Shown here: positions 1-64,000 of the stretch, one piece after another
How positions within the stretch are numbered: the first letter of the stretch is position 1
Layout of the letters: the number at the start of each line of letters is the position of its first letter
Source: Nitrospirota bacterium
Lineage (GTDB): Bacteria; Nitrospirota; JACRHL01
DNA: 64,000 bases
NCBI GenBank assembly: GCA_029881725.1
Contig: JAOUMB010000001.1
Location: forward strand, 17,321 to 81,320
Direction: 5' to 3'
Made by a program: the position numbers and the translations under genes
The notes under the pieces: generated by a model
Databases searched by the model: none
What the model was told of the DNA's origin: nothing
Seen by the model: the letters and a program-made list of their open reading frames with translations, nothing else

Positions 1-128
1 GGCGAGTGTGTAGGACACTCCCGGCGCCAGCACAAACAGCAGTGCCTGATACAACAAAAATGTGGCGATGGTGTTGGCCGCTCCCAGCAACACAAATCGG
101 GCGCCCTGGCCCGCAGTTTCCCGGTGTC

Positions 129-1079
129 TCACGAGCCGCTGTCGACCAGACGCTGGAACGTGGCGTAATCGCGCACGTAGTCCGCCTCATCGTAAGGTAG
201 GGACGCCAGCACCATCAACACCGCGTCACGGGTGAACTTGTATTGAATGCCCCACACCCGGGGAGGAATGTACACCCCCGCGTTTGGACTGGTAAGGCGC
301 ACCTCCCGCGAGTAGCTGCCGTCGTCCACCACCACGCTCAGTTCACCGCGCATGGCCAGCAGAAACTGGTGACACTCCAGATGCGCGTGCTCGCCACGTA
401 CCCGGTCGTTGGGCACGTCATATACCATGAACATGCGCTGCGGCATGAACGGCAACAGGGTGTTGAAATCCGCCACTCCCAGGCTGCCGCGCAGGTCGCG
501 GAACTGGGGCAGGTGGATCAGCACGCTGTCACCCACCCCCAGGGATTCCCGGTTACCGACCCGCTCAGGTGCGGAGGGGACCGCGCCACGGGCGCTGTCC
601 GCCGGGGAGTGGGCCGCATCCACATAGCTATTGATGCGTGCGGGATTGCCATACACAATGGCCTTGGGCGGCACATTGCGGGTCACCACCGCCCCGGCGC
701 CCACCATGGCACCCGCGCCAATGGTGATGCCCGGCAGAATGGTGGCACCGCCGCCGATGGACGCCCCCGCCTCCACCACGGTTTCGGCAAAGCGCTCCGG
801 ATACTGGCGGGAGCGGGGGAAGCGGTCGTTGGTGAAGGTCACGTTGGGGCCGACGAACACGTCGTTCCCCAGCCGCACGCCGTTCCACAACTGCACCCCG
901 CACTTGACCGTCACCCGGTCCCCCACCCGCACATCGTTCTCGACAAACACGTGGTCGCAGAGGTTGCAGTCCTCCCCGATCACCGCCCCCGGAAGCACGT
1001 GGGCGAACGCCCAGATGCGGGTGCCGCGACCGACGGATTCGGATTCACACAGGGCCTGGGGATGAAGAAATACGCTCAT
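129..1079 (-). CDS. Bifunctional sugar-nucleotide enzyme: N-terminal left-handed beta-helix (hexapeptide-repeat) N-acetyltransferase fused to a C-terminal FdtA/WxcM-like cupin dTDP-4-keto-6-deoxyhexose 3,4-ketoisomerase
   Basis: 316-aa ORF. N-terminal half has hexapeptide-type repeats (IGEDCNLCDHVFVENDVRVGDRVTVKCGVQLWNGVRLGNDVFVGPNVTF, GAGAMVGAGAVVTRNVP). C-terminal half (FRDLRGSLGVADFNTLLPFMPQRMFMVYDVPNDRVRGEHAHLECHQFLLAMRGELSVVVDDG) resembles the FdtA/WxcM cupin ketoisomerase fold. Adjacent to an aminotransferase and a GT2 in the same orientation. Confidence 0.7.
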   Translation of the reverse strand: MSVFLHPQALCESESVGRGTRIWAFAHVLPGAVIGEDCNLCDHVFVENDVRVGDRVTVKCGVQLWNGVRLGNDVFVGPNVTFTNDRFPRSRQYPERFAETVVEAGASIGGGATILPGITIGAGAMVGAGAVVTRNVPPKAIVYGNPARINSYVDAAHSPADSARGAVPSAPERVGNRESLGVGDSVLIHLPQFRDLRGSLGVADFNTLLPFMPQRMFMVYDVPNDRVRGEHAHLECHQFLLAMRGELSVVVDDGSYSREVRLTSPNAGVYIPPRVWGIQYKFTRDAVLMVLASLPYDEADYVRDYATFQRLVDSGS

Positions 1080-1086
1080 GGCAGGG

Positions 1087-2061
1087 TCACTCGGAATCGC
1101 GGGCCGGGTAGGTGGCGCTGAGGGCCACCAGACTTTGTGGACGGCGGCGGGTGTTTTCGGCGATGCGCCACAGGTAGCACCCGATAAAGCCCTGGGTGAA
1201 CAGAAGGGTGAAGCCGACGAACAGGATCACCAGCATGATCGGCGTATAGCCCGGGACCTCGATCACCCCCAGCAGCCACGACAGGTAAATCACCACCGCC
1301 AGCACCAGAGTCACAACACACCCGATGGTACCCACCCACAGCAGCGCCAGAATCGGGAAATCCGAAAACGAAAAAATGCTGTCCAGCATGTACTGGAAGC
1401 GTTTGCCGAAACTCCACGCGCTCTTGCCGTGTTCCCGCTCCCGTCGACGGTACGGGACGAAGGCGCGCCGGTACCCAACCCAGAACAGTTGGGCCACCAG
1501 CGAACTGTTGGTCTCCTCGATCTGAAGCAATGCCCCGCGCACCTGCTCATTGCAGGCAAACACATCCACCCCGCCCGCCGGCACGTCGCGGATCACCAGC
1601 TTGCGGTAGACATACCAGAAGGCGCTGGATAAGGATTTGGTGAACCACCCGTCAGCACGGCCGGTGCGACGGCCGAACGCCACGTCAGCCTCACCCGCAC
1701 GCAGGATGCGGAAAAACTCAGTGATCAGTTCCGGCGGCTCCTGAAGATCGGCGGCCAGCACTGCAAAAAAGCGCCCGCGCGCCAGCTCCAGACCGGTACG
1801 AATGGCCGGAAAAGCACCGAAGTTGCGCGATAGCCCCACCAGTTGCGACTGGAAGGGCATGGCTGGAAGGCGTTCCGCCAGCATGGTATATGAATTGTCC
1901 GGTGAGCCGTCCACCACGAACACCACCTCGAAACCCGTACCAATCTCCCCCGCCAGCGCAATGAGGGCCTCCAGCAGGGAGGGGATGTTTTCCTCGTTGC
2001 GGTACACAGGGATCACCAACGAACAATTGATGCCGTCCGCCGTGGCACCCGCTTTCTGCAT
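1087..2061 (-). CDS. GT2 polyprenyl-phosphate glycosyltransferase (GtrB/ArnC/WxcL-like) with two C-terminal TM helices
   Basis: Start set at internal ATG (MQKAGATADGINCSLVIPVYRNEENI...); the track ORF extends upstream into a low-complexity Arg/Gly region. GT-A motifs (VIPVYNE, VVFVVDGSPD, DLQ) and a C-terminal hydrophobic tail typical of Und-P glycosyltransferases. 8-bp gap to the upstream aminotransferase and 7 bp to the downstream bifunctional gene. Confidence 0.75.
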   Translation of the reverse strand: MQKAGATADGINCSLVIPVYRNEENIPSLLEALIALAGEIGTGFEVVFVVDGSPDNSYTMLAERLPAMPFQSQLVGLSRNFGAFPAIRTGLELARGRFFAVLAADLQEPPELITEFFRILRAGEADVAFGRRTGRADGWFTKSLSSAFWYVYRKLVIRDVPAGGVDVFACNEQVRGALLQIEETNSSLVAQLFWVGYRRAFVPYRRREREHGKSAWSFGKRFQYMLDSIFSFSDFPILALLWVGTIGCVVTLVLAVVIYLSWLLGVIEVPGYTPIMLVILFVGFTLLFTQGFIGCYLWRIAENTRRRPQSLVALSATYPARDSE

Positions 2062-2069
2062 TGCAGTGC

Positions 2070-3173
2070 TCACGGCGCGCCAATGGTCCCGCACACGGTG
2101 CCGATTTCCGCGTCCGTCATTTCCGCAAAACAGGGCAGGCTCAGGATCCGGCCGGTGGCGCGTGCACTGTGGGTGAGGTCGTTCCGCACATGGGTAACCG
2201 ACGCCATCATCGGCTGATCGGGATCCAGCACCGGGTAATGAATGTCGGTGGCCACGCCGTGGGCCTGCAACCGGGCGCGTACGTCGTCCCGCTGATCGAC
2301 CTGCACCACGCACAGGTGCCCGACACTCCCCGGCTGGTCGGCCCCGGCAAAGTGCCATCCGGAAGGGGCGGCATCCCGGTACCGTTCAATGATCTCGCGG
2401 CGGCGCGCATTCCAATCGTCCAGCCGTTTCAGCTTTACCCGCAGCACGGCCGCCTGCAATTCATCCAGGCGGCTGTTGCGCCCATTGGGGATGGCGCTGT
2501 GATACTTGCGGTCCCATCCATACTGTTTAAAGGCCTTCACGGCCTCCGCGTGCGCCTCCGACTGACATACCACCGCCCCTCCGTCGCCCAGAGCGCCCAA
2601 GTTCTTGGTGGGATAAAAGCTGAAAGTGGCCAATTCTCCCATGGAACCGGCGCGGCAATCATCCAGACGCGCGCCGTGGGCCTGGGCACAGTCTTCCAGA
2701 ATCAGCACGCCCGGGTGCCCGGCGGCATCCAGCCGGCTCCGCAGTTGCGGCACGTCCACCACCGAACCGTACAGATGGGTAGCCACCACCACACGGGTGT
2801 TCGGCCCCACGGCATCAAGCGCCGCTTCAATGCTCATCAGCAGAGTGTCCGGACTCACATCCACATACACTGGCCGGGCACCAACCAGATTGCATGCAAC
2901 GGTGGTATATCCGCCCGCATTGGCCACGGTAATCACTTCGCTGTCCGGGCCACACCCGGCCACCCGCAGGGCAATTTCCAGAGCGTCGGTGCCGTTGGCC
3001 ACACTCACGCAGTGGGCGACACCCAGGTAATGGGCAAAGTCTGCCTCAAAGCCGGAGGTCTCCGAACCCAGCAGGTACCAGCCACTCTCCAGCACGCGCT
3101 GCACCGCCGTGTCGATCCCGGCTTTCAGATCTGAATACTGCCGACCCGGCGCATTGAAGGGAATTTTATTCAT
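2070..3173 (-). CDS. DegT/DnrJ/EryC1/StrS-family sugar aminotransferase (dTDP-3-keto-6-deoxyhexose 3-aminotransferase-like, WxcK/FdtB/QdtB-type)
   Basis: Start set at MNKIPFNAPGRQYSDL. PLP aminotransferase motifs (GWYLLGSETSGFEADFA, SFYPTKNLGALGDGGAVV, LPCF). First gene of a three-gene minus-strand cluster. Confidence 0.8.
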   Translation of the reverse strand: MNKIPFNAPGRQYSDLKAGIDTAVQRVLESGWYLLGSETSGFEADFAHYLGVAHCVSVANGTDALEIALRVAGCGPDSEVITVANAGGYTTVACNLVGARPVYVDVSPDTLLMSIEAALDAVGPNTRVVVATHLYGSVVDVPQLRSRLDAAGHPGVLILEDCAQAHGARLDDCRAGSMGELATFSFYPTKNLGALGDGGAVVCQSEAHAEAVKAFKQYGWDRKYHSAIPNGRNSRLDELQAAVLRVKLKRLDDWNARRREIIERYRDAAPSGWHFAGADQPGSVGHLCVVQVDQRDDVRARLQAHGVATDIHYPVLDPDQPMMASVTHVRNDLTHSARATGRILSLPCFAEMTDAEIGTVCGTIGAP

Positions 3174-3452
3174 GTGCAGGTGAATTTTTTTGATTGAGCA
3201 CAACCGTTTGGTTTGCCTTGTCGGTCGTAACCAGATTCGAGTTGAGCCACCGGATTTTCCCGCACACGAGAGACAAAAGCACTTGAAACCATATCCCCAG
3301 CGCCACTACCCTCCCATTACCCGACGGCGGATATCCTGCTGCCGCGCATTCTACGTTTTTCTCCTGCCCCTCACAAGGAACAGGCTACCCACCCCCTCCG
3401 GCGAACACTGTCACTACCCATTAGCCTCCGGGGCATCTTTGGCAACTCCCCC

Positions 3453-5258
3453 ATGCTCACAACGATCTCATACATAATCCTGTCCACAAGGGCACCGTTT
3501 TATCTGTTTTTCACTTCCCTTTTAACACTCCTTTTTATTACCTACCTCCACCCTTCCGAAGCGTTTTATGATGTCCACGATTATCTGGATGCGTTTTTTG
3601 TCTTCCTGGCCCAACGGGCGGAAATTCCGGATTTGTTCTGGAATCTGAATGCCCGAATGGAACGTCCGCTGGGGGGGATTTCTCTGAATGCGGTCGGGAT
3701 AAACGACTTTGGAATCGGCCAGAACCTGTTTTTATGGTTCGACCCTTTCACCGCGCAGGCCATTGCGGAACTGACCTCACGTGTGATCGGATTTGTCGGC
3801 ACGTTCCTGTTTGTCAGCAGGCATGTGATCCCTCCGCATGCCCGTTCGGGATCAGTATTTATCGCATCCCTCAGCGCTCTCATGTTTGCCATTGCGCCCC
3901 ACTACCCGGCTTTTTATGCAACCGTCACAATGGTGCCTCTGCTCGCATTCGCGGTAGCCAATATCTGGTCCGGAAAGCATCGCCAGACGGACTTTGCCAT
4001 CATTGGTGCATACCCGTTTTTTTCCTACTTTATATTTGGCGGTTTTGCCGTCACCGGAGTGCTTCTTTGGGTCGCAACAATCGCCTTCGTACTGCGCAAC
4101 AAATCAGCACTGATACTGGCACTTACCGGACTTTATCTTCTGCTGGCATACTGTTTGATGGAATACCGCCTGATTGTCGACCTTCTTTTCTCCACAACCC
4201 CTTCGATCCGTTCCGAGTTTATCCACCCGGAGTATTCGGGACTGCCCGCGATCCTGTCGTCGGCATGGGGCGTATTTCTGCACGGGCAACGCCATTTCAA
4301 AGGGGTTCTTTACGGATTCTCGGCGTACTTCGTCTACACCACATCTATCTTTTTTTTCGCTGCCGCCCTGGCACGGCGGTACGGGGTGCGTTTTCTCCCC
4401 GAGCTTCCCAGTCGATCACTTCTCTGGGCTATCCTCTCCATCGGATTGGCCGCACTTTGTTCCATCGTTTACGCGATGGATAACAACGGTCTTTTCAACC
4501 TCAAATACGACATCGGTCTTCCGTTTCAGTTCAACCGCATCATCGTATGGGTGCCTTTCCTCTGGGCGGTTGCTTTTGCGTCCACGCTCTCCTTGGCTAC
4601 TAGCTGGTTTCCCGGGATTCGTGTTCTCCTGCTGGTTGGAATTGCGGTTCTTTCGCTACAGGGAACCTGGGCTCATATCGACGGAATCCATCCCAAGCTC
4701 GGACTGCTCTCCTGCCGCATGTCGGGTAACGGTGAGTGCTCCAAATGGCTCGACCCCATGCGCCCCGCAGCGCAGGTTTCCATTCGCGCCTATTTCCGGC
4801 AGAAAACCTATGAAAAACTGGCTGGAGCCATTGGAAAACCACAGGACCAGTACCGGGTAGTAAGCGTTGGACTCAGCCCAATGACCGCAGTTTTTAACGG
4901 GTTCTTCACGCTTGATGGATACCTAACCAACTATCCCCTTTCCCATAAGGCGGCCTTTCGCAAAATCATTTCCGGTGAGTTGGAAAAGGATGATCGCTTG
5001 ATGCGGTATTTCGACACGTGGGGCGGTCGCGCACGTTTGTTTATTGCAGATCCTGATTCCTGGGCCGGTTTTCGGTCCATTCAACGACCGAACGCCGGAC
5101 CGGTAGACCTGGCCATCGATACCTGCCAGATTTGGTTCATGGGGGGGGAATATATATTTTCCCGTTACCTTTTGGTCAATGCGGAAGAGCTGAACCTTGA
5201 CCTCAAGGGGATCCTCGATGACATTTTTCTGTACGAGATACGCCCGGATTCGTGCTGA
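3453..5258 (+). CDS. Polytopic integral membrane protein (about 11-13 predicted TM segments plus a roughly 200-aa C-terminal soluble domain); candidate GT-C-fold (ArnT/GtrC/YfhO-like) periplasmic glycosyltransferase
   Basis: 601-aa ORF with many hydrophobic segments followed by a hydrophilic C-terminus. Markedly lower GC and AT-rich codons compared with its neighbours. Divergent from the aminotransferase-GT2-isomerase/acetyltransferase cluster. The GT-C assignment is by architecture and context only. Confidence 0.5.
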   Translation: MLTTISYIILSTRAPFYLFFTSLLTLLFITYLHPSEAFYDVHDYLDAFFVFLAQRAEIPDLFWNLNARMERPLGGISLNAVGINDFGIGQNLFLWFDPFTAQAIAELTSRVIGFVGTFLFVSRHVIPPHARSGSVFIASLSALMFAIAPHYPAFYATVTMVPLLAFAVANIWSGKHRQTDFAIIGAYPFFSYFIFGGFAVTGVLLWVATIAFVLRNKSALILALTGLYLLLAYCLMEYRLIVDLLFSTTPSIRSEFIHPEYSGLPAILSSAWGVFLHGQRHFKGVLYGFSAYFVYTTSIFFFAAALARRYGVRFLPELPSRSLLWAILSIGLAALCSIVYAMDNNGLFNLKYDIGLPFQFNRIIVWVPFLWAVAFASTLSLATSWFPGIRVLLLVGIAVLSLQGTWAHIDGIHPKLGLLSCRMSGNGECSKWLDPMRPAAQVSIRAYFRQKTYEKLAGAIGKPQDQYRVVSVGLSPMTAVFNGFFTLDGYLTNYPLSHKAAFRKIISGELEKDDRLMRYFDTWGGRARLFIADPDSWAGFRSIQRPNAGPVDLAIDTCQIWFMGGEYIFSRYLLVNAEELNLDLKGILDDIFLYEIRPDSC

Positions 5259-6106
5259 GGAAAGTCCCCCAGGTGCCCCAAATACCCCGTACCATCCTCA
5301 TCACCGGCGCCTCCTCCGGTATTGGCCGCTGCGCGGCGCTGATGTTCCGGGACCGGGGCTGGCGGGTGTTCGCCACCGCCCGCAAGGACGAGGACCTGGA
5401 GGCGCTGGAGGCGGAAAACGTGACCCCCATCCGTCTGGAACTGGCGGACACCGCCTCGGTGCAGTCCACCGCCGCGCAGGTGCTGAACGCCACCGGCGGG
5501 CGGCTGGACGCCCTGTTCAACAACGGCGCCTACGGCCAGAGCGGCGCCATCGAGGACCTGTCCCGCAGGGCGCTGGAAGAGCAGTTCGCCACCAACCTGT
5601 TCGGCACCGTGGAACTGACCAATGCGGTGCTGCCCGCCATGCGCGCCAACGGGCACGGGCGCATCGTGATGAACAGCAGCGTGCTGGGACTGGTGTCCCT
5701 GGCCTATCGGGGGGCCTACAACGCCAGCAAATATGCCCTGGAGGGGGTTTGCGACACCCTGCGGCTGGAGCTGAAAGGCTCCGGCATCCACGTCTGTCTG
5801 GTGGAGCCGGGGCCGATCCTTTCGCGTTTCCGGGCCAACTCCTATCTGGCCTTTCAGCGCCATATCGACGCGGAGGCCAGTGTGCACCGCGATCGCTACC
5901 GGGCCATGCGCGAGCGGCTCAACACGAAGGGCGCCGCCGTGCCCTTCACCCTGCCGCCGGAAGCGGTGGTGAAAAAGGTCATCCACGCGGTGGAAAGCCG
6001 ATCCCCACGCCCGCGCTACTACGTGACCTTCCCCACCTATCTGTTCGGTTTGTTACGCCGGGTACTGTCCACCCGCATGCTGGACCGGCTGCTGGCCCGG
6101 GTCTAA
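5252..6106 (+). CDS. Short-chain dehydrogenase/reductase (SDR) family oxidoreductase
   Basis: TILITGASSGIG Rossmann motif and NASKYALEG catalytic region (YxxxK). Start is uncertain: GTG at 5252 overlaps the upstream stop; GTG at 5273 is also possible. Confidence 0.8.
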   Translation: MLRKVPQVPQIPRTILITGASSGIGRCAALMFRDRGWRVFATARKDEDLEALEAENVTPIRLELADTASVQSTAAQVLNATGGRLDALFNNGAYGQSGAIEDLSRRALEEQFATNLFGTVELTNAVLPAMRANGHGRIVMNSSVLGLVSLAYRGAYNASKYALEGVCDTLRLELKGSGIHVCLVEPGPILSRFRANSYLAFQRHIDAEASVHRDRYRAMRERLNTKGAAVPFTLPPEAVVKKVIHAVESRSPRPRYYVTFPTYLFGLLRRVLSTRMLDRLLARV

Positions 6107-6116
6107 TCGATCGGGG

Positions 6117-6277
6117 CTGAACGACCACCCCGGCGCCACCCCGCCCATCCGCAACTATGGCCGTGCGCCTGGCACTTCTCCAGAATTCCAGGTTGCCCGG
6201 GGCCAACCTCAAACGGCGCTGAACGACCACCCCGGTGTCACCCCGCCCATCCGCAACTATGGCCGTGCGCCTAGCAC
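6117..6277. repeat. Two copies of a roughly 60-bp direct repeat (6117-6176 and 6218-6277, about 4 mismatches) separated by 41 bp
   Basis: ctgaacgaccaccccggcgccaccccgcccatccgcaactatggccgtgcgcctggcact versus ctgaacgaccaccccggtgtcaccccgcccatccgcaactatggccgtgcgcctagcact. The second copy includes the stop codon and last codon of the minus-strand GGDEF gene. Confidence 0.7.
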
Positions 6278-7644
6278 TCGGCGTGGACCACGCGGTTGCG
6301 GCCTTTGGATTTGGCAACATACAGGGCCTTGTCCGCCTTGGCCACCAGCGGGTCGATGCCCGCCCCGTGATCCGGGTAGGCGGCCACCCCGGCGCTCACC
6401 GTCACCCGCAGGGCCACCTTGCCCAGGTCGGTCACCTCCCGCGCCATCCGTTCGCGAATGCGCTCCGCCACGCCGTGGGCGCCGCTCAGACCGGTGCCGG
6501 GCAGCAGCACGGCAAATTCCTCACCGCCCAGCCGCGCCGGACGGTCGATGGTACGCACCTCCTCGCGCAGCACTTCCGCCAGCAGTTTCAGCACCCGGTC
6601 GCCGGTCTGGTGGCCGTGGCGGTCGTTGACCTGCTTGAAATGGTCCAGGTCCAGGATGATCAGGCCGAACGGTTGCGTGAAGCGCTCCGCCCGCGCCAGT
6701 TCCTCCTCCACATAGCGATGGAATGCGCGCCGGTTGGGCAGGCCGGTCAGTTCGTCGTGCAGCGACAGATATTCCAGCCGCTCGTGGGTACGCGCCAGAT
6801 CCTCGCCCATGCGGTTGAAGGCCGCCGCCAGTTGCCCCAGTTCATCCTTGCGGTCCAGCGCCACCGGCACCGAAAAATCGCCAGTGGCATACCGCTCCGC
6901 CGCCTGCTGCAAGGCGCCCAACGGCAGCACGATGGAGCGGGTCAGGCTGTAGCCGATGATCGCCGCCAGCCCCAGCGCCCCCCACAGCAGCCCCATCACC
7001 ACCGACAGGTCGCGCCGCTGGGCTTCACGGGCCACCACCCACTCGTTGTGAATGCGCCCCTCGATCAATTCATACAGCCGTCCCAGAATCTGGATGGTGT
7101 GGCCGGTGTGGCGGTCGAACTTGTTCATGGTGGCGATGCGCACCGCCTGCGGCATCTCGTCCTCCCGGAACAGGCGCCGGGCGTCGTCGCGGGCGGTGCG
7201 CCATTCGGCCACCGCCACCGCCATCAGCTGCCGTTCCACCCGCAGCAGGGCATCGCGGGTTTCCTCGCGTACCTCCAGGCTCCCTTCCGGGGCCTCCATC
7301 ACCCCCTGTGGCGGCTGCTCCGGGTTGCCGCGCCGGGCATAGCGCTCGAACAGGCCGTCGATCTCCGCCGACACCCGCTCGAAGCCCTCCGGATAGACGG
7401 GGTCGGCCTCGACCAGAAAATCGTGCACCGGCTGGGCGGAGGAATACACCAGTTGTTGCAGGCGCGATACCGGCACCATGGAATCCAGCGCCCGGTTGAC
7501 GATCTGCTGGTAGGAACCGCCCACCATGCCCAGAAACAGGAACGCCCACGCGGACAGGCCGAACACGCCCAGCGCCATCACCATCAGGGTGGCAATGGCG
7601 CGCGCACGCATGGACTGCTGCAAATAGCGGAACAGGCGGATCAA
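6271..7644 (-). CDS. Membrane-anchored diguanylate cyclase (TM - periplasmic sensor region - TM - HAMP-like - GGDEF)
   Basis: Two hydrophobic segments, then a GGDEF domain with RLGGEEF active-site motif, RxxD-type region and DHFKQVNDRHGHQTGD. Start ATG overlaps the stop of the upstream histidine kinase (ATGA). Confidence 0.85.
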   Translation of the reverse strand: MIRLFRYLQQSMRARAIATLMVMALGVFGLSAWAFLFLGMVGGSYQQIVNRALDSMVPVSRLQQLVYSSAQPVHDFLVEADPVYPEGFERVSAEIDGLFERYARRGNPEQPPQGVMEAPEGSLEVREETRDALLRVERQLMAVAVAEWRTARDDARRLFREDEMPQAVRIATMNKFDRHTGHTIQILGRLYELIEGRIHNEWVVAREAQRRDLSVVMGLLWGALGLAAIIGYSLTRSIVLPLGALQQAAERYATGDFSVPVALDRKDELGQLAAAFNRMGEDLARTHERLEYLSLHDELTGLPNRRAFHRYVEEELARAERFTQPFGLIILDLDHFKQVNDRHGHQTGDRVLKLLAEVLREEVRTIDRPARLGGEEFAVLLPGTGLSGAHGVAERIRERMAREVTDLGKVALRVTVSAGVAAYPDHGAGIDPLVAKADKALYVAKSKGRNRVVHAEC

Positions 7645-8969
7645 GCAGTCGGCTCCGTCTCTCCCACCGGCGGGATGGTGACCCGCGCCAGAAAGCCGCC
7701 CAACTCCTCCGACCGGCCAAAGGTGAGGGTTCCGCCATAGGAGTCGGCCACGTCCCCCGCAATGGCCAGACCCAGCCCGTGACCGGGGGCCGCCTCGTCC
7801 AGACGCACGCCCCGGCGGGCAATGTTTTTCAGTTCCTCGTCGGGACAGCCGGGGCCGTCATCCTCCACCCGCACCTGCATGCCGGGAACCTCCTCCACGG
7901 TCAGCCGCACCCGCGCGGTTGCCCACTTGCAGGCATTGTCCAGAAGATTCCCAAATAATTCAAGGAGATCCTCCCGATCGGCCCCGCAGTCCTTGCCCTT
8001 GGGCACGCGCACGTCGATGGTGACCTCGCGCTCCCGGTGGGCGGCGGACACGGCGCGGGCCAGGGCGGTGAGTTCCCGTTCCAGATCCACCCGCTCGCCG
8101 GGGCGGGCCTGTCCGGCCAGCCGGGCACGGCCCAGTTCGCGCTCCACCAGCCCGGTGATGCGCTCCACCTGACCGACGATTTCGGCGCGCGCCCCGGCGC
8201 TGTCCAGGCCGTCGTTTTCGGTGGTCTGGCGGATCACGGAGAGGGGTGTCTTGAGGGCATGGGCCAGATTGCCCATGGCGGTGCGGGAGCGCCCCACGCG
8301 GCGCTGGAGGGAGTCCAGCAACTGGTTGAACCCGGCCACCAGCGGCACCATTTCATCCGGCACCTGTTCGGTGACCCGGGTGGCCTGTCCGCGCTCCAGC
8401 GCCTCCAGGTCCGCCCGCACCCGCTTCAGCGGCTTCAGGGTGTACCCCACGATGGCCCGCTGCAACACCACCAGAAGGCTCAAAAACCCAAGCGAGATCA
8501 ACCCCACCTGCACCTGCATGGCACGCACCGCATGGCTCACGTGGGACAGGTCCTCCCCCACCGAAATCACCACCTGCACACCGCGCCGCGTGTAGGAGCG
8601 GGTAACCACCAGCAACGGCTGCCCACGGGGTCCACGGGCGCGCTGAATGGGGTGTTTGGTGTCGGGAAATCCCTCATCCCACAGGGAGCGGGACAGAAAT
8701 TCACTGGGACCGGCCACCACCCGGAAGTAGTGGCCGGAGAACGGGCGGGAGAACACCGGCCCCACCTGCCGGAGGCCCAGCGTGACGCCTCCCAGGGGAC
8801 CGATGCGCAGGGCTCCGAGTAGCGCCTCGGCGTCGTGCTCCAGCCGCTCCACCATGCGATCTTCGTAAATGGCCGGGGCCATCAGGCCGATCACCACGAA
8901 CTGGAGTGCAAACAGCACCACCAGACTGGCGCTCAACCCCCAGCTCAGACGTGCCTTGAGCGAGTTCAC
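7641..8969 (-). CDS. Sensor histidine kinase (two TM segments, periplasmic domain, HisKA + HATPase_c)
   Basis: H-box (HALKTPLSVIRQ), N-box (GNLLDNACKWA) and G-boxes (DDGPGCPDEE, GHGLGLAIAGD). Overlaps the response regulator gene by 4 bp. Confidence 0.85.
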   Translation of the reverse strand: MNSLKARLSWGLSASLVVLFALQFVVIGLMAPAIYEDRMVERLEHDAEALLGALRIGPLGGVTLGLRQVGPVFSRPFSGHYFRVVAGPSEFLSRSLWDEGFPDTKHPIQRARGPRGQPLLVVTRSYTRRGVQVVISVGEDLSHVSHAVRAMQVQVGLISLGFLSLLVVLQRAIVGYTLKPLKRVRADLEALERGQATRVTEQVPDEMVPLVAGFNQLLDSLQRRVGRSRTAMGNLAHALKTPLSVIRQTTENDGLDSAGARAEIVGQVERITGLVERELGRARLAGQARPGERVDLERELTALARAVSAAHREREVTIDVRVPKGKDCGADREDLLELFGNLLDNACKWATARVRLTVEEVPGMQVRVEDDGPGCPDEELKNIARRGVRLDEAAPGHGLGLAIAGDVADSYGGTLTFGRSEELGGFLARVTIPPVGETEPTA

Positions 8970-9625
8970 TGGCCCCCGAACACGTAGCCCTGGCCGCGCC
9001 GGGTCTGGATCATCTCCTTGCCCACCTTGTCGCGCAGGCGCTTGATGTAGACCTCGATCACGTTGCTGCCGCGCTCCGCGTCCAGGTCGTAGACATGTTC
9101 CTCCAGCCGCTCCTTGGACAGCACCCGCCCCCGGTTGAGCATCAGGGCGCGCAGCAGGCGGAACTCCACCCCGGTCAGGCGGTGGACGGTGCCGTTTACG
9201 GTGACCTGCTGGGTCTCCTCGTCCAGTTCCACCCCCTCCACCGCCAGCGGTCCCTGGGTGCGGCCCTGGCTGCGGCGGATCAGCGCCCCCATGCGGGCGA
9301 TCAGTTCCTTCATGTAAAACGGCTTGGACAGGTAATCGTCGGCTCCGGCGTCGAAGCCGTCCACCTTTTCATGCCACTGGCCGCGGGCGGTGAGCACGAT
9401 CACCGGCGTGGTGTTGCCCCGCTTGCGCCATGCCCGGAGTACGTCCAGCCCCGGTTTTCCCGGCAGACCCAGGTCGAGAATCACCGCGTCGTAGGGAAAC
9501 TGGTTGCCATAGATTTCGGCGCTTTCGCCGTTGCCGGTGCCGTCCACGGCGTAGCCCGATTTGGAAAGGGCGTCCGACAACTGGCTGCGCAACGATTCGT
9601 CGTCTTCAACCACCAGCACGCGCAT
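8966..9625 (-). CDS. OmpR/PhoB-family response regulator (REC + winged-helix DNA-binding domain)
   Basis: MRVLVVEDDESLRSQL...DAVILDLGLPGKPGLDVL...VIVLTARG receiver motifs. C-terminal wHTH (RLTGVEFRLLRALMLNRGRVLSKERLEEHVY...VIEVYIKRLRDKV). Confidence 0.9.
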   Translation of the reverse strand: MRVLVVEDDESLRSQLSDALSKSGYAVDGTGNGESAEIYGNQFPYDAVILDLGLPGKPGLDVLRAWRKRGNTTPVIVLTARGQWHEKVDGFDAGADDYLSKPFYMKELIARMGALIRRSQGRTQGPLAVEGVELDEETQQVTVNGTVHRLTGVEFRLLRALMLNRGRVLSKERLEEHVYDLDAERGSNVIEVYIKRLRDKVGKEMIQTRRGQGYVFGGQ

Positions 9626-9627
9626 GC

Positions 9628-9957
9628 TCAGTCCTCCTGCTCGCTGTCCAGAAGCTCGCCGGTGCGGGCGTCAAAAAAGAACTCCCACACCTCGCCGTCC
9701 TCGGTGAGCAGTTCGATCTCGTACACCAGCCGGTCGTCCCGCTCCTCCAGCTCCGCCTCCAGCAGTTCCCCCTTGCGCTCCTGCTGGGCACGTTCCAGCA
9801 GTTCCGACAGGGGCCGGATTTCGCCGGACATGCGCAGCTTGCGCATCTCGTCATATTCCAGGTCGCCGGCCAGTGCCGGGGCGCCACACCAGGGCGCCAC
9901 CAGCAGGGCCAGCAAAAGCGCCAGAATATGCCTGTGATCAGTCACGTTTCCTTCCAA
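9628..9957 (-). CDS. Small periplasmic PepSY-domain protein (YkoI-like)
   Basis: Signal peptide followed by a charged PepSY-like region (ELLEAELEERDDRLVYEIELLTEDGEVWEFFFDARTGELL). Sits immediately upstream of and overlapping the response regulator, as in many PepSY-two-component-system operons. Confidence 0.7.
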   Translation of the reverse strand: MEGNVTDHRHILALLLALLVAPWCGAPALAGDLEYDEMRKLRMSGEIRPLSELLERAQQERKGELLEAELEERDDRLVYEIELLTEDGEVWEFFFDARTGELLDSEQED

Positions 9958-10483
9958 ACCCGGGAATCACCACGTCGTGCTCGTTATAGTAGCCCTCCGC
10001 GGCCCGGGTGTGGCAAGCATTGCAGTTGGCAATGGTCTTGACCTCCGGGTTGTCGGCCAGCTTGCGCCGGGGAATTTCATTGTGCTCGTGACGGATGAAC
10101 GGAATGTCCGAAATCCGCTGCGGGGCGTCGATGCCCTTTTTGGCCAGCGAGCGCATGATGCGGGCGGAGCGCTTGTTGTCCACCCGGTCGGCGGCGTTTT
10201 CGGCCAGATAGGCGGTAATTTCGGCCTGATCCCCGGGGGGCAGTTCCGCGTTGTCGCCAAAGTGATCCGCCAGCCCGCCCATCAGGTTGCGCCAGCTCTT
10301 TTCGGGCAGCAGGCCCGGTTGGTAGGCAAAGTGGCAGGCGCCGCACTCCTCCGCGTACAGGGGGTTGGTGACCACCCCCACGCTGGAGCCCTTTTTGCTG
10401 CCGCCATCCGCATAAACCAGCGACATGCTGCCCATGAAGATGGCCACCCCCAGTGCCGTTGCGATCCAGTGTCGTGTTTGCAT
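9938..10483 (-). CDS. Periplasmic diheme cytochrome c
   Basis: Two CxxCH heme motifs (CGACH, CNACH) after a signal peptide. Start placed at the second ATG (MQTRHW), which has a GAAGGAG Shine-Dalgarno sequence 5 nt upstream. Confidence 0.75.
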   Translation of the reverse strand: MQTRHWIATALGVAIFMGSMSLVYADGGSKKGSSVGVVTNPLYAEECGACHFAYQPGLLPEKSWRNLMGGLADHFGDNAELPPGDQAEITAYLAENAADRVDNKRSARIMRSLAKKGIDAPQRISDIPFIRHEHNEIPRRKLADNPEVKTIANCNACHTRAAEGYYNEHDVVIPGFGRKRD

Positions 10484-10508
10484 ATGAGCTCCTTCGGTTT
10501 GCATGGCC

Positions 10509-11521
10509 TTACTGGGCCTGAATGAACATCAGCACGTCGCCCTTTTCCTGGGGCGTGCATTCGCGGCCAAGGGTCTCCTTGCAGTTCCGCAGGAGCCATT
10601 TTTCGATCTTTTTCACATCGGTCAGCCGATCGGGCTGCACCGAGGGGGCAATGGGATCGATGGGTTTTCCGGTCTTCTTGTGCTTGCCGGGTTTGGTCAT
10701 GTCGGCGGTGTGGCAGTCGGCACACTGGGTCTTTTTGCCCTCGACCGTATAGGTTCCGTTCCACAGGGTGCGTCCGGCCTCCACGGTGAACGGCCCGGCC
10801 CCCTGGGCCCGGTAGGCGTCCAGCCGGTCCGGCACCATGGATTGCCCGGCCAGGCCCTGCCCGGCGGCGGCCAGCACCAGCAGCAACACCACCCCGGCGG
10901 CGGCCCGCCCCTTCCAGGCGCCAGCGGCCCCCGTTTCGTCGTCATCGGTATCCATGTGCACCTCTTTGCGGCCCGTGACCATGGCACGGATCAGGTTTTC
11001 ACGATGAACGAACGAACTGGCCAGAATCCCCGCCAGATGCAGGCCCACCAGGAACAGGGTAAACCCGGCGAGCACCTCGTGGGCCTCTTCCAGCGGGTCC
11101 TCCAGATCGTGGTAGGGAGCCATGACGGCGGCCATCGGCCCCTGCCCCTCGTCCGCCCCGTACAGCATCATACCGCTGACCCCGGTGAGGGTGAGCGACA
11201 CCAGCAGGGCGATGACCATCCACGCGGCGGCCGGGTTGTGGCCCACATAGGCCTTGCCCCGGAACAGGGCCAGATCCTTCAGATAGGCCAGCGCCGCGCC
11301 GGGGCTGCGCACGAAGCTGGTAAAGCGGGCATGGCGGGTGCCGATCACCCCCCACACCAGACGGAACGCGACCAGCCCCATGATGAGGTAACCGGCGGTG
11401 GTGTGCAGGTCGGCAAAATCGTCCTCGGCGGTGAGCCAGGCCACCGCGAATGCGGTTACCAGCGACCAGTGAAAGATTCGCACCAGCGGATCCCAGACCT
11501 TGACGGTTTTTCGCGGATTCA
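10509..11521 (-). CDS. Cytochrome b561-family membrane cytochrome with a fused C-terminal periplasmic monoheme c-type domain
   Basis: Start placed at MNPRKTVKVWDPLVRIFHWSLV (GGAGG 5 nt upstream). Four TM segments with conserved His residues typical of the b561/Ni-Fe-hydrogenase b-type cytochrome family. C-terminal about 110 aa contains CADCH and resembles small DUF1924-type cytochrome c proteins that are normally separate genes. Confidence 0.75.
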
Positions 11522-11643
11522 TACTGCCTCCATAACTTCCGCCGGGCGAATATCCGGCGCGGGCCAAAACGTGAAGGGCGGCAAAATCGCAGCTCCCGAA
11601 AAGGAGGAGACGGAGCCACGATCCGCCGCCCTTGGAACCAATA

Positions 11644-11722
11644 TGCCAGTCGAATCTGAACGGAGCCTGAACAGAATTCAGATTTGTGCGGCTCCAGCGC
11701 TCCAGCGCTCCGGTGCTGCGCA
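11644..11722. promoter_or_regulatory. Nested inverted repeats (CGGAGCC...GGCTCC flanking CTGAAcagaaTTCAG) followed by four degenerate 8-bp direct repeats (CTCCAGCG) and a T9 run, in the 505-bp divergent intergenic region
   Basis: Read directly: cgaatctgaacggagcctgaacagaattcagatttgtgcggctccagcgctccagcgctccggtgctgcgcactcggcgattttttttt. Lies 120-200 bp upstream of the b561 gene start and about 300 bp upstream of the plus-strand methyltransferase-like gene. Confidence 0.3.
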
Positions 11723-12026
11723 CTCGGCGATTTTTTTTTGGGGGAGGGTGGAGCGGGGGGATTGTTCAACAGCAGGTGGCGGATGGCGCCACACCCCCCG
11801 GTTATTCCGGGGGAGCGCCGTTTATATGAGCACATCCGGACCGGCAAAACCATTCCATTTGTGTTACCATGGCCGACAGTGGGTTGCACCTCACCCGATA
11901 TCCCATCGATTTCCCCCGCCATTTTTATGTTTATGCATCCGGGAACCGGCACGGATGTCACAGGCGTTCCCACGCGACTTTATTGCGCCACAAGGGCCAA
12001 ATTGCTACACACCACGGAGCGAATTC

Positions 12027-12890
12027 ATGTCGAACGAAGCTGTATTTGAGGAAATCAATGAGGTAAAGGCCGACATGGATTACATCTACAATCAGGCTGA
12101 TCCAAGATCTTATTTTCGTGAGTTGCAAAAGCTGAACTATGCGATTCCGGACAGCGCCAAACCGGTGCTTCAAAAGCTGATTGAACACATGCAAAAAAAC
12201 CGCCCCGACACCCTGCACGTGCTGGATCTCGGCTGTTCCTACGGCATCAACGCGGCCATTCTCAAGCACGATCTGTCCATGGACGATCTGTATGCGCACT
12301 GGGGGGATCTTGCCGACGCCACCACCCCGGAGCTGGTGGCCCATGACCAGCGCTATTTCGCCAGCCTTGATGATTCCCGGGACATCGAGGTGATCGGGCT
12401 CGACCAGGCCGATCAGGCGGTTGCGTTCGCCGAGGAGGTGGGCCTGCTGGGCGACAGCCTGGTGACCAACCTGGAAACCGATCCCCTGTCGGCCGCCGAG
12501 AAGGAAGAACTGGCGCCGGTGGATCTGATGATGTCCACCGGGTGCGTGGGCTACCTGACCGAAAAGAGCTTTGACCGCTTGCTCCCCGCCGTAACCGCGG
12601 GGCGGAAGCCGTGGATCGCCAACTTCGTGCTGCGCCTGTTCCCCTTCGATGCCATTGAGAAATCCATGGAAAAATGGGGATACGTCACCGAGAAACTGGC
12701 TGGAAGAACCTTCTTCCAGCGCCGTTTCGCCTCGGATCAGGAACAGGAGCAGGTGCTCCGCCAGTTGCGGGAGCGCGGCATCGACCCCACCGGCATGGAG
12801 GCCGAGGGGCACTTTCTGGCCGAGTTCTATCTGTCCCGTCCCAGGCAGGATGCGTTGGAGATGCCCATCGGGGATCTGCTTCCCGCCTGA
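12027..12890 (+). CDS. Class I SAM-dependent methyltransferase-like protein
   Basis: Motif I-like VLDLGCSYGINAA. Genuine 3' portion of an otherwise artefactual 795-aa ORF; start placed at MSNEAVFEEI. 287 aa. Function unknown. Confidence 0.6.
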   Translation: MSNEAVFEEINEVKADMDYIYNQADPRSYFRELQKLNYAIPDSAKPVLQKLIEHMQKNRPDTLHVLDLGCSYGINAAILKHDLSMDDLYAHWGDLADATTPELVAHDQRYFASLDDSRDIEVIGLDQADQAVAFAEEVGLLGDSLVTNLETDPLSAAEKEELAPVDLMMSTGCVGYLTEKSFDRLLPAVTAGRKPWIANFVLRLFPFDAIEKSMEKWGYVTEKLAGRTFFQRRFASDQEQEQVLRQLRERGIDPTGMEAEGHFLAEFYLSRPRQDALEMPIGDLLPA

Positions 12891-13106
12891 TCCAATCCGC
12901 CCTAACCGTCCGCACTCCGAAATCCCCCCACGGCAGACACCGCCGGAAAGGACTCGCCATCCATTCCGCATTGGCGATCATCGATGGACCATGCTTTTGG
13001 GGACGGTCTGGTGCGGGCTCGGCCGCGCAAATTGACTGGGCCGGATTTGCACCGGGCGGTCCGCTGGTGTAGAAATAGCTACCCTCGTGGCTCCAAGGAA
13101 TCCGAA

Positions 13107-13529
13107 ATGCTCTGGATCAAATCCTTACATATCATCTTTATGGTCAGCTGGTTCGCCGGGCTGTTTTACCTGCCCCGCATTTTCGTCTATCACGCCGGGC
13201 ACCCGTCCGGGCCGGTGCACGATCAATTCTGCGTGATGGAGCGCAAGCTGTACCGCTTCATCATGAACCCGGCCATGATCCTTACCGCCGTATTCGGCCT
13301 GTGGCTGGGGTGGATCGGCTGGGCCTGGCTGGCCCACAGCGGCTGGTTCTGGGCAAAAATGGCGCTGATCGTCGGGCTGATCGCCTACCACCTGTGGTGC
13401 GGGCGCATCGTGGACACCTTTGCCGCCGGGGAAAACACCCGTCCCCACACCTTCTACCGGGTGTTTAACGAACTGCCCACCCTGGTGCTGATCGCCGCGG
13501 TGATTCTGGCCGTGGTCAAACCGTTCTGA
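13107..13529 (+). CDS. hemJ: Protoporphyrinogen IX oxidase HemJ (UPF0093/CopD-like family)
   Basis: Start placed at MLWIKSLHIIFMVSWFAGLFYLPRIFVYHA (AAGGAA 7 nt upstream). 140-aa protein with four TM segments. The N-terminal motif is characteristic of HemJ. Confidence 0.75.
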   Translation: MLWIKSLHIIFMVSWFAGLFYLPRIFVYHAGHPSGPVHDQFCVMERKLYRFIMNPAMILTAVFGLWLGWIGWAWLAHSGWFWAKMALIVGLIAYHLWCGRIVDTFAAGENTRPHTFYRVFNELPTLVLIAAVILAVVKPF

Positions 13530-13542
13530 TCGCCTCTTTACC

Positions 13543-14550
13543 GTGACCCACGGCGACCCCCCCAAGAAAAAACTGCGCCGCGCGGTGCGCATGCACGGCC
13601 TGAAGTGGGGCATGACCCGCGTGCTGGGCGCGACCCTCATGACCCTGCTGGTGGCCGGTGCCGTGTCCCTGGAAGGGCAGCACGTTTGGCAGGAGTGGGA
13701 CCAGCACAACCATCCCCCCCCCGGCGTGCGGGTGGATGTGGGCGGCTACCACCTGCACGTGAACTGCATCGGCACCGGGGAGACGACCGTGGTGCTGGAA
13801 GGCGGCGCCGGAGAGTGGTCGATCCACTGGATGCCGGTAATGGCCCGCCTCGCCGCCCACACCCGCGTGTGCGCCTACGACCGGGGCGGCTACGGCTGGA
13901 GCGACCCCGGCCCGCGCCCGCGCAGCGCCATGCGGCTGGCCGAGGAACTGTCCATGGCCCTGCACGAACTGCGCGAGGACGGCCCGCTGGTGCTGGTGGC
14001 CCACGCCGAAGGGTTCGCCATCGCCTCCCACTTTGCCCGCCGCCACCCGGACCGGGTGACCTCGCTGGTGCTGGTGGACGCCATTCCACCCCCCTTGGCG
14101 CCGTTGCGCGAGCAGGCGGGAAAACGTCTGCTGGCACGCCTGGAATATTCCCTGCCGTGGGCCCATTTCGGCACCGGCCACCTGACCGGTCCGCCCGCAC
14201 GGCTGACCCGTCCACCGCAGGCGGATACCTGGCGGCGGCAGACCGCCTATCCCGGTTTTTATGAAACCTATGTGGCCGAGTTCACCCGGCTGCTGGAGCG
14301 GACCGCCACACCGGACCTGTCCCCGGCCCTGCCGCGGGTGGTGGTGTTCAGCCAGACCCCCGAAACCCGCGACCCGGCCCCGGAAATGACCGCCGCCGTG
14401 TACAACGAGGTGTGGAACACCCGCCAGCGCGATTATGTATACGGCATGCCGGAGCGGGCCTTTGCGGTGCCCGGAGGCAGCCACCTGCCGCTGGAACAGC
14501 CGGATGCGGTGGTGCGGGCGGTGGTGATGGCGCTGGGGGACGGCGCGTAG
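13543..14550 (+). CDS. Alpha/beta-hydrolase fold protein (probably membrane-anchored or secreted)
   Basis: Hydrophobic N-terminus, nucleophile-elbow-like region (VLVAHAEGFAIA), overall alpha/beta hydrolase pattern. GTG start; the alternative ATG at 13591 (MHGLKWGMTRVLG) is equally plausible. Confidence 0.7.
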   Translation: MTHGDPPKKKLRRAVRMHGLKWGMTRVLGATLMTLLVAGAVSLEGQHVWQEWDQHNHPPPGVRVDVGGYHLHVNCIGTGETTVVLEGGAGEWSIHWMPVMARLAAHTRVCAYDRGGYGWSDPGPRPRSAMRLAEELSMALHELREDGPLVLVAHAEGFAIASHFARRHPDRVTSLVLVDAIPPPLAPLREQAGKRLLARLEYSLPWAHFGTGHLTGPPARLTRPPQADTWRRQTAYPGFYETYVAEFTRLLERTATPDLSPALPRVVVFSQTPETRDPAPEMTAAVYNEVWNTRQRDYVYGMPERAFAVPGGSHLPLEQPDAVVRAVVMALGDGA

Positions 14551-14565
14551 CGTTCCGCCGGGCGG

Positions 14566-15438
14566 TCAGTTGCCGCCGTCGCTGACGACGGGGACCAGGG
14601 AGCGGGCCTCCAGCAGATCACGGACCCGCTCCGAGGTGGCAAACGCGATGAACTCTTTGGCCAGTCCTTGCGGCGGCCCGGTGGTGACCAGCGCAAGCTG
14701 GCGCGACAAGGGGAACCGGCCTTCCCGAACGGCGGCGGTGGAGGCCTGCACGCCGCCCACCCGCAGCAGGCGGATGGGCATCCCGGCATCCATTTGCTGC
14801 TCCGCGGCCCCCACCGACACATAGCCGATGGCCAATGGGTCCCCGGCCACGGCCCGGACCCCCTGGGCGTTGTCACGGGTGACCACCTGGGCGCGGATGT
14901 CGCCGTCCTTCAGGCCGTAATAATTCAGAAACAGTTCGTGGGCGGGGCGCCCGGCGGCCGCGTGCACCACCGTAATCGGCCCCGAAATCCCGCCCAGTTG
15001 CGACCAGTCGGTGACGGCGCCGGTATAAATGGCGATCACCTCCTCGTCGGAAAGGGGCAGCACCCGGTTGGCCGCGTGCACGATCAGGCCCACCGCATCC
15101 CGCGCCAGGGCAAAGCCGGTCAGGTCCTTTTCGCTGTCGTACAGGGGGCGCGCCACCATGCCGATGTGGGCCACTCCGGCGCGCAGGGCGTGAAGGCCGT
15201 TTCCGCCGCCATCGGTGCGCACCTCCACCCGCACGCCGGGGTAGACTTTCTCGAACCGATGGGCAATCTCCGCCGCCAGCGGCGCCACCGCGCCGGATCC
15301 GGTCAGCACCAGTTTCCCATCGTGCGCCGGGGCGCCCGCGCCGCCGGAGGCGTGCTCCTCCGCCACCGGCGCCTGGCTGCATGCCGCCGCCCACAGGCCA
15401 CAGGCAAGCGCCAGCGCGGCGCATAACCTCCGTGTCAT
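14566..15438 (-). CDS. PstS-family (PBP-like) phosphate/anion-binding lipoprotein, stand-alone
   Basis: Lipobox LAACS. Similarity to periplasmic phosphate-binding proteins (VLTGSGAVAPL, GYVSVGAA). No adjacent permease genes. Confidence 0.7.
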   Translation of the reverse strand: MTRRLCAALALACGLWAAACSQAPVAEEHASGGAGAPAHDGKLVLTGSGAVAPLAAEIAHRFEKVYPGVRVEVRTDGGGNGLHALRAGVAHIGMVARPLYDSEKDLTGFALARDAVGLIVHAANRVLPLSDEEVIAIYTGAVTDWSQLGGISGPITVVHAAAGRPAHELFLNYYGLKDGDIRAQVVTRDNAQGVRAVAGDPLAIGYVSVGAAEQQMDAGMPIRLLRVGGVQASTAAVREGRFPLSRQLALVTTGPPQGLAKEFIAFATSERVRDLLEARSLVPVVSDGGN

Positions 15439-15639
15439 GACGTCCCTTCCCTCTCCATATTCCCTCCGGCACGGACCGCGTGCGTCGGGGTTCCCGCAAG
15501 GGAGGGTACCCTACCCCGCGCTCCGGATAAAGCGCCGCACGCCTTCCAGTCGCTTTTTTGCCCCCCGGCGGACCGGTACTGGCGGCATCGCCGGGCAACC
15601 CGTTACCCTTGCACCTCCCCCTTCAGGAGATCCGCACCC

Positions 15640-16302
15640 ATGTCACGCAAGACCATCGGCCTGCCAGGCCCGTTGTATCGCTACCTGCTCGACAACTCCC
15701 TGCGGGAGCCGGAGGGGCTGCAATCCCTGCGTGCCGAAACCGCCACCCGGCCCGACGCCCGCATGCAGACCGCCCCGGAACAGGGCCAGTTCATGGCCAT
15801 GCTGGTGCGCCTGACCGGCGCCGTGAACGCGTTGGAAATCGGCGTGTACACCGGCTACTCCGCCGCCTGCGTGGCCCTGGCCCTGCCTCCGGAGGGGCGG
15901 CTGACGGCCATCGACGCGGACCCCGAAACCTCGGCTACGGCCCTTCGCCACTGGCGGGAACTGGGGGTGGCGGACAAAATCGACCTGCATGTGGGCGACG
16001 CCACCGCCGAACTGGACCGGCTGCTGGCCGCAGGGGCCCCGGACCGCTTCGACTTCGCCTTCATCGACGCGGACAAGGTCAACTACCCGGGATATTTCGA
16101 GCGGTGCCTGACCCTGGTGCGTCCCGGCGGGCTGATCTGCATCGACAACGTGCTGTGGTCCGGCCGGGTGGCCGACCCCGCCCACGACGACCCGTCCACC
16201 CGCGCCATCCGCGCATTCAACAAGGCGCTGCACACGGATGAGCGGGTGGACATCTCGCTGGTGCCCATCGCCGACGGCCTCACCCTGGCGCGCCGGAAAT
16301 GA
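15640..16302 (+). CDS. Class I SAM-dependent O-methyltransferase (caffeoyl-CoA OMT / YrrM-like)
   Basis: LEIGVYTGYSAACVALALPPEGRLTAIDAD and FDFAFIDADKVNYPGYFE motifs typical of cation-dependent O-methyltransferases. Confidence 0.8.
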   Translation: MSRKTIGLPGPLYRYLLDNSLREPEGLQSLRAETATRPDARMQTAPEQGQFMAMLVRLTGAVNALEIGVYTGYSAACVALALPPEGRLTAIDADPETSATALRHWRELGVADKIDLHVGDATAELDRLLAAGAPDRFDFAFIDADKVNYPGYFERCLTLVRPGGLICIDNVLWSGRVADPAHDDPSTRAIRAFNKALHTDERVDISLVPIADGLTLARRK

Positions 16303-17231
16303 CCGGAGCGCACCGCCTCGCCCGCTGGGCCGGATACGCCCAGGACGGATTTGTTATCTGGGTGGTGCTGGGCGCCGCGTGGGGGTATGCGTGGCCCGAG
16401 GCCGCCGCCCCCGGCAAGGGGTGGATTCCGGAGGCGCTGGCGGTGGTGATGCTTGGCATGGGCCTCACCCTGCGCCCGTCGGACGTGGCCGCCCTGCGCC
16501 ATGCGGGAAGGGCGGTACTGACCGGGATCGGCCTGCAATTTCTGGTCATGCCGCTGGCCGCCTGGGGGGTGGCGCGGACCCTGGGCCTGCCGCCGGAACT
16601 GGCGGTGGGCCTGCTGCTGGTGGGGGCCGCGCCCGGCGGCACCGCGTCCAACGTGGTGGCCTTTCTGGCCCGGGGCGACGTGGCCCTGTCGGTAACCATG
16701 ACCACCGCCTCCACCCTGCTGGCGCCGTTGCTCACCCCCCTGTGGGTGGGGGTGCTGGCCGCCACCTGGATCGACATCGATCCGCTGCTGCTGGCGCTTA
16801 CCGTGGCCAAAATCGTGCTGGCGCCGGTGGCCGCCGGGGTGTTGCTCCGGCGCTGGTGGACTCCCGCCCCCTGGCTGCCGGAACGCCTCCTGCCGCTGCT
16901 GTCCATGGCCGCCATTGTGTGGATTGTCGGCGTCATCACCGCCCTCAATCACGACCGGCTGGGGGTGGCTCCGCTGGTGCTGCTGGCGGTGGTGCTGGTC
17001 AACGCAACGGGGCTGGCACTGGGCTACGCCGGGGCCCGCGCCGCCGGGCTGCCGGAGCGCGCCCGGCGCACCGTGGCGCTGGAAGTGGGCATGCAGAACT
17101 CCGGGCTGGCGGTGGCGCTGGCAGTGGTCCACTTCGGGCCGCTGGCGGCAATTCCGGGGGCATTGTTCAGCATCTGGCACAACATCAGCGGACCGCTACT
17201 GGCCGTCGTCTGGCGACGGAATCCGCCATAG
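16299..17231 (+). CDS. Bile acid:sodium symporter (BASS) family transporter
   Basis: 310 aa, roughly 9-10 TM segments, GLQFLVMPL and AAPGGTASNVVAFLARGDVALSV motifs. 4-bp overlap (ATGA) with the upstream methyltransferase. Confidence 0.8.
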   Translation: MTGAHRLARWAGYAQDGFVIWVVLGAAWGYAWPEAAAPGKGWIPEALAVVMLGMGLTLRPSDVAALRHAGRAVLTGIGLQFLVMPLAAWGVARTLGLPPELAVGLLLVGAAPGGTASNVVAFLARGDVALSVTMTTASTLLAPLLTPLWVGVLAATWIDIDPLLLALTVAKIVLAPVAAGVLLRRWWTPAPWLPERLLPLLSMAAIVWIVGVITALNHDRLGVAPLVLLAVVLVNATGLALGYAGARAAGLPERARRTVALEVGMQNSGLAVALAVVHFGPLAAIPGALFSIWHNISGPLLAVVWRRNPP

Positions 17232-17335
17232 AGTGCCCATAGATTTTCCAGATATTTCGCGTCCCGAAGGTCGAATTCACTCAACACCCGTCCCCCGTGC
17301 ACCGATAAGGGGGGAAGTCTGTTTCGTGCCCCAGA

Positions 17336-19645
17336 ATGGGGTCCCAACTCACCGCAAGGCGAGGGAGATCGGTCATTTCGGACAAACACGCCAGCACCAC
17401 TGCGGCCCCCTCTACCCCCGCCGGTACCCCGACGGGCAGCAAGGGGTTCCGGCGCAAGGGGAAGGGCAAGCCCACCCCGCCCCCGAGCAACGGCAACGCC
17501 CCCAAGGGAAATGCCGTGCGCGTGCTGGTGGTGGACGATGACCGGGCCATGCGCGAACTGGCGGTGCGCTCGCTGGAGCTGTCCGGGTTTGCGGTCGCCT
17601 CCGCCGGCAACGGCCAGCAGGGCGCCCTGGTGTTCGCCGAATTCGTGCCCGATATCGTCCTGCTCGACGTGATGATGCCCGGCTGGGACGGCTTTGCCAC
17701 CTGCAAGGCCATGCGCGGTCTGCCCGAGGGCGGCAACACCCCCATCGTCATGGTCACTGCCCTGGACGATCTTTCATCCATTGAACGCGCCTATGAAGCG
17801 GGCGCCACCGATTTTGCCACCAAGCCGATCCAGTGGCCGGTGCTGGCCCAGCGCCTGCGCTACATGGCCCGCCAGAAGCAGGTGGCCGACAAACTGCGCG
17901 AAAGCGAAAAACGCCTGGCCAAGGCCCAGCGCATCGCCCGCCTGGGCAGTTGGGAGTGGGACATCGCACCCGACCGGCTGACCCTCACATCGGACCCCAA
18001 TTCCGCCCCGCTGGACTGCGGGGAAACGTTCGACGGCACCTTTCTCGGTTTTGTGCGCCTGCTGCATCCGGACGACGCGGGGCGCACCCTGGACGCCATC
18101 CACGCGGGCATCCGTTCCCGGTCCCCGTTCTCGGTGGAATACCGGCTGAACACCGCCGACGGCGCGGAACTGTTCATCCATCAGGAAGCGGAACCGGAGT
18201 TCGACGAGCAGGGCAACCTGGTGCGCCTGAGCGGCACCATCCAGGACATCACCACCCAGCGCGAAACCGAAGACCGCATCCAGTTTCTGACCCGCTACGA
18301 CGGCCTCACCTCCCTCCCCAACCGGCACATGCTGACCGAACAGATCGCGCGCACCATTCAGGGGGCGCAGCGTGGACGGCACATGGCCGCCATCCTGACC
18401 ATCGGCCTGGACCGCTTCGAGCGGATCAACCATGCCTTCGGCCACGATGTGGGCGACGAACTGCTGCGCGAAGCATCCTTGCGCCTGCGCGAATCGGTGG
18501 AACGCTTCGCGGGCCGCTCCCGCTCCGGCCAGCCGCCCATGGTGGCGCGCCTGGGGGGCGACGAATTCTGCGTGGTGTTCACCCACATCGAGGAGGCCAG
18601 CGAAGTGGCCCGCACCGCCCAGATGGTGCTCGATGAACTGACCGACCCGTTCCAGGTGGACGATCACGAGGTATACATCACCAGCAGCATCGGCGCGGCC
18701 CTCTATCCGGTGGACGGCACCTCGGTGGACGGCCTGCTCAAGAACGCCGCCGCCGCCCTCAAGGACGCCAAGGTCCAGGGCAAAAACAACTACCGCTTCT
18801 ATACCAGCACCATGAACTCCGACGCCATGCGCCGGGTGGCGCTGGAGGGCAAGCTGCAAAAGGCCATGGACAACGACGAGCTGGTGCTCTACTACCAGCC
18901 CAAGATCGATATCCGCACCGGCCGGATGATCGCCATGGAGGCGCTGATCCGCTGGCAGCACCCGGAACTGGGCATGGTCTCGCCCGCCGAATTCATCCCC
19001 CTGGCGGAGGAAACCGGGCTGATCGTGAACATCGGTGAATGGGTGCTGTCCGAAGCCTGCCGCCAGAACGTGGCCTGGCAGAAGCAGGGGCTGCACCCGG
19101 TGCAGGTGTCGGTCAACCTGTCGGCCCGCCAGTTCTGGCAGGACGATCTGGCCGAGCGTCTGGGAGGCCTGCTGGCGGAATCCGGCATGGACCCGCGCTG
19201 GCTGGAGCTGGAGATCACCGAGAGCACCTTCATGCACAACGCCGAGGAGACAGAACGCACCCTGCGCGACCTGAAGGCTCTGAACATCTCCCTCAGCGTG
19301 GACGACTTCGGCACCGGCTATTCATCCCTGGCCTATCTGCAACGCTTTCCCATCGACGCCCTGAAGGTGGACCGCTCCTTCATCACCGACGTGACCACCA
19401 GCGCCGACAGCGCCACCATCACCCGCACCATCATCTCCATGGGCCACAGCCTGGGCATGACGGTGATTGCCGAAGGGGTGGAAACTGCCGACCAGTTGCG
19501 CTTCGTGCGCGATCAGGGGTGCGACCAGATTCAGGGCTATCTGGTAAGTCCGCCGATCCCCGCCGAGTCCTTTTCCGAACTGCTGAAGGACGGGAACAAG
19601 CCGCATATCGATCTGTCGCTGCTTTCCGATTCTCCTTCGGAGTAA
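17336..19645 (+). CDS. Response-regulator-type c-di-GMP turnover protein: REC - PAS - GGDEF - EAL
   Basis: Receiver (VRVLVVDDD...DIVLLDVMMPGWDG...IVMVTA), PAS region, GGDEF (RLGGDEF) and EAL (ELVLYYQPK, EITES, DDFGTGYSSL, KVDRSF) all intact. N-terminal about 60 aa is low complexity; the true start may be internal. Confidence 0.85.
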   Translation: MGSQLTARRGRSVISDKHASTTAAPSTPAGTPTGSKGFRRKGKGKPTPPPSNGNAPKGNAVRVLVVDDDRAMRELAVRSLELSGFAVASAGNGQQGALVFAEFVPDIVLLDVMMPGWDGFATCKAMRGLPEGGNTPIVMVTALDDLSSIERAYEAGATDFATKPIQWPVLAQRLRYMARQKQVADKLRESEKRLAKAQRIARLGSWEWDIAPDRLTLTSDPNSAPLDCGETFDGTFLGFVRLLHPDDAGRTLDAIHAGIRSRSPFSVEYRLNTADGAELFIHQEAEPEFDEQGNLVRLSGTIQDITTQRETEDRIQFLTRYDGLTSLPNRHMLTEQIARTIQGAQRGRHMAAILTIGLDRFERINHAFGHDVGDELLREASLRLRESVERFAGRSRSGQPPMVARLGGDEFCVVFTHIEEASEVARTAQMVLDELTDPFQVDDHEVYITSSIGAALYPVDGTSVDGLLKNAAAALKDAKVQGKNNYRFYTSTMNSDAMRRVALEGKLQKAMDNDELVLYYQPKIDIRTGRMIAMEALIRWQHPELGMVSPAEFIPLAEETGLIVNIGEWVLSEACRQNVAWQKQGLHPVQVSVNLSARQFWQDDLAERLGGLLAESGMDPRWLELEITESTFMHNAEETERTLRDLKALNISLSVDDFGTGYSSLAYLQRFPIDALKVDRSFITDVTTSADSATITRTIISMGHSLGMTVIAEGVETADQLRFVRDQGCDQIQGYLVSPPIPAESFSELLKDGNKPHIDLSLLSDSPSE

Positions 19646-19811
19646 TCCAAAACCGCCCCATAAAGGCCAGTAAATTCAAGGGTATCGACAGAAGGTCCGA
19701 CAAGAGGAATGAATTTGCATGCCACCCTTCCGGCGGGGAAGGCGGCACATCGGTTTTACCGGCCGGACCGGGAGCGGATCCGGCCATCCAACTGGAGACG
19801 GGACCCTCACC

Positions 19812-21536
19812 ATGATCGTACGTTCCGGCGGAAACAAGCGCCGCAAGCCATTGGGTGAACGGCTGGTCGAATCCGGCCAGATCACCGCCCAGCAACTGCG
19901 CTTCGCCCTTCAGGAGCAGTCCCGCACCGGACGCCTGCTGGGGGAAATCCTCATCGCCAACAACTTCACCTCCGAGTCGGCCATCGCCTCCATGGTCACC
20001 ATGCAGGCCGGTGACTCCTACGACGACCTGACCGACATCGAAGTGCCGCGCGAGGTGCTGCAACTGCTCCCGGAAACCTTCATCCGCAAGCGCCATGTGC
20101 TGCCCCTGTGGACCGACAACGAAAGCATCCGCGTGGCCATGGTGGACACCTTCGACGTGGAGGCCATCGACGACGTGGCGCGGGTGACCAACCGGGACGT
20201 GGTGGTGGTGGGCTGCCCCCGCTCCGCATTCCTGGACCTGGTGCGCCGCCTGTTCGATTCCGCCGAGGCGCGCAGCAGCCGTTTCGAGGGCGCGGTGAAA
20301 AACGCCGCCCGCTCCATCAGCGATCTGGCCGAAGGCGACCAGACGGCCATCATTACCCTGGTCAACGAAATCATCACCCGCGGGGTGCTGATGGGCGCCA
20401 CCGACATCCACATTCAGCCCGAGGAAGCGGTGGTGCACATCCGCTACCGGGTGGACGGCGTGATGCGCGAAGGCGACACCATCCCGAAGGAGGTGCAGGC
20501 CGCCGTGGAAAGCCGTCTGAAGGTGATGGCGCGGCTGGATATCTCGGAAAAACGCATCCCCCAGGACGGCCGTATCGAGCAGCAGATCGAGGGACGCTGC
20601 ATCGACCTGCGCATCTCCACGGTGCCGGCCCTGGCCGGGGAAAACATCGTGCTGCGCCTGCTGGACCGTGCCAAGGTGGCGGTGCGGCTGGAGGAACTGG
20701 GCCTCACCCCGGCCCACCGCCAGATGTTCCGCGAGGCGGTGTCCCGCCCCCACGGCCTGATTCTGATGACCGGCCCCACCGGCTCCGGCAAGACCACCAC
20801 CCTGTACTCCGGCCTGATGGAAATCAACGCCCTGGAGCGCAACGTGATGACGCTGGAAGATCCGGTGGAGTATCGCATGAGCGTAATCCGCCAGACCCAG
20901 GTGAACGCCAAGGCGGGCTACACCTTCGCCACCGGGCTGCGCGCCCTGCTGCGTCAGGACCCGGACGTGATTCTGGTGGGCGAAATGCGCGACCCCGAAA
21001 CGTCGGACCTGGCCATTCGCGCCAGCATGACCGGCCATCTGGTGCTGTCCACCCTGCACACCAACGACGCATCATCGGCGCTGCCGCGCCTGATCGACAT
21101 GGGGGTCGCCCCCTATCTGCTGCCGTCCACCCTGATCGCGGTGGTGGCCCAGCGGCTGGTGCGCCGCCCGTGCAAACACTGCATGCGCCCCTACACGCCC
21201 GCGGTGGAGGAATTCGAATCCTTCAGCCGGGAGCCTCACGAAGGCAATTTCGTCACCGTGGAGGGGTGCAACCGGTGCTACGGAACCGGCTACTCCGGCC
21301 AGTTGCCGCTGGTGGAATTCCTGAACATGAATCAGGAGGTGGGTGAACTGGTGATGGCCCGCGCCAGCGCCGCCGATATCTATCAGGCGGCCATGGCCTC
21401 CGGCATGCGCGACCTGCGCATGGACGGTTATGAAAAAGCCGTCCAGGGACTCACCACCCTGGCCGAGGTCCAACGCGTGGCCGAACGCCGCCTGGCCGTC
21501 CGCACCGGGCACGCCCCGGAGCGAAATAAAGGGTAA
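19812..21536 (+). CDS. GspE/PilB/MshE-family secretion ATPase with N-terminal T2SSE_N domain and C-terminal tetracysteine motif
   Basis: Start at MIVRSG. N-domain (LGERLVESGQITAQQLRFALQEQ), Walker A (GPTGSGKTT), Asp/His boxes, CKHC...CNRCYGTG zinc-binding cysteines. No other secretion or pilus genes in the window. Confidence 0.85.
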   Translation: MIVRSGGNKRRKPLGERLVESGQITAQQLRFALQEQSRTGRLLGEILIANNFTSESAIASMVTMQAGDSYDDLTDIEVPREVLQLLPETFIRKRHVLPLWTDNESIRVAMVDTFDVEAIDDVARVTNRDVVVVGCPRSAFLDLVRRLFDSAEARSSRFEGAVKNAARSISDLAEGDQTAIITLVNEIITRGVLMGATDIHIQPEEAVVHIRYRVDGVMREGDTIPKEVQAAVESRLKVMARLDISEKRIPQDGRIEQQIEGRCIDLRISTVPALAGENIVLRLLDRAKVAVRLEELGLTPAHRQMFREAVSRPHGLILMTGPTGSGKTTTLYSGLMEINALERNVMTLEDPVEYRMSVIRQTQVNAKAGYTFATGLRALLRQDPDVILVGEMRDPETSDLAIRASMTGHLVLSTLHTNDASSALPRLIDMGVAPYLLPSTLIAVVAQRLVRRPCKHCMRPYTPAVEEFESFSREPHEGNFVTVEGCNRCYGTGYSGQLPLVEFLNMNQEVGELVMARASAADIYQAAMASGMRDLRMDGYEKAVQGLTTLAEVQRVAERRLAVRTGHAPERNKG

Positions 21537-21661
21537 CCGGCACCGGCGAGCATTAGGCCTCCACCCGGCGGCAAACGCGGGGATTCCCGCGGCACCCGTC
21601 AATCCGTGCGGGTTTACCGCCCCCCACCTGGCAGCGAATACGGCCCCGCGCCCGGCAGCGG

Positions 21662-21946
21662 TCAGGCTGAAATGGTTTCGGCGATCAGCTTGCCGTCCAG
21701 TTCGGCATACTGGATGCTTACCCGGGCATTCGGATGCACCGATTTTGCCTGCTCGGCGGTGATCTGAAACACCAGATGCCTGCCGGTCTGGGCATCCACC
21801 AGGGTGAGGGTGCCCGCGCTGGCGTCCACCGCCGCCACCACGCCCATGTGGGTCATCATTTCGTCCGGCCCGCAGGCCAGTGCCGGCGTGCTGACGGCCA
21901 ATCCCACGGCGATCGCCGCGACCATTGAAAAGCGTGCAATTCCCAT
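21662..21946 (-). CDS. Small secreted protein of unknown function (signal peptide + about 70-aa mature domain)
   Basis: Start placed at MGIARFSMVAAIAVGLAVSTPALA. 94 aa. The longer 176-aa track ORF has an implausible Arg-rich N-terminus. Confidence 0.45.
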   Translation of the reverse strand: MGIARFSMVAAIAVGLAVSTPALACGPDEMMTHMGVVAAVDASAGTLTLVDAQTGRHLVFQITAEQAKSVHPNARVSIQYAELDGKLIAETISA

Positions 21947-22140
21947 ATGGCTGCTCCTTGTATGCCGGGTTAAAACGTTCCACTCATTATACCTGCCGAC
22001 CGCCGGCCGGGCACACGGTGTGGTGTTGTACACCCCAGGATTGACGTACAATTGAACCATGGAGCGGAACGGCCGGACCCGCGGGCAACAGGGGGCGCCG
22101 ACAGGCTGGCATTCCGCGTGCCGCCTGAAAGGAGGCCGCC

Positions 22141-22965
22141 ATGCACATCCATTCTTTTCCCGTTCATTCCCGCGCCCTGACCGGCGCCGCACTGGTTCTG
22201 CTGATCGCTGGTTGCGCCGCGGTCGATACCGCCTATATTGGCACCGTGGGTGCGGTGGACCCGGACAAGTTGCGCCTCAAGCAGGAAACGAAATGGCTCA
22301 ACCCGCAGCCCAACCTGAGGTTGGTGGGGGAGAAGCAGATGGTGGTGATGTTGCGCGTGCGCGACAGTTCCGGCACCGGGATCGAAATCACCAATGACCT
22401 GCGCGATGCGCTGCTGGAGCGTGGCTACCGGGTTACCGGCAACCTGGACGATGCCCAATACGTGATGAACCTGGACCTGCGCTATTACGGTGAGAACGCC
22501 ACCGCCGACGGTGGCCGCGCCTCGATGGCCGCGGGTGTCGGCGGCGCCATCGCGGGAGGCGTGATCGGCCACCAGTCCCATCGCACCGGCAGCGGCGCCA
22601 TGGTCGGTGCCGTCGCCGCCAGCATGCTGTTCGACGTGGCCGCCCAGCGCAACAAGATCCGGGAATACGATGTGGTGATGGACGTCCGGGTTGGCGAGCG
22701 GGTCGAGGGCGGGGTGCACACCACCCGCACCACCGGGGAAGACACTTCCGTGCGCCACTCGGGCACCTTCAGGTCCGGCGGGATTGAATCGGGACGCGGG
22801 AGCGGAGGCAGCGGTGAAACCCAGGTATATGAAACCACCGAGGATTTTCTGTATCATCAGAATCGTCTGGTGGTATTCACCAGCCGCATGAACCTGTCCC
22901 CCGAGGAGGCCCAGCCGGTATTGCACCAGCGGTTGATCCGGGCACTCGCCAACACCCTTCCCTAG
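22141..22965 (+). CDS. traT: TraT-family outer-membrane lipoprotein (complement-resistance / surface-exclusion protein homologue)
   Basis: Lipobox LIAGCA. Similarity along the length to plasmid TraT (WLNPQP ~ WLEP; Gly/Ala-rich central region; [10 protein letters not shown] ~ DVQIAERTK; C-terminal [30 protein letters not shown] ~ [26 protein letters not shown]). Good SD (AAAGGAGG). Confidence 0.7.
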
Positions 22966-22987
22966 CGCTCGGAGATCCCTTCAACTT

Positions 22988-24073
22988 ATGGGCAGTTCAT
23001 TCGGCCAGCAGTTCCGCATTGCCACGTGGGGTGAATCCCACGGCGGCGGTGTGGGGGTTACCATCGACGGCTGCCCGGCGGGCATGGAACTGAGCGAGGC
23101 GGACATCCAGCCCGATCTGGACCGCCGCCGCCCCGGACAGAGCCGGGTGACCACCCCTCGCGACGAGGCCGACCGGTGCGAGATCCTGTCCGGCGTGTTC
23201 GAGGGGCGTACCCTGGGCACCTCCATCGCCATCCTGGTCCGCAACCAGGACCAGCGCTCCTCCGCCTATGAGGATTTCAAGCACATCTACCGCCCCGGCC
23301 ACGCGGATTACACCTATCAGGCCAAGTACGGCTACCGCACCTGGCAGGGGGGAGGCCGGGCCAGCGCGCGCGAGGCCATCGGCCGGGTGGCGGCGGGGGC
23401 CGTGGCCAAAAAGATTCTGGCGGAAAAATTCGGCACCCGTATCGTTGGCTGGGTACAGCAGGTGCACACCATCGCCGCCGAAACCGGCTGGGAGGGGGTC
23501 ACCCCCGAAGCGGTGGAGGCCAACATGGTGCGCTGCCCCGATCCGGCAACCGCCGAACGCATGATCGAACGCATCGATCAGGCCCGCAACGAGGGAGACT
23601 CGGTAGGCGGCATCGTCCGCTGCGTGGCCGAAAACGTGCCGCCGGGGCTCGGTGATCCGGTGTTCGACAAGCTGGACGCCGACATCGCCAAGGCGATGAT
23701 GAGCATCCCCGCCTGCAAGGGGGTGGAGATCGGCGATGGATTTTCGTCCATCGCCCTCACCGGCAAGGAACACAACGACGCCTTCTACATGGAAGGCGAC
23801 CGGGTGCGCACCCGAACCAACCACGCGGGCGGCATTCTGGGCGGTATCTCCGATGGAGAGCCGGTGCGGGTGTCGTGCGCCTTCAAGCCCACCGCCACCA
23901 TCGCCCACCCCCAGGAGTCGGTGGACGACCAGGGCAACGCGGTGACCCTCAAGGCCAAGGGGCGGCACGATCCGTGCGTGCTGCCACGCGCGGTGCCAAT
24001 TGTGGAGTCCATGCTGGCGCTGGTGCTGGCCGACCACTGGCTACGGCAGGCGGCGTACCGGATGGGTGAGTGA
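22988..24073 (+). CDS. aroC: Chorismate synthase
   Basis: Full-length match to the AroC family ([53 protein letters not shown]). Confidence 0.95.
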
Positions 24074-24215
24074 GGCCGTGGAAGGCCTGACCATCCGTCC
24101 GGAAGAGCCCCGCGATTATTCGCGGGTTGAAGAGATTATCCGCCAGGCCTTCGAAAACCACCCCAGCAACACTGGCGCGGTGGAGCATCATGAGGAATTT
24201 GCCCGGTTTCGATAA
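24067..24215 (+). pseudogene. Remnant of a YhbS-like GNAT N-acetyltransferase gene with a large internal in-frame deletion
   Basis: The roughly 45-codon ORF reads (V)EGLTIRPEEPRDYSRVEEIIRQAFENHPSNTGAVEHHEEFARFR. Its first about 24 aa resemble the N-terminus of YhbS-type GNATs (MLIRVEIPIDAPGIDALLRRSFE) and its last about 13 aa their C-terminus (GLVEYHEHFNRF). The roughly 120-aa acetyltransferase core is missing. Confidence 0.5.
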
Positions 24216-24224
24216 CCGGGCGGG

Positions 24225-24926
24225 CTACGCCACCAGTTCCCGTACCAACTGGGGCGTGAACTGCTCCATGTGGTCGATCACCCGGTCCGGGTTGGCGTCC
24301 TTCAACTCATCCGCCTTGTAGGAGTGGGTGATTGCCACGCAGCGCATGCCCGCCGCCTTGGCGGCCAGCACCCCGGCGATGGAATCCTCGATCACCACGC
24401 ACCGCTCCGGACCGATGCGGCGGCCAGCGGCGGCCAACTCCAGGTTATGCAGGGCCAGCGCCTTCAGATACCCCTCCGGGTGCGGCTTGCAGTGCACCGT
24501 TTCCTCCGCCGCCACCACCAGCCGGAAGGTGTCGTTGATGCCCGCGATCTCGCAGATCCGGGCAATCTCGCCGAACAGGGCACCGGACACCACCCCCACC
24601 GGAAACGCCTCCCCCTGCGCCCGCACACATTCCACCGCGCCGGGGAACAGCACCAGGTGCTCGGCGATGTGGTGGTCGTAATCGTGGCTCTTGCGCCGGA
24701 TCAGGTCGATCAGGTCGGCCTCGTCCAGGGGACGTCCGTTTTCCCGGTAGGCGTATTCAAAACAGCCCTTGTCATCGAAGCCCAGATAGACGTCGTGATA
24801 CTGCTGGTCGGTAACGGTAATCCCCTCCTCGGCCAGCACCTTTTGCAGCAGCATCTGATGCACCGGCTCGTCGTCGGCAATCACGCCATTGAAATCGAAA
24901 AGGACCAGAATATCGGCGTTGCTCAT
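24225..24926 (-). CDS. HAD-superfamily hydrolase (beta-phosphoglucomutase/phosphatase subfamily IA)
   Basis: DFNGVIADDE motif I, VVSGA motif II, KPHPEGYLKA motif III, IEDSIAGVLAAKAAG motif IV. Confidence 0.8.
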   Translation of the reverse strand: MSNADILVLFDFNGVIADDEPVHQMLLQKVLAEEGITVTDQQYHDVYLGFDDKGCFEYAYRENGRPLDEADLIDLIRRKSHDYDHHIAEHLVLFPGAVECVRAQGEAFPVGVVSGALFGEIARICEIAGINDTFRLVVAAEETVHCKPHPEGYLKALALHNLELAAAGRRIGPERCVVIEDSIAGVLAAKAAGMRCVAITHSYKADELKDANPDRVIDHMEQFTPQLVRELVA

Positions 24927-25094
24927 GCGCCCGGCTCTCCCATGCGGAGGGTTGGAATTCTGGCGAATGGTATCACAGCCCTCCCGTTCGGCAGGTGATG
25001 CCCGAAGGCTCTACAATAGAGGTATGGGTACACCGCTCCGGTGCGCGGCGGGTGGGGCATGGCATCGGATGGCTGATGAATTGGAGGCTAGGTC

Positions 25095-25649
25095 ATGGCA
25101 CGGGTATTGGTTCCGCTCGCGGAAGGATTCGAGGAGATCGAGGCGGTCACGGTGATCGACATCCTGCGCCGCGCGGGGATCGAAGTGGTCTCCGCCGGGC
25201 TTACCGACGGCCCGATCAAGGGGTCGCGGGGCATCACGGTGGTGCCGGATACCGGCGTGCACCGCATCCTGGAGGACGATTTCGACATGGTGGTGCTGCC
25301 CGGCGGGCTGCCGGGGACCATGAACCTGCGCCTCGACAAGCGCATTCACGACATCGTCAAACGGGTGCATGAGCGCAAGGGATACGTCACCGCCATCTGC
25401 GCCGCGCCGACCATCTATGCGGAAATGGGTTTTCTGGAAGGCAAGAAGGCCACCAGCCACCCTTCCACCGCCGACGAAGTGCGCGCCAAAACCGGCGAAT
25501 ACTCCGAGGACCGGGTGGTGGTGGACGGCCATTTCATTACCAGCCGCTCCCCCGGCACGGCCATGGAGTTCGCCATGAAGCTGGTGGAGGTGCTGGCCGG
25601 AAAGAAGATGGTCGCCAAGGTCAACGAAGGGGTGATGGCCACCCTCTAA
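25095..25649 (+). CDS. DJ-1/PfpI-family protein (YajL/ThiJ-like)
   Basis: MARVLVPLAEGFEEIEAVTVIDILRRAG and AICAAP (nucleophile Cys) motifs. Confidence 0.85.
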   Translation: MARVLVPLAEGFEEIEAVTVIDILRRAGIEVVSAGLTDGPIKGSRGITVVPDTGVHRILEDDFDMVVLPGGLPGTMNLRLDKRIHDIVKRVHERKGYVTAICAAPTIYAEMGFLEGKKATSHPSTADEVRAKTGEYSEDRVVVDGHFITSRSPGTAMEFAMKLVEVLAGKKMVAKVNEGVMATL

Positions 25650-25879
25650 GCCCACACCTTCCGCACCGCACAGTGACGGACCGCCCCCGCCCCGCCAGCA
25701 TGGTGGAGCGTGGGGCGGTTCGCTCTTTTGCGGATCCACCGTTAATTAACCAAACCCTGACCATTTCCCCACGCAATCCTCACATCCCACGACGATAATG
25801 GGGACAACAGCGGAGCAACGGACCCCGCAACGGTGCGGGCCATCCTCCATCCGCATTCTTCAGTTGGAAAGGAAATATA

Positions 25880-26076
25880 TGGCATCAATGAAAGAACCTC
25901 GGACATTCTGGGGCCTGTGCGCCCTGTTCGGTCGGGGAACCGGCACCCGGAAGCCCGCCGCTACGGCAGGCAGCGTGGCGCTCCCAGATGATCCCTACCG
26001 GATCACCCTGTGCCCGTCCCACGCGGGACGGGTCCTCACCGAAGAAGAGGGGCGCGACCTGTGGCGAACCGCATAG
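25880..26076 (+). CDS. Small hypothetical protein (65 aa)
   Basis: ATG preceded by GGAAAGGAAAT SD-like sequence. Followed about 25 bp downstream by a strong intrinsic-terminator-like hairpin. No recognisable motifs. Confidence 0.3.
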
Positions 26077-26102
26077 CCTCCATCCCACACTCCCCCCCGC
26101 AA

Positions 26103-26133
26103 GGGGCCGCGCTTCGTGCCCGGCCCCTTTTTT
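26103..26133 (+). terminator. Rho-independent terminator-like hairpin (GGGGCCG...CGGCCCC followed by TTTTTT)
   Basis: aaggggccgcgcttcgtgcccggccccttttttgtg read directly from the sequence. Confidence 0.5.
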
Positions 26134-26293
26134 GTGTCCGGGTTTTCTAACCGGATTCTCACACACCCCTCACAGTGCCCGCATATCGGCCTCCTATCCT
26201 TCCCCGCATTCAGTTGAAGGTTTTGCGCGGGCGGTGCCGTACACCTCCCGCAAGTGTCAGACAAAAATACAAGTGGACAGGAGATCGAATCCA

Positions 26294-27331
26294 ATGAACT
26301 GCAAGCAACTCGTGACCATCGCGGCCACCGTGGCCAGCTTTTGCGTGGCCACCACGGCCCATGCCTACAAGGTGGACGACACCCTGGAGATCAAGGCCAA
26401 GCTGTTTGCCAACTGGCAGACTTTCGAAGGCGACCCCAACGGCGGCGGCTTCCATCTGGGCCGTAACTATGTGGAAGTCCGCAAGCACATCAGCGACACC
26501 GACATGGTGCGCGTGACCCTGGATCAGAAGGGCGAGGCCGATTCCACCGGGACCTTCGTCACCGTCTCCGGTATTCCGGACACCACCGGCAAGGCCGTCA
26601 CCAAGAACGACGGCAAGATTTTCGTTAAATACGCCTACTGGCAGCACACCTTTCCGTTCAGCGCCAAGCTGAAGGTCGGTCAGCACCACACCCCGTTTGT
26701 GGACTACGACAACAACGATTTCTGGGGCTACCGCTTCGTGGCCAAGGCCTATACCGACGAGTGGGGCCTGCAAACCTCCTCCGACAGCGGCGTCAGCCTG
26801 CTGGGCACGGCGGCGGACAAGAAGGTGGAGTACTACTTCTCGGTGCTCAACGGCGAGGGCTACCAGCACACGGTGGACGGCCACGGCTACGCCTTTGCGG
26901 CGCGGGTGCAGGCCAACATCAACGGCATCCACGCCGGCGTGGTCACCCACGACGAGGGCAACCGCGGCGGCGCCTCCAACTACGACCCGACCCGGCGCCT
27001 GGTGTTCGCGTTCTTCGAGAACGACACCTTCCGCGTGGGCGGTCAGTACCTGGTGGATGCGGACGATGGCGCGGGCGCCAAGGACTTCGCCAAGGGCACC
27101 GGCTACAACGTGCAGGGTTCCGTCAAACTGCCGTTCGGCAACCACGCCAGCGCCTTCGCCCGCTTCGATTCCGTCGACAAGAAGGACACCGGCGTGGACG
27201 AGACCCTGACCATCGCGGGTGTGAGCTTCGAGGCGGCCAAGGGCGTCACCCTGGCCCCCAACATGCAGATCATGGACAACGGCGTGGACACCAACGCGGT
27301 GTACGGCATCAACGCCCAGTTCAAGTTTTAA
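26294..27331 (+). CDS. Outer-membrane beta-barrel porin (possibly anion/phosphate-selective, given its position upstream of pstSCAB)
   Basis: Start at MNCKQLVTIAATVASFCVATTAHA (signal peptide, AGGAG SD). Alternating amphipathic strands, aromatic-rich, C-terminal ...GINAQFKF ending in Phe as typical for OMPs. Confidence 0.7.
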   Translation: MNCKQLVTIAATVASFCVATTAHAYKVDDTLEIKAKLFANWQTFEGDPNGGGFHLGRNYVEVRKHISDTDMVRVTLDQKGEADSTGTFVTVSGIPDTTGKAVTKNDGKIFVKYAYWQHTFPFSAKLKVGQHHTPFVDYDNNDFWGYRFVAKAYTDEWGLQTSSDSGVSLLGTAADKKVEYYFSVLNGEGYQHTVDGHGYAFAARVQANINGIHAGVVTHDEGNRGGASNYDPTRRLVFAFFENDTFRVGGQYLVDADDGAGAKDFAKGTGYNVQGSVKLPFGNHASAFARFDSVDKKDTGVDETLTIAGVSFEAAKGVTLAPNMQIMDNGVDTNAVYGINAQFKF

Positions 27332-27342
27332 CGAAAAATACG

Positions 27343-27387
27343 GGGTGGGGGCGGAATTCACACAATCCTAACATTCCGCCCCTACCC
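27343..27387 (+). terminator. Inverted repeat (GGGGTGGGGGCGGAAT ... ATTCCGCCCCTACCC) immediately after the porin stop; possible attenuator/terminator without a clear U-tract
   Basis: Read directly from the sequence. Lies between the porin stop (27331) and the pstS SD (AGAGGAAC). Confidence 0.35.
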
Positions 27388-27422
27388 TTCCTCCTAACCT
27401 GACTTTTGAAAGAGGAACCACC

Positions 27423-28472
27423 ATGCGCAAGCAGACTGTTCTGACCCTATTGACCACCGGCGCACTGGCCTTGGCCGGTGTGGCATACGCGGGCACCACC
27501 ATCACCGGGGCCGGGGCCACCTTCCCGTACCCGATCTACTCCAAGTGGGCCCACGCCTACAACCAGGCCACCGGGGTGAAACTGAACTACCAGTCCATCG
27601 GCTCCGGCGGCGGCGTAAAGCAGATCAAGGCCAACACCGTGGACTTCGGCGCCTCCGACGCGCCGCTGAAGGCCAAGGACCTGCAGCAAGCCGGGCTGGT
27701 GCAGTTCCCGATGATCATGGGCGGCGTGGTGCCGGTGGTGAACCTGCTCGGCATTCCGTCCGGCAAGCTGCGCCTGACCGGCCCGGTGCTGGCCGACATC
27801 TATCTGGGCAAGATCAAGCGCTGGAACGACCCGGCCATCGCCAAAATCAATCCGGGCCTGACCCTGCCCGCCGCCGAAATCGCGGTGGTGCACCGGGCCG
27901 ACGGCTCCGGCACCACCTGGATCTTTACCAACTACCTGACCAAGGTGAGCCCGGCATGGGCGGACGAGATCGGCAACGCCAAGGCCGTGCAGTGGCCCGC
28001 GGGCATGGGCGGCAAGGGCAATGAGGGCGTGGCCGCCTTCGTGTCGAAGGTGAATGGCTCCATCGGATACGTGGAATACGCCTACGCCAAGCAGAACCAC
28101 ATGACCGTGGTGACCATGCAGAACCATGACGGCACCTTCGTGGCCCCCACTGCCGCCAACTTCCAGGCCGCCGCCGAAGGCGCCGACTGGAAGGGGACGC
28201 CGGGCTACTACGTGGTGCTCACCGATCAGCCGGGCAAGAACGCCTGGCCCATCACCGGCGCCTCGTTCATCCTGATGCACAAGAAACAGCGGGGCCCGGC
28301 GCAGGCCGCCGAAGTGCTCAAGTTCCTGAACTGGTCCTACGTCAACGGCAATCAGGCGGCGATGGACCTGGACTATGTGCCCATGCCCGCCTCGGTGGTC
28401 ACGCTGGTGCGCCAGACCTGGGCCGACGAGATCAAGGGCGCGGGCGGCGAAACCATCTGGCCGGCCAACTAG
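27423..28472 (+). CDS. pstS: Phosphate ABC transporter substrate-binding protein
   Basis: Signal peptide, then TGAGATFPYPIYSKWAHAY...SIGSGGGVKQI...GASDAPL, the canonical PstS sequence. Confidence 0.9.
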   Translation: MRKQTVLTLLTTGALALAGVAYAGTTITGAGATFPYPIYSKWAHAYNQATGVKLNYQSIGSGGGVKQIKANTVDFGASDAPLKAKDLQQAGLVQFPMIMGGVVPVVNLLGIPSGKLRLTGPVLADIYLGKIKRWNDPAIAKINPGLTLPAAEIAVVHRADGSGTTWIFTNYLTKVSPAWADEIGNAKAVQWPAGMGGKGNEGVAAFVSKVNGSIGYVEYAYAKQNHMTVVTMQNHDGTFVAPTAANFQAAAEGADWKGTPGYYVVLTDQPGKNAWPITGASFILMHKKQRGPAQAAEVLKFLNWSYVNGNQAAMDLDYVPMPASVVTLVRQTWADEIKGAGGETIWPAN

Positions 28473-28475
28473 TCC

Positions 28476-29441
28476 GTGTCCCGAACCGCTACCAGCGAAT
28501 CGCAGATCCCCGAAGCCACGGCCCCGCGCCGTGCCTTCGGGGACGTTGCGTTCAAGGCCATCACCACCGGTTTCGCGGTGGGTATCCTGCTGCTGCTGGG
28601 GGCCATGTTCTTCGTGCTGTGGCGGGAGTCGGCGCTGGCCATCGAGGCGTTCGGCCCCGGCTTTCTGACCAGCGCCAAGTGGAACCCGGTGACCGAAAAA
28701 TTCGGCGCCCTGGTGGCCATCACCGGCACCCTGGTGTCCACCGTCATCGCCCTGCTCGTGGCGGTGCCGGTAAGCATCGGCATCGCCCTGTTCCTGGCGG
28801 AACTGGCCCCGGAGAAAATCCGCACCCCGTTCGGCGTGGCCATCGAACTGCTGGCCGCCATTCCCAGCATCGTCTACGGCATGTGGGGACTGTTCGTGCT
28901 GGCGCCGCTCATGAGCGCCTATCTGCAACCGGCCCTGGGCGGCCTGTTCGGCTGGACCCCGTTCTTCTCCGGCCCCCAGATGGGCATCGGCATGCTCACC
29001 GCCGGGCTGGTGCTGGCGCTGATGATCATCCCGTTCATCGCCTCGGTCACCCGCGACGTATTCCGCATGGTGCCCGCCCAGCTCAAGGAATCGGCCTACG
29101 GCATGGGGGCCACCACCTGGGAGGTGGTCAAGGACATCATGATTCCCTACGGCCGCAAGGGCATCTACGGCGCCGTGTTCCTGGGGCTGGGCCGGGCGCT
29201 GGGGGAGACCATGGCGGTCACCTTCGTGATCGGCAACGCCCACCGGCTCAACTGGTCCCTGTTCGCCCCCGGCAACTCCATCGCCAGCACCCTGGCCAAC
29301 GAGTTCACCGAGGCCGACGGCGACCTGTACCTGTCTTCCCTGGTGGCCCTGGGGCTGGTGCTGTTTCTGATCACGTTTCTGATTCTGGGGTTCGCCCAGC
29401 TTTACCTGAAGCGCATGAGCGCGCCGGGCAGCAAGGGGTAG
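28476..29441 (+). CDS. pstC: Phosphate ABC transporter permease PstC
   Basis: GTG start 3 nt after the pstS stop. Six TM segments with PstC-type EAA loop region (SAYGMGATTWEV). Confidence 0.9.
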   Translation: MSRTATSESQIPEATAPRRAFGDVAFKAITTGFAVGILLLLGAMFFVLWRESALAIEAFGPGFLTSAKWNPVTEKFGALVAITGTLVSTVIALLVAVPVSIGIALFLAELAPEKIRTPFGVAIELLAAIPSIVYGMWGLFVLAPLMSAYLQPALGGLFGWTPFFSGPQMGIGMLTAGLVLALMIIPFIASVTRDVFRMVPAQLKESAYGMGATTWEVVKDIMIPYGRKGIYGAVFLGLGRALGETMAVTFVIGNAHRLNWSLFAPGNSIASTLANEFTEADGDLYLSSLVALGLVLFLITFLILGFAQLYLKRMSAPGSKG

Positions 29442-29445
29442 CACG

Positions 29446-30294
29446 ATGGCCGTCCACATCGATACCCGCCGCCGGGTGCTGATCAACAAGCTGGTCATGG
29501 GTGTCTCCACCGGCGCCGCCTTGGCGGGATTGACCATGCTGGTGTGGATTCTGGGTGACGTGGCCCTCAAGGGGCTGTCCGCCATCAACTGGGATTTCTT
29601 CACCAAGCTGCCCGCCCCTCCCGGCGAGGAAGGCGGCGGTCTGGCCAACGCCATTGTGGGCACCCTGATCCTGACCGTGGCGGCGGCGCTCATCGCGGTG
29701 CCGTTCGGTGTGCTGGCGGGCACCTATCTGGCCGAATTCGGAAAAACCGAAAAGCTGGGCGCGGCAGTGCGCTACGTGTCCGACATCCTGGTGAGCGCCC
29801 CGTCCATCGTGATCGGCGTGTTCGCCTATCTGGTCATCGTGATTCCCATGGGCAACTTCTCCGGCTGGGCCGGTGCGGTGGCGCTGGCCATCATCATGAT
29901 CCCGGTGGTCACCCGCACCACCGAGGAGATGCTGCGGCTGGTGCCCATCGAGATGCGCGAGGCCACCCTGGCCCTGGGCGCCCCCTACTGGAAGATGATG
30001 CTCGGCGTCATCTACCGGGCCGCCGCCACCGGCATGACCACCGGCATCCTGCTGGCGGTGGCGCGGGTGTCCGGCGAAACCGCGCCCCTTCTGTTCACCT
30101 CCCTCAACAGCCCCTACTGGCTGGAGAGCCTGAACGAGCCCATTGCCAACCTGACCGTGACCCTGTTCAACTATGCCATGAGCCCCTACGAGGACTGGCA
30201 GACCATGGCCTGGGGAGCGGCGTTTCTGATTACCTCCTCCGTGCTGGCACTTACCGTGTTTTCCCGTATCATTCTGATGAAGCGGATGCGATGA
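29446..30294 (+). CDS. pstA: Phosphate ABC transporter permease PstA
   Basis: PstA-type permease ([17 protein letters not shown]-like loop, ETAPLLFTS). Confidence 0.9.
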
Positions 30295-31193
30295 CGAGCA
30301 ATCTGGTGACCAAACCCAAACATACCGACCCCACCCCCCCCGAAGCGGACGCCGTCAGCGAGACCCCGCCACGGGATGCCGTCCGGCCGCCGCGCAAGCC
30401 ACACCTGGAGGCCTCGCGCAGAGGCGGCCGCAAGGTGGAAAAGGCCAAGGTATCGGTACGCGGCCTCAATTTCTTCTATGGCGAAAAGCAGGCGTTGATG
30501 GACAACACCCTGGACATCGCCGAGGGCAAGGTAACCGCCTTCATCGGCCCGTCCGGTTGCGGCAAGTCCACCCACATCCGCACCTACAACCGCATGTATG
30601 ACCTGTACAAGGGGCAACGCGCGGAAGGCGAAATTCTGATGGATGGCGTGAACATCCTCTCACCGGAAATCTCGTCGCTGGAATTGCGCCACCGCATCGG
30701 CATGATTTTTCAGAAACCGACCCCGTTCCCCATGAGCGTGTTCGACAACGTGGCCTATGGCCTGCGCCTGCGCGGCAACATGCCCAAAAGCGAACTGGAA
30801 GGCCGGGTGGAGCAGGCCCTCAAGGACGCCGCCCTGTGGGATCAGGTGCAGGATGATCTGCACAAGCCGGGCACCGACCTGTCCGGCGGGCAGCAGCAGC
30901 GTTTGTGCATTGCCCGCGCCATTGCGGTGGAGCCGGAGGTGATCCTGATGGACGAGCCGTGCTCCGCGCTGGACCCCATCGCCACCGGCAAGATCGAGGA
31001 ACTGATCGAGGAGTTCCGGGGCCGCTACACGGTGGTGATCGTGACCCACAACATGCAGCAGGCGGCCCGCGTGTCGGACTATACGGCCTTCTTTTACATC
31101 GGCAAGCTGGTGGAGTTCGGCGATACCGACACCATTTTCACCAACCCCCGTAAACAGCAGACGGAAGATTACATCACCGGTCGCTTCGGCTGA
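30291..31193 (+). CDS. pstB: Phosphate ABC transporter ATP-binding protein PstB (with a roughly 40-aa Pro/Arg-rich N-terminal extension if the ATGA-coupled start is used)
   Basis: [39 protein letters not shown] (Walker A), [14 protein letters not shown] signature, [11 protein letters not shown] Walker B. The 30291 start overlaps the pstA stop by 4 bp. Confidence 0.9.
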
Positions 31194-31212
31194 CCGGACC
31201 ACAAGGATCCCC

Positions 31213-31917
31213 ATGGCACCCAATCAGGCCCATACCAGCCGCAAATTCGACGAGGAGATGTCCGACCTGAAAAGCCGCGTCCTGTCCCTGGGCGGGCTGG
31301 TGGAAAAAGCCATCGACAGCGCCATGATGGCCCTGTTGAACACGGACAACGAGATGGCCGAGCTGACCATCGACCGCGACAAGGCCATCAACGCGCTGGA
31401 AGTGCAGTGCGACGACATGACCCGCTCCATTCTGGTGCGCCGTCAGCCGGCGGCGGGGGACCTGCGGTTCATCATTTCGGCCATCAAGGTGGTCACCGAC
31501 CTGGAACGCATGGGCGATCTGGCGGCGGGCATCGCCGAGGGTTCCCTGCGTCTGGGGGAAATGCCCGACGGCCCCAAGTCCAGCCTGTCGGCCATGAGTG
31601 ATCTGGTCAAGCAGCAGGTGTCCCGGGCGCTGGATGCCCTCTCCCGCGGCGACATCGATCTGGCCATGGAGGTGATCGAAAAGGACAACGCGGTGGACGA
31701 GATGTACCACGCCACCTACCGGGAACTGCTCACCTACATGATCGAAAATCCGCGCCGGATCAGCGCGTACATCATTCTGAGCAACATCGCCAAGAACCTG
31801 GAACGGATCGGCGATCACGCCACCAACCTGTGCGAGATGGTGATCTACATCATCCGTGCCCACGACATCCGCCACGTGGACCACGAGGCCGCCGCGGCCC
31901 TGCTCAAGGAGGAGTAG
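31213..31917 (+). CDS. phoU: Phosphate signalling complex protein PhoU
   Basis: Two PhoU repeats (DDMTRSILVRRQPAAGDLRFIISAIKVVTDLERMGD, DEMYHATYRELLTYM...ILSNIAKNLERIGDHATN). Confidence 0.9.
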   Translation: MAPNQAHTSRKFDEEMSDLKSRVLSLGGLVEKAIDSAMMALLNTDNEMAELTIDRDKAINALEVQCDDMTRSILVRRQPAAGDLRFIISAIKVVTDLERMGDLAAGIAEGSLRLGEMPDGPKSSLSAMSDLVKQQVSRALDALSRGDIDLAMEVIEKDNAVDEMYHATYRELLTYMIENPRRISAYIILSNIAKNLERIGDHATNLCEMVIYIIRAHDIRHVDHEAAAALLKEE

Positions 31918-31979
31918 CGTCCGGCGGCGCGAGTGCAACCCCCCCGTTTTCGGTTAAACCCGCCGGGGGAATGGAGCCG

Positions 31980-32963
31980 CTACATCTGCCGGGTGCCGCC
32001 GCTCCGGCTCGCCACGCGCATGCGGCTTTTGGGCGGCAGCGCGCCAAAGGAATGGCCGTCCTGTTGCAGCTTGGGGGGATCGGGAAACGGCTTGCTCGGC
32101 GGCAAGGGCGCGAACGACTCGCCGTTACGGGCGCGCATGTCGTAATACAGCACCACGATCAGCACCATGTACACGGGCATCATGCCCAGTTGCAGGGCCA
32201 TGGGCACCAGCCCCTTGACCACATCCGGCACCAGCCCGGAGGGCAGGAACAGCATGCCGACGGTCATGGCCAGGACCATCGCCATCATCAGCAACGCCAT
32301 CACCAGATAGACCCCGAAATTCCGCCAGCACCGCCCCCAGGCCAGTTCCACACTGCGCCGCAGGGCGCGGAGTGCCCACTTGCCTTCCGCCACCACCACG
32401 ACGGGTGCGAACAGCAGATTCATCATCAGCATCATGCCCAGCACCCAGGTTGCCAGGGCGCAGGCAAACGTCACCCCGCCGCCAAGTTGCATCCGGATCG
32501 CCAGTTGGCCCGGCAGCATGGTCACCCCAATCGCCACCGCGGCCAGCAGGCCGGTGGGAAACATCTTGAGTGCCGGGGCGCCAATGCCCGCGGCCAGGGC
32601 ATCCCCCAAGGAGGGACGACGCCCCTCACAGGCGGCGCACACCACGTGAATGGTGGCCACGTAGCTGACCACGCCGCCAAGAATCATCAGCAGCGCTCCG
32701 GCTGCCAGCAAGCCGATGGGCAGGGCCTGCATCAGCGGACCCAGGTCCGGCGGCGTGCCCGGCGACTGCCGGGAAATTTCAGAAAGTCCGGCCACCCATG
32801 CCGGGTTGGCCATGGTGGTCACCCCAAGCCACACAAGCACCCCCAGGGCCGGCAACAGCGGCACCGTTCCCACTGCGGTCAACACCAGCATATGGTCGAT
32901 GAACATCCCGAAGGTGGTGCGAATCACCTGACCCAATGTCATTCGTGAGCGGATCGGCTCCAT
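31980..32963 (-). CDS. Hypothetical integral membrane protein (about 6-7 TM; resembles DUF975 / GPDPase-membrane-domain-like proteins)
   Basis: Start placed at MEPIRSRMTLGQVIRTTFGMF. Highly hydrophobic, with a C-terminal Pro-rich tail. No catalytic motif recognised. Confidence 0.55.
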   Translation of the reverse strand: MEPIRSRMTLGQVIRTTFGMFIDHMLVLTAVGTVPLLPALGVLVWLGVTTMANPAWVAGLSEISRQSPGTPPDLGPLMQALPIGLLAAGALLMILGGVVSYVATIHVVCAACEGRRPSLGDALAAGIGAPALKMFPTGLLAAVAIGVTMLPGQLAIRMQLGGGVTFACALATWVLGMMLMMNLLFAPVVVVAEGKWALRALRRSVELAWGRCWRNFGVYLVMALLMMAMVLAMTVGMLFLPSGLVPDVVKGLVPMALQLGMMPVYMVLIVVLYYDMRARNGESFAPLPPSKPFPDPPKLQQDGHSFGALPPKSRMRVASRSGGTRQM

Positions 32964-33146
32964 GACAACCTCCCGGTCCGGGAGGTTATCCTGCAACGGA
33001 CATCCCCGGGCCACTGTAATTGGCCCGCCACGTCAGCGGGCATCGATGGCCGCAGCCACCTCCCCATTGCGCCATAACCCGCCGGGTCGCTATAACAGGG
33101 GCACTCAATTCACCCCTTTCACATTCGCCCCACGGAGGCATCCGGT

Positions 33147-34271
33147 ATGGCACCCTCTCTTTTCGTCCTGTTCGGTGTTTTCCTCAACCTTTTGTTTGCC
33201 GTTCCTCCTACATTTGCCGAAGGGCCGGAGCGGGCCCGTGACATGGGCATCATTTTTGAAGGAAAAACAGGTCGTTACAACGCCATCACCGATGTGAACG
33301 GGGTCACCGTTGGGCATGCCACGGTGGTATCGGCGGATACGGGGCCCAACGCCGCGCGCACCGGGGTAACCGTGGTGTTTCCGGGCGGCTCCGGCACCGA
33401 TGAACGGTACCCCGCCGCAACCCATGTGCTGAACGGCAATGGGGAGATGACCGGTACCGTTTGGGTTGCGGAATCGGGCTTTCTGGAGGGACCGGTGGTG
33501 CTCACCAACACCCACTCGGTGGGCACCGCCCATCAGGCCCTCATCGCCTGGGGCCAGCGGCGCTTTCCCGGCACCGAGGCCTACAGCCTGCCGGTGGTGG
33601 CCGAAACCTGGGACGGCTTTTTAAACGACATCAACGGCTTTCACGTCACCAGCGCCCATGTGGAGGCGGCCATCCAGGCGGCCGCCTCCGGCCCGGTGGC
33701 CGAAGGCAACGTGGGGGGCGGCACCGGCATGGTGGCCTACCGGTTCAAGGGCGGGATTGGCACCGCCAGCCGCGTGACGGACGGAACCGGATACACGGTG
33801 GGCGTGCTGGTGCAGGCCAATTACGGCCGCCGGGAGGACCTGATCATTTCCGGGGTGCCGGTGGGCAGGATGATCACCGACCGGATGCCGGCGCGGGGCA
33901 TCGACCGTCAGCGGCGCGAAGGCTCGATCGTCGCCGTGGTGGCCACGGATTCTCCACTGCTCCCGCACCAGTTGCAACGGCTGGCGCGGCGCGTGCCGCT
34001 GGCGCTGGGAAAACTGGGCAGCGTGGCCACCAACTCGTCGGGGGATCTGTTCGTGGCCTTTTCCACCGCGCTCCCGGACCTGAAGAAGGGGGTTGAACGG
34101 TGGCGCGCCGTTCCCAACGACGCCCTGGACCCGCTGTTCACCGCCGTCATCCAGGCCACCGAGGAGGCGGTGCTGAACGCCATGATCGCGGCGAAAACCA
34201 TGACCGGGCGCGACGGCAACACGGTATACGCCCTGCCCCACGAGCGGCTGCGGAAACTGCTGAAGCCGTAA
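33147..34271 (+). CDS. DmpA/ArgJ-fold (peptidase S58, P1 family) L-aminopeptidase/D-esterase-like protein, secreted
   Basis: Signal peptide. ITDVNGVTVGHAT, GGIGTASR, SIVAVVATD and LLP motifs typical of the DmpA/OAT family. GGAGG SD. Confidence 0.8.
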   Translation: MAPSLFVLFGVFLNLLFAVPPTFAEGPERARDMGIIFEGKTGRYNAITDVNGVTVGHATVVSADTGPNAARTGVTVVFPGGSGTDERYPAATHVLNGNGEMTGTVWVAESGFLEGPVVLTNTHSVGTAHQALIAWGQRRFPGTEAYSLPVVAETWDGFLNDINGFHVTSAHVEAAIQAAASGPVAEGNVGGGTGMVAYRFKGGIGTASRVTDGTGYTVGVLVQANYGRREDLIISGVPVGRMITDRMPARGIDRQRREGSIVAVVATDSPLLPHQLQRLARRVPLALGKLGSVATNSSGDLFVAFSTALPDLKKGVERWRAVPNDALDPLFTAVIQATEEAVLNAMIAAKTMTGRDGNTVYALPHERLRKLLKP

Positions 34272-34279
34272 GCTTCCCC

Positions 34280-35038
34280 CTAGCGGCGCGCCCCCAGCAC
34301 CCATCCCAGCGGCAGGTGCACGCTGCCTTCCGCGTGCAGGCCGAGGCGTCCTTGGCCCCGGTCGGTAAAAGCGACCTGTTCCAGGGCCACCCGGTGCCGT
34401 TTCAGGCTGTCGGGCAACGACGCCACCAGCCCCTCCGGGGCCGACTTGCGGATTTCCTTCTCGATCAGGTCGGACAGCAGTTGCTCCAGGTTGAAAATGC
34501 GCGTCAGCTTGCCCAGATTGCCGCGTGGCTCGGCGCGGGTGATGCGCACCTCCAGCCGCACCCGCTCGGTGCCCTCGATTACCGGGGTCGCCGCCGCGCC
34601 GATGTCCACGGTGCCGCTGAGCAGCAGGCGCGGGGCCTTGCCGAACAGGCATGCCCACTGCTCCAGTTGCATCACCCCGGTCACGCCGAGGCCCCCGTCC
34701 AGGGGAACCACGCGCATCTCGCTCAGGGACACCCGCTGGCCACACTCGTCATACTGCTTGGTGCCCCCCAGCGATTCGGTCAACCGCTCCTGCACCGCGC
34801 CCATGTCCGCGTCCAGCACCAGGGTGCCGCGCATCCCCTTGCCCTCCGGGGTCACCGTAAGGGTGGGCACAAAGCGCACCGGCACCGGCTTGCCGTCCAC
34901 CATCACCTGGCCGGACACCGGCTCCATGGGCACCTTTTGGGGGGTGGAGGCAAGGATGCTCGCAGGCCAGACCAGGAGCCCGATCAGGGCTCCCAGCATC
35001 AGCGATCGGGTTCGGTGAATCGAAAGGGAACGTTCCAT
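34280..35038 (-). CDS. Hypothetical secreted/periplasmic protein
   Basis: N-terminal signal peptide (LMLGALIGLLVWPASILA). No recognisable catalytic motifs. Convergent with the DmpA-like gene. Confidence 0.55.
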   Translation of the reverse strand: MERSLSIHRTRSLMLGALIGLLVWPASILASTPQKVPMEPVSGQVMVDGKPVPVRFVPTLTVTPEGKGMRGTLVLDADMGAVQERLTESLGGTKQYDECGQRVSLSEMRVVPLDGGLGVTGVMQLEQWACLFGKAPRLLLSGTVDIGAAATPVIEGTERVRLEVRITRAEPRGNLGKLTRIFNLEQLLSDLIEKEIRKSAPEGLVASLPDSLKRHRVALEQVAFTDRGQGRLGLHAEGSVHLPLGWVLGARR

Positions 35039-35379
35039 GGGGGCGACTCCAAAAGAAGTCTTATCGGCGAAATCGGCCTGATTCGCAATTCCAGTTTGGC
35101 CGCCAGGGGTATTCTCCGGCTGAGCGCTTCCCGCCCCGCGTCAGCTCGCGGCCCGGGGCGGCAATTTCACCTCTCCGGCAATGCCGTCGAAGTCGTACCC
35201 AAACATGTCGATGTCCTGCTTGAAGGCCTCGGCCACCTGGTAGACGTGAACAAACACAAATTTGAATGGAAAATCAGCATGGCCAGAAAGTCCTGAAACC
35301 GGCACTCCAACACAAGGTGAAATGGATCGGGGTCGCGTCGGGTAACGATACCACGCCCGCTCCACGCAAAAAAACCGGG

Positions 35380-36495
35380 CTAACGGGGGACTCCCGCCAG
35401 GGCCTCCAGCAGGTCCGCCCCCACCCGTTCCACGGAACAGAATTCCCGCACCCGCGCCACGCCCGCTTCGACCATTTTCCGATAGTGATCCGGCTCGTCG
35501 ATCAGGTGCGCGAATTTTTCCACAAACCCGGCTTCGTCGTCGTACAGGCACCAGGACAGTTCGCCGGTAAATAACTCATCGAACGGCCCCCACCGGTTGC
35601 ACAGCACCGGCAGGCCTGCCGCCATGGCGTCCACCACCACGTTGGGAAACACGTCCATTTCGGAACAGTAGACCAGCACGTCGGCCTCGCCCATGCGGCG
35701 CGGCAAGTCGTTCACGCGGCCGGGAAATTCGATGCGGCCCCGAAAGCGGCTGGCGCGCCACCGGTCGCGGCTCAGGCGGAAATAGCGCCCATCTCCGGCC
35801 AATGTCCAGTTCACTTCCGGGCGCGCGGCCATCACCGCCTCCATCAGGCCGTACAGGCGCAGCACCCCTTCGGTTTTGAGGCGGAACATGTACACCGTGG
35901 CGGTCAGCGCGCGCACCCCGCGCGCCGGGTCGGGCACGTAACCGGTGCGCACCCTGCCCACCGGCTTGGTGCTGCGCACCACCGCCATGGGGGTGCCTGG
36001 GAGCAGCTCTCGCGCCTTTTTTTGCAGATGCTCCGACATGGGCCACACGGCGTCGGCCACCGCCAGGTTGTGGAACCACACCCCGCGGTACCATTCGGCC
36101 TTGCCCCTGGTCCACCACCAGCGGGCAGCCACCACCTCGTCATACTCGCGCCAGGCATCGCCGCGCAGGCGCACCACGTAGCGGCACCCCAGCGCCTTGA
36201 TCCGGTCCACGAACCACGAATCCAGCAGCAACCGGTCGGTAAGCACGATCTTGTGCCTGTGCGGCAGCGCCGCGATGGCGTTCAGGGCGCGGCGGGAAAA
36301 CAGCTCCCCCACCCCCGGCACGCGCACGGTGATGGCCAGCGCGTGGCCGGGCAGAAAGTAGCGCTCGTAGGGCAGCGTTACCAGCGTGACCGGCAGCGCC
36401 TCCAGCGCCGCGCCAATCTCCGCGTAGCGCGGCGAGTGGATATAGATCAGGGCGGTGTCCTGCGGGGTCATGGCCTGTGCCGATCCGGCGGTCAT
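35380..36495 (-). CDS. GT4 (GT-B fold, RfaG/WbaZ-like) glycosyltransferase
   Basis: C-terminal GT-B donor-binding region (EADVLVYCSEMDVFPNVVVDAMAAGLPVL). Start ATG overlaps the stop of the upstream GT2 (ATGA). Confidence 0.8.
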   Translation of the reverse strand: MTAGSAQAMTPQDTALIYIHSPRYAEIGAALEALPVTLVTLPYERYFLPGHALAITVRVPGVGELFSRRALNAIAALPHRHKIVLTDRLLLDSWFVDRIKALGCRYVVRLRGDAWREYDEVVAARWWWTRGKAEWYRGVWFHNLAVADAVWPMSEHLQKKARELLPGTPMAVVRSTKPVGRVRTGYVPDPARGVRALTATVYMFRLKTEGVLRLYGLMEAVMAARPEVNWTLAGDGRYFRLSRDRWRASRFRGRIEFPGRVNDLPRRMGEADVLVYCSEMDVFPNVVVDAMAAGLPVLCNRWGPFDELFTGELSWCLYDDEAGFVEKFAHLIDEPDHYRKMVEAGVARVREFCSVERVGADLLEALAGVPR

Positions 36496-37418
36496 CCGCC
36501 CTTCAACCCCCGCATCACCCGCCACAGGAACCGCTGCAGCGGAACCCCGAACAGGGTGTCGACCAGCAGGACATACATCCCCAGCCGTTGAACCGGTGTT
36601 TCCAGAAACGCCCGCACCAGATAGCGCGATCCGTTGCGAAAATCCCGGTCGCGGAAATAGTGGTGCGCCACCTCCGACCAGCGGACGGCAAGCGCCTTGC
36701 GTTCGGTTCCGTGCCCGTATTTCGCAAAGCGGTCACCATGCTTGGACAGCAGGTGGCGGGTGGAGTTTTCCACGGACTCGCCGGTGGGGTTCCCGTCCCG
36801 GTACACCCGGGCCAGCGGCTTGGGGACCAGCACCAGTTCATACCGCTCCGCATAGCGCAGCAGCCAGTCCCAGTCGGTAAAGCGCGGCAGCGCGGTATCG
36901 TAATAGCCTACCTCGTCGAACACATCACGCCGAACCAGCAGCGTGGCGCCCGGAAACAAGCCGCACCCCATCAGCAGCAGCTTTTCCAGCGGGCGCGACA
37001 GGTGCGGAATCCTGGGGTAGGCCTCGCCGTCCGCCACCAGTTCGATGCCGCAGATGCAGCCGCGCACCGGGTCCGGGGCGCCTTCCAGCACTTCCAGTTG
37101 CGCGGCCAGCTTTCCGGGCAGCCATTCGTCGTCGGAATCCAGATAGGCCACATAGCGGCCGCGCGCGGCCCGCACGCCGGTATTCCGCCCCGCGGCCTCC
37201 CCGCCGTTGACCTCATGGCGGATCAGGCGCACGCGCGGGTCGTCCACGGACTCCACGGCGGCCACCGTCCCGTCCGTGGACCCATCGTCCACCACGACGA
37301 TCTCCAGATCAGGCACCGACTGCTCCAGCACGCTGCGGATGGCCCGCACGATGGTTTTCTCCCTGTTGAACGCGGGCATGACCACGCTTACCAGCGGAGT
37401 GGCGGAAGGTTCAAACAT
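36492..37418 (-). CDS. GT2 family glycosyltransferase
   Basis: VSVVMPAFNREKTIVRAIRSVLEQSVPDLEIVVVDDGSTDGT...YLDSDDEW GT-A/DXD motifs. Confidence 0.8.
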   Translation of the reverse strand: MFEPSATPLVSVVMPAFNREKTIVRAIRSVLEQSVPDLEIVVVDDGSTDGTVAAVESVDDPRVRLIRHEVNGGEAAGRNTGVRAARGRYVAYLDSDDEWLPGKLAAQLEVLEGAPDPVRGCICGIELVADGEAYPRIPHLSRPLEKLLLMGCGLFPGATLLVRRDVFDEVGYYDTALPRFTDWDWLLRYAERYELVLVPKPLARVYRDGNPTGESVENSTRHLLSKHGDRFAKYGHGTERKALAVRWSEVAHHYFRDRDFRNGSRYLVRAFLETPVQRLGMYVLLVDTLFGVPLQRFLWRVMRGLKGG

Positions 37419-38334
37419 ACATCTTCCCCAATCCGCGCCTGACGGCAGTGCCCAGGTTTCTCAGGAAGGCCAGTGGCCACAGCGGATTGAACCGCAAACC
37501 CCGCATCGCATACCCGATCGCCCGGAACAGGCGCAAGGAGCGCAACGCATGGTTGACCGCGTCAGACGCAAACCGGGAATGAGCCTTCTGGAGGACCCGG
37601 CGAAAGGACGCGGGGAAACCGGAGCCTTCAAGATACTTTTCCGCCAGACCCATGTCCTCCTCCAACCGGGGAAGGACGCTGCCAGAAGAGCGGTTGATAG
37701 AAATGGAGCCTCCGTGCAGCAGGTAGTGGTAAACATCCCCGTCGAGACACGCGTGATTCGGATTCAACAGGGCCGCCCGCAAGAGCAAATCCCGGTCGGA
37801 CGCGACTGGAAACGATGTGTCAAACCCGCCGACGGTGTCCAGAAAGGCGCGGCGGAAAAAGCGGGCATTGATGACCACCGCCCCCTGGGCCAGCATTTCC
37901 GGGGCCATGGCGAGGCGTTCCGCTCCCGCATAACGCAGCAGTTCCTTCTGGTGTGTACCTTGCTGCTCCCACACCACCGCCGCCCCCGACACCATGTCCA
38001 GGTTCGGTTGCCGGCTGAGATAATCGGCAACCAGCTTGAACGCACCGGACGCATACCGATCGTCGGTATTCAACAGGCCCACCCATTCTCCGGTGGCGCG
38101 CGCAATTCCCTTGTTGATGGCGTCGTACAGCCCGTCGTCCGGTTCGGATACCACCTTCAGATGCGGATATTTCGCCAGCACTTCCAGTGTGCCGTCGGTG
38201 GAGCCGCCGTCCATGACGATGTGCTCGAAATTGGGATAATCCTGGGCCAGCAGACTTTCAATAGCCTCGGCCACAAAGTCCCGCCGGTTCAGGCACGGGG
38301 TGACGATGCTGATGCGGGGCAGCGAGCCGCTCAT
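37411..38334 (-). CDS. GT2 family glycosyltransferase (paralogue A of a tandem pair)
   Basis: Start at [56 protein letters not shown] is near-identical to the same block in the next gene. Confidence 0.8.
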   Translation of the reverse strand: [307 protein letters not shown]

Positions 38335-39239
38335 GCGCCCGCCCCCAGCCGCCGGCGCACATTCCTGAGTACCCGTCCCGAAAAATAGAACGGCCACCAG
38401 GGGTCGCACCGCCAGCCCCTGGCCGCATAGGCGATTGCCCGTGCCGGGTGGCCGTCACGCAGGGCGGCAAACACCCCGTCGGTGGCCGCATGGCCGTGCC
38501 AGCGGCGGCAAGCGGCGCGCACCGGTCCCGGAGTGCCGGGTGCGCGCAGGTAGCGGCGCGGGATTTCCAGGTATTCCTCAATCAGCCGCCCCGCCACCGG
38601 CGTGCGCAGGGCGAAGGTCAGGGATCCCGCATGACGGCGGTAGCGGTACACGGTTTGATCCACCTGCTCCCCGCGCACCCCGGCCATGTACACGCGCAGC
38701 AGGAATTCCCGATCGGCGGCGATGCGGAAATCCGTGTCGTACAGCCCCACCCGCGCATACACCCCGGCGCGGAAAAAGCGCGCGTTGATCATCGGCTCCC
38801 CCACCGTCACATGGTGCAGGGTGAGCGGCCCGTAGACGGGACCGGAATATTCCGCCACGGTGCACGCGCCGTCCGGCCCGTCCTCGAATTCCAGTGCGCC
38901 GCCCGCCACCATGTCGGCCTGGGGGGATTCGGCAAACGCGCGCGCGATGCACGCAAAGGCGCCGGGCACATACAGGTCGTCGCTGTTCAGGTGGCCTAAA
39001 ATCTCCCCCGTGGCCATGCGGATGCCCTTGTTGATGGCATCGTACAACCCGTCGTCCGGTTCGGATACCACCTTCAGATGAGGATACTTCGCCAGCACAT
39101 CCAGGGTACCGTCGGTGGAGCCCCCGTCCACGATAATATGCTCGAAGTGGGGATACTCCTGAGCCAGCACGCTCTCCACCGCCTCAGCAATCATTTCGCG
39201 CCGGTTCAGGCAGGGGGTGATGATGGAAATCGTAGGCAT
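38331..39239 (-). CDS. GT2 family glycosyltransferase (paralogue B of a tandem pair)
   Basis: Start at [52 protein letters not shown]. 4-bp overlap with the downstream paralogue. Confidence 0.8.
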   Translation of the reverse strand: [302 protein letters not shown]

Positions 39240-39332
39240 GGAAGCTCTCAAATGATCCGGGATATTCCTTCGCAAACAGGTCCTGTATATCGTCGGATTC
39301 GTGTGGGCGATGCGGATACGAAAAGCGTCTGG

Positions 39333-40268
39333 CTACCAGTCGTCTTCCGTATAAAAATGAGCAGATATGCTTCCAGTTTTTTCCCGAATGCGCGCAATTT
39401 CCTCGTCAGTCAAACGTTTTTTCCAGGAATGGATCAGGTTGGAACTGTCCCTCCGAATCTCATGCTTCCCCTCGGTTTCCGAAGGATTTTCCGCCGATGT
39501 GTGGGCACGTATCACGTTCCGAACCTCGGGAGACAGAGATTCTCCAAGCGCCTGAAATACATCGCTGAAGCCACCCTCCGGATCCCGGGAAATGTCTTCG
39601 TGGCGAATAAATATCCAGTCTGGATGTCGATCGCGGTACCCGCGAATGGTCTCATGAATCAGATTCCACAGCAGGCAACCTTGGTCCACTATATTCATGT
39701 CCTGCGCAGCAAACTGCTCCAATTCACCCTTGAATTCACCTGCCATATCGCGCATGAACAAAGGCTGCCGGGTAAAATGGTCGAACGGGTGGGGCCATTC
39801 CGCCTTCTTCAGGCTGGAAACAAACGCCGCTGGATGCCGGATCATGGCGACAACCTGCATGTTGAACCGGCGCGCCAGCCATTCCGCTGAAAAAATGGCG
39901 ATCGGATCCTTTAGCAGCGGGCGGCGTCTCTCTCTTTTAAATAAACGGAACTCACGCCATTCCCAAAGTATTTTCATCATTTGCTTTGGACCCAGGCGTG
40001 GCGCCTGTCGCAGCCTTTCCATCGTGGAAAACGAAAACGTAACCGTGTCACAAAGCGCTTCATCAACCATTTCCGCATTGTCATCACAAATATAGGTGAA
40101 CCAAAGCGGAACATCGGCCCGGAACTGACCTCGGGAGTGGTTCACGTTAAACGGTTCGTGGATATACCCGAAGCGTGGGGATGCACAAAGCATCCGGCCC
40201 ACCCAGGTGGTTCCCGAACGATGTGATCCGGTTACCAGTACCGGTGAGTTTGTCCTGCCAGCGTTCAC
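39333..40268 (-). CDS. PAPS-dependent sulfotransferase family protein
   Basis: 5'-PSB-like P-loop VLVTGSHRSGTTW and downstream 3'-PB-like region (RHPAAFVSS). Lies in a lower-GC patch inside the glycosyltransferase operon. Confidence 0.75.
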   Translation of the reverse strand: MNAGRTNSPVLVTGSHRSGTTWVGRMLCASPRFGYIHEPFNVNHSRGQFRADVPLWFTYICDDNAEMVDEALCDTVTFSFSTMERLRQAPRLGPKQMMKILWEWREFRLFKRERRRPLLKDPIAIFSAEWLARRFNMQVVAMIRHPAAFVSSLKKAEWPHPFDHFTRQPLFMRDMAGEFKGELEQFAAQDMNIVDQGCLLWNLIHETIRGYRDRHPDWIFIRHEDISRDPEGGFSDVFQALGESLSPEVRNVIRAHTSAENPSETEGKHEIRRDSSNLIHSWKKRLTDEEIARIREKTGSISAHFYTEDDW

Positions 40269-40280
40269 TCCACATTCTCC

Positions 40281-40991
40281 TTACCCATTGGGAACTCCGG
40301 TTTCGGCTCCCGAGCGCTTCCCAAAGACCTTTCGAAACTGAGCAATGTCCTGAAAAGCAGGCGAAAGGGCCCTCAATTCCTCTTCCGGCAACTCCCACCA
40401 GCGGCTCTCCAGAAGAAAGCGGATATCGTCTTCCTCAAACCGGTATCGAATCAGCCGTGCCGGGTTGCCACCCACGATGGCGTACGGCGGCACATCCTTG
40501 GTAACCACTGCCCCGGCGGCCACCACGGCGCCTGTGCCAATGGTTACGCCACCGGGAATTATTGCCCGGTTGCCAATCCACACGTCGTGGCCGATCTCGG
40601 TGGGCAGCGGATCTTCGTCAAACCCCGGCCGGGTCACAAACGAGCAGCGGCAACCCGAGTTGTCCACCGAAAAAAAAGCCGGATAGGTGGACACGAAATC
40701 CCGCGCCGGGTGGCGGAACATGCCGATCTGCACCTCCTGCCCGATGGAGCAGAAGCGGCCCGCCCGCACATTGACCAGAATGGCCCCCTGCGCGGCATAC
40801 GAAAAATCCCCCAACCCGCTCCGAACCAGCCTGCTACGGTCGTGCGCCACCGAATGCCGCCCCAGGGTGCTCTCGATCACCCGCGCCCCGGCGGCCACCC
40901 GCACATTGCGCTCGGGCGTCGTCTGCCACATTTCCCTTCCGGTCAGCAGTCCCACGCCGCGACGCAGAATCCGCAACAGTCTCCGTATCAT
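40281..40991 (-). CDS. Hexapeptide-repeat O/N-acetyltransferase (xenobiotic acetyltransferase XAT / CatB-like subfamily)
   Basis: Start placed at MIRRLLRIL. Left-handed beta-helix repeats ([53 protein letters not shown]), which are XAT-like. Confidence 0.75.
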
Positions 40992-41004
40992 GGCGTCCTC
41001 CCCA

Positions 41005-42186
41005 TTATTTCGGGTCTCCGGCAATGCTCCGCCACAGTTTGCGAAACACGACCCGGATGACAAACCTGATGGCCGTGCGCGGCATGTATTTCGCGCAGAA
41101 TTCCTCGAACAGAAGGTGGTCGGACGGCGGTTTAAGGTTCGCGTCCCGCCGACACAGGATCAGGTCCTCCCCCTCAATCCCGTAGATGACGTTGGCAACC
41201 TCCGGTTTCATGCGCAACCCGAAACCCATCCGAGCAGTATTGCTCCTGCGTGTGGTCAGAACATATTCGGCGGCCACCTTGGAGAGGTCTTTCGAACCGT
41301 GCACGTCCACCGCATAGTCGTATCCCCGCAACCGGCCGGTGAGACGATTCAGCCGATCCGGGAGGATCTCGAAATGGGCGTCATACACCGCCACCGCCGA
41401 ATCCAGTGACTGAAACCGGAAAGGTGTTCCCTCCCGGGCCAGCGGCACCTGAAACATCAGGGTGGTCGACAGAAAGTGGGTCCCCGGTTCTCCTGTGTTG
41501 GTGGTCAGGCTTACTCGCGGAAAGACAAAATACCGGTCGCTCTCCACCATGTATTTGATAAAGCGCTTCAGCCACGAGCTGTCCGGCCAAGCGATGACCG
41601 AATCGGGCAACGGGTCGTCCTTGGATACCCCTTTTCCATCCCCATACCATTGCCGGAATGCGCTCCATTGGGTAGCGCTCCACGCCTGCCCCCAGGAGGA
41701 GGCAAACTGGATGAAAAACACGTCGCCCAGGTCGGGGACGGGGGAGAACGGCCTTGCCAGATAGGGAACCAGCGTGTGGCAATACAGCGAAATCCCGGCG
41801 ATGCGCGGGTCGTCACGGTAACTGTCCTGGGCATCCATCGTGTACCGGTAAAACGCGGGGGACACCAGCAGGTCATCCTCCAGGACGATAACCCCGCCGT
41901 ACTCCAGGGACAGGTCCCCACACGCGAGAATGTGCTCCCGCAGCCCCAGATTTTCCGGGTGTTCAATAATCCGTTTGGGGCCAAACCGCCAGTCAAACGC
42001 CCGTGCGGCCGTCGCCACCGCATCGGTATCGCTCTTGTCGATGCTGATGACCAGGGTCACCGGCTCCTCCGGATAGGCTGCCTGCGCCAGGGTACCCAGC
42101 AACCGGACGAGGGCGTCGGGGCGGTTATAGGCGGCCACCACAATGGCCGGGATTTTTCCGCTGTTCACGGTTTGTTGGTCGGTCAC
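41005..42186 (-). CDS. GT-A fold glycosyltransferase resembling eukaryotic-type N-acetylglucosaminyltransferase I (GnT-I / CAZy GT13-like)
   Basis: [22 protein letters not shown] ... [37 protein letters not shown] parallels the MGAT1 core (AVVVVACNRPEYL... VVEDDLEVAPDFFEYF...DPSLWCVSAW), including the EDD metal-binding motif. Assignment is from remembered family motifs, not a search. Confidence 0.6.
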
Positions 42187-42232
42187 GCGGCGCTCCCCCG
42201 GCGGCTGTGAATGGCTTGAATCCTCATGTCGA

Positions 42233-43159
42233 TTACCGGCCGATCAACATGGCAAGACGACCCACATAGTCCATCAATGGAGCGACTTCTTCGACCTGAT
42301 ACTGCTGCCAGTACGGATACCTTTCCCGATCTCTGAACCACACCTTGATCATGCCCTTGAAAACCAGTCTTCCTGCAGTCAGGAAAAACCGCCCAACCCA
42401 GTCTCGCCAACGCCAACCGTAATCTCCAAACAATACGTAACCTGACTTCCCGATCAGGTAACGAACCCTGAAATAATGGGGAACGGTCATTTTTCGGGGA
42501 GGCGCCAGGTGTTCCACCATCAATTCCGGATGGTAATACGCCTTTAACCCCGGTTTATATTCCCTGGCGTGGCGAATCAACAAGGTCTCCTCTCCAAACG
42601 CAAACGCATCCCCTTTTGGCCCGACCTCCGTATCAAACCCACCCAATTTATCAAGCAGGTCCTTCTGAAAAAACAGATTGGAGCCAGAAATATATTGTCT
42701 GTCATTCAGCCACCCCGGGGTATCCAGAACGCGGCGGATTTCATATTGGTCCTTAAACCACACAGGTCTGTTGGTCAGGTAAAACGGGTAGATCGATCCA
42801 CCGAAAATATCCGGCTCATGCTCGCGGATGATCTCAATCGCACGGCTGATCCAGTCGGGCATGGCACGGGCATCGTCATCCATGAACGCCACATAGGCGG
42901 CGCGCGCTTCGCGCCACCCTGCATTTCGGGCCACGCTGGCTCCCGGAACCGGCTCATCGATCACTTTGAAAAAAGGGTATTTAGCTGCATATTCCGCAGC
43001 AATTTCCGCAGTGTTATCGGTGCAATTGTTATTGACGATGATGACTTCATACTGGCCTTCGCATCCAACCTGCCGCACCAGCGAGTTAAAACAGCCGTCC
43101 AGAAGGTCCGCTCGATTATAGGTGGCCACCACCACGCTGATGATCGGGGTTCCACTCAT
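42233..43159 (-). CDS. GT2 family glycosyltransferase
   Basis: Start at MSGTPIISVVVATYNRADLL (ATG overlapping the upstream stop, ATGA). DXD-like FMDDDA. Lower-GC codon usage. Confidence 0.8.
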   Translation of the reverse strand: MSGTPIISVVVATYNRADLLDGCFNSLVRQVGCEGQYEVIIVNNNCTDNTAEIAAEYAAKYPFFKVIDEPVPGASVARNAGWREARAAYVAFMDDDARAMPDWISRAIEIIREHEPDIFGGSIYPFYLTNRPVWFKDQYEIRRVLDTPGWLNDRQYISGSNLFFQKDLLDKLGGFDTEVGPKGDAFAFGEETLLIRHAREYKPGLKAYYHPELMVEHLAPPRKMTVPHYFRVRYLIGKSGYVLFGDYGWRWRDWVGRFFLTAGRLVFKGMIKVWFRDRERYPYWQQYQVEEVAPLMDYVGRLAMLIGR

Positions 43160-44100
43160 TGGTTCCACAACTCCCTCTCAATCCATTTTCCCAGCCGGGC
43201 ACGAACCAGAGGAAACAGTCGGAATCCGGCCATGGAATCCAGAACCCCCGCAACGCTGGCCGGAGTACGGAAGGAGAAGAGGTCCAGTTTCATTGCCTTC
43301 AGAAAGTGGCTACGGGCTTCTGATATCTCACCCCCGGAATAAAGCTGTTCCGCACCGTGATAGTTGTGCCATGAGCGGATCCGACTCTCCTGACGCAACA
43401 CCCTCTGATCCCGGCACTGCCGAAAAAACCGTTCCAGAATCACCTCCCGTTCGCGCACAAACGGTATCCGGCTGCCACCGGTTTTGCTTTCATCATGCAG
43501 ACGAAACATCGCCAGGGGTTCATGCAGATACGCAAAATTAAAGGACAGGCTCGCCCGGTACCAGAAATCCACGTCCATCACGTAGTGAAGCGCCGGATCA
43601 AACGATTCCAGGGCATCCAAAACTCTGCGTCGGATAAACACGGTGGGTTGAAAGATAAAATTGCGGCACAATTGAACGGCCACATTAAATGGTCGGCTCT
43701 TCCACACCTGCTTTCGGCGCCCTTCTGCATCGATTACCGTCAAATCCGAATAAACCAGGTCCACTTCAGGGTGCTGCTCAAAATATTCCGCCACGCGCCA
43801 GAACGCGCCCGGCTCGTACAGGTCGTCCGAGTTCAGGTAGGCGACGATATCGCCGGTGCTCCTGCGCAACCCCTTGTTGATGGCGTCGGTCTGCCCGTTG
43901 TCCGGTTCGCTCACCCACCAGGCCAGCCGGTCCGCGTATTTTTCGATGACGTCGACGCTGTTGTCGGTGGAGCCGCCGTCCACCACCATGTATTCCAGAT
44001 TCGGATAATCCTGATCCAGCACCGAACGGATGGTTGCGTCCAGAAATTGTCCCTGGTTGAAGGACGGGGTGACGACGGAGATGCGGGGCATTTCAATCAT
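43156..44100 (-). CDS. GT2 family glycosyltransferase (third member of the ISxxTPxxN...VDGGSTD paralogue family)
   Basis: MIEMPRISVVTPSFNQGQFLDATIRSVLDQDYPNLEYMVVDGGSTDNSVDVIEKYADRL...YLNSDDLY shares the same block structure as the genes at 37411-39239. Confidence 0.8.
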   Translation of the reverse strand: MIEMPRISVVTPSFNQGQFLDATIRSVLDQDYPNLEYMVVDGGSTDNSVDVIEKYADRLAWWVSEPDNGQTDAINKGLRRSTGDIVAYLNSDDLYEPGAFWRVAEYFEQHPEVDLVYSDLTVIDAEGRRKQVWKSRPFNVAVQLCRNFIFQPTVFIRRRVLDALESFDPALHYVMDVDFWYRASLSFNFAYLHEPLAMFRLHDESKTGGSRIPFVREREVILERFFRQCRDQRVLRQESRIRSWHNYHGAEQLYSGGEISEARSHFLKAMKLDLFSFRTPASVAGVLDSMAGFRLFPLVRARLGKWIERELWNQ

Positions 44101-44106
44101 GCGGCG

Positions 44107-44988
44107 CTAGGAGAACAGGGAGTCGTAGTCGACCCGTTCAAACACATCCAGAAAACCGCCCTTGGTGGCGTTGTAAATACGAATTCCGTGCCGTTCGGCA
44201 TAGGTCCTTTGCCGGCGGTACCCTTCCCACATTCTGACCACGGCACTGGCCAGTTTGTCGTAGGGCCAGTCACCAACACCCGTATCTCCCGGTTGGGGGG
44301 GGAAGAAGTGCCGGTACCCTTCCTGGCCATATTTCAACCAATCATGGTCCATGCCGATCAGATAGATTTCACTGGCCCCCATGTACATCGCCAACTGGAT
44401 GCACATGACCGGCGTGGTTTGACACGAAGGCAGTGGACGGGTCAAGTCGAGTTCGAACCCTTCCACGGTGGGATCCACGTCCCCTCGCTGGTACAGATAA
44501 CGCAGATCCTTACCCGCAAACACGCCGCTTTCTTCCAGCGCCTGCCGGGCCTGCACCGGAACAAAATAGCTCTTTGCCCGCACCCGCTCGGATACACCGG
44601 AAACAAACTCCTGCACCCAGGGGTCGGACGCAATCTCCTTGATTTTCGGGTCCACCCCCACCCAATAGGTCGGGCTCCACCTGTCCAGCAGGGGTGAACG
44701 GTGGAACAGGTTGACCACAAAGGTGACTTCACCAAAAATGCGGGTCAGGTCGAGTTCGTTCAAGGAGGGTCCGTTGCCCAGAATAAAACAGCGCCGACCG
44801 TCCAGCGCCCCTTTGAGGTCGGCGTTGCGGCTCAGGGCTTTCCTTCCGCTGTCGCCAACCTCCTGGAGCCTCACTTCCTCCAGACGTTTCCGCTCCTGCG
44901 CTTGCAGCTTCCGATGGTGGGCCTCGACCAGGCCATGGGGCGTGATCCACCGGGCCATTCGGCGCATCGTTTGGGATATCCCTTTCAT
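44107..44988 (-). CDS. DUF115 / Maf (motility-accessory-factor)-like protein; candidate nonulosonic-acid (pseudaminic acid) transferase
   Basis: RCFILGNGPSLNELDL motif characteristic of the DUF115/MptE-like family, to which the Campylobacter Maf flagellin pseudaminyl-transferases belong. Start ATG overlaps the pseI stop (ATGA). Confidence 0.65.
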   Translation of the reverse strand: MKGISQTMRRMARWITPHGLVEAHHRKLQAQERKRLEEVRLQEVGDSGRKALSRNADLKGALDGRRCFILGNGPSLNELDLTRIFGEVTFVVNLFHRSPLLDRWSPTYWVGVDPKIKEIASDPWVQEFVSGVSERVRAKSYFVPVQARQALEESGVFAGKDLRYLYQRGDVDPTVEGFELDLTRPLPSCQTTPVMCIQLAMYMGASEIYLIGMDHDWLKYGQEGYRHFFPPQPGDTGVGDWPYDKLASAVVRMWEGYRRQRTYAERHGIRIYNATKGGFLDVFERVDYDSLFS

Positions 44989-46052
44989 TCAATCAGATCC
45001 CAGGATGCGGGGGTGCCGCGCCGAACACTACGGGTCACCCGCTTTCCCATCAATGTGCCAATGAACTTGGGGGGTAATCCATGTCCCGGTCGAATGGCAC
45101 GCAGGTTTTCCCCGGAAAAAGCCTCTCCCGCCTCCATATCCTTCACCACATAGAGAGAGCGTCGAAACCGGATGGAGGCCCGTTCTTTTTCGGTGGGGCC
45201 GTACGAAATGCTGCCCAATGCCTGCCAGGCCCGCTCACTTTCGACCACCAGCGCCTTCAGTTCACCCGGTTCCAGCGAAAAAGCGGAATCCACCCCGCCA
45301 TCGGCCCGCGCCAGGGTGAAGTGCTTTTCAAGGAGCGTGGCCCCCAACGCCACGCTGGCCACCGCCACCCCAACGCCCATCGTGTGGTCCGACAGCCCCA
45401 CCTGACAACCAAATAACTCCCGCATGTGGGGTATGGTGAGGATGTTGGTGTTTTCCGGGGTGGCCGGATAGCTGCTGGTGCATTTGAGCAGAATCAGGTC
45501 CCCGCAACCGGCCTCCCGCGCGGCGGTGACTGCTTCGTCCAGCTCGGCCACGGTGGCCATGCCGGTGGAGATGATCATCGGCTTTCCAGTGGCGGCCACC
45601 TTGCGGATCAAAGGCAGGTCGATATTCTCGAACGATGCGATCTTGTAAGCGGGAACGCCCAGTTCCTCCAGAAAATCCACGGCGGTTGCGTCGAACGGGG
45701 AACTGAACGCCACCAGCCCGCGCTCCTTGCACCGGTCCAGAATCGGCCGGTGCCATTCCCAGGGGGTATGTGCCTTCTGGTACAGGGCATACAGATTTTC
45801 TCCATGCCACAGGCTGGAGGGGTCATCGATGGCAAACTCCCCCTCCTTCAGGTCCAGGGTCATTGTGTCCGCGGTATAGGTCTGAAGCTTGAGCCCGTGC
45901 GCGCCCGCATCGGCGGCCGCATCGACAATCTCCAGCGCCCGCTCGAGGGACTGATTGTGGTTGCCGGACATCTCGGCAAGGACGAAGGGCGGATGAGCCG
46001 GCCCAACCGAAACCCCACCAACGGAGATGACTGTACTGTCTTTTTCCACCAT
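44985..46052 (-). CDS. pseI: Pseudaminic acid synthase (NeuB family)
   Basis: Start at MVEKDSTVISVGGVSVGP. FVLAEMSGNHNQSLERALEIVDAAADAGAHGLKLQTY, YKIASFE, LKCTSSYPA and GLSDHT motifs, plus a C-terminal SAF domain, closely parallel PseI/NeuB. Confidence 0.9.
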   Translation of the reverse strand: MVEKDSTVISVGGVSVGPAHPPFVLAEMSGNHNQSLERALEIVDAAADAGAHGLKLQTYTADTMTLDLKEGEFAIDDPSSLWHGENLYALYQKAHTPWEWHRPILDRCKERGLVAFSSPFDATAVDFLEELGVPAYKIASFENIDLPLIRKVAATGKPMIISTGMATVAELDEAVTAAREAGCGDLILLKCTSSYPATPENTNILTIPHMRELFGCQVGLSDHTMGVGVAVASVALGATLLEKHFTLARADGGVDSAFSLEPGELKALVVESERAWQALGSISYGPTEKERASIRFRRSLYVVKDMEAGEAFSGENLRAIRPGHGLPPKFIGTLMGKRVTRSVRRGTPASWDLIE

Positions 46053-46060
46053 TTCTCCTC

Positions 46061-46312
46061 TCACGCTCCGGATCGGGCTGGCACCACATGACGCATCAGA
46101 CAAAACGCTTCGGCAGCACCCGTGCCCACACTCGCTCCGCGCCAACGGGCCAAGTGTTCCACCGCTTCCCTGGAGCGAGCGTGTGGCCACGGTCTCATTT
46201 CCTCCTGGTAGCAATCCAGAGCCGCCAGCTTGATGGCCCCGCACGACGATACAACGTCAGCGAGAACCAGCGGAAAATCGGTAGCCACCACGTATGCCTG
46301 CTCGTCAGGCAT
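46061..46312 (-). CDS. Small hypothetical ORF (83 aa) filling the gap between pseG/H and pseI
   Basis: Start at MPDEQAYVVATDFPLVLADVV. Fills an otherwise unexplained 283-bp gap in a tightly packed operon. No motifs recognised; could be non-coding. Confidence 0.3.
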   Translation of the reverse strand: MPDEQAYVVATDFPLVLADVVSSCGAIKLAALDCYQEEMRPWPHARSREAVEHLARWRGASVGTGAAEAFCLMRHVVPARSGA

Positions 46313-46335
46313 CGTCTTTCGCTTTCCGCGGATGC

Positions 46336-47901
46336 TTAGCCCGCGGTTTCCGCAACAGGGTTTTGAACCCACAGCCCGTCTTTCCCCAACAGATATCCTT
46401 CACGTTCAAACAACATTCTGGAGCCCGTATTCTGATCCAGAATCTCCGCCTTGATCTCGGCGTACGGGACCAGTCTCCTGGCACACCGGATTGCTGCGCC
46501 TCCCACCCCCTGCCGCTGATGGTCCGGAGCTACAAGAAGGGAAACCTCGTACACGTCTCGGTTTTCTTCCCCCTCCAGGCTGTCGAGCCTTAATACCCCT
46601 GCTGGCTGCCGCTTATGTATCACAATATTCAGCAGGCACGACGGATCACTCAATCGAGACTTAAACCAGGACACATGCTCATCAAAAGACGGTACGCTCG
46701 GATTCCGGCAATGCGTCCGCATTCCCGGAGTGGACTGCCATTCAAATACCCGCTGAATATCCTCCGTTCGGGCCGGGCGCACCCACACCGGATTTTTATC
46801 GGTCGCGAACTCCGGAACCAGCCGCTGTCCCACACGCCCCGTCCCCAATCCGTCACACATCCTGGCCGCTTCCAGGGACATTCGGGTCAAGCGTTCTGGA
46901 TCTTCCGCAAGGTTCCTCAGTGAAGTCGCGATATGTTCCGGGTCCACACTCCGAAAATTCCCCAGGTTAACGGCTGCACCGGCGCGTTCCATGATGCCGG
47001 CGACCAGCATCTGGTTCTCTGCAATCACCAAAGTCATCGAAGGGAGCCCCATACAGCAACGTTCCCAGGAAGTGGTGCCAGCCGCCCCGATCCCGATGTC
47101 CGCGTGTGCCATCAACTCGGGTATGTTGCCCGGGCTCACATGTACGGCAACGTCCAGCGACGATTCCTCACACCAGTGTCGCACCACTTCCAGATGCGGT
47201 GCGCCATGCGCCAGAATGACATCCACGGTCCATTGAAATCCGCTTAAGGCGATCGCCTCGAGCACGGTTTTCGTCACGTTATCCGGATCCAAAGCCCCCA
47301 TGCCCACCAAGATGCGCGCAACGCCTTTACGTGATCGACGTCGGGCCAACGAAGTCGTCCGCACCTGATTGAACTCCGGCCGCAACAGTGCATACGCGCT
47401 ACCGGTCATCGTATGGGCGGATGGCGCCAAGGCCTGATAATCCCCCGGCAGACGCCCAAAGGTCTGATCCAGAAGCAAATCGCAATCGTGGTGCCGATCC
47501 GCCAGATCATCAATCACCATGATTCGCTCCACATGAGGACGCAAGACCCTCTCCCAATTGGCATCGATCGCGTAATGGTCCACGATCAGCCAGTCCGGAC
47601 GCACTGCCATTTCCCGGATAGCCCCCACCGTCTGCTCCGCGTCCATGGCCACGGAAGCACCCAGCCAGTGCGCATGCCCCTCCTGCCGGGCTTCCTCCTG
47701 GAAACCGTCGATTCCGGGCAGGCGGGAGACCGGATAGCTCCGTTCCCGCTCGACCCAATCACACAGGTTTCCCGGGTGTTCACGGAATATAAAATGAACC
47801 TGGTGCCCCTCCTCCCGAAGCCGGTCAGCCAGGGCCAGGCAGCGCATGACGTGGCCGGTACCAATCATCAGGGCGGCATCTGTGCGGAACACGAATTTCA
47901 T
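46336..47901 (-). CDS. pseG: Bifunctional PseG-PseH fusion: UDP-2,4-diacetamido-2,4,6-trideoxy-beta-L-altropyranose hydrolase (N-terminal, GT-B-like) fused to a GNAT N-acetyltransferase (C-terminal)
   Basis: N-terminus MKFVFRTDAALMIGTGHVMRCLALADRL is PseG-like. C-terminal about 150 aa has a GNAT fold with motif A QRQGVGGAAI. Confidence 0.8.
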   Translation of the reverse strand: MKFVFRTDAALMIGTGHVMRCLALADRLREEGHQVHFIFREHPGNLCDWVERERSYPVSRLPGIDGFQEEARQEGHAHWLGASVAMDAEQTVGAIREMAVRPDWLIVDHYAIDANWERVLRPHVERIMVIDDLADRHHDCDLLLDQTFGRLPGDYQALAPSAHTMTGSAYALLRPEFNQVRTTSLARRRSRKGVARILVGMGALDPDNVTKTVLEAIALSGFQWTVDVILAHGAPHLEVVRHWCEESSLDVAVHVSPGNIPELMAHADIGIGAAGTTSWERCCMGLPSMTLVIAENQMLVAGIMERAGAAVNLGNFRSVDPEHIATSLRNLAEDPERLTRMSLEAARMCDGLGTGRVGQRLVPEFATDKNPVWVRPARTEDIQRVFEWQSTPGMRTHCRNPSVPSFDEHVSWFKSRLSDPSCLLNIVIHKRQPAGVLRLDSLEGEENRDVYEVSLLVAPDHQRQGVGGAAIRCARRLVPYAEIKAEILDQNTGSRMLFEREGYLLGKDGLWVQNPVAETAG

Positions 47902-47994
47902 GCCTGCAACAAACGTCCTCTGTTCATCATTGTTCTAACTCCTGAATAGAGAGTGGATGTTTGCTCCAGCAAGGCACTCCCCTTGTGGTGCCCT

Positions 47995-48721
47995 TTAAAC
48001 GTGTTTTTGTCCCACATGGGCATTGATTTCCAACAGGGACGGACGGCTTCCAACCAGCCGCAATACGTCCGCATAGCCAAACCGCGGGTTATCCGGCCAC
48101 AGGGCCGCATAAACTTCCCGTATCAGGCGCAGGTCGTCCGGCTCGTCCACCGTCCAGCGCAGGTGGCTATGATCCTCCGAATCCACCAGGTGCCCCTGCG
48201 GAAAGCGCTCCGGGCGGCGCCAGATGAACGGGGTCACGTGTTCCCGCTCCCCCGGCTCCACGGCCTCCCGGCTGGCGGCTTCCAGCGCGTCCCGGCTGAA
48301 CACCTCCACATCCAGCCCGCGTGGAAACGTCCGCTGGTGACAGTTGGACACATAGGCCACCGCCGGGGCAGCAGCCGCATACGCCTCCACACACCGATCG
48401 ATCACCTGGGGATCGATCAACGGACAATCGGACGTGATCCGAACCACCACGCCAGCTTTCGCCGCCTGCGCGGCTCCCTGATACCTGGCCAGCACATCGT
48501 CCGTGCTGCCGCGCCATACCGAAACGCCCAATTGTTCGCACAGGGCCAGGATAGGTGCTTCCGTTCCATCGTCGGTGGTGGCGATCCACACCTGTTTCAA
48601 GCGGGAGGCGCGTCGCACCCGTTCCAGCACGTGCCACAGCAGCGGTTTTCCCTGCAGGTCCATCATCACCTTGCCGGGCAGCCGCGTGGAGGTCATGCGC
48701 GCCTGAATGATGGCGACCACT

Positions 48722-48729
<8 letters not shown>
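47995..48729 (-). CDS. pseF: Pseudaminic acid cytidylyltransferase (CMP-sugar synthetase family)
   Basis: VVAIIQARMTSTRLPGKV ... VRITSDCPLIDP motifs of the NeuA/PseF family. GTG start at 48729 (or 48720) adjacent to or overlapping the pseC stop. Confidence 0.8.
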
Positions 48730-52177
<3,448 letters not shown>

Positions 52178-52186
52178 GGTCCGCTA

Positions 52187-53023
52187 CTACACCAGATCCG
52201 CATAGGTGGCTTCCATGCGCCGGAACATGTACGCACCCAGCACCAGGAAAAACAGGGAAATCCCCACCGACCCGTACAGCGCCGGGTTGGGTGGCGTAAC
52301 CGTCGAAAACATGCTCCAGCGGGTCAGTTCGATCACCCCCACCACCGGGTTTAACCCGTACAGCCACTGCCATTTTTCCGGGATCATCGACAGTGGATAA
52401 ATGACTGGTGAGGCAAACATTCCCACCCGAACGATAAACGGCACCAGTTGCCCCACGTCCCGGTATTTGATGTTCAGCGCGGAAAAGCACAGCCCAACCC
52501 CCAGCGCCGAGACCCAAGCCCACACCAAGCCCAACGGCACCGCCCACAGGGCGTGCCAACTGGGCACCATGCCCTTCAACAGAGTGGCCGCCAGCAACAC
52601 CAGTATCGCCACCAGCGCATCCACCAGTGGCACCGCGGTGGCGGCCAGGGGCGTAATCACCCGTGGAAAATAGACCTTGGTCAGTAGCGCCCGCTGACTC
52701 ACGAGCGAGTTGGAGACATCCGCTAACGCCGAGGCGAAGAAGGTCCAGGGAATTATCCCGGCCAGGAAAAACAGCGGGTAGGGGATGTCTCCCGATGGCA
52801 TGCGCGCCCAGATGCCAAAGATGATCGAGAAGATGACCGCCATCAGAACCGGGTTCAGCACCGCCCACATCAGCCCCAGCGCGGTCTGCTTGTAGCGCAC
52901 CGACACGTCGCGCCACACCAGTTGCAGCAGCAGTTCACGGAACGACCACAATTCCGAAAAGCGGAACGGGTGGACTCCGGTGGCCGGGGAGATGACCGTT
53001 TCAGTGTCGGCTCTGGAGGTCAT
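52187..53023 (-). CDS. wzm: O-antigen/polysaccharide ABC exporter permease Wzm (ABC-2 type)
   Basis: Start placed at [11 protein letters not shown] (overlaps the fcl stop). Six TM segments. Motifs such as ELWSFRELLLQLVWRDVSVRYKQTALGLMWAVLNP are typical of ABC-2 permeases. Confidence 0.8.
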   Translation of the reverse strand: MTSRADTETVISPATGVHPFRFSELWSFRELLLQLVWRDVSVRYKQTALGLMWAVLNPVLMAVIFSIIFGIWARMPSGDIPYPLFFLAGIIPWTFFASALADVSNSLVSQRALLTKVYFPRVITPLAATAVPLVDALVAILVLLAATLLKGMVPSWHALWAVPLGLVWAWVSALGVGLCFSALNIKYRDVGQLVPFIVRVGMFASPVIYPLSMIPEKWQWLYGLNPVVGVIELTRWSMFSTVTPPNPALYGSVGISLFFLVLGAYMFRRMEATYADLV

Positions 53024-53988
53024 CCCCGCACCGTGCCCTTCTCCCGCTCCGCGTGAAAATCCGCCACCGACTGGCGCACGCCGTCTTCCAGGCCGATGGT
53101 TGGCGTCCAGCCCAGCGCGGTGAGCCTGGACGTATCCAGCAGCTTGCGCGGGGTGCCGTCGGGTTTCGTCGCATCCCACACGATGTCGCCGGTAAAACCG
53201 GTGAGCTTTTGCACCAGCTCCGCCAGTTCACGGATAGAGATGTCCTTGCCCCATCCGGCGTTGATGAGCGGCATGGCGTCCTTGTCCGCATGCACCCGAT
53301 CGGCCAGATACAGGCAGGCGTCGGCCAGGTCGTCCACGTGCAGAAACTCGCGGCGCGGGGTGCCGGATCCCCACAGGGTGACGGTAGCGTCGCCCCGCTC
53401 GGCAGCTTCGGTGAACTTGCGGATCATGGCCGGCAGCACGTGGGAGCCGTTCAGGTCGTAGTTGTCGCCAGGGCCGTACAGGTTGGTGGGCATCACCGCG
53501 ATGTAGTCGGTGCCGTATTGCCGGTTATAGGCCTCGCACATGGAGATTCCGGCAATCTTGGCCACCGCGTAGGGGGCGTTGGTGGGCTCCAGCGGGCCGG
53601 TCAGGAGGTGGTCCTCCTTCATGGGCTGGGGGCACTCGCGGGGGTAGATGCAGGAGGAGCCGAGAAAGACCAGCCGCTGCACCCCGGACTTCCACGCCTG
53701 ATGAATCACGTTGTCCTGAATGGCCAGATTGTCGCGGATGAACTCCGCGGGAAAGGTGTTGTTGGCCAGGATTCCGCCCACTTTGGCGGCGGCCAGAAAC
53801 ACCACCTGGGGCCGTTCGGCGGAAAAGAAGTCCGCCACGTCGGCCTGACAGGTCAGGTCCAGTTCGGCGCGGGTGCGGGTGATGATGGATTCAAAGCCCG
53901 CCGCCGCAAGGCGCCGCACCAGCGCGGCACCCACCATGCCGCGATGGCCCGCCACGAACACGCGGGCCGTTTTGGCCAGTTCGCTCAT
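53020..53988 (-). CDS. fcl: GDP-L-fucose synthase (GDP-4-keto-6-deoxy-D-mannose 3,5-epimerase/4-reductase)
   Basis: [22 protein letters not shown] and YAVAKIAG motifs. Full-length WcaG/Fcl similarity. Confidence 0.9.
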
Positions 53989-55064
53989 TCGTGATGGACC
54001 CGCGTATCAATGGTGTGCCCGGCTTTTTTGAGGGTGTTCTCCCGCTCGGCCAGATCCAGATCGTGATCCACCATCATCGCCACCAGCCCGTCGATGTCCA
54101 CCTTCGGGTCCCACCCCAGCACCTTTTTGCTCTTGGTGGGGTCGCCCAGCAGCAGTTCCACCTCGGCGGGACGGAAGTAGCGGGGATCGATCTCCACGAA
54201 CTGCTCCCAATCCAGTTCCAGCCGCCCGAATACCTTCTGCACGAATTCGCGCACCGAGTAGGTCTTGCCGGTGGCGATCACAAAATCGTCCGGGGTGTCC
54301 TGTTGCAGCATGCGCCACATGGCTTCCACATAATCGCCCGCAAAACCCCAGTCGCGCTTGGCGTCCATGTTGCCCAGATACAGCTTGTCCTGAAGCCCCA
54401 GCTTGATGCGGGTGGCGGCGCGGGTGATCTTGCGGGTCACAAAGGTTTCGCCGCGGCGGGGGGACTCGTGGTTGAACAGGATGCCGTTGGTGGCAAACAT
54501 GTCGTAGGCCTCCCGGTGGTTCACCGTCTGCCAGTAGCCGAATACCTTGGCCACCGCATAGGGGCTGCGCGGGTGGAACGGGGTGCTTTCGGTCTGCGGG
54601 GTTTCACGCACCTTGCCATACATCTCGGAGGAGCAGGCCTGATAAAAGCGCACCTCGTGCCCGGTGCGGTCCCGGTAGTCCCGCAGGGCCTCCAGCAGGC
54701 GCAGGGTGCCCACCGCCACCACGTCGGCGGTATACACCGCTTCGTCGAAGGACACCTTCACGTGGGACTGGGCGCCCAGGTTGTATACCTCGTCCGGCTT
54801 CACCTGCTCCACGATGTGACGCAGGTTGGCACCGTCGGCCAGATCACCGTAATGCAGAAACAGGCGCGCCCCCTTCTGGTGCGGATCCTGATAGATATGA
54901 TCGATGCGCTGGGTATTGAAGGTGGAGGCGCGGCGGATGATCCCGTGCACCTCGTACCCCTTGTCCAGCAGCAACTCGGCCAGATACGAGCCGTCCTGTC
55001 CGGTAATTCCGGTAATCAGTGCAACCTTGCGTTCACTCGACACGATGTCCTCCACACGCGACAA
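53985..55064 (-). CDS. gmd: GDP-mannose 4,6-dehydratase
   Basis: [50 protein letters not shown] and [10 protein letters not shown] are canonical Gmd. 4-bp overlap with fcl. Confidence 0.95.
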
Positions 55065-55154
55065 TCCACCGGTAATGCTCCGGCGCCCAACGCCGAATAT
55101 TCCTCATCGGAAGGTCAGACGCATCCGTTCACACATTCGACACGCCCGAATCAT

Positions 55155-55169
55155 TGTTCACCATGTGAA
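55155..55169. promoter_or_regulatory. Perfect 15-bp inverted repeat GTTCAC-cat-GTGAAC in the 284-bp gap upstream of gmd; candidate operator
   Basis: gttcaccatgtgaac read directly, about 90 bp upstream of the gmd start codon on the transcribed side. Confidence 0.3.
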
Positions 55170-55348
55170 CATAGTGCGAATTCGTGCTCCTGTCAACTCC
55201 CGCAAACGCCGGGAAGCGGGTGGTTGGGGCGTGCGGAAGAGAGCGGGCCGAGGCACGGGGTTAAGGGCCGTGCGGCCCTGCGGGCGGCGCCGGGGACAGA
55301 CAGCGGGAAGCGGCGGTGAAGGGGAACAAATGCGTCCGGGGACGCGGA

Positions 55349-55960
55349 TCAATCCCTGTGGATCAATTCCTTTTTGCGCAGGTAATCGGTGAGCTGCTGC
55401 ACACACTCCTCCGGAGAAAAGCGGTCGGTGTCGAGCACCACGTCCGGGTTGAGGGGTTCCTCATAGGGATCGGAGATGCCGGTGAAGTGGGCGATCTTGC
55501 CCGCCCGAACCTTTTTATAGATGCCCTTGGGGTCGCGGGATTCGCACACTTCGATGGGGCACTTGACGTACACCTCGTGAAAGTCGTCGGCGCCGATGGT
55601 CTGGCGGGCCAGATCCCGGTCCGAGCGGTAGGGGCTGATGAACGCGGTGAACACCACGATGCCCGCGTCGCAAAACAGCTTGGCCACCTCCGACACACGG
55701 CGCAGGTTTTCGGTACGCGCCTCGGCGGTAAAGCCCAGGTCCCGGTTCAGCCCGTGACGCACGTTGTCACCGTCCAGCACGTACACCCGCACCCGACTCT
55801 CAAACAGGGTCTTGTCCATGGCGTGGGCCAGCGTGCTTTTGCCGGAGGCCGAGTAGCCGGTCATCCATACCACGCCGCTTTTGTGGCCGTTGAAGCGGTT
55901 GCGGTCGGCGCGGTTGATGAGTCCTTCGTGCCAGGTCAGGTTGCGGTCGTCTTGTGACAT
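55349..55960 (-). CDS. cysC: Adenylyl-sulfate (APS) kinase
   Basis: Start placed at MSQDDRNLTWHEG. GVVWMTGYSASGKSTLA P-loop, LDGDNVRHGLNRDLGF and FISPYRSDRD are canonical CysC motifs. Same strand as, and directly upstream of, the gmd...GT4 operon. Confidence 0.9.
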   Translation of the reverse strand: MSQDDRNLTWHEGLINRADRNRFNGHKSGVVWMTGYSASGKSTLAHAMDKTLFESRVRVYVLDGDNVRHGLNRDLGFTAEARTENLRRVSEVAKLFCDAGIVVFTAFISPYRSDRDLARQTIGADDFHEVYVKCPIEVCESRDPKGIYKKVRAGKIAHFTGISDPYEEPLNPDVVLDTDRFSPEECVQQLTDYLRKKELIHRD

Positions 55961-56129
55961 GATGCCGGGATATCTGAGGTTAACAACAACAAAAAAAACG
56001 GGGATTCCGGACATTCACGGACACCCCGCCGCCCCACCCACCCCACCGAACGTTAGTGGAGCGGCAAAAAAGTGTCAACTACAGGCCGGCCGTGTCGGGT
56101 ACCCTGTTCGGCTGCGAGATCGTACCACG

Positions 56130-57302
56130 ATGCCAACCCACTCCCCCACCCCTTTCGACGCCGCCGTAGTCGGCGCCGGTCCCGCCGGATGCATGGCGGC
56201 GCGGCATCTGGCGGCGGCGGGGCTGAAGGTGGCGCTGATCGAACGGCAGCCCCTGCCACGCTATAAAACCTGCGGCGGCGGGCTGGTGGGGCGCGCCGTG
56301 CGCCTGCTGCCGGAGTCCGCCCTGAGGGCGGTGGAGTCCGATTGCCACCGGGCCGCGCTGCACTTGGCCGGTTCCGATCTGGCGTTTACCGCCGAACGCG
56401 CCCATCCCATCGTGCGCATGACCATGCGCGCCAACCTGGACGCCGCCCTGGCCGGGTGGGCGGTGGCCGCCGGAGCCACCCTGATGGATGCGACGCCGGT
56501 GACCGGCGTGGTGCCCGGCCCCGGCGGCGTCACCCTGCACACCGCGAGCGGTGCATTGACGGCCCCGGTGGTGATTGCCGCCGATGGCGCCGGGGGGCTG
56601 CTGTCGCGCACGGTACGCACCGCCCCCGCCCGCATGGGGCCCGCCGTGGAATGGGAAATCCACGTGCCCGATGCCGACCTGGGCCGCTTTCAGGACATCG
56701 CCCGCTTCGACGTGGGGATTGTGCCTCACGGCTATGGCTGGGTATTCCCCAAGGGCGACCACCTGTCGGTGGGGGTGTTCACCGGGCGGGCGGGGCGCAT
56801 GAACCTGCACCGGGCCACCACGGACTATCTGAACCGGATCGGCCTCACCCGCATCACCCACGCGGAGCGCCACGGCCACCGCATCCCCGTTCACCCCGGC
56901 AAGGGACCGTTCGCCGCCCACGGCATCCTGCTCACCGGCGACGCTGCGGGGTTTGCGGAACCGGTTACCGGCGAGGGCATTTCCGCCGCCCTCGAGTCCG
57001 GCCATCTGGCCGCCCGGTCGATCCTTGCTGCCCAGGGTGACCCCACGGGCGCCATGCGCCGGTACGTGGCCGACATCGAAGGAACCATACTGCCGGAACT
57101 GGCCGCCGCGCGCCGTCTGGCCTGGCTCCTGTATGCCTGGCCGCCGTTCACCCGCCAGGTGTTTGCGTATGGGGGGCAACGGCTGTGCGAGCGGGTGGCC
57201 GATGTAATGGCGGGCACCCTCACCTGGCGCCAACTGTTCCGGCATCCGTCAGGCTTTCGACTCCCCCCCGGCGCTGCCAAGCCGACAGTGTCGAAGGAAT
57301 GA
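56130..57302 (+). CDS. FAD-dependent oxidoreductase of the geranylgeranyl reductase family
   Basis: Start at MPTHSPTPFDAAVVGAGPAGCMAARHLAAAGLKVALIER (GxGxxG). Internal GDAAGF FAD motif. Confidence 0.75.
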   Translation: MPTHSPTPFDAAVVGAGPAGCMAARHLAAAGLKVALIERQPLPRYKTCGGGLVGRAVRLLPESALRAVESDCHRAALHLAGSDLAFTAERAHPIVRMTMRANLDAALAGWAVAAGATLMDATPVTGVVPGPGGVTLHTASGALTAPVVIAADGAGGLLSRTVRTAPARMGPAVEWEIHVPDADLGRFQDIARFDVGIVPHGYGWVFPKGDHLSVGVFTGRAGRMNLHRATTDYLNRIGLTRITHAERHGHRIPVHPGKGPFAAHGILLTGDAAGFAEPVTGEGISAALESGHLAARSILAAQGDPTGAMRRYVADIEGTILPELAAARRLAWLLYAWPPFTRQVFAYGGQRLCERVADVMAGTLTWRQLFRHPSGFRLPPGAAKPTVSKE

Positions 57303-57367
57303 TCCCGCTCCCGGCCGCACCGGGCCAGGCTGCTTTCCCCGAACGATTTGGCACCCCACGCCACGGA

Positions 57368-57494
57368 CGGTGTCGCGAAGCGATTTCTCTCCCGGTCGTA
57401 CCGGGCCGACGGTGTCGCGAAGCGATTTCGCTCCTGGCCGTGCCAGGCCGATGGTGTCGCGAAGCGATTTCGCTCTCGATCGCACCGGGCGGGT
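57368..57494. repeat. Three tandem copies of a 42-bp unit (plus a degenerate fourth copy at about 57303-57367), each with a 12-bp palindrome AGCGAttTCGCT and a second short hairpin
   Basis: Units begin GGTGTCGCGAAGCGATTTC(G/T)CTC. The second half reads CCGGTcgtACCGG in copy 1 and CTGGCcgtGCCAG in copy 2, i.e. the stem is preserved by compensatory changes. Located 80-200 bp upstream of cysS. Confidence 0.75.
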
Positions 57495-57571
57495 TTGCCA
57501 TGGGGGTGTGGGGGGGATTATCCTGTGCGGCTGATTTCCTCATTTTTATCGCAGTCCTGCAGGGAGCATAC

Positions 57572-59119
57572 ATGCGCGGTCGCCCGCTGAACCTGTTCAA
57601 CAGCATGGGTCGGGAACTGGAGCGATTCCAGCCGATCCGTGATACCGAGGCCCGGGTCTACTCCTGCGGTCCCACGGTTTACAACTATGCGCACCTGGGC
57701 AACCTGCGCGCCTATGTATTCACCGACACCCTGCGCCGCACCCTGATGCTCAAGGGGCTGGACGTGGTGCACGTGATGAACATCACCGACGTGGGCCACC
57801 TGACCTCCGACGCGGACGCCGGGGACGACAAGATGGAGTCCGCCGCCGCGCGCGAAAAGAAAACCGTGTGGGACATCGCCGCCTACTACACCGGCGCCTT
57901 CCACGCGGATGTGGAACGGCTCGGCATTCTGCCCCCCACCCAGGAGCCGAAGGCCACCGACTACATCGACAAGATGATCGCCTTCGCCCAGAAGCTGGAG
58001 AAGGACGGCCACACCTACACCATCGGCGACGGCCTGTACTTCGACACCACCACGGTGAGCGATTACGGACACCTGGGCTGCCTGGACCTGGAAGGGCAGG
58101 AGGCGGGCTCCCGCGTGGAGATGGCGGAAGGCAAACGGAACCCCACCGACTTCTGCCTGTGGAAGCGCACCCCGGCCGGCGTGAACCGCCTGATGGAATG
58201 GGACAGCCCGTGGGGCAAAGGCGCTCCCGGCTGGCACCTGGAGTGCTCGGTGATGAGCATCGACCTGCTCGGCGCCCCGTTCGACATCCACACCGGCGGC
58301 ATCGACCATCGCCAGGTGCATCATGTGAATGAAGTGGCCCAGAACCAGGGCTACACGGGCGACCGGCACAGCGGGGTCAACCACTGGTTGCACAACGAGT
58401 TCCTGGTGCTGGGCGAGGACAAGATGTCCAAGTCCAAGGGCGGCTTTTTGCGCCTGCAAACCTTGCTGGACCAGGGCATTCACCCGCTGGTGTACCGCTA
58501 TTTCTGCCTTCAGGCCCACTACCGCAAACCGCTGGTGTTCAGTTGGGACGCGCTGGTGGCGGCGCGGGCCGGATTGAAACGCCTGCTGATGCGGGTGGAA
58601 ACCCTGCGCCAGAAGGCCGAGAAGGAAGGCTTCGACGCCGCCAATCCGCCGGTGCTGGAACCGGGCTCCGAGAATGCCAGCCGCTCCCTGGGCACCCTGT
58701 CCGACGCCATTACCGAACCGCTTTCCAAGGCCGGGCGGGAGTGGGTGGACAAGCTGGACGAGGCCCTGTCCGACGATCTGAACACCCCGCAGGCGCTGGC
58801 CTGCCTGAACGAACTGGCGTCCGCCAAAAAGCTGCCCGCGGAGGATGCGTTGCGCCTGTTCGCGCTGTACGACCTGGTGCTGGGACTGCGGCTGTTGAAG
58901 CTCGACCCGGCGGAACTGGTGATCCGCCCCCGGGACGCGCCGCTGAGCGATGCGGAAATTCAGGAGCGGATCGCCGCACGGGTGGCCGCGCGCAAGGACA
59001 AGGATTTTGCCAAATCCGACGCCATTCGCGATGAACTGGAGGCCATGGGCATCGTGCTGATGGACGGTGCCGACGGGACCAGTTGGGAATGGCGGCCCAT
59101 GCTGGGCGCGCCATCCTGA
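57572..59119 (+). CDS. cysS: Cysteine--tRNA ligase
   Basis: Start at MRGRPLNLFNSMGRELERFQP (AGGGAG SD). HIGH-type CGPTVYNYAHLGNLRAY and KMSKS (KMSKSKGG) motifs. Longer C-terminal region than E. coli CysRS. Confidence 0.9.
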   Translation: MRGRPLNLFNSMGRELERFQPIRDTEARVYSCGPTVYNYAHLGNLRAYVFTDTLRRTLMLKGLDVVHVMNITDVGHLTSDADAGDDKMESAAAREKKTVWDIAAYYTGAFHADVERLGILPPTQEPKATDYIDKMIAFAQKLEKDGHTYTIGDGLYFDTTTVSDYGHLGCLDLEGQEAGSRVEMAEGKRNPTDFCLWKRTPAGVNRLMEWDSPWGKGAPGWHLECSVMSIDLLGAPFDIHTGGIDHRQVHHVNEVAQNQGYTGDRHSGVNHWLHNEFLVLGEDKMSKSKGGFLRLQTLLDQGIHPLVYRYFCLQAHYRKPLVFSWDALVAARAGLKRLLMRVETLRQKAEKEGFDAANPPVLEPGSENASRSLGTLSDAITEPLSKAGREWVDKLDEALSDDLNTPQALACLNELASAKKLPAEDALRLFALYDLVLGLRLLKLDPAELVIRPRDAPLSDAEIQERIAARVAARKDKDFAKSDAIRDELEAMGIVLMDGADGTSWEWRPMLGAPS

Positions 59120-59307
59120 TTGCGGACGGAGAGGGGAATCGGGGGATGACGCGTCCCCCCGCGACGGCTGCCACGGGCCACCCGCCGAAGGGCGCGCCCC
59201 GCCGCCTGCCGCCGGTAACGCGCGGTGCCCCCCACCCGACCCGCCCGATCCGCCCGACCTGGGGTGGGATGGACCACCCAGGACCATAAACCGGTTTACC
59301 GCGCCCG

Positions 59308-61299
59308 ATGCATTCCAAGCACCCCCACCTGATCCACCCCAAATACCGCCCGGACATCGACGGGCTGCGCGCGGTCGCCATTCTGTCGGTGATCCTGTTT
59401 CACCTTTTTCCCGGAAAAATGAAAGGCGGCTTCATCGGGGTCGACATCTTCTTCGTCATTTCGGGATTCCTGATTTCGACCATCGTCTTCTCCAGCCTGG
59501 AGCGTGACCGCTTCAGCATCGTCGAGTTTTACATCCGCCGCATCCGGCGCATCTTCCCCGCGTTGATCCTGGTGATGACCGTCGCGTTTGCGGCGGGCTG
59601 GTTCCTGTTGTTCAGCGGTGAATTCAAACAGCTCGGGAAGCACGTTGCGGGCGGGGCCGGGTTTGTGTCCAACTTTATCCTGAGGACCGAGAGCGGCTAT
59701 TTCGACGCCGCCGCCGAGACCAAACCCCTGCTCCATTTGTGGAGCCTGGCGATTGAAGAGCAGTTTTACGTGTTCTGGCCGCTGCTGCTCGCCTTTGTGT
59801 GGAAGCGGCACTGGAATTTCCTCAAAATCACCGCCGCCATTGCCATCGCCTCGTTCGCGGCCAACATCCACCTGATCAACACCAGTCCGGAGTCGGCTTT
59901 TTACCTGCCGTTTTCCCGGTTCTGGGAACTCATGGCCGGGGGCGTTCTGGCCTATATCGCCCTGCACCGCCCCCGGTTGAACAGCCGCTACCCGAATGGC
60001 CAGTCCCTGCTTGGTTTTGCCCTGCTAGCCACCGCGCTGCTGCTGTTGGACAAGCACAGCGCGTTTCCGGGATGGTGGGCGCTGCTGCCCGCGGCGGGCA
60101 CGTTCCTGGTGATCTCGGCCGGCCCCCAGGCGTGGCTGAACAAAACCTTTTTAGCCAACCGGGCCATGGTTCTGATCGGCCTGATCAGCTATCCGTTGTA
60201 CCTGTGGCACTGGGTGATTCTGGCCTACGTCAGAATCGAGGACAGCGCCCCGTCCAGACAGCTGAAAATCGCCGTTCTGACAGGTTCGATTCTGCTGGCC
60301 TGGTTCACCTATGTGGTGGTCGAAAACCCGCTTCGCACCGGCAGGAATCCCGGCACCAAAGCCACGGTACTGCTGTCCGCCATGGTGGTGCTGTTTGCCG
60401 CCGGATTCTTCACCTTCAGTCAGAACGGCCTGGAAAGCTGGCGGCATGACGGCGACCGGTACCGGTTTATGGGCCATTTCGAAAACAGCCTTCCCGAAAT
60501 GGCCTATTTCAAAAAAATCGGGGAACATGAAACGTCCCGGGAGGACTGCAATTTTTACGACGTGGAGCGGTACCGCAACGGAGCCAGCACCAAAGTCCCG
60601 GTAAAGCGGATCAGCGAGCGTTGCTATTTACGGGATACGGCGTTCAGCCGGTCGGTGTTCATCTGGGGGGATTCCCACGCCCAGCACCTTTATCATGGAA
60701 TCCGGAACAACCTTCCCGCTTCCGAATGGCAAGTCCTGATCGTGGCCAGTTGGGGAGCGCACCCGGACCCCCACGCGGATCACCCCTCAAAAACCGACTT
60801 CCGGCAGCAGTCCAACTGGTTTGCGCTGAAGGCCATTTCCGAGGCCAGGCCGGATGTGGTGGTTGTCGCCCAGGAGAGCGGCCACAGCCCCGCAGCCATG
60901 CGTGAGATTGCGGATACGCTGAAGGGCATGGGGGTGGGAACCGTCCTGTTTACCGGACCGGTGCCGCACTGGAAACCGTCCCTGCCACGCCTGATCGCCC
61001 GAAAATTGTGGAACAACACGCCCGAACGCACCCTGGTGGGAATCGACCGCCAGGTCATCGCCCGTGACCAAGCCCTGAAAGCCGGCTTCCCCCGCATGGA
61101 AGGCGCCCGGTATGTCAGCCTGATCGACTTTTTCTGCAACCGGGAGGGATGCCTGACCCGTTTTGGAGACGACCGGGTGGAGGGCATCACCACGTACGAC
61201 TATGGCCACCTCACCCCCGCGACGTCCGACCGCCTGGGCAGGGAACTGCTGGCGCCGATCATTTCCGGCGACCCCCGCCCGGAATCGAACGGTTGGTGA
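59308..61299 (+). CDS. Acyltransferase family 3 (OafA/YrhL-like) membrane O-acyltransferase with C-terminal SGNH hydrolase-fold domain
   Basis: RPDIDGLRAVAILSVILFHLFP N-terminal acyltransferase-3 signature, about 10 TM segments, then a roughly 280-aa soluble domain with GDSH-like block (IWGDSHAQHL). Confidence 0.85.
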   Translation: MHSKHPHLIHPKYRPDIDGLRAVAILSVILFHLFPGKMKGGFIGVDIFFVISGFLISTIVFSSLERDRFSIVEFYIRRIRRIFPALILVMTVAFAAGWFLLFSGEFKQLGKHVAGGAGFVSNFILRTESGYFDAAAETKPLLHLWSLAIEEQFYVFWPLLLAFVWKRHWNFLKITAAIAIASFAANIHLINTSPESAFYLPFSRFWELMAGGVLAYIALHRPRLNSRYPNGQSLLGFALLATALLLLDKHSAFPGWWALLPAAGTFLVISAGPQAWLNKTFLANRAMVLIGLISYPLYLWHWVILAYVRIEDSAPSRQLKIAVLTGSILLAWFTYVVVENPLRTGRNPGTKATVLLSAMVVLFAAGFFTFSQNGLESWRHDGDRYRFMGHFENSLPEMAYFKKIGEHETSREDCNFYDVERYRNGASTKVPVKRISERCYLRDTAFSRSVFIWGDSHAQHLYHGIRNNLPASEWQVLIVASWGAHPDPHADHPSKTDFRQQSNWFALKAISEARPDVVVVAQESGHSPAAMREIADTLKGMGVGTVLFTGPVPHWKPSLPRLIARKLWNNTPERTLVGIDRQVIARDQALKAGFPRMEGARYVSLIDFFCNREGCLTRFGDDRVEGITTYDYGHLTPATSDRLGRELLAPIISGDPRPESNGW

Positions 61300-61673
61300 G
61301 CGCGACGGGCTCGGCCATCGGGCCGCCTGCGCGACGATGCGCCTCCATCCGGGTGGGCAACCCCGGCGAATTCGGTAACCCATCCGTAAATTTCCCCGTT
61401 ATTAACCGTTAACGCACCGGTAACTTAGCCCGGTGCTAGGCCACAGGTGCTGCGTGCACGGCGATCGTGGCTGGTACGGTAATTTGGCCCTGCGTCGGGC
61501 AGCGCCTGGGGAGCCTCCCTTGAACCGCCACAACACTTTGCTTTTTAAAAAAACACCCTCCCCCAATCCAACCGTGAGGGAGCCAAAATTCCCGCTCCCC
61601 CGGCACCCCCCATCCACTGCAGGGGGGCGCTCCAACCGTCCCGATCGCCGTGCGCGCAGCCCCTCCACAAGGC

Positions 61674-61866
61674 CTCTTTTTTTCCACATTTTCAACGGGT
61701 TCTGAATTTTCGCCCAAAATTCCCCGGTTCATCCCCCTGGAATCGTGCTACCGGCCTTCAGAACCCATTGATATTCCGTTCCGAGGTCACCGTGAACATG
61801 CGAAATCCACGGTGCGAAACGCTTCCACAAAGCCATTTTTTTCCAACATTTTCAATTGGTTCTGAA
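61674..61866. repeat. Repeated motif TTTTTTCCA(A)CATTTTCAA(c/t)(g/t)GGTTCTGAA (copies at about 61674-61706 and 61841-61866, partial at 61937-61970) plus a perfect 10-bp inverted repeat GGGTTCTGAA (61697-61706) / TTCAGAACCC (61757-61766), inside a roughly 1.06-kb noncoding gap
   Basis: Read directly. This region has distinctly lower GC than the flanking genes and no credible ORF. Confidence 0.4.
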
Positions 61867-62358
61867 CGCGAAAACCGTTATTTTTCACCGTGTTTCACTT
61901 CGCAACCACAAACGCGAATTGGTCCAATAAAACAATCAGTTCTGACTTTCCAGCCAACATTTTGCGAAACAAATCCGCCGCGCCCACAAACGGCCAAAAA
62001 CACCACGTTGTCAGGGAGTTATGCCCGGTGGTTTGCCGTGGCCCACGGTTTAGCTTTGCCGTTTGCGAAGCGAAATCGCACGATTCGGCCTGGTCCACAC
62101 CCTCAGGCGGCGCCGGGCGCGGCCTAGGTTTCGCGTTATAACCCGTTGATGGTTCGAACCACGAAGCGATCTCCGGCGCCAGAAACGCGGCATACGCCGG
62201 AAACGCAGGGGGAGGTCAACCAGCGGCTGCCAGGCTGGGGCGTGTCACGGTGGTGTGGGCGCCGGGCCCGGAAATGCCGCCCGCGCCCGTGGGCCCCAAC
62301 GGCGGCCACCCGCCCCGGCACCTCCGGCCCACACCATCCCACACCGGGCCGGGACCGC

Positions 62359-63243
62359 TCAGGGAAGGGCGCCGCGGCTGTAGCACCAGAGGGGAAGGTC
62401 CGTGCCGGTGGGGGCGATGGCCACCTCACCCTCGGACTTGAGGGCTTCCAGTTCCTCCCGGGCGGAACGGTCGTCCACGCCGCAGGCCATGGCCACCTCC
62501 CGCGTGGCCGCGCAGCGGAACCGCTCCAGATAGGCGCGGGGATCCGGCGGGGCGGCGGCGGACAAATCGGGGTCCAGACGGGCGATGCCCTTGATGTAGT
62601 CGTCGAAGGTGCTGTCCCCGTCAAAGGCGGCCACCTCCCCTTTGTCGTTCATCATGATCAGGGTGGGAAAGCCGTAACGGCGGCTGCCGTCGGCCTCGGT
62701 CTTCACGTCGCGGGCGCCGGGCAGCGGCTGGCGGGTGGCCGCCAGATCGTCCGCAAAGTGCTCGCGGGCCAGGGGGCCGTCCACCTCCTCCGCAAAGCGC
62801 TCCACGTCCATGCCGGGCACCGCGGCCGCCAGGGAGACCAACTCCTTGACCCGGTCCACCGGTCGGCAGCCGGTGAAAAAGGCCTCGCGCACCCGGCGCA
62901 GGTACGGGTCGTCCAGCCCCTGCAACCCGGCGGCCTTCACGGCAATGCACGCGGGGTGGCTGGACAGGGGCGGATGCCGCTGCCACACGCTGCCGTCAAA
63001 CGGCATCCGGTGGTCGCGGCAAACTTCCTCCTGATGCAGGCGGTACTGACCCGGGTCTTCGCCGGACAGTCCGAACTCGGCATCGGCAAAGGACGCATTG
63101 CGCGCCGCCAGCAGGCCGCCCATGCGATGGTGAATGATCAACCCGTGGCCAAAGGTCCACACCAGCCGCCGATACAGCGGCTCGTTGCACCAGGACCACG
63201 AACAGAGGGGATCGGTGAAATAATCGGCAGCCAGGCGATTCAT
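62359..63243 (-). CDS. DsbA-family thioredoxin-fold protein (FrnE / 2-hydroxychromene-2-carboxylate isomerase-like) with a roughly 70-aa C-terminal extension
   Basis: Start placed at MNRLAADYFTDPLCSWSWCNEP (CxxC-type CSWSWC motif in the position of the DsbA active site). Confidence 0.7.
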   Translation of the reverse strand: MNRLAADYFTDPLCSWSWCNEPLYRRLVWTFGHGLIIHHRMGGLLAARNASFADAEFGLSGEDPGQYRLHQEEVCRDHRMPFDGSVWQRHPPLSSHPACIAVKAAGLQGLDDPYLRRVREAFFTGCRPVDRVKELVSLAAAVPGMDVERFAEEVDGPLAREHFADDLAATRQPLPGARDVKTEADGSRRYGFPTLIMMNDKGEVAAFDGDSTFDDYIKGIARLDPDLSAAAPPDPRAYLERFRCAATREVAMACGVDDRSAREELEALKSEGEVAIAPTGTDLPLWCYSRGALP

Positions 63244-63504
63244 GGCGTACGCACTCCCTTCCCTGAAAATCCTGCCATACAGGAGTGTGCTGCGCACTGT
63301 TTATATCGGGCACCCGACTGCTCGTTGGCACCGTTCCGGGTGCCCCCATGAAGGAAAATTGCCACCAATTATCGAAAGCGGTTATGACAAATGACACAGA
63401 CCGCGATGAATTCCATTTGTCGCCCCAATTGCAGTATCGTAATGCCCCGCCGGGCGTGGTGCGTTTCGTCCCGGAATCAGATAGTTTCGAACCCGAGGGG
63501 AAGC

Positions 63505-64000
63505 ATGCTTCTGTTCCGCCAACTGGCAGTCGCCGCCGTTTTTTCGGGCCTCCTGCTGACCGGGTGCGCCAGCACCGGTGGCGCGGAAGGCGCAGCCCGG
63601 GGCGGGCCGGACGTTCCTGCCGCCCTGCCGGGCATGAATCCGGCCGCTCCCGCCCCCACCATGGAACTGGGCGCCCTGCTGTGGGAAGCGGCGGCCCAGG
63701 GGGATCTGGACGCGGTGGAGGCGTTGCTGGACCAGGAGGCACCGCTGGAGACCCGCACCGACGGGCGGCGCACCCCCCTGTGGATGGCCGCCGCCAACGG
63801 ACACGTGGCGGTCACCCGGCGGCTGATCGAGGCCGGAGCCGATGTGAACGTGGTGGGACCGGTGGGCGCCACCCCGTTGCAGGAAGCCGCCATCAGCGGG
63901 CACACCGAGGTAATCGCCCTGCTGGCCGCCGCCGGGGCCAATCTGGACGCGCCCCACGTGCGCCTTGGCCCGGCGCTGATGCAGGCGGTGGTGCGCAACA
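63505..64000 (+). CDS. Ankyrin-repeat lipoprotein (3' partial, runs off the window)
   Basis: Lipobox LLTGCA. At least three ankyrin repeats (LWEAAAQGDLDAVEALL, TPLWMAAANGHVAVTRRLIEAGADVN, TPLQEAAISGHTEVIALLAAAGANLD). Confidence 0.75.
   Translation, partial: MLLFRQLAVAAVFSGLLLTGCASTGGAEGAARGGPDVPAALPGMNPAAPAPTMELGALLWEAAAQGDLDAVEALLDQEAPLETRTDGRRTPLWMAAANGHVAVTRRLIEAGADVNVVGPVGATPLQEAAISGHTEVIALLAAAGANLDAPHVRLGPALMQAVVRN

Follow-up and report, generated by a model that had tools for sequence, protein, structure and literature searches.

In Xanthomonas, mutation of wxcK or wxcN strips the O-antigen of its FucNAc side branches (PMC4878081), and transposon mutants of X. hortorum in wxcK or wxcO are phage-resistant (PMC12573098). 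GtlB of Listeria is a genetically characterised GT-C glycosyltransferase that galactosylates lipoteichoic acid (LTA); its activity is backed by genetics only, and LTA galactosylation is abolished by the D35A and D38A substitutions (PMC5836110). The locus described here lies at the left edge of the 64-kb stretch of Nitrospirota DNA that was analysed (the window). Its set of five genes most likely directs the synthesis of a rare acetamido-dideoxy sugar, its loading onto a lipid, its flipping and its external addition to a surface glycan. An extracytoplasmic glycosylation module of the three-component type, with built-in sugar tailoring, is the best explanation of the locus and in our judgement a probable one. 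This type of system is already well known, and the locus is a further example of it, not a new mechanism.

Gene content and the predicted donor pathway

The features of the locus are as follows.

1..132, minus strand: 5′ end (first 44 codons) of the gene of a GtrA/WxcN-family small membrane protein, a proposed Und-P-sugar flippase; the remainder lies past the left window edge
129..1079, minus strand: WxcM/FdtD-type bifunctional enzyme (PF00132 and PF05523; PDB 4MZU)
1087..2061, minus strand: WxcL/GtrB/ArnC/GtlA-type GT2, a putative polyprenyl-phosphate glycosyltransferase (PF00535; 5EKP, 9HWJ)
2070..3173, minus strand: WxcK-type DegT-family PLP aminotransferase of the sugar C-3 aminotransferase type (PF01041, E=4e-90; 367 aa)
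3174..3452, no strand: intergenic region separating wxcK from the divergent GT-C gene (279 bp, GC 55%), with presumed promoters
3453..5258, plus strand: predicted GT-C-fold glycosyltransferase of the GtlB family (Pfam DUF6044, E=3e-96; 601 aa)

The four complete ORFs are real at these positions, and their family assignments are far above chance. ORFs and profile matches agree with the content and placement given by the sequence-only reading, namely a DegT protein, a GtrB/ArnC-like GT2, an acetyltransferase/FdtA-cupin fusion and a divergent membrane protein. The minus-strand genes form an operon with tight junctions of 8 nt, 7 nt and a GTGA overlap. A promoter scan of the 279-bp intergenic region returned one weak sigma-70-like match, no more than in shuffled sequences.

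The GTGA overlap joins the WxcM stop to the GTG start (132-130, minus strand) of the GtrA-family gene, whose 5′ end translates as MRHRETAGQGARFVLLGAANTIATFLLYQ... The gene is complete in the source contigs L001 and L002, where it encodes 134 aa. The earlier statement that no GtrA-like flippase is visible is thus corrected: the apparent absence arose because the window edge cuts the gene. With it the locus becomes a five-gene module, comparable to the wxcK-L-M-N genes of Xanthomonas together with their large membrane protein. The protein matches PF04138 over profile positions 1-115 of 117 with 26.7 bits (cut-off 26.1). This score barely exceeds the Pfam threshold and was counted against the module.

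The WxcM-like protein (316 aa) carries an N-terminal Hexapep region and, over residues 186-311, an FdtA cupin domain (PF05523, E=3e-45). Residues 5-311 align with the 'WxcM-like protein' of PDB 4MZU, a full-length match (E=9e-101). From these similarities, the N-terminal left-handed β-helix is predicted to be an N-acetyltransferase and the C-terminal cupin an NDP-4-keto-6-deoxyhexose 3,4-ketoisomerase; the His-x-His catalytic motif (RGEHAH) is kept relative to FdtA. The best solved relatives of the DegT protein are 7B0D, DesV (2OGA, E=3e-68) and QdtB (3FRK, E=2e-64), of which DesV and QdtB act at C-3 of their sugars.

The GT2 comprises 324 aa according to gene calls on the source contig (PF00535, E=9e-21), and two hydrophobic TM helices are seen in its C-terminal sequence. 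The 423-aa version in the ORF list was discarded as an upstream over-extension. Over residues 12-314 the protein aligns with the structures of GtrB (5EKP, E=5e-48) and ArnC (9HWJ, E=8e-30). Among NCBIfam models it is similar over its full length to PgfS and ArnC, but falls under their equivalog cut-offs.

In the proposed pathway, dTDP-4-keto-6-deoxyglucose would come from RmlA and RmlB, whose genes presumably lie in another part of the genome. The cupin half of the WxcM-like enzyme would isomerise it to the 3-keto sugar, the WxcK-like enzyme would aminate C-3, and the acetyltransferase half would N-acetylate the product to dTDP-3-acetamido-3,6-dideoxyhexose (Fuc3NAc or Qui3NAc). The WxcL-like GT2 would then load the sugar onto undecaprenyl phosphate at the inner membrane face. 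Aided by the GtrA-family protein, the lipid-linked sugar would reach the periplasmic face, where the divergent GtlB-family enzyme, its D43-x-x-D46 loop facing the periplasm, would add it to an already exported glycan. The set cannot be called self-contained, as had been suggested: searches of the 64-kb window and of 10 kb of its left flank turned up neither rmlA nor rmlB, a result counted against the module.

The divergent membrane protein

The 601-aa protein contains 10 strongly hydrophobic 19-mers. The AlphaFold model places about 11 membrane helices before residue ~402 and a C-terminal region of ~200 aa with mixed α/β structure behind them, close to the about 12 TM segments and roughly 200-aa soluble domain first proposed. 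Structure searches with this model retrieved GT-C glycosyltransferases only, with transporters, Wzy and ligase missing from the top matches. Together with its membership of DUF6044, which includes GtlB, this upholds the original GT-C assignment over a transporter or polymerase. The protein belongs to neither PF14264 GtrII nor PF13231 PMT_2. Nor is it an orphan, since it matches DUF6044 (E=3e-96).

The Listeria GtlB ORF (L090:5749-7428) carries D35-N-L-D38-S39, in full agreement with the published protein, and reaches 727.9 bits with PF19510; DUF6044 is therefore the family of GtlB. The two essential aspartates of GtlB are conserved in the window protein as D43 and D46, in the predicted first extracytoplasmic loop. 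Topology parity, the positive-inside rule and a co-varying Cys pair suggest that the C-terminal domain is also extracytoplasmic, in line with the earlier expectation that it would not be cytoplasmic.

The composition of the gene (GC 52%, GC3 60%) differs from that of its neighbours (62-68% and 74-88%). A divergent GT-C gene of such deviant composition could be a later insertion, functionally unlinked to the operon.

Linkage in other genomes and rival explanations

A full-length GtrB-like GT2 (at least 270 of 325 residues aligned) lies within 8 kb in 41 of 80 DUF6044 loci, from both bacteria and archaea; of these 41, 18 are no more than 300 bp away and 36 share the strand of the DUF6044 gene. 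Syntrophomonadaceae loci show the one-strand order RmlA-RmlB-FdtA-acetyltransferase-GT2-GtrA-DegT-DUF6044, and in seven of them FdtA, acetyltransferase, GT2, DegT and DUF6044 genes stand together on one strand. Each of the seven has RmlA and/or RmlB immediately upstream: five have both, and two have RmlB only, one of these being truncated at a contig end. GtrA is detectable in four of the seven, and in an eighth locus lacking FdtA and acetyltransferase matches. A large polytopic membrane protein also adjoins most close WxcK-L-M cassettes having enough flank; where these partners could be named they are PF14264 GtrII or PF13231 PMT_2. The closest WxcM cassettes (80 metagenome loci and L087-L089) have 62 large membrane ORFs next to them, none of which is DUF6044 (best E 2.2, positive control 7.5e-154), so the exact pairing seen in the window is uncommon.

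These data bear on whether the GtlB-family gene is a recent horizontal insertion that serves an unlinked Und-P-sugar synthase, its adjacency being coincidental and the operon using a GT-C encoded outside the window. Its divergent orientation, its strongly deviant GC and GC3 and the lack of DUF6044 in all 83 loci of the closest WxcM cassettes would fit such an event. Moreover, 39 of the 80 DUF6044 loci have no GT2 within 8 kb, which indicates that family members can work with unlinked partners, as Listeria GtlA (lmo0933) and GtlB (lmo0626) do. However, the operon has no second large polytopic membrane gene beside it, its left flank encoding an RND pump, a TetR regulator and an LPG synthase, and this functional set recurs in Syntrophomonadaceae with DUF6044 as the last gene of the operon. 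The equivalent Xanthomonas membrane gene is likewise low in GC and swappable, yet wxcO and wxcK mutants of X. hortorum share their phage resistance. A coincidental insertion thus appears quite unlikely. We consider it less likely still that the tailoring enzymes use a non-dTDP precursor, such as GDP-4-keto-6-deoxymannose from Gmd, to make a different amino-dideoxy sugar. The window does lack rmlA and rmlB and holds a bona fide gmd (53985-55043; 552.7 bits on TIGR01472, cut-off 415). However, the full-length match of the WxcM-like protein is to a dTDP-sugar enzyme, FdtD (4MZU, E=9e-101), the solved structures nearest to the aminotransferase are QdtB and DesV, which act on dTDP-sugars, and RmlA and RmlB precede the homologous Syntrophomonadaceae set.

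The module may also act as proposed on an acceptor that is not O-antigen-like: a protein (S-layer or pilin), lipid A/core or another envelope polymer. This has an appreciable though minor probability. The best structural matches of the membrane protein are protein O-mannosyltransferases and oligosaccharyltransferases, but structural similarity among GT-C enzymes reflects their shared membrane core and not the type of acceptor. DUF6044 occurs also in archaea and in Gram-positive bacteria, the latter with teichoic acid acceptors, and 30 kb separate the module from the nearest polysaccharide cluster; from its genes, this 35-55 kb cluster is predicted to make GDP-fucose and a pseudaminic-type sugar, not rhamnan. 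Against this, Xanthomonas and Mesorhizobium carry the donor cassette in or beside wzm/wzt O-antigen loci, and an O-antigen-like polymer is favoured as the most likely candidate acceptor. All tests run supported the reading of a wxcK/L/M-type donor cassette and a GT-C transferase as a GtrB/GtrC-style decoration system for 3-acetamido-3,6-dideoxyhexose.

Comparison with known systems

The acetyltransferase-isomerase shares its domain order with FdtD of Shewanella denitrificans (PDB 4MZU, E=9e-101). With the FdtA/FdtB/FdtC and QdtA/QdtB/QdtC pathways the window has in common the His-x-His pair and a QdtB/DesV-like partner aminotransferase. Two positions reportedly set C-4 stereochemistry in work from the Holden laboratory (R17 and H97 in FdtA, Y17 and R97 in QdtA); the window protein has Arg/Gly there, the pair of S. 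denitrificans FdtD.

The GT2 aligns full-length with the structures of GtrB and ArnC, from the Shigella/Salmonella GtrA-GtrB-Gtr(type) and ArnC-ArnT systems, and a GtrA-family protein is likewise present. However, the window GT-C is of another family, although GtrII (PF14264) and PMT_2 (PF13231) do partner the cassette in other genomes. The donor sugar also differs, and no phage-associated genes were found around the module, unlike in Shigella/Salmonella Gtr.

Wxc region 3 of Xanthomonas campestris (wxcK-wxcL-wxcM-wxcN-wxcO), responsible for adding the Fuc3NAc branches of the O-antigen, has the same K-L-M-N proteins in the same order, as read from X. hortorum locus tags XHV734_4236 to 4240, and the same WxcM domain order. 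In both, a large membrane protein of low GC, seemingly exchanged horizontally, lies beside the cassette (XCC0613, 53.5% GC). It is divergent and upstream in the window but downstream in Xanthomonas, and has 601 aa compared with 750 aa (WxcO of B100) and 730 aa (XCC0613). The window partner is a DUF6044 member; its counterpart in the xanthomonad relative Aquimonas, a GtrA-fused protein of 661 aa, gives no DUF6044 match. The Xanthomonas cassette lies in or beside a wzm/wzt cluster, whereas the window locus is not embedded in one.

Listeria monocytogenes GtlA/GtcA/GtlB follows the same logic of a GtrB-like GT2, a GtrA-family protein and an extracytoplasmic GT-C. Its GT-C is also a DUF6044 member with an essential DxxD in the first extracellular loop, with only 28% identity to the window protein. 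The Listeria genes are dispersed (lmo0933, lmo2549, lmo0626) and those of the window clustered; Listeria uses galactose from UDP-Gal as donor, while dedicated tailoring enzymes in the window are predicted to produce an acetamido-dideoxyhexose for this purpose. Since the Nitrospirota are diderms, in which one does not expect lipoteichoic acid, the acceptor must be a different one from that of Listeria.

Organization of the wxc-like operon

The minus strand at the left end of the window carries homologues of the Xanthomonas wxc genes, beside which a large membrane protein is encoded divergently.

GTG 132-130 to the left window edge, minus strand: 5' end (first 44 codons) of a GtrA-family small membrane protein, wxcN-like (PF04138)
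129-1079, minus strand: WxcM-like bifunctional protein, 316 aa; hexapeptide repeats in the N-terminal domain, FdtA cupin (PF05523, E=3e-45) in the C-terminal one
1087-2061, minus strand: WxcL-like GT2, 324 aa (GtrB/ArnC alignments; gene calls on the source contig)
2070-3173, minus strand: WxcK-like DegT aminotransferase, 367 aa (E=4e-90)
3453-5258, plus strand: GtlB-family (DUF6044) membrane protein, 601 aa (PF19510)
5252-6106, plus strand: SDR oxidoreductase (PRK05993-like, E=3e-111, just below cut-off)

The three genes from wxcK to wxcM are tightly packed, with gaps of 8 nt and 7 nt, and together with the divergent 601-aa gene they confirm the sequence-only reading of this region in both positions and families. 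A 423-aa version of the WxcL-like ORF was discarded as an over-extension, the gene calls on the source contig giving 324 aa. The WxcM-like protein aligns end to end with 4MZU, the structure of the bifunctional enzyme FdtD from Shewanella denitrificans (E=9e-101). Among the closest solved relatives of the WxcK-like DegT are DesV and QdtB, which act at sugar C-3. By sequence, the isomerase, the C-3 aminotransferase and the N-acetyltransferase of the dTDP-3-acetamido-3,6-dideoxyhexose pathway are all present in the window. The WxcL-like GT2 aligns over its full length, C-terminal membrane hairpin included, with GtrB 5EKP (E=5e-48) and ArnC (E=8e-30), and two hydrophobic C-terminal helices are seen in its sequence. 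It is predicted to be a membrane-anchored enzyme of the polyprenyl-phosphate glycosyltransferase type, with a GT-A fold and a C-terminal transmembrane hairpin.

The GTG start of the GtrA-family gene overlaps the TGA stop of the WxcM-like gene; the ORF begins MRHRETAGQGARFVLLGAANTIATFLLYQ and runs off the left window edge. The gene is complete on two longer metagenome contigs with identical DNA (L001 and L002) and encodes a 134-aa protein that covers 115 of the 117 profile positions of PF04138, with a marginal score (26.7 bits, cut-off 26.1). The earlier statement that no GtrA-like flippase is visible is thus corrected: the gene is present but cut by the window edge. Since it directly follows the WxcM-like gene, the operon reads K-L-M-N, the order found in Xanthomonas, and the module comprises five genes, not four.

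The 601-aa protein and the GtlB family

The 601-aa protein matches PF19510 (DUF6044) with E=3e-96 and 323.5 bits (cut-off 27), residues 11-589 aligning with profile positions 6-550 of 564. A word-indexed protein search found only one relative, and an exhaustive HMMER scan was needed to recover 1,759 representative clusters at 50% identity. They span many bacterial phyla as well as archaea (Methanothrix, Methanocalculus and the Asgard archaeon Promethearchaeum). The nearest, P0003, is 35% identical and sits on a contig of only 4.7 kb whose context is uninformative. Sequence searches of the PDB, either with the single protein or with a 99-sequence profile, gave no meaningful match, and the GT-C relationship came out by fold comparison only. 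The AlphaFold model built from 99 homologues is confident (pLDDT 89.8, pTM 0.91). In this model, some 11 membrane helices extend to residue ~402, and an alpha/beta region of ~200 aa makes up the rest. The GT-C assignment made in the sequence-only reading withstood a check fixed in advance, as no transporter, Wzy polymerase or ligase occurred among the top fold matches of the model. The protein is predicted to be a polytopic GT-C-fold transferase.

The identity of the family was provided by a Listeria sequence. A tblastn search of phage records led to an unverified contig labelled 'Listeria phage', evidently a piece of the Listeria chromosome. Its 559-aa ORF carries D35-N-L-D38-S39, the exact numbering published for GtlB (Lmo0626), and scores 727.9 bits against PF19510; the window protein is 28% identical to it (E=5e-44). 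GtlB is an extracellular GT-C required for lipoteichoic acid galactosylation, its function is abolished by D35A and by D38A, and no Pfam family existed for it when it was described in 2018 (PMC5836110). These matches identify DUF6044, at the level of sequence, as the GtlB family. No mention of 'DUF6044' was found in the papers searched.

In the alignment, VHD43YLD46 of the window protein corresponds to IHD35NLD38 of GtlB. D43 is invariant in the family (99/99 members), and D46 is conserved in 89/99, with Glu at this position in 4 more. In the model, the first residue of the DxxD motif is 12 residues beyond helix 2-31, where a loop helix (41-55) starts. A conserved acidic motif in the first loop after TM1, a criterion for GT-C enzymes, is therefore present. 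If the loop 32-97 that carries DxxD lies outside, as in GtlB, helix parity would place the C-terminal domain outside as well. The loops predicted to face inward are enriched in Lys and Arg. Moreover, C558 and C601 of the C-terminal domain tend to occur together (both in 9 of 99 sequences, C558 only in 1, C601 only in 1, neither in 88), which suggests a periplasmic disulfide.

Because the organism is named Nitrospirota bacterium in NCBI, a lipoteichoic acid acceptor and a galactose donor are unlikely to apply to the window protein. Phage carriage of DUF6044 was also considered and rejected, the Listeria 'phage' records being unverified contigs with chromosomal genes. Among the chromosomal genes on the matching record (L090, GenBank OR846718.1, 'UNVERIFIED_ORG Listeria phage LM 4-11-1') are those for GtlB, a GDSL-like hydrolase and an LPXTG surface protein of 1590 aa; its DNA appears to come from the host, not from a phage. 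DUF6044 matches were also obtained in two human-gut 'Bacteriophage sp.' contigs.

Gene neighbourhoods

Neighbourhoods were compared from the DUF6044 side in the 80 best of 300 DUF6044 loci from reference genomes. In 41 of the 80, there is a GT2 within 8 kb whose alignment with the window WxcL (325 residues) covers 270 residues or more; 18 of these lie within 300 bp of the DUF6044 gene and 36 are on its strand. As typical genomes have only few GtrB-like GT2 enzymes, this is a strong enrichment, judged against that general expectation rather than a computed background. Seven Syntrophomonadaceae loci combine FdtA, acetyltransferase, GT2, DegT and DUF6044 on one strand. GtrA is detectable in 4 of these seven and in an eighth locus that has no FdtA or acetyltransferase match. 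In L010, one of these loci, the two upstream genes are RmlA (488.8 bits, cut-off 360.65) and RmlB (461.3 bits, cut-off 365.1). Directly upstream in all seven are RmlA and/or RmlB: both in five, RmlB only in two, of which one is cut by the contig end. The L010 operon would thus encode the entire route proposed below, from glucose-1-phosphate to extracytoplasmic transfer, with the GtlB-family enzyme as the last step. A further 574-aa ORF at 9622-11346 of L010 overlaps the end of the DUF6044 gene and matches no NCBIfam model. None of the 80 best of 300 loci is from Xanthomonas.

GtrB-like GT2 genes lie near DUF6044 in three archaeal loci, from Promethearchaeum syntrophicum MK-D1 (L059), Methanothrix (L020) and Methanocalculus (L007). 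RmlA/RmlB-like and DegT genes are also found nearby in L020 and L059.

The GTG start of the SDR gene overlaps the stop codon of the 601-aa gene by 7 nt, and its GC content is 67%. It was rejected as a member of the module: no homologue occurs near DUF6044 in the 80 other loci, so the gene is probably unrelated. Directly beyond it lies an overlapping three-gene operon (6271-9625, minus strand) for a response regulator, a PhoQ-like histidine kinase and a HAMP-GGDEF protein.

Seen from the donor side, fusions of the WxcM type with 54-69% identity occur very widely, and cassettes often keep the K-L-M(-N) order. Where the flank is long enough, most cassettes adjoin a large polytopic membrane protein, the family of which varies. 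A Mesorhizobium cassette, beside wzm/wzt, has a PF14264 GtrII partner, and a cassette on another contig has a PF13231 PMT_2 partner. Downstream of the K-L-M cassette of an Aquimonas sp. MAG (L087, 8944-10929), a GtrA domain is fused to a 661-aa protein, possibly a flippase-transferase fusion. The 62 large membrane ORFs around the 83 closest WxcM cassettes form 28 BLAST clusters, and none of the 62 was matched by the DUF6044 profile (best E=2.2, positive control 7.5e-154). The pairing of the cassette with DUF6044 in the window is thus uncommon. The picture suggested by these sequences is that of a conserved donor cassette combined with interchangeable acceptor-specific transferases. Finally, the GC content of the 601-aa gene is 52% and its GC3 60%, against 62-68% and 74-88% for its neighbours. 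This deviant composition points to horizontal acquisition, which is probable.

Sugar, acceptor and proposed mechanism

The module had been described as self-contained, which does not hold for precursor supply: neither rmlA nor rmlB was found in the 64-kb window or in the 10 kb to its left. In tblastn, RmlA gave no match, and the RmlB matches were limited to its paralogues Gmd, PseB and Fcl (22-32% identity). The epimerase/dehydratase genes at 50 kb and 53-55 kb were considered as candidates for RmlB and rejected, since they encode Gmd, an Fcl-like protein and PseB. The WxcM-like cupin has the catalytic His-x-His pair. Its two reported stereochemistry positions are Arg and Gly, as in S. denitrificans FdtD; this fits neither the FdtA nor the QdtA pattern, and a call between Fuc3NAc and Qui3NAc from these residues fails.

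A candidate acceptor is the product of an ABC-transporter (wzm/wzt) glycan locus at 35-57 kb with fucose, pseudaminic-type and sulfation genes.

35380-57300, mostly minus strand: glycan cluster, with APS kinase, gmd (TIGR01472, above cut-off) and an Fcl-like GDP-fucose synthase (475.6 bits, cut-off 500)
Same cluster, transporter genes: wzm; wzt with a Wzt_C domain
Same cluster, further genes: PseB (above cut-off), DegT, CMP-sugar transferase, 521-aa GNAT, NeuB-like synthase, MptE-like protein
Same cluster, remainder: at least six GT2 genes, hexapeptide acetyltransferase, sulfotransferase, GT4

The gene content suggests a glycan with fucose and pseudaminic acid, perhaps also sulfated. The module could plausibly act on it, but ~30 kb of unrelated genes lie in between.

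From the gene identities, fold, motif and linkage observed here, we infer the following route. The WxcM cupin would convert dTDP-4-keto-6-deoxyglucose to the 3-keto sugar, WxcK would aminate it to the 3-amino sugar, and the acetyltransferase half of WxcM would yield the 3-acetamido sugar. WxcL would then load this onto Und-P, WxcN would flip the Und-P-linked sugar, and the GtlB-family GT-C would transfer the sugar to an exported acceptor. A lipid-phosphate-linked monosaccharide donor, with transfer outside the cytoplasm, is predicted from the gene linkage. The earlier proposal of a GtrB/GtrC-style amino-dideoxyhexose decoration system is supported, with corrections: a GtrA gene is present, the membrane protein belongs to DUF6044, and rmlA and rmlB were not found locally. 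From the module, an envelope glycan of this uncultured Nitrospirota bacterium is predicted to be decorated with a 3-acetamido-3,6-dideoxyhexose.

A broader reading is put forward tentatively, as somewhat less than an even chance. GtlB/DUF6044 would be a GT-C family of bacteria and archaea that supplies interchangeable 'acceptor modules' for Und-P-sugar cassettes, rather than a teichoic-acid speciality of Listeria and Bacillus. Here, a horizontally acquired copy would re-target a conserved Fuc3NAc/Qui3NAc cassette to a new acceptor, possibly the fucose-, pseudaminic-acid- and sulfate-related glycan of 35-57 kb. If true, this would be the first GtlB-family enzyme with an amino-dideoxyhexose donor in a diderm. 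As DUF6044 has an evident GT-C fold and counts GtlB, characterised by genetics, among its members, an annotation as extracytoplasmic lipid-phosphate-sugar glycosyltransferases could be given to thousands of genes of 'unknown function'. The pairing of wxcK-L-M-N with many unrelated membrane partners also helps to predict surface-glycan diversity, phage receptors and antigenic variation from genomes.

The evidence supports the locus as a further three-component extracytoplasmic glycosylation system (GtrB-type GT2, GtrA-type protein and GT-C). The mechanism of such systems is already known and its accepted form is unchanged by these results; the added value is modest and lies in recognising DUF6044 as the GtlB family of GT-C enzymes, which also partners 3-acetamido-3,6-dideoxyhexose donor cassettes. 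The GtlA/GtcA/GtlB system of Listeria is a precedent for the proposed mechanism, but its GtlB uses a galactose donor, whereas the neighbouring genes in the window predict an acetamido-dideoxyhexose. In Xanthomonas, wxcK and wxcN mutants lose the FucNAc branches of the O-antigen (PMC4878081). The window shares the K, L, M and N homologues of the Xanthomonas wxcK-L-M-N-O set, in one operon and in equal order (that of X. hortorum). The Xanthomonas membrane partner, however, is longer (WxcO/XCC0613, 750 and 730 aa) than the 601-aa protein. The gene at the equivalent position in Xanthomonas is also low in GC and strain-variable, which echoes the 601-aa gene of the window.

Follow-up and report, generated by a model that had tools for sequence, protein, structure and literature searches.

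A low-GC gene for a predicted GtlB/YkoS-family GT-C glycosyltransferase beside a sugar-donor cassette in an uncultured Nitrospirota

A single gene of strikingly low GC content in an uncultured Nitrospirota is predicted to encode an extracytoplasmic GT-C glycosyltransferase and lies beside a cassette of normal GC content for its sugar donor. The gene (ORF 3453..5258, forward strand) was found in a 64-kb stretch of DNA, hereafter the window, and its product is a polytopic membrane protein of 601 residues assigned to the DUF6044 (GtlB/YkoS) family from a Pfam match (PF19510), an AlphaFold2 model and a conserved motif. We give a probability of roughly 70% to the explanation as a whole, namely that the protein is the GT-C component of a three-component lipid-carrier system and that its gene was acquired horizontally. 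An earlier note on this DNA had described an island consisting of one gene; this is correct for composition but not for function, as the adjacent four-gene donor cassette belongs with the transferase.

The segment 3174..5258, made up of a 279-nt intergenic region and the ORF, has a GC content of 52.6% versus 63.4% for the window, where no stretch of equal length has a lower value. When all windows of 2,085 nt were considered (mean GC 0.634, s.d. 0.036), only 0.13% were as low as 0.526, and these were the ones overlapping the segment itself. The 1-kb bins 3001–4000 and 4001–5000 show GC values of 0.535 and 0.527, compared with 0.62–0.69 in the adjoining bins. The right border is sharp, with GC rising from 0.45 through 0.65 to 0.73 over the stop codon (5256–5258), and on the left GC drops at the start codon (3173) of the neighbouring DegT gene. 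The ORF has a GC of 0.522 and a GC3 of 0.596, evenly low along its length (0.50–0.72 per 50 codons); host synonymous codon usage applied to the same protein predicts 0.602 and 0.825, respectively. By comparison, 51 other ORFs of at least 150 codons from the same window have a mean GC3 of 0.81 (s.d. 0.067), and the CAI-like score of the ORF (0.37) is the window minimum. The GC-normalised dinucleotide signature of the segment is only moderately atypical (top 7.7% of windows).

The bins, the borders, GC3 and the CAI-like score all bear out the sharp compositional shift at ∼3.2–5.26 kb that the earlier note had reported, the GC, GC3 and codon adaptation profile that it had proposed as a check does mark the ORF as atypical, and the T-rich run that it quoted was located at about 3499–3542. 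Two of its figures need correction: the genes of the left flank measure 61–65% GC rather than 65–70%, and the region upstream of the gene spans 279 nt (3174..3452) rather than 250 bp, with the DegT ATG at 3173 and not at 3203.

Two general causes of the low GC content were considered and rejected, the first of them as a full explanation. Membrane-protein composition explains ∼5 of the 13 GC points, the remainder being synonymous usage. The note had also raised the possibility that such a composition is typical of membrane proteins in this organism; AcrB, cytochrome b and CopD-like proteins encoded on the same contig have GC3 values of 0.83–0.88, so that the low GC is not a membrane-protein effect. 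An AT bias intrinsic to the DUF6044 family was discarded as well, since the mean difference between gene and flank is only −1.2% across 79 other loci; GC troughs at the DUF6044 gene do occur in four other GC-richer hosts.

The donor cassette occupies the reverse strand upstream of the transferase gene. Adjacent to the intergenic region lies the gene for a DegT/DnrJ/EryC1 sugar aminotransferase of 367 residues (2070..3173; Pfam PF01041, E=3.6e-90; GC3 0.736), which, being paired with FdtA, would act at C3 in the manner of FdtB/QdtB. [quoted passage not shown] The third gene (129..1079; GC3 0.82, host-like) encodes a 316-residue fusion of an N-terminal hexapeptide (LbH) N-acetyltransferase (Pfam Hexapep, 2.4e-22, residues 100–134) and a C-terminal FdtA/WxcM 3,4-ketoisomerase (Pfam FdtA, 3.3e-45, residues 186–311). 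The fourth encodes a small GtrA-family membrane protein of 134 residues with 3–4 hydrophobic segments (Pfam PF04138, 26.7 bits versus a cut-off of 26.1), predicted from its family to be a flippase for an undecaprenyl-phosphate-linked sugar; the window edge leaves its 5′ part (1..132), and in L001 coordinates the complete gene spans 6276..6680 (window position equals L001 position minus 6548). A GtrA-family flippase and a GtrB-like GT2 are thus encoded together. RmlA and RmlB are absent from the 64-kb window, and the predicted sugar identity presumes that they are encoded elsewhere in the genome.

The cassette is a conserved unit of host-like composition. Its closest relatives, 45–60% identical at ∼14 loci, have the arrangement DegT–GT2–Hex/FdtA, some with GtrA in addition, and among JGI metagenomes the best DegT match has 52% identity. 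No DUF6044 gene was found in the retrieved flanks of these ∼14 loci. Their polytopic neighbours either belong to PMT_2 or have no Pfam match, and hhalign comparison of two of them with DUF6044 detected no homology. A replacement of the transferase by horizontal transfer fits this pattern, as the nearest cassette relatives carry unrelated membrane partners. The transferase gene and the intergenic region would then have a history separate from that of the cassette, the gene having been acquired, or swapped in, from a lower-GC genome and not yet ameliorated. The basis for transfer is composition and neighbour mismatch, not phylogeny, and by these the transferase gene probably arrived apart from the sugar-donor genes of normal GC content.

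The alternative that survives best, which we consider rather unlikely, is that of a native gene passed down vertically, with a GC3 lowered by weak or different codon selection, or by local AT-biased mutation, as in poorly expressed surface-glycan genes. Other glycan genes of the window share a low GC3 (a sulfotransferase at 39333..40268, 0.574, and a GT2 at 42233..43168, 0.599, both in a glycan cluster at 35–55 kb, with 0.60–0.76 across the cluster at 37–53 kb), so an effect of locus class on GC3 is possible. The GtrA, GT2 and DegT genes are themselves mildly shifted (GC3 0.73–0.77), and the dinucleotide signature, the absence of mobility scars and the lack of any close homologue (35% identity at best) would also suit a native gene. 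However, a GC3 deficit of 23 points bounded exactly by one gene is not easily produced by expression level alone, and nearby regulators and other membrane proteins keep GC3 values of 0.80–0.88. The absence of a family-wide AT bias and the unrelated partners of the closest cassette relatives also argue against vertical inheritance.

It is less probable still that the five genes from GtrA to DUF6044 arrived together as one module, the cassette having since ameliorated or having derived from a donor region richer in GC. Complete DUF6044 modules do exist as single operons in Syntrophomonadaceae: at two loci, L021 and L032, FdtA, GT2, DegT and DUF6044 lie on one strand, L021 also containing GtrA. 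Moreover, the GC3 values (0.73–0.82 overall) and CAI-like scores of the cassette are slightly below those of its housekeeping neighbours. Nevertheless, genes that arrive together should ameliorate together, whereas these adjacent genes differ by 14–22 GC3 points; against the Syntrophomonadaceae module, DegT, GT2 and FdtA reach 36–39% identity but DUF6044 only 28%, and the closest cassette homologues are without DUF6044.

The divergent intergenic region (3174..3452) has a GC of 0.552 and a pyrimidine-rich top strand, and is presumed to hold the promoters of both transcription units; a promoter scan gave only one weak sigma-70-like match, at chance level, a terminator scan was likewise at chance level, Rfam produced no match, and no Shine–Dalgarno sequence precedes the ATG at 3453. 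An ORF of 95 codons (3190..3477, forward strand) runs into the first codons of the DUF6044 gene and coincides with no gene call; it was treated as spurious. On the right, the island is bordered by a gene for an SDR oxidoreductase (5252..6106, forward strand; Pfam adh_short, 9.9e-41; NCBIfam PRK05993, 371 bits versus a cut-off of 387) with a host-like GC3 of 0.874. The beginning of this gene overlaps, or directly adjoins, the stop codon of the DUF6044 gene, and an in-frame GTG at 5273 is preceded by AGGAAAG. Excluding the protein itself, the best SDR match has 68% identity, and the named near matches belong to Gammaproteobacteria and other Pseudomonadota. Direct and inverted repeats in the flanks did not exceed chance, and no integrase or IS element beside the gene and no tRNA within the 64-kb window were found. 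The surroundings are chromosomal housekeeping genes, encoding an RND pump, two-component systems, chorismate synthase, Pst and CysRS.

The 601-residue protein matches a single Pfam family, DUF6044 (PF19510; E=3e-96, 323.5 bits versus a cut-off of 27), in a full-length alignment (residues 11–589 on model positions 6–550 of 564), and the identical protein is labelled ‘DUF6044 family protein' at NCBI. Our literature search found no paper naming DUF6044. The family can be connected to named genes in two ways. A Bacillus spizizenii locus encodes, in order, a DUF6044 protein (564 residues, E=7e-247), a GT2 (337 residues), LigD and Ku; as this order matches ykoS–ykoT–ykoU–ykoV, DUF6044 can be equated with the YkoS family. 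The DUF6044 protein of Listeria monocytogenes is 49% identical to the B. spizizenii YkoS orthologue and carries the motif D35-N-L-D38, the same identity and D35/D38 motif published for GtlB (PMC5836110). Deletion of gtlB abolishes galactosylation of lipoteichoic acid, and D35A and D38A variants fail to complement (PMC5836110). By gene order and sequence, then, Pfam DUF6044 corresponds to the GtlB/YkoS family, whose members are predicted GT-C glycosyltransferases.

In the window protein the DxxD motif reads D43-Y-L-D46 and follows the first transmembrane helix, in the first outside loop. Among 37 relatives, D43 is conserved in all, L45 in 35 and D46 in 32. The loop is acidic (nine D/E versus three K/R). 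Approximately 11 transmembrane helices are predicted and, by the positive-inside rule, both the motif loop and a C-terminal domain (residues ∼441–601) are placed outside. The AlphaFold2 model (pLDDT 86.8, pTM 0.89) combines a membrane domain like that of solved GT-C enzymes with an outside soluble domain, as the GT-C fold demands. A PDB sequence search with the protein returned no match at E≤10. By Foldseek, GT-C enzymes (STT3, AglB and AftA; probability 0.99–1.00) take the first nine places among the PDB matches, with moderate scores over nearly the full length (TM-score 0.38–0.43, E=6e-4 to 8e-3).

Relatives of the protein are widespread and distant. Word-index protein searches, with the single protein or with the 37-sequence alignment, retrieved only the protein itself and one 28% match; an exhaustive HMMER search of representatives of ∼15 billion proteins made the family visible. 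DUF6044 has ∼1,760 representative clusters at 50% identity. These come from Firmicutes, Bacteroidota, Nitrospirota/Nitrospinota, Chloroflexota, Proteobacteria and one methanogen, and distant matches occur in only four phage records. The closest homologue shares 35% identity and is encoded on a 4.7-kb contig of ∼50% GC, where the adjacent genes give no clue to its origin, and the homology search suggested by the earlier note therefore identified no donor lineage. Three contigs that carry the window gene encode an identical protein and represent the same population. A homologue of the window GT2 is present at 67 of 80 genome loci encoding DUF6044 relatives, and at 60 of the 80 it abuts the DUF6044 gene on the same strand.

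That the protein is instead another envelope enzyme or transporter (a Wzy-like polymerase, a WaaL-like ligase or a flippase), or a partner of the downstream SDR, seems very improbable: the GtlB genetics are the only functional evidence within the family, the fold-search E-values are modest and the SDR gene directly adjoins the transferase gene, but the top structural matches are exclusively GT-C (GPCR and MFS matches have TM-scores of 0.1–0.15), the DxxD motif essential in GtlB is kept, the pairing with a polyprenyl-phosphate GT2 is tight across the family, and an SDR homologue lies within 8 kb at only two of the 80 loci (L004 and L072; 27% identity, several kb away).

Taken together, gene families and genomic context, from which every step of the pathway is drawn, suggest that the cassette and DUF6044 most likely form a Gtr/Wxc-like three-component system that decorates a surface glycan with a 3-acetamido-3,6-dideoxyhexose. 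Starting from dTDP-4-keto-6-deoxyglucose, the FdtA domain would act with the hexapeptide acetyltransferase and the DegT aminotransferase to make a dTDP-3-acetamido-3,6-dideoxyhexose (Fuc3NAc or Qui3NAc). The membrane-anchored GT2 would load this sugar onto undecaprenyl phosphate, the GtrA-family protein would flip the lipid-linked sugar to the periplasmic face, and the DUF6044 protein would move it onto the surface glycan by means of the acidic D43-x-x-D46 loop. The earlier description of a serotype-converting-type gene is apt in that this role, an acceptor-specific extracytoplasmic transferase, is close to that of GtrC; it does not hold in other respects, the gene not being prophage-borne and its only Pfam match being DUF6044.

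A candidate for the acceptor is encoded in the same window. An O-polysaccharide-type cluster of the ABC-transporter-dependent kind (35380..55064, reverse strand; Pfam assignments) contains genes for Gmd, an Rmd-like reductase, Wzm, Wzt with a C-terminal domain, pseudaminic-acid-like biosynthesis, five GT2 transferases, one GT4-type transferase and one sulfotransferase. GC3 is lowered to 0.57–0.76 over about 37.4–53.2 kb, with low CAI-like scores. Our guess is that its product is the most plausible acceptor, the cluster lying ∼30 kb from the transferase gene. As a tentative proposal, a GtlB/YkoS-family GT-C may have replaced an unrelated transferase beside the dTDP-3-acetamido-3,6-dideoxyhexose/undecaprenyl-phosphate cassette of this uncultured diderm Nitrospirota, and may now decorate an ABC-exported, possibly sulfated and nonulosonic-acid-bearing O-polysaccharide in the periplasm. 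If true, this would be the first assignment of donor sugar and acceptor for DUF6044 in Gram-negative bacteria, in a family whose study has so far been confined to Firmicutes and to Gal on lipoteichoic acid. The locus reveals no new mechanism; it ties a Pfam family of unknown function to the published GtlB/YkoS genetics and to a defined donor pathway, and for the annotation of Nitrospirota metagenome-assembled genomes it points to a predicted variable surface epitope that could be a phage receptor or an antigen.

Among known systems, GtlB (Lmo0626) of L. monocytogenes and YkoS of Bacillus subtilis are full-length homologues from the same Pfam family, although the window protein is only 28% identical to them. 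They work with a GT2 (GtlA or YkoT) and the flippase GtcA, and the window likewise offers a CsbB/GtlA-type GT2 and a GtrA-family protein. The motif that is essential in GtlB occupies the same first outside loop, and in both cases the predicted substrate of the transferase is a lipid-linked monosaccharide, used on the outer side of the membrane. The predicted donors differ, a dTDP-derived 3-acetamido-3,6-dideoxyhexose here and UDP-derived Gal for GtlB, and the acceptor must differ too, since the host is a diderm Nitrospirota without teichoic acids. In addition, gtlB and ykoS are co-transcribed with their GT2 genes, whereas the window gene is divergent from its GT2, which sits 1.4 kb away in the opposite operon. 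The window GT2 also resembles ArnC of the ArnC/ArnT modification of lipid A with L-Ara4N, under the equivalog cut-off as given above. The model shares with STT3/PglB/AglB and AftA the GT-C fold, the acidic first outside loop and the C-terminal outside domain, but it has ∼11 rather than 13 transmembrane helices, and sequence matches to these solved enzymes are lacking.

The same three-component logic is found in the GtrA/GtrB/GtrC systems for O-antigen glucosylation (serotype conversion) of Shigella and Salmonella phages, in which a GT2 loads undecaprenyl phosphate, GtrA flips the product and a polytopic type-specific transferase acts in the periplasm; there, as in the window, the type-specific gene is the divergent one. 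The window system is not carried by a prophage and is without tRNA or integrase, its transferase belongs, by Pfam label, to another sequence family than GtrC, and its cassette, unlike the Gtr systems, also makes its own unusual nucleotide sugar.

In Xanthomonas campestris, wxc region 3 (wxcK–wxcL–wxcM–wxcN plus wxcO/XCC0613) adds an N-acetylfucosamine side branch to a rhamnan O-antigen made by an ABC-transporter pathway (PMC4878081, PMC2238763, PMC13133917). There, wxcK, wxcL and wxcM are conserved while the large-membrane-protein gene that occupies the wxcO position is exchanged from strain to strain, one allele having 53.5% GC in a genome of ∼65% (PMC2238763, PMC13133917). WxcO and XCC0613 are longer (730–750 residues versus 601) and are likened to DUF6044 by description only, and the window cassette is ∼30 kb from the O-polysaccharide cluster whereas wxc region 3 lies inside its own. 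By domain content, however, both loci contain an aminotransferase, a GT2, an acetyltransferase–FdtA fusion and a small and a large membrane protein, with DegT, GT2, the Hexapep–FdtA fusion and GtrA as the counterparts of WxcK, WxcL, WxcM and WxcN, respectively, and both share their genome region with an ABC-transporter O-antigen cluster that contains gmd and an rmd-like gene. In Xanthomonas, as probably here, it is the large membrane protein that varies, has a low GC content and is exchanged horizontally. A foreign-looking transferase beside a donor cassette is commonplace among bacterial surface-sugar genes, and the window adds to a recurrent picture, seen with Xanthomonas wxcO and phage gtrC, in which the acceptor-specific transferase is the exchangeable part of three-component glycosylation.

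From about 3.1 to 5.26 kb, the GC content of the window drops to 0.53, against 0.62–0.69 in the neighbouring sequence. Gene calls attached to a public contig of identical sequence (L001; window position = L001 position − 6548) place the anomaly at 3174..5258, which takes in an intergenic region of 279 nt (GC 0.552) and a single ORF (3453..5258, +, 601 aa; GC 0.522, GC3 0.596). At 2085 nt, it has the lowest GC for its size in the window (0.526 versus a mean of 0.634, sd 0.036), 0.13% of 2085-nt windows reaching a GC as low, and the GC step falls at the stop codon of the ORF on the right and at the start of a divergent DegT gene on the left. GC3 is depressed over the entire length of the gene, the mean being 0.81 (sd 0.067) in the 51 other window ORFs of at least 150 aa, and no ORF in the window has a lower CAI-like score relative to host codon usage (0.37). 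An earlier note had reported a sharp GC shift at about 3.2–5.26 kb and proposed GC3 and codon adaptation as a check; both measures bear it out. The GC-normalised dinucleotide signature of the stretch is moderately atypical only (top 7.7%). GC skew is about −0.40 over 3301–3600, the leader of the gene (3300–3452) being strongly C-rich on the top strand; ATG 3453 has no Shine-Dalgarno-like sequence ahead of it and no alternative in-frame start.

The sole Pfam match of the encoded protein is DUF6044 (PF19510; full-length, 3e-96), a name that NCBI also gives to an identical protein in a Nitrospirota MAG. A literature search found no paper mentioning DUF6044. Judged by gene order, identity and motif, DUF6044 is the GtlB/YkoS family. 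In Bacillus spizizenii (L008), genes for a GT2 (337 aa), LigD and Ku come in that order after the DUF6044 gene (564 aa, E 7e-247), giving the ykoS-ykoT-ykoU-ykoV arrangement, and the Listeria monocytogenes DUF6044 protein is 49% identical to this YkoS ortholog and reads D35-N-L-D38-S39, exactly the identity and motif reported for GtlB (Lmo0626) (PMC5836110). Deletion of gtlB abolishes lipoteichoic acid galactosylation, and D35A and D38A variants fail to complement (PMC5836110); for YkoS/YkoT, no target is known in the literature. The window protein is only 28% identical to GtlB but keeps the DxxD motif as D43-Y-L-D46, and D43, R253, R362 and D488 are invariant across 37 diverse relatives. A confident AlphaFold2 model built from the alignment of these relatives (pLDDT 86.8, pTM 0.89) contains some 11 TM helices, followed by an alpha/beta domain at the C-terminus; by the positive-inside rule, the motif loop and the C-terminal domain are predicted to lie outside. 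A PDB sequence search with the protein returned no match. In a Foldseek comparison with the PDB, ranks 1–9 were all GT-C enzymes, namely STT3 (yeast, dog and human OST), archaeal AglB and mycobacterial AftA (probability 0.99–1.00, TM-score 0.38–0.43), lower ranks being noise (TM-score 0.1–0.15).

A four-gene operon of host-like or nearly host-like composition (GC3 0.73–0.82) diverges from the same 279-nt region. It encodes a DegT aminotransferase (2070..3173, 367 aa; PF01041), a GT2 with a GT-A domain and two C-terminal TM helices (1087..2061, 324 aa; ArnC/PgfS-like, below equivalog cut-offs), a hexapeptide acetyltransferase-FdtA ketoisomerase fusion (129..1079, 316 aa; Pfam FdtA and Hexapep) and a GtrA-family protein (1..132, truncated at the window end; 134 aa, Pfam 26.7 bits versus a cut-off of 26.1). 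With synthesis of its own nucleotide sugar included, this cassette covers the whole donor half of a three-component lipid-carrier glycosylation system. The next gene downstream of the DUF6044 gene encodes an SDR, is normal in composition and abuts the DUF6044 stop. Its start is ambiguous: GTG 5252 overlaps that stop by 7 nt, an in-frame GTG 5273 lies behind AGGAAAG, and the protein has 274 aa in the NCBI version versus 284. Chromosomal genes make up the rest of the window (two-component systems, GGDEF/EAL proteins, chorismate synthase, Pst, CysRS), with a TraT-like gene of the complement-resistance lipoprotein family (22141–22965, +) amid housekeeping genes. No tRNA genes or Rfam matches were found in the window, and no repeats flank the low-GC stretch.

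An exhaustive HMMER search recovered 1,759 representative clusters of DUF6044 relatives. The best non-self match is only 35% identical, so the donor lineage that the earlier note had hoped to identify by homology cannot be named. A word-index search returned two proteins, even with a 37-sequence profile, probably because low-complexity hydrophobic words crowd the candidates when the query is a polytopic membrane protein. The 80 genome loci encoding relatives are mostly from Bacillaceae and also span Syntrophomonadaceae, Bacteroidota, Nitrospinaceae, Thiohalocapsa, Chloroflexia, Leptospirales and Methanocalculus; a homolog of the window GT2 is present in 67 of them, abutting on the same strand in 60. 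In two loci from Syntrophomonadaceae, genes for FdtA, GT2, DegT and DUF6044 share a strand and have native composition; one of these loci (L021) has GtrA as well. The best match in the genome collection (30% identity) lies in a Methanocalculus sp. MAG, a methanogenic archaeon (L004, 8001–9605; GT2 homolog 0.8 kb off), and the family therefore crosses domains. DUF6044-like coding sequences (26–37% identity) also occur in two records of 'Listeria phage LM 4-11-1' and two human-gut 'Bacteriophage sp.' contigs (OR846718.1, OR846727.1, MT835743.1, MT837543.1), as phage cargo or host DNA. Searching from DegT, we found about 14 metagenomic loci that share the DegT-GT2-Hex/FdtA order, some with GtrA, at 45–60% identity. 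The retrieved flanks of all of these lack a DUF6044 gene; their polytopic neighbours are PMT_2-type or without a Pfam family, and profile-profile alignment of two such proteins with DUF6044 detected no similarity. The cassette for the donor side is thus conserved as a unit, and the transferase with which it is combined differs between lineages.

A large ABC-transporter-type O-polysaccharide cluster occupies 35380–55064 (−). It comprises Gmd, an Rmd-like reductase, Wzm and Wzt with its C-terminal domain; PseB/C/F/G-H/I-like nonulosonic-acid (pseudaminic-acid-like) genes and an MptE-like protein; and five GT2, one GT4-type transferase, a hexapeptide acetyltransferase and a sulfotransferase. Together with the adjoining APS kinase (55349–56014), it suggests a sulfated glycan capped with nonulosonic acid. 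GC3 drops to 0.57–0.76 over about 37.4–53.2 kb, most of the cluster. The sulfotransferase (39333–40268, −, 311 aa; GC 0.526, GC3 0.574) and one GT2 (42233–43168, −, 311 aa; GC 0.525, GC3 0.599) almost match the DUF6044 gene in composition and are further candidates for foreign origin. Another surface-glycan modifier, an AT3-SGNH (OafA-like) acyltransferase, is encoded at 59308..61299. Within the window, the dinucleotide signature is most atypical at 60–62 kb, where two small ORFs (61436..61732, −; 61768..62127, +, GC 0.517) have no Pfam match.

The transferase gene and its upstream region are best read as having a history apart from that of the cassette, with a source of lower GC, because composition steps at the gene borders, the family has no general AT bias and the closest cassette relatives have unrelated partners. 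The direction of transfer is inferred; no near-identical homolog, mobility scars or sister genomes were found that would support a recent event. The recent horizontal acquisition claimed in the earlier note is thus supported in part: a separate, lower-GC origin is probable, and the single-gene scope does not extend beyond composition, since donor-sugar genes adjoin. A native gene under unusual codon pressure, of a kind that the O-polysaccharide cluster shows more mildly, is an unlikely alternative. Membrane-protein composition alone does not account for the shift: host synonymous usage applied to the protein sequence predicts GC 0.602 and GC3 0.825, so amino-acid content accounts for about 5 of the 13 GC points that are missing and codon choice for the remainder, and other membrane proteins on the contig (AcrB, cytochrome b, CopD-like) have GC3 0.83–0.88, not the low values that the earlier note had allowed might be typical of them. 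Low GC as a family property is dismissed by a mean gene-minus-flank difference of −1.2% over 79 loci in other genomes. Troughs 9–15 GC points under the flanks do recur at DUF6044 genes in four unrelated GC-richer genomes, from Chloroflexia (L070, 7–10 kb), Botryobacter ruber (L025, 7–10 kb), a Bacteroidales MAG (L018, 8–10 kb) and Thiohalocapsa (L028, 0–8 kb), and horizontal mobility of the gene may be common.

Family membership, motif, fold class, gene neighbourhood and composition are established here for the DUF6044 gene; we infer the donor sugar and the acceptor. The FdtA domain would isomerise dTDP-4-keto-6-deoxyglucose, DegT would aminate C3 and the LbH domain would N-acetylate, yielding dTDP-Fuc3NAc or dTDP-Qui3NAc; the donor is accordingly predicted to be a 3-acetamido-3,6-dideoxyhexose. 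GT2 would put the sugar onto undecaprenyl phosphate, GtrA would flip the lipid-linked sugar to the outside face, and the DUF6044 GT-C would transfer it to a surface glycan in the periplasm. ABC-transporter O-polysaccharide is completed in the cytoplasm, and periplasmic side-branch decoration is therefore the expected use.

The system is a three-component undecaprenyl phosphate glycosylation with an exchangeable GT-C, a known type, and the GtlB/YkoS family has not been discussed before for diderm bacteria. Its value is as an annotation aid and a tidy example of modular exchange, with no surprise to the specialist. The predicted periplasmic side-branch decoration of an ABC-transporter O-polysaccharide would parallel Xanthomonas campestris, whose wxcK and wxcN mutants lose N-acetylfucosamine branches (PMC4878081). 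The closest precedent for transferase exchange beside a conserved cassette is the X. campestris wxcO/XCC0613 position, at which a large membrane protein is replaced between strains, one allele having 53.5% GC, and wxcK, wxcL and wxcM are about 98–99% conserved (PMC2238763, PMC13133917).

Follow-up and report, generated by a model that had tools for sequence, protein, structure and literature searches.

The DNA window analysed here, a 64,000-nt stretch of a Nitrospirota MAG contig, carries six minus-strand genes (g1 to g6) that look like a single transcription unit. Five of the six are the SHP operon described by Meyer et al. in 2010 (PMC2909971), and the sixth encodes a membrane diguanylate cyclase. 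The reading preferred here, with a probability of roughly 0.6, is an SHP operon that regulates itself and has an additional c-di-GMP output specific to its lineage. The novelty is modest, in that a known kind of operon has gained a probably co-transcribed c-di-GMP enzyme in one Nitrospirota group; it is not a new system. The c-di-GMP that the added cyclase would make is a biofilm signal.

Gene organization

The features of the locus are as follows.

11656..11671, minus strand: predicted regulator binding site, TTCAG-N6-TTCAG (BqsR-box-like), 149 nt upstream of the g1 ATG
10509..11522, minus strand: g1, cytochrome b561 (4 TM), followed by a fifth TM helix and, at the C-terminus, a c-type heme domain of the SHP (DUF1924) family in the periplasm
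9938..10483, minus strand: g2, soluble DHC (diheme cytochrome c) carrying a signal peptide
9628..9945, minus strand: g3, small secreted PepSY protein, Orf1 of Meyer et al., DbfQ/BqsP-like
8966..9625, minus strand: g4, OmpR-family response regulator, BqsR/CarR-like, with Asp51
7641..8969, minus strand: g5, SK1-type sensor histidine kinase (TM, periplasmic domain, TM, HAMP, HisKA, HATPase)
6271..7644, minus strand: g6, predicted diguanylate cyclase (TM, periplasmic four-helix bundle, TM, HAMP, GGDEF)
6113..6271, minus strand: two direct repeats of about 57 nt in the 3' intergenic region, copy 1 overlapping the g6 stop codon

Sequence reading and Pfam assignments bear out the gene order given in a preliminary description of this DNA, and the genes are tightly packed. 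Some 25 nt, including a GGAG Shine-Dalgarno sequence, lie between g1 and g2, and g2 overlaps g3 by 8 nt (GTGACTGA). The last four genes had been described as joined by overlaps of at least 4 bp, which holds for g4/g5 (4 nt, GTGA) and g5/g6 (4 nt, TTGA) but not for the PepSY and regulator genes, g3 and g4, which are separated by a 2-nt gap with no overlap. The operon span given earlier, 6271-11521, is correct except that g1 starts one nucleotide further out, at 11522. The TTG start of g6 is backed by homologues that keep the first residues MIRL.RYL. A scan of g1 to g6 found no convincing internal promoter or terminator, and the single box candidate lies upstream of g1; together with the short gaps and overlaps, this agrees with the earlier proposal of one transcription unit, probably co-transcribed from a promoter upstream of g1.

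Another Nitrospirota MAG carries all six genes in identical order and with the same neighbours, the proteins being 57-62% identical, and the five-gene core appears in this order in most of 80 genome loci. The arrangement is therefore not a product of chance.

Relation to known systems

The SHP operon with Orf1, RR and SK1 is known from Shewanella oneidensis, Mariprofundus ferrooxydans and Magnetococcus (Meyer, Kyndt & Cusanovich 2010, BMC Biochem 11:24; PMC2909971). Its gene products and their order match those seen here: cytochrome b, SHP, DHC, Orf1 (PepSY), an OmpR-type regulator and SK1. The SK1 motifs SGxYxx and RSxSLWD are also found in g5, the distal-pocket residues of SHP (Asn ligand, Trp and disulfide) are conserved in g1, and the CytB/SHP fusion seen in g1 has precedents in Rhodospirillum rubrum and Magnetospirillum (PMC2909971). 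The present locus differs in its host, a Nitrospirota MAG rather than a proteobacterium, and in a sixth cistron, the membrane diguanylate cyclase coupled to the kinase gene, which is undescribed in that study. The association of cytochromes, PepSY protein and two-component system, previously considered functionally uncharacterised, is this operon, and its signaling module has been studied experimentally as DbfQRS and BqsRS (PMC12714742, PMC4358008); only for the physiological role of SHP does the earlier statement stand.

In the Vibrio cholerae DbfQRS system (Nguyen et al. 2025, Nat Commun 16:11230; PMC12714742), too, the gene for a small secreted PepSY protein immediately precedes those for an OmpR-type regulator and a two-TM sensor kinase. 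The dbfQRS operon is positively autoregulated, and phosphorylated DbfR raises c-di-GMP by up-regulating the diguanylate cyclase gene cdgL (PMC12714742). In that system, cdgL lies at another locus, under transcriptional control in trans, and cytochrome genes are absent, whereas the operon described here itself contains both a cyclase and a cytochrome chain. In BqsPQRS/CarRS of Pseudomonas aeruginosa (Kreamer et al. 2015, mBio, PMC4358008; Paredes et al. 2026, Nat Commun), one or more PepSY genes precede the two-component system and the operon is autoregulated, but it has neither cytochromes nor a cyclase. The PepSY/regulator/kinase part of the present operon belongs to this DbfQRS/BqsRS type, an assignment for which the regulator was compared with BqsR by sequence and the kinase was likened by layout.

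Domain assignments and conserved residues

Each of the six proteins has Pfam and PDB matches. The g1 product matches PF01292 (6.5e-23) and PF09086 (1.1e-34), with the hydrophobic linker AAAGVVLLLVLAAAGQGLA read from the sequence. Its SHP domain matches the SHP structure 1dw0 (1e-24), with which its CxxCH motif and the conserved SHP residues Trp84, Asn88, Cys89 and Cys97 align. The g2 product matches PF09626 (8.3e-37), contains two CxxCH motifs and is similar to PDB entries 3u99 (6.9e-32) and 2fw5 (2.9e-26). Structures of SHP and DHC have been solved (1dw0, 3u99, 2fw5); the in vitro ligands known for SHP are O2 and NO, and its reported activity is that of an NO dioxygenase.

For g3, PF03413 is matched at 3.7e-14 and a signal peptide can be read from the sequence; in related loci the PepSY gene always lies immediately upstream of RR-SK1. 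The g4 product (PF00072 and PF00486) has the two BqsR domains as its top PDB matches, with 140 versus 109 bits and 96 versus 55 bits against the respective runner-up. The receiver domain shares 53.7% identity with that of BqsR (8gc6) and the DNA-binding domain 54.3% (9yfa), with Asp51 conserved; by sequence, g4 is an orthologue of P. aeruginosa BqsR, about 54% identical in both domains. In the HAMP-HisKA-HATPase kinase g5 (Pfam), the SK1 motifs SGHY (residues 78-81) and SRSLWD (93-98) are near-invariant across 127 homologues. Within the same set, the motif R42-L-E-H45-D46-A-E48 is specific to cytochrome-linked SK1 members. This RLEHDAE stretch occupies the position of the BqsS Fe(II) motif RExxE, which is absent as such from g5, and the BqsS signal is therefore not transferable to this kinase. 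The V. cholerae kinase DbfS is unresponsive to iron (PMC12714742).

The g6 product matches PF00672 and PF00990 (3.6e-46). The GGEEF motif noted earlier is intact and conserved family-wide, as are the RxxD I-site (RTID) and the residues for metal and substrate, so that the enzyme looks catalytically competent. Its high-confidence AlphaFold model (pLDDT 89.7 overall, 90.1 for the periplasmic domain) and Foldseek searches place the periplasmic domain among four-helix-bundle sensor domains, with resemblance at the fold level only (Foldseek E 0.0096 or weaker). The bundle has no heme motif and matches no Pfam family, and it defines a small family with 49 representatives among 1.84 billion proteins. 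The TM-sensor-TM-HAMP-GGDEF layout with intact GGEEF and RxxD is shared with DgcN/YfiN and with general HAMP-GGDEF cyclases that have a periplasmic bundle.

The upstream repeat

The pattern TTMAG-N6-TTMAG has only one match on either strand of the 64-kb window, the one upstream of g1, where 0.10 would be expected. Of 61 related loci, about 40 have it ahead of the cytochrome b gene, always in the orientation of the gene; the background rate is 0.0115 per 340 nt. The repeat also stands upstream of cytochrome operons that lack a two-component system nearby (L018, L028, L033, L069 and L070). The BqsR box, TTAAG-N6-TTAAG, overlaps the -35 element of the autoregulated bqs operon (PMC4358008), and the repeat upstream of g1 has the same 5+6+5 architecture, with TTCAG rather than TTAAG as its half-site. 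Binding of g4 to 11656..11671 is thus predicted. The distance of 149 nt from repeat to ATG exceeds that in most proteobacterial loci, and a consensus promoter scan gave nothing convincing near the repeat. Because a BqsR-box-like repeat precedes the cytochrome b gene in so many loci, the cytochromes are most likely a regulated output rather than a sensor.

Proposed mechanism

In the mechanism preferred here, the secreted PepSY protein, SK1 kinase and BqsR-like regulator would form an envelope or metal sensor of the DbfQRS/BqsRS type. By analogy, PepSY would bind the periplasmic domain of the kinase and bias it toward phosphatase activity until a periplasmic cue, for which Fe(II) or another cation and envelope stress are precedents, switches the kinase on. 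The phosphorylated regulator would then act at TTCAG-N6-TTCAG to induce the whole six-gene transcript, its own genes included. One output would be a quinol-oxidising chain running from cytochrome b through DHC to the membrane-tethered SHP heme, where SHP may reduce or oxygenate a small periplasmic molecule. The other would be the membrane diguanylate cyclase, whose amount would track kinase activity, whose own periplasmic four-helix bundle would set its activity through HAMP, and whose RxxD I-site would limit it by product feedback. With induction setting the amount of g6 and its own sensor setting its activity, c-di-GMP would report that the operon is induced AND the cyclase ligand is present. 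Such an arrangement would hard-wire within one operon the DbfR-to-CdgL link known in V. cholerae.

Distribution of the cyclase and alternative readings

How often a GGDEF gene is attached to this gene set, a question raised by the preliminary description, can be answered from the 101 SK1 loci with enough downstream sequence: the g6-type cyclase directly follows the kinase on the same strand in three, all from one Nitrospirota clade, and is absent from 98. Cyclases of the g6 type occupy this position in the present locus, L001, L174, L083 and L084/L085, with full-length identity to g6 of about 42% in L083 and L084, 62% in L001 and 86% in L174 (a partial ORF). The kinase and cyclase genes either overlap by 4 nt or lie no more than 49 nt apart. 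In the kinase tree, a clade with 100% support has these cyclase-bearing loci on either side of its basal split, which dates the linkage to the ancestor of this Nitrospirota clade. More distant g6 homologues sit in unrelated gene contexts. In a second lineage (L010, L044), a different periplasm-sensing cyclase abuts the same operon type.

Since 98 of 101 loci lack this cyclase and the system works without it, the link could be incidental, with a cyclase inserted after the kinase in one lineage, read through, and sharing only transcription. Confinement to a single clade, the GGDEF richness of such genomes, and the occurrence of the same cyclase family beside an ADH and a phosphorylase, a hybrid kinase and CheB-like regulators are consistent with this reading. 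It is nevertheless doubtful, because the position after the kinase has been kept even though identity has fallen to about 42% for the whole cyclase (22-34% for its periplasmic domain) and to 49% for the kinase, the 4-nt start/stop overlap is retained in three lineages (this locus, L001 and L174), cyclase-bearing loci lie on both sides of the basal split, and the homologous V. cholerae system acts through a cyclase.

The preliminary description proposed that a periplasmic redox signal is converted into both a transcriptional and a c-di-GMP output. Worked out as a relay, the redox or ligand state of SHP and/or DHC would itself be the signal, read by PepSY/SK1, by the four-helix bundle of the cyclase or by both, and passed in parallel into phosphorylation and c-di-GMP. 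In the syntenic Nitrospirota clade the SHP domain and cyclase are jointly present (this locus, L001, L084/L085) or jointly absent (L004, L172, L173) despite lying at opposite ends of the operon, but the joint absence maps to one branch and therefore counts as one evolutionary observation. The His/Asp/Glu motif, conserved in cytochrome-linked SK1 sensors and lacking in other SK1 proteins, would suit such a relay, as would the partner-protein-binding bundles QseE-QseG and LytS-XylFII among the closest structural matches of the g6 sensor and the different cyclase in L010 and L044. However, a heme-binding motif is absent from the sensor domains of both kinase and cyclase, and the cyclase has a bundle of its own; PepSY-RR-SK1 occurs without SHP or DHC nearby in about 60 of 80 metagenome loci; the Vibrio and Pseudomonas modules function without these cytochromes; and the conserved box before the cytochrome b gene marks them as targets. 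A redox signal from the cytochromes is accordingly unlikely, although a dual transcriptional and c-di-GMP output, the other part of that proposal, remains plausible.

Direct repression of the membrane cyclase by PepSY, besides or instead of its action on the kinase and in the manner of YfiR on YfiN/DgcN, is very improbable. That PepSY proteins bind sensor domains in the periplasm is established, and g6 shares its TM-periplasmic-TM-HAMP-GGDEF layout with DgcN/YfiN, to whose NCBIfam model it gives a sub-threshold match (156 bits; cutoff 325). The periplasmic domain of YfiN is PAS-like, however, and that of g6 is a four-helix bundle; PepSY and YfiR are not homologous, and PepSY accompanies SK1 everywhere but the cyclase in this clade only.

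Downstream repeats

The RNA fold of the direct repeats beyond g6 is neither stable nor unusual (z = 0.89), and the repeats have no Rfam match. Their 33-nt core is present in exactly two copies in the window and in none of the shuffles.

Gene organization and operon type

Six co-oriented genes occupy the minus strand between positions 6271 and 11522, in the order that the preliminary description had given; an ORF listing, Pfam matches and inspection of the sequence itself all agree on this.

Genes of the cluster, in operon order (window positions)
g1, 11522..10509, minus strand: cytochrome b561 (PF01292) extended by a fifth, hydrophobic helix and, at the C-terminus, a c-type heme domain (DUF1924)
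g2, 10483..9938, minus strand: diheme cytochrome c (DHC; PF09626)
g3, 9945..9628, minus strand: small PepSY protein of 105 aa with a signal peptide (PF03413)
g4, 9625..8966, minus strand: OmpR-type response regulator (RR)
g5, 8969..7641, minus strand: HAMP/HisKA/HATPase kinase with two TM segments
g6, 7644..6271, minus strand: TM-periplasmic-TM-HAMP-GGDEF protein

The genes are packed as tightly as in any operon, with a gap of ~25 nt, an 8-nt overlap, a 2-nt gap and two 4-nt overlaps in turn from g1 to g6, and base composition is uniform across the cluster (63-69% GC). The last four genes had been described as joined by overlaps, which holds for g4/g5 and g5/g6 but not for the PepSY and regulator genes, where the 2-nt gap lies. 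Consensus scans of 5900-13100 returned one weak promoter-like site inside g2 and weak terminator-like hairpins only, all within coding sequence; a search of 5900-12100 against Rfam (E <= 1) gave no match.

The first five genes are an already described operon type. The set of cytochromes, PepSY protein and two-component system had been taken as functionally uncharacterized, but the same assembly is the operon of Sphaeroides heme protein (SHP, DUF1924) set out by Meyer, Kyndt and Cusanovich in 2010, comprising CytB, SHP, DHC, the periplasmic protein Orf1, a response regulator and the sensor kinase SK1 (PMC2909971). That study characterizes the operon by an SHP that binds O2 or NO when reduced and a DHC that reduces SHP, defines SK1 by variants of the periplasmic motifs SGVYWQ and RSRSLWD with Orf1 always alongside, and notes CytB/SHP chimeras in Rhodospirillum rubrum and Magnetospirillum (PMC2909971). 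The O2 and NO binding and the NO-dioxygenase activity of SHP are in vitro observations. The corresponding domains and motifs are present in the window: the SHP domain of g1 (PF09086, 1.1e-34; PDB 1dw0, an SHP, E = 1e-24), its membrane cytochrome b (PF01292, 6.5e-23), the DHC of g2 (PF09626, 8.3e-37), for which the DHC structures 3u99 (Shewanella) and 2fw5 (Rhodobacter) are matches, the SK1 motifs and the PepSY partner. In the alignment of g1 with 1dw0, the CxxCH heme motif, Trp84, the sixth ligand Asn88 and the Cys89-Cys97 disulfide are all kept, the SHP segment WLGRNC...C pairing with WLLRNC...C of g1. The gene order cytb-SHP-DHC-PepSY-RR-SK1 is exact in most of 80 genome loci retrieved with the DHC profile. 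A literature search found no paper joining DUF1924/SHP with diguanylate cyclases or PepSY.

A PepSY-regulator-kinase module

The layout of g3-g5, a small Sec-secreted single-PepSY gene directly upstream of and co-oriented with the genes for an OmpR-type regulator and a kinase, is shared with DbfQRS of Vibrio cholerae and BqsRS of Pseudomonas aeruginosa. In V. cholerae, the PepSY protein DbfQ binds the sensor domain of the kinase DbfS and drives it towards phosphatase activity, the dbfQRS operon is positively autoregulated, and phosphorylated DbfR raises c-di-GMP through up-regulation of the cyclase gene cdgL; BqsS is termed the DbfS orthologue in P. aeruginosa (PMC12714742). The best PDB matches of g4 are the receiver domain (8gc6, 53.7% identity) and the DNA-binding domain (9yfa, 54.3%) of BqsR, leading by 31 and 41 bits, respectively, and on these matches g4 is a probable orthologue of BqsR/CarR. 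NCBIfam offers no BqsS/BqsR or DbfS/DbfR model, the regulator and kinase matches all falling under curated cutoffs, and a tblastn search of plasmids with g5 returned generically named kinases only, with no named orthologue.

The sensor domain of g5 carries the SK1 motifs as SGHYFR (residues 78-83) and SRSLWD (residues 93-98), in which S78, G79, Y81, S93, S95 and W97 are 81-100% conserved in an alignment of 127 homologues. The RExxE motif with which BqsS senses Fe(II) is absent from the g5 periplasmic domain; residues 42-48 (window 8826-8846) read R42-L-E-H-D-A-E48 in its place, and Fe(II) sensing is therefore not to be assumed. Among 127 aligned SK1 sensors, those adjacent to SHP/DHC have R-L-x-H-D-x-E conserved where the periplasmic domain starts (H in 79%, D in 80% and E in 82%), whereas those lacking cytochromes have R-L-G/N-V-Y-L-R at this position. 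Because it lies where BqsS has RExxE, the H-D-x-E variant may serve cytochrome-linked SK1 kinases as a subfamily-specific site for a metal or a partner. The isolated periplasmic domain has no Pfam match at E = 10, and a PDB sequence search with g5 reached cytoplasmic kinase cores only, yielding no solved BqsS/DbfS sensor domain for comparison.

A BqsR-box-like site upstream of g1

BqsR binds TTAAG-N6-TTAAG overlapping the -35 element of its own operon (PMC4358008). Upstream of g1, in operon orientation, positions 11656-11671 read TTCAGGCTCCGTTCAG, in which two tandem 5-bp half-sites are spaced by 6 bp, the half-site being one base away from TTAAG. It is the sole match to TTMAG-N6-TTMAG on either strand of the 64-kb window (expected 0.10). 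About 40 of 61 related loci have the pattern upstream of their cytochrome b gene, its orientation being the same in every case, whereas the background rate is 0.0115 per 340 nt. The regulator is thus predicted to activate the whole operon from this site. Literature searches found no paper linking such a repeat to SHP-operon cytochrome b genes.

The cytochrome b genes of SHP operons are preceded by TTCAG/TTAAG-N6-TTCAG/TTAAG direct repeats in Nitrospirota, Nitrospinota, Zetaproteobacteria and Gammaproteobacteria (the window and loci among L004-L082 of the related set). The repeats are also present in five cytochrome operons (L018, L028, L033, L069 and L070) with no adjacent two-component system.

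Domain structure of the cyclase

The GGEEF motif of g6, noted as intact in the preliminary description, lies in a well-matched GGDEF domain (PF00990, 3.6e-46), and the residues predicted to bind metal and GTP are kept with it: D332, N340, D349, R371, G373 and G374 do not vary across the aligned family. A predicted allosteric inhibitory site, the RxxD I-site, precedes the motif by five residues (RTID-RPARL-GGEEF), its R364 and D367 invariant across 23 family members. The AlphaFold models are confident (pLDDT 89.7 for the whole protein; pLDDT 90.1 and pTM 0.84 for the periplasmic part) and predict the periplasmic domain to be an antiparallel four-helix bundle continuous with TM1, TM2 and HAMP. 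Foldseek matches the modelled domain best to four-helix-bundle sensors (4k0d, 9m08, 5xsj and 8bsa; E >= 0.0096), a likeness at fold level only, to sensors such as Adeh_2942, QseE, LytS-N and the ligand-binding domain of Vc1313. No curated sensor-family profile fits the domain, which alone has no Pfam match at E = 10, and the g6 family profile finds in the PDB only 3va9, weakly (E = 0.018); the entry is named 'Sensor histidine kinase' and is presumably a CHASE3 domain, so that a CHASE3 identity for the g6 sensor is a tentative idea drawn from this single hit. The N-terminal region has 49 relatives among 1.84 billion representative proteins, and those checked by Pfam or aligned share the same TM-X-TM-HAMP-GGDEF layout. 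An exact-sequence look-up of g6 returned no record.

Distribution of the cyclase attachment

Among 5.8 billion proteins, one full-length homologue of g6 was found beyond an identical copy. It is 62% identical and lies in an operon of these same six genes, with matching flanks, in another Nitrospirota MAG (GCA_029858285.1, locus L001). More distant cyclases, ~42% identical overall and 31-34% in the periplasmic domain, directly follow SK1 in locus L083, whose upstream coding fragment is a close match to the g5 C-terminus, and in L084/L085, a Leptospirillia MAG with the order cytb/SHP-DHC-PepSY-RR-SK1-GGDEF. On a further contig, where the kinase shares 79% identity with g5, a g6 homologue (partial ORF, 86% identical) overlaps the kinase stop codon. 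Family members more distant still lie in unrelated gene contexts.

The preliminary description had raised the question of how often a GGDEF gene is attached. Among 101 SK1 genes for which 1.4 kb or more of downstream sequence is available, three (in the window, L001 and L084) have a same-strand GGDEF gene after them; among 80 metagenome SK1 loci there is no such case. A metagenome scan with g5, which served as a negative control, recovered relatives all <= 44% identical, none with a cyclase, and thus added no member to the cyclase-bearing clade. In a neighbour-joining tree of the kinases, cyclase-bearing loci lie on both sides of the basal split of one clade (support 100%), and the cyclase is therefore ancestral to this Nitrospirota clade. 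A subclade of L004, L172 and L173 (100% support) has the same syntenic locus with neither the SHP domain nor the cyclase, which were lost together on this one branch. The joint loss is suggestive of dependence, though it is a single evolutionary event. The attachment itself is a new, lineage-restricted addition to a known operon type.

The reduced operons of these three loci read cytb-DHC-PepSY-RR-SK1 or cytb-PepSY-RR-SK1. Together with the window, L001 and L084 they share a UPF0093 gene upstream and SDR, YjbQ and LigT genes downstream. The SHP domain and the cyclase are present or absent jointly, though they lie at opposite ends of the operon.

Predicted outputs of the operon

The best-supported reading, with a probability of roughly 0.6, is an autoregulated operon with two outputs, each functional step of which we infer from homology and comparative genomics. 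A sensor of the DbfQRS/BqsRS type would autoregulate the operon; its first output would be a chain from quinol through cytochrome b and DHC to SHP, and its second, in this clade, a membrane cyclase with a periplasmic ligand of its own to gate it. The cyclase would then be an in-operon version of the link from DbfR to CdgL.

The preliminary description instead saw a periplasmic redox signal relayed into transcription and c-di-GMP. Its interpretation is supported in part. The core of the cluster is the operon type already described. Activation from the site at 11656-11671 would make the cytochromes a regulated output, not the sensor, and PepSY-RR-SK1 sets, common without SHP or DHC, point the same way; the relay is accordingly improbable. 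That the cyclase is an incidental passenger gene is unlikely, if less so than the relay. Direct control of the cyclase by PepSY, in the manner of YfiR/YfiN, is very improbable.

A further possibility, slightly less probable again than the redox relay, is that a single event in the periplasm is sensed at two points, the SK1 kinase and, independently of it, the four-helix bundle of g6. Candidates for the event are the heme redox or ligand state of SHP/DHC, a product of the SHP reaction, or PepSY itself. On this reading the whole operon would work as one self-contained sensor, of redox state or of a small molecule, acting through phosphorylation and c-di-GMP in parallel, with the SHP chain as its front end and not a metabolic enzyme, and the joint presence or absence of SHP and cyclase in the clade would reflect functional dependence.

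Implications for SHP operons

The two-output operon is no new kind of system. The physiological role of SHP has been a question since 1985, and the signal of PepSY-linked kinases has had little clarity outside two pathogens. Regulator orthology, a BqsR-box-like site conserved across several phyla and the PepSY partner tie SK1/Orf1 to BqsRS/DbfQRS, and so tie a cytochrome that has been an orphan for 40 years to signalling proteins that are experimentally tractable. SHP operons are therefore predicted to be induced by cues that activate these kinases, with Fe(II) or other cations, and damage to the envelope, as precedents; such induction fits the abundance of SHP operons in Fe-, Mn- and S-oxidizing lineages. 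The link from PepSY two-component system to c-di-GMP runs through trans-activation of cdgL in Vibrio and lies inside the operon in one Nitrospirota clade, which suggests that the module has a recurring connection with sessile life in biofilms. Two by-products may be the more useful results: the BqsR-box-like site that SHP operons of several phyla share in their upstream regions, and the H-D-x-E motif peculiar to cytochrome-linked SK1 kinases.

Other cyclases and genomic neighborhood

Two gammaproteobacterial MAGs carry a different cyclase, with a PilJ-type periplasmic domain and GGDEF (L010, 5136-6281, minus strand; L044, 8871-9998, minus strand; 63% identical to each other). Each is convergent with a complete SHP operon, 4-14 nt from the SK1 stop codon, a second, independent tie of a periplasm-sensing cyclase to this operon. 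Elsewhere (L086, L088 and L089), distant g6-family cyclases are followed by an overlapping receiver-domain gene, CheB-like in L088 (REC plus CheB methylesterase); the g6 sensor-cyclase family thus recurs beside phosphorelay components in other contexts.

The convergent g6/SDR intergenic space is filled by two near-identical direct repeats of ~57 nt (6113-6169 and 6215-6271, 102 nt apart), the first copy overlapping the g6 stop codon; they have no further copies in the window, no Rfam match and no special fold (z = 0.89). The DUF6044 gene at 3453-5258 (plus strand), encoding a 601-aa membrane protein, lies in a stretch (3000-5000) where GC is down to 52-53% and AT skew is strongly negative, in surroundings of 64-70% GC, a contrast that suggests recent horizontal acquisition. 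In L084, a 613-aa gene lacking a Pfam match lies between the cyclase and SDR genes. On the other side, a 288-aa ORF at 12024-12890 (plus strand), also lacking a Pfam match, stands between the operon upstream region and the UPF0093 (HemJ-like) gene and is missing at that position in the syntenic L001, L172 and L173. A REC-PAS-GGDEF-EAL protein (17336-19645, plus strand) is followed directly by a type II/IV secretion ATPase (19719-21536, plus strand) that contains MshEN, a domain known to bind c-di-GMP; the pair adds further c-di-GMP turnover and a likely effector no more than 10 kb away from the operon. L001 and L004 also have the REC-PAS-GGDEF-EAL gene as an operon neighbor.

Follow-up and report, generated by a model that had tools for sequence, protein, structure and literature searches.

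The question raised by this locus is whether a bacterial surface-glycan operon encodes a relative of the eukaryotic N-acetylglucosaminyltransferases of family GT13. A preliminary description of the window, which is the whole 64,000-nucleotide stretch of Nitrospirota DNA analysed here, had placed within the operon an uncommon, poorly characterised, eukaryote-type enzyme with a catalytic core like that of N-acetylglucosaminyltransferase I (GnT-I, MGAT1). GnT-I and its relatives start the synthesis of complex N-glycans and O-mannose glycans in animals and plants, and reviews report no bacterial counterparts; a 2014 review stated that no bacterial equivalents of the Golgi GlcNAc-branching enzymes were known (PMC4202792). 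The gene and its start signal are located as follows:

41005-42186, minus strand: GT13-like glycosyltransferase gene, a 393-aa open reading frame with a GTG start and a TAA stop, for which an AlphaFold2 model was made
42193-42199, minus strand: Shine-Dalgarno sequence GGGGGAG, 6 nt 5' of the GTG of the glycosyltransferase gene, read from the sequence

The open reading frame is confirmed, with both of the peptide blocks quoted earlier and the EDD motif; its location on the minus strand had not been stated. An identical database protein (P0001), from a Nitrospirota MAG, is recorded just as 'glycosyltransferase', and no NCBIfam model gives the protein a name. A search of the literature on PF03071, GT13 or GnT-I in bacteria did not find a characterised bacterial member, so 'poorly characterised' appears to be correct. 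The string 'GT13' in papers from the Whitfield laboratory is the prefix of GT136 or GT137 and is irrelevant here. The AlphaFold2 model has a pLDDT of 92.1 and a pTM of 0.87.

By the curated Pfam gathering cut-offs, which are 25.4 bits for PF03071 (GNT-I) and 23.3 bits for PF00535 (GT2), the 393-aa protein is placed in GT2 and not in GNT-I. It scores 34.9 bits on PF00535, over residues 15-113 (profile positions 2-96 of 168), and 19.1 bits (E=6e-4) on PF03071, over residues 95-133. The proposed PF03071 search therefore does return a GT13 signal, but one under the cut-off. It is on these scores that the protein could be a divergent GT2 enzyme like its neighbours, its likeness to GT13 being due to shared GT-A ancestry (Pfam clan CL0110). 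The relatives give this reading some support, with 30 of 38 matching PF00535 and with database names of 'glycosyltransferase family 2' or 'family A'. Against it, the true GT2 neighbours score 92-127 bits on PF00535, which bears out the earlier remark that the protein is unlike the GT2s around it. Among the same 38 relatives PF03071 is matched by 34 at E<=0.01 and, at the E<=8e-6 that corresponds to the gathering score, by 17, which puts the family on both sides of the PF03071 threshold. The GT16 profile, PF05060, has a weak match in 19 of the 38, only two of them at E<=8e-6.

The part of the protein concerned, and the motif within it, are:

41467-42150, minus strand: GT-A catalytic core, residues ~13-240, the GT13/GT16-like part, from PF00535, PF03071, hhalign and Foldseek
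41872-41880, minus strand: E103-D104-D105, DXD-type metal/nucleotide-sugar motif, equivalent to E211-D212-D213 of GnT-I

Three tests support the placement of this core nearer to GT13 (GnT-I, POMGnT1) than to GT2. In the first, a profile of the family was compared with PDB sequences, and the best matches were GnT-I (1fo9, E=3.3e-4) and POMGnT1 (5ggf, E=2.5e-3), about two orders of magnitude in E-value ahead of the best GT2 match (E=0.038). In the second, Foldseek searches with the model ranked the families in the order GT13, GT16, GT25 and GT2: GnT-I (1fo8) was matched at E=3e-12, POMGnT1 (5ggi) at 4e-12, MGAT2 (5vcs) at 1e-10, COLGALT1 at 9e-9, and GT2 enzymes at 5e-8 or weaker, four to six orders of magnitude behind GT13. 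There were 336 PDB matches at E<=0.001, and the best 50 of these 336 are all glycosyltransferases; the TM-scores with GnT-I are only 0.47-0.55, at an identity of ~16%. In the third, hhalign aligned the family with true GT13 sequences over residues 37-239 (probability 93.8%, E=1.7e-7), and with the five GT2 neighbours over residues 12-134 only (85.7%, E=5.4e-6). The true GT13 sequences used were exon-sized eukaryotic fragments, and for this reason the hhalign test is without the N-terminal third of GT13.

The hhalign match to the neighbours counts towards the GT2 reading. However, the likeness to GT2 ends at residue 134 and is limited to the N-terminal, nucleotide-binding half, whereas that to GT13 runs on through the acceptor half, and both the family profile and Foldseek put GT13 and GT16 before the GT2 structures. 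That the protein is simply a divergent GT2 enzyme is therefore unlikely, and a confident GT2 assignment with no GT13 signal at all is not what the profile searches returned. The resemblance of the single 393-aa sequence to GnT-I is weak yet beyond chance, and it is clear at the level of the family and of the fold.

The model has the Rossmann-like alpha/beta/alpha order of secondary-structure elements of a GT-A fold, with a DXD-type motif and a Gly-containing loop. The DXD-type motif is conserved in the 120 relatives aligned (E in 120, D in 119 and D in 120), and the comparison of the family profile with PDB sequences pairs it with EDD in 1fo9 and with EED in POMGnT1; what E211-D212-D213 do in GnT-I has been described (PMC7014118). 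R22, D50, H85 and G166 are also invariant or nearly so among the 120, and D155, D294 and H137 are conserved as well. Of these, R22 aligns with the ACDR segment of GnT-I and D50 with its SQD segment, the corresponding segments here being YNR and SID. Alignments disagree on whether H85 is the counterpart of GnT-I H190, and no claim is made for it. The preliminary description was thus right that the N-terminal block parallels the MGAT1 catalytic core, including the EDD.

Of the known systems, GT13 (PF03071; GnT-I, 1FO8/1FO9/1FOA; POMGnT1, 5GGF/5GGI) matches the core best, both in structure and by profile, and shares with it a W-P...W segment ahead of the acceptor helix and a P-x-x-S...FG-x-x-G segment. 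In the segment that corresponds to the donor-lid loop of GnT-I, the protein retains a Gly that is conserved (G235), within an NFGDxGxH signature of its own. GT16 (PF05060; GnT-II, MGAT2, 5VCM/5VCS) comes second in structural similarity, trails GT13 in each of the tests and has no match past the core. To GT2 (PF00535; SpsA-like enzymes and the five neighbours) the protein is alike in its nucleotide-binding half and in being one of several glycosyltransferases in a surface-glycan operon, but the neighbours lack its 150-residue C-terminal domain and its SSWGQAW, WPxSSW, NFGDxGxH and VYD signatures. GT13, GT16 and GT54 have been grouped as one GT-A clade (PMC7185993). No nearer bacterial relative of the eukaryotic GT13 (GnT-I, POMGnT1) and GT16 (GnT-II) enzymes was found here than the catalytic core of this family.

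The likeness does not extend to the general base of GnT-I, D291, or to the part of the protein that follows the core. The features concerned are:

41569-41571, minus strand: Leu206, aligned with the general base D291 of GnT-I; it marks the acetyltransferase-paired subfamily
41122-41466, minus strand: family-specific C-terminal domain, residues ~241-355, with invariant Y268-D269
41020-41082, minus strand: C-terminal basic amphipathic helix, residues 369-389, a helix in the AlphaFold2 model

HMMER and hhalign agree on a register that would set W205-L206-K207 opposite W290-D291-D292 of GnT-I. Position 206 among the 120 relatives is Lys in 67, Leu in 39 and Phe in 8, and it is never Asp or Glu; K207 is nearly invariant. 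With Leu, Lys or Phe opposite D291, the family probably works without the general base of GT13, and either the base lies elsewhere or the chemistry differs. D202 was considered as a replacement and is out, as positions 201-204 lack an acidic residue in 17 of the 120. With the expected GT13/GT16-type base absent and D202 unfit, an inverting mechanism is not secure.

The C-terminal domain of GnT-I contributes to acceptor binding. The domain in the equivalent part of the bacterial protein has no match in a Pfam scan. An hhalign comparison of residues 236-365 with GT13 domain-2 sequences gave a probability of 0.2% (E=0.31), and a domain-only model (pLDDT 87) found no fold match in the PDB (best E=0.56, TM 0.16). 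A GnT-I-like domain 2 is rejected on these two results, the shared 'YD..F' string being without statistical support.

The 393-aa protein is therefore not a member of GT13: its PF03071 score is under the cut-off, the D291 base is replaced and the C-terminal domain is different. Of the earlier assignment to a GT13-like enzyme, the closeness of the core to GT13 stands and membership of the family does not. It differs from GT13 also in being bacterial and cytoplasmic, in its association with polysaccharide operons, in its frequent fusion to a second glycosyltransferase and in its C-terminal amphipathic helix. The protein begins just 12 residues before its first beta-strand and so is without the N-terminal anchor or stem of GT13. 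A type II topology, with such an anchor and stem, was looked for and not found, and the sole candidate membrane element is the C-terminal helix. The last 36 residues have a net charge of +5, the median of 94 relatives being +6, and the tail has a hydrophobic moment of 0.47 vs 0.33 for an internal control segment. The helix is probably a membrane-interface anchor, with the binding to membrane suggested by its charge and amphipathicity.

The epithets 'uncommon' and 'eukaryote-type' do not hold. At 90% identity the family forms over 2,000 clusters, and at 50% identity 1,072 (E<=1e-30), in many phyla, and at least 134 species were retrieved by two narrow peptide patterns alone. With a bacterial family of this breadth, an identity to GnT-I of only ~16% and a gene whose base composition is ordinary for its cluster, nothing indicates a eukaryotic origin; a recent transfer from a eukaryote to a bacterium is ruled out by the breadth and the composition. 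A tblastn search of annotated plasmids gave three weak matches only, at an identity of 32% or less, which are named 'glycosyltransferase' or are unannotated.

The gene lies in the following setting:

35380-55064, minus strand: surface-glycan cluster of ~19 co-directional genes, ~20 kb, from Pfam scans
40281-40991, minus strand: XAT-class (CatB/Vat-like) hexapeptide O-acetyltransferase gene, from a Hexapep match, NCBIfam scores and PDB 3eev
39333-40268, minus strand: sulfotransferase gene (PF13469 and PF00685), 12 nt downstream of the acetyltransferase gene and in the same operon

The cluster contains genes for a GT4, three GT2, the sulfotransferase, the XAT acetyltransferase, the GT13-like enzyme, two further GT2, an MptE-like and a NeuB/PseI-like protein, a GT28N and GNAT fusion, a cytidylyltransferase, PseC-like and PseB-like proteins, Wzt, Wzm, an epimerase and Gmd. 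It is of the ABC-transporter type and is flanked by pstSCAB-phoU and a peptidase gene on the plus strand. The order glycosyltransferase, acetyltransferase, sulfotransferase recurs in Ca. Electrothrix. The sulfotransferase was considered as a conserved third partner and rejected, since it was seen only in the window and in Ca. Electrothrix and a search of the other loci found no homolog.

The acetyltransferase gene probably starts at the ATG at 40991, 13 nt past the stop of the glycosyltransferase gene and with GGGGAGGA before it, although the longest open reading frame reaches 41063. In the PDB the product matches 3eev (E=7e-29), 1xat (E=3e-26) and 1khr (E=1e-25). It resembles the XAT class (CatB, Vat, PaXAT; 3EEV, 1XAT, 1KHR) in its catalytic left-handed beta-helix and C-terminal RF...LL...WW segment, and is unlike CatB, Vat and PaXAT in having a ~50-residue N-terminal extension and in occurring in glycan clusters beside glycosyltransferases of the present family. 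Its scores of 112 bits for CatB (cut-off 350 bits), 106 bits for Vat and 142 bits for TIGR03308 are all under the equivalog cut-offs, so by NCBIfam definitions it is not a resistance enzyme. These scores, the extension and the setting suggest that it is a glycan O-acetyltransferase rather than an antibiotic-modifying enzyme.

The 84 comparison loci were retrieved with two peptide patterns from an 8-sequence alignment, and 55 of them are from Bacteroidota; in 53 of the 84 a homolog of the acetyltransferase lies directly beside the glycosyltransferase gene and on its strand, in either gene order. These 53 are among just 54 loci that bear a homolog, with ~0.2 expected by chance (P~4e-36), and the adjacency spans at least eight phylum-level groups, the window counted. 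All 53 paired glycosyltransferases have Leu206, and none of the 18 with K206 is paired; the share of Leu206 in this sample is inflated, as a WLK motif was part of one of the two retrieval patterns. Cultured carriers of the gene pair include Arenibacter certesii DSM 19833 and A. latericius DSM 15913, together with Cellulophaga, Flagellimonas and Maribacter. The pairing is a trait of a subfamily and not of the whole family, because 31 of the 84 loci are without this partner. The Leu206 glycosyltransferases and the acetyltransferase are co-inherited, an adjacency that is silent on the substrate of the acetyltransferase. The pairing of XAT-class O-acetyltransferases with Leu206 glycosyltransferases is newly described here.

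Taken with the core and the tail, this makes it probable that the protein is a cytoplasmic, membrane-associated, metal-dependent Leloir GT-A glycosyltransferase of a large bacterial family, working with the adjacent XAT O-acetyltransferase. By their alignment with ACDR and SQD in GnT-I, R22 and D50 would bind the nucleotide sugar, and D105 of the EDD, like D213 of GnT-I, would hold the divalent cation. By analogy only, the donor would be a UDP-HexNAc. The enzyme, kept at the membrane by its basic amphipathic helix, may add a single sugar to a lipid-linked glycan under assembly on the inner membrane face, and the acceptor site is probably shaped by the C-terminal domain, in which Y268-D269 is invariant. 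The pair would form a 'glycosylate and O-acetylate' module of a Wzm/Wzt-exported glycan that may also hold a pseudaminic-acid-type sugar, and the acetyltransferase most likely acetylates either the sugar added by the glycosyltransferase or its acceptor.

An extension of this reading, in which the family is the bacterial sister group, and possibly the source lineage, of the GT13/GT16/GT54 Golgi GlcNAc-branching enzymes, with a reaction that does without the xED/D291 base, an acceptor domain of unseen fold and a Leu206 branch that is an obligate 'glycosylate then O-acetylate' cassette crossing phyla, is decidedly doubtful as a whole. It is very unlikely that the family has left GT13-type inverting chemistry, whether as a retaining enzyme or through an acceptor that can do without an Asp base or prefers a pocket that is hydrophobic or basic (examples are phosphate, sugars with a carboxylate such as nonulosonic and uronic acids, and residues that already carry an acetyl group), with K207 and residue 206 defining the acceptor type. 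The xED-type Asp missing at the aligned position beside a nearly invariant K207, the tracking of the acetyltransferase partner by residue 206, and the nonulosonic-acid and sulfotransferase genes nearby, here and in some relatives, would all be consistent with it. However, it depends on one alignment register, a base could be supplied from another position by D269, which is invariant, or by D155, every one of the nearest relatives is an inverting enzyme, and nonulosonic-acid genes lie within 6 kb in only one of the 84 comparison loci. Least probable of all is a true GnT-I/POMGnT1 equivalent, an inverting UDP-GlcNAc:alpha-mannoside beta-1,2-N-acetylglucosaminyltransferase with a mannose-type residue of the bacterial glycan as its acceptor, for although GT13 provides the closest solved structures, the EDD is invariant, G235 is retained in the donor-lid segment within the family's own signature and the cluster has genes for GDP-mannose-derived sugars, the identity is low, D291 is replaced, the C-terminal domain is unrelated and the very different sugar pathways in the clusters of relatives make one shared acceptor unlikely.

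A glycosyltransferase that works with an O-acetyltransferase at the membrane thus remains the preferred reading. With the same core, a different base position and a new acceptor domain, the family would serve as an outgroup for the origins of the Golgi branching enzymes and would offer a natural experiment on the dependence of the GT-A mechanism on the xED aspartate. The pairing together with the Leu/Lys206 marker gives an annotation rule that splits a family labelled just 'glycosyltransferase', and it suggests that O-acetylated sugars of O-antigens and capsules may be made by a compact pair of genes, which could be of use in glycoengineering when the donor and the linkage have been established. 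Within the window alone, the glycosyltransferase is unusual, but its presence in a surface-glycan operon is no surprise. Its relatives are likewise found in glycan clusters, of both the Wzx/Wzy and the ABC type. No fusion of glycosyltransferase and acetyltransferase (a 'Rosetta stone') was found among 260 family representatives, in which the extra domains are GT2-like; 81 of the 260 carry a fused second GT-A domain.

The preliminary description had given a 393-aa ORF, several peptide blocks and an EDD motif, and all of these are present, the EDD at residues 103-105. An identical database entry, from a Nitrospirota MAG, is named 'glycosyltransferase' only. Counted from low coordinates, the glycosyltransferase (GT) gene comes seventh among about 19 co-directional genes at 35380-55064, whose bounds are pstSCAB-phoU and a peptidase gene on the opposite strand. 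It is operonic, because the gaps between the genes around it are just 46, 13 and 12 nt. The features are as follows.

41005..42186, (-) strand: GT gene, 393-aa ORF with a GTG start
6 nt upstream of this GTG, (-) strand: Shine-Dalgarno GGGGGAG of the GT gene, read in the sequence
ATG at 40991 (most likely start), (-) strand: predicted XAT-class O-acetyltransferase gene, 236 aa, starting 13 nt past the GT stop and preceded by GGGGAGGA, with a strong Shine-Dalgarno
39333-40268, (-) strand: sulfotransferase gene, directly after the acetyltransferase gene
Cluster order, low-coordinate part: GT4, three GT2, sulfotransferase, hexapeptide acyltransferase, GT13-like gene, two GT2
Cluster order, rest: MptE-like, NeuB/PseI-like, GT28N+GNAT fusion, cytidylyltransferase, PseC-like, PseB-like, Wzt, Wzm, epimerase, GDP-mannose dehydratase

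The cluster is a surface-glycan cluster of the ABC-transporter type, and it includes a pathway of the pseudaminic-acid type. Within the window, the gene and its cluster are both of an ordinary kind.

Taken singly, the window protein passes the GT2 model PF00535 with 34.9 bits (cut-off 23.3), over residues 15-113 only. The Pfam search proposed for GT13 did yield a PF03071 (GNT-I) match, at residues 95-133, but its 19.1 bits are below the cut-off of 25.4, PF00535 being passed instead. NCBIfam has no model for the protein. It had been described as dissimilar to the surrounding GT2s and this is borne out, since those neighbours reach 92-127 bits on PF00535.

At the family level the GT13 signal is clear. 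Within an alignment of 38 diverse relatives (A1; 40-58% identical), PF03071 is matched by 34, PF00535 by 30 and PF05060 (MGAT2) by 19 at E<=0.01; at the stricter E-value that corresponds to the gathering score of PF03071, GNT-I and GT2 each match 17 of the 38. When the A1 profile was run against all PDB sequences, GnT-I (1fo9, E=3.3e-4) came first and POMGnT1 (5ggf, E=2.5e-3) second, with the best GT2 enzyme (5tze) at E=0.038 and MGAT2 at E=0.072. Comparison by hhalign with eukaryotic GT13 sequences, fished with GnT-I fragments and consisting of exon-sized pieces only, aligned 155 columns (residues 37-239) with a probability of 93.8% and E=1.7e-7, whereas the control against the five GT2 neighbours aligned 111 columns with a probability of 85.7% and E=5.4e-6. 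Because this control stops at residue 134, the GT2 similarity is that of the generic nucleotide-binding half, whereas the GT13 similarity also takes in the acceptor half of the GT-A domain. The order of the matches fits the GT-A clade in which GT13, GT16 and GT54 are placed together (PMC7185993).

The AlphaFold2 model (pLDDT 92.1, pTM 0.87) has the GT-A fold, and the donor and metal motifs are conserved. In a Foldseek search of the PDB, GnT-I and POMGnT1 occupy ranks 1-7 (E=3e-12 to 6e-11, TM 0.46-0.56, 16% identity), followed further down by MGAT2 (GT16, 1e-10), COLGALT1 (9e-9) and GT2 enzymes (5e-8 to 1e-6). The structural comparison places the same enzymes on top as the A1 profile, and these two, with hhalign to residue 239, uphold a GT13-like core, related to GT13/GT16, over GT2. 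An unnamed viral protein of 282 aa in BFVD, A0A386K979, matches the model with a strength like that of GnT-I (E=1.8e-12, TM 0.44/0.59); the other viral matches are all generic GT-A folds.

Membership of GT13 itself, which had been implied, does not follow: the curated PF03071 threshold is not reached, the position aligned with the GnT-I base is never acidic, the C-terminal region is unrelated, and the N-terminal anchor and stem of GnT-I are missing. Both HMMER and hhalign align W205-L206-K207 of the family with W290-D291-D292 of GnT-I, in a numbering counted on the 1fo9 chain and on the rabbit sequence. In GnT-I, the metal is held by D213 of E211-D212-D213 and D291 is the candidate general base (PMC7014118). 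At the position aligned with this Asp, the window protein has Leu206. Among 120 separately sampled relatives, position 206 is Lys in 67, Leu in 39, Phe in 8 and acidic in none. D/E202 is ruled out as an essential stand-in base, 17 of the 120 having no acidic residue anywhere in 201-204. Besides D50 and EDD, three acidic residues are strictly conserved in this sample: D269 (120/120), part of a VYD motif that follows the core; D294 (114 D, 6 N); and D155 (114 D, 4 E).

The C-terminal domain is distinct. By hhalign its profile does not resemble that of domain 2 of GnT-I (probability 0.2%), and modelled alone (pLDDT 87.1) the region has no significant match among PDB chains, the best being at E=0.56 and TM 0.16. 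The protein ends in an amphipathic, basic helix (residues 369-389); in 94 relatives the median net charge over the final 36 residues is +6, and their hydrophobic moment is 0.47, compared with 0.33 in a control segment from inside the protein. This helix would fit a peripheral protein at the cytoplasmic face, acting on lipid-linked acceptors.

The family proved neither 'eukaryote-type' nor 'uncommon', as had been supposed. The GC content of the gene, 59%, is ordinary for the cluster, and the family is spread over many bacterial phyla. A word-indexed search found 2,077 clusters at 90% identity (E<=0.001). When 1.84 billion representatives (50% identity) were searched exhaustively, there were 8,236 hits at E<=1e-3, 4,069 at E<=1e-10 and 1,072 at E<=1e-30. 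Two narrow peptide patterns alone retrieved 134 species, among them Nitrospirota, Acidobacteriota, Bacteroidota (the majority), Planctomycetota, Cyanobacteria, Proteobacteria, Bacillota, Ignavibacteriota and Desulfobacterota. Both Wzx/Wzy-type and ABC-type clusters serve as contexts. About 31% of representatives (81 of 260, all >460 aa) have an additional domain at one end or the other, GT2-like where recognisable, and these fused relatives of 460-1,900 aa (such as P0072, P0074, P0084, P0210 and P0228) lack the amphipathic tail. A 44%-identical homolog occurs in a MAG labelled Candidatus Heimdallarchaeota (L005, 8001-9143, on a 191-kb contig), in bacterial-looking surroundings with a Wzx/GT4/methyltransferase cluster; this is either binning contamination or transfer into the archaeon.

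According to a 2014 review, the search for MGAT equivalents in bacteria had yielded none (PMC4202792), and a 2017 survey of 153 genomes, 67 of them prokaryotic, found PF03071 in animals and plants only (PMC5225481). A literature search found no characterised member of the family, which forms a distinct and uncharacterised variant among GT-A glycosyltransferases. Its non-canonical base position, a domain without a solved fold and a partner-linked subfamily are worth pursuing.

The partner is the downstream gene, its product being, by sequence, a XAT-class hexapeptide O-acetyltransferase (CatB 3eev E=7e-29, PaXAT 1xat E=3e-26, VatD 1khr E=1e-25), under all NCBIfam equivalog cut-offs. Its longest ORF begins at TTG 41063 and thus has 40992-41063 (-) in addition, 59 nt of it shared with the end of the GT gene; ATG 40991 is the more likely start. 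The window's neighbouring proteins were compared by tblastn with 85 fetched loci (84 distinct). In 53 loci an acetyltransferase homolog (34-62% identical, E down to 1e-86) is the immediate same-strand neighbour of the GT gene. It is downstream in the window, Leptospirillia, Ca. Electrothrix, Planctomycetota (5/6), Ignavibacteriota and six Bacteroidota loci (including L010, L011 and L015), and upstream in 33 further loci from Bacteroidota (chiefly Flavobacteriaceae), Amphritea and 4/9 Bacillota (three Lachnospiraceae, one Oscillospiraceae). De novo clustering of neighbours within 6 kb gave it as the sole neighbour both frequent and adjacent (median gap 21 bp). The two genes are co-inherited: 53 of the 54 loci holding the homolog anywhere have it adjacent, with about 0.2 expected by chance if each locus has about 10 neighbours (P~4e-36), and P is ~3e-6 with one observation per phylum-level group. 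No fusion of the two was found among 260 GT representatives.

Whether a GT is paired goes with its residue at position 206, where GnT-I has its candidate base. The paired GTs have Leu206 in 53/53 and His137 in 52/53, as does the window protein, and pairing is absent from all 18 GTs with Lys206 (Fisher P=2.6e-13), in a sample where one retrieval pattern demanded WLK and lineages are non-independent. The five contexts that were retrieved through an identical protein, the window included, are all consistent with it. In the separate sample of 120, His137/Leu206, Tyr137/Lys206 and His137/Lys206 each make up roughly a quarter.

The window protein is most likely a metal-dependent Leloir glycosyltransferase, adding one sugar to a lipid-linked glycan exported by Wzm/Wzt. 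It would use metal through D105 and associate with the membrane, where such acceptors would lie; by analogy, the donor may be UDP-HexNAc. GTs of the Leu206 subfamily probably act jointly with the adjacent O-acetyltransferase, whose target would most plausibly be either the acceptor residue or the sugar that the GT has newly attached.

Elsewhere in the region, the nonulosonic acid pathway lies at 44107-51075 (-) and comprises PseB-like, PseC-like, cytidylyltransferase, GT28N+GNAT fusion (521 aa) and NeuB/PseI-like genes. The adjoining MptE-like protein (32 bits, cut-off 34.6) could be a nonulosonic-acid transferase. The Wzm/Wzt exporter is at 50930-53179 (-); the C-terminal region of Wzt, just under the Wzt_C cut-off (29.3 against 30.4 bits), is a hint that export is coupled to the recognition of a modified chain end. 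Just outside the cluster is a complete phosphate-uptake operon, pstS-pstC-pstA-pstB-phoU, at 27423-31917 (+). Long ORFs opposite the real genes, at 31980-33014 (-), at 33621-34745 (-) and in many (+) frames across 36-55 kb, have no Pfam matches; they resemble the antisense open frames common in GC-rich DNA rather than genes.

Wzx, Gmd, Fcl-like epimerase and Wzy-like genes are frequent neighbours, mainly in Bacteroidota and mostly kilobases away, with the Wzy-like membrane protein in 33 loci at a median of 208 bp from the GT gene. Within 6 kb in Bacteroidota loci L010-L085, GDP-mannose dehydratase occurs in 28 and the Fcl-like epimerase in 35; both are in the window. The Gmd, Fcl-like and Wzy-like neighbours could reflect a link to 6-deoxyhexose-containing repeat units or a lineage effect. 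In Ca. Electrothrix communis (L003, 12301-13458) the order of GT, acetyltransferase and sulfotransferase is identical to that of the window, which suggests that the glycan is both sulfated and acetylated in these two organisms. The other 83 loci yielded no sulfotransferase homolog.
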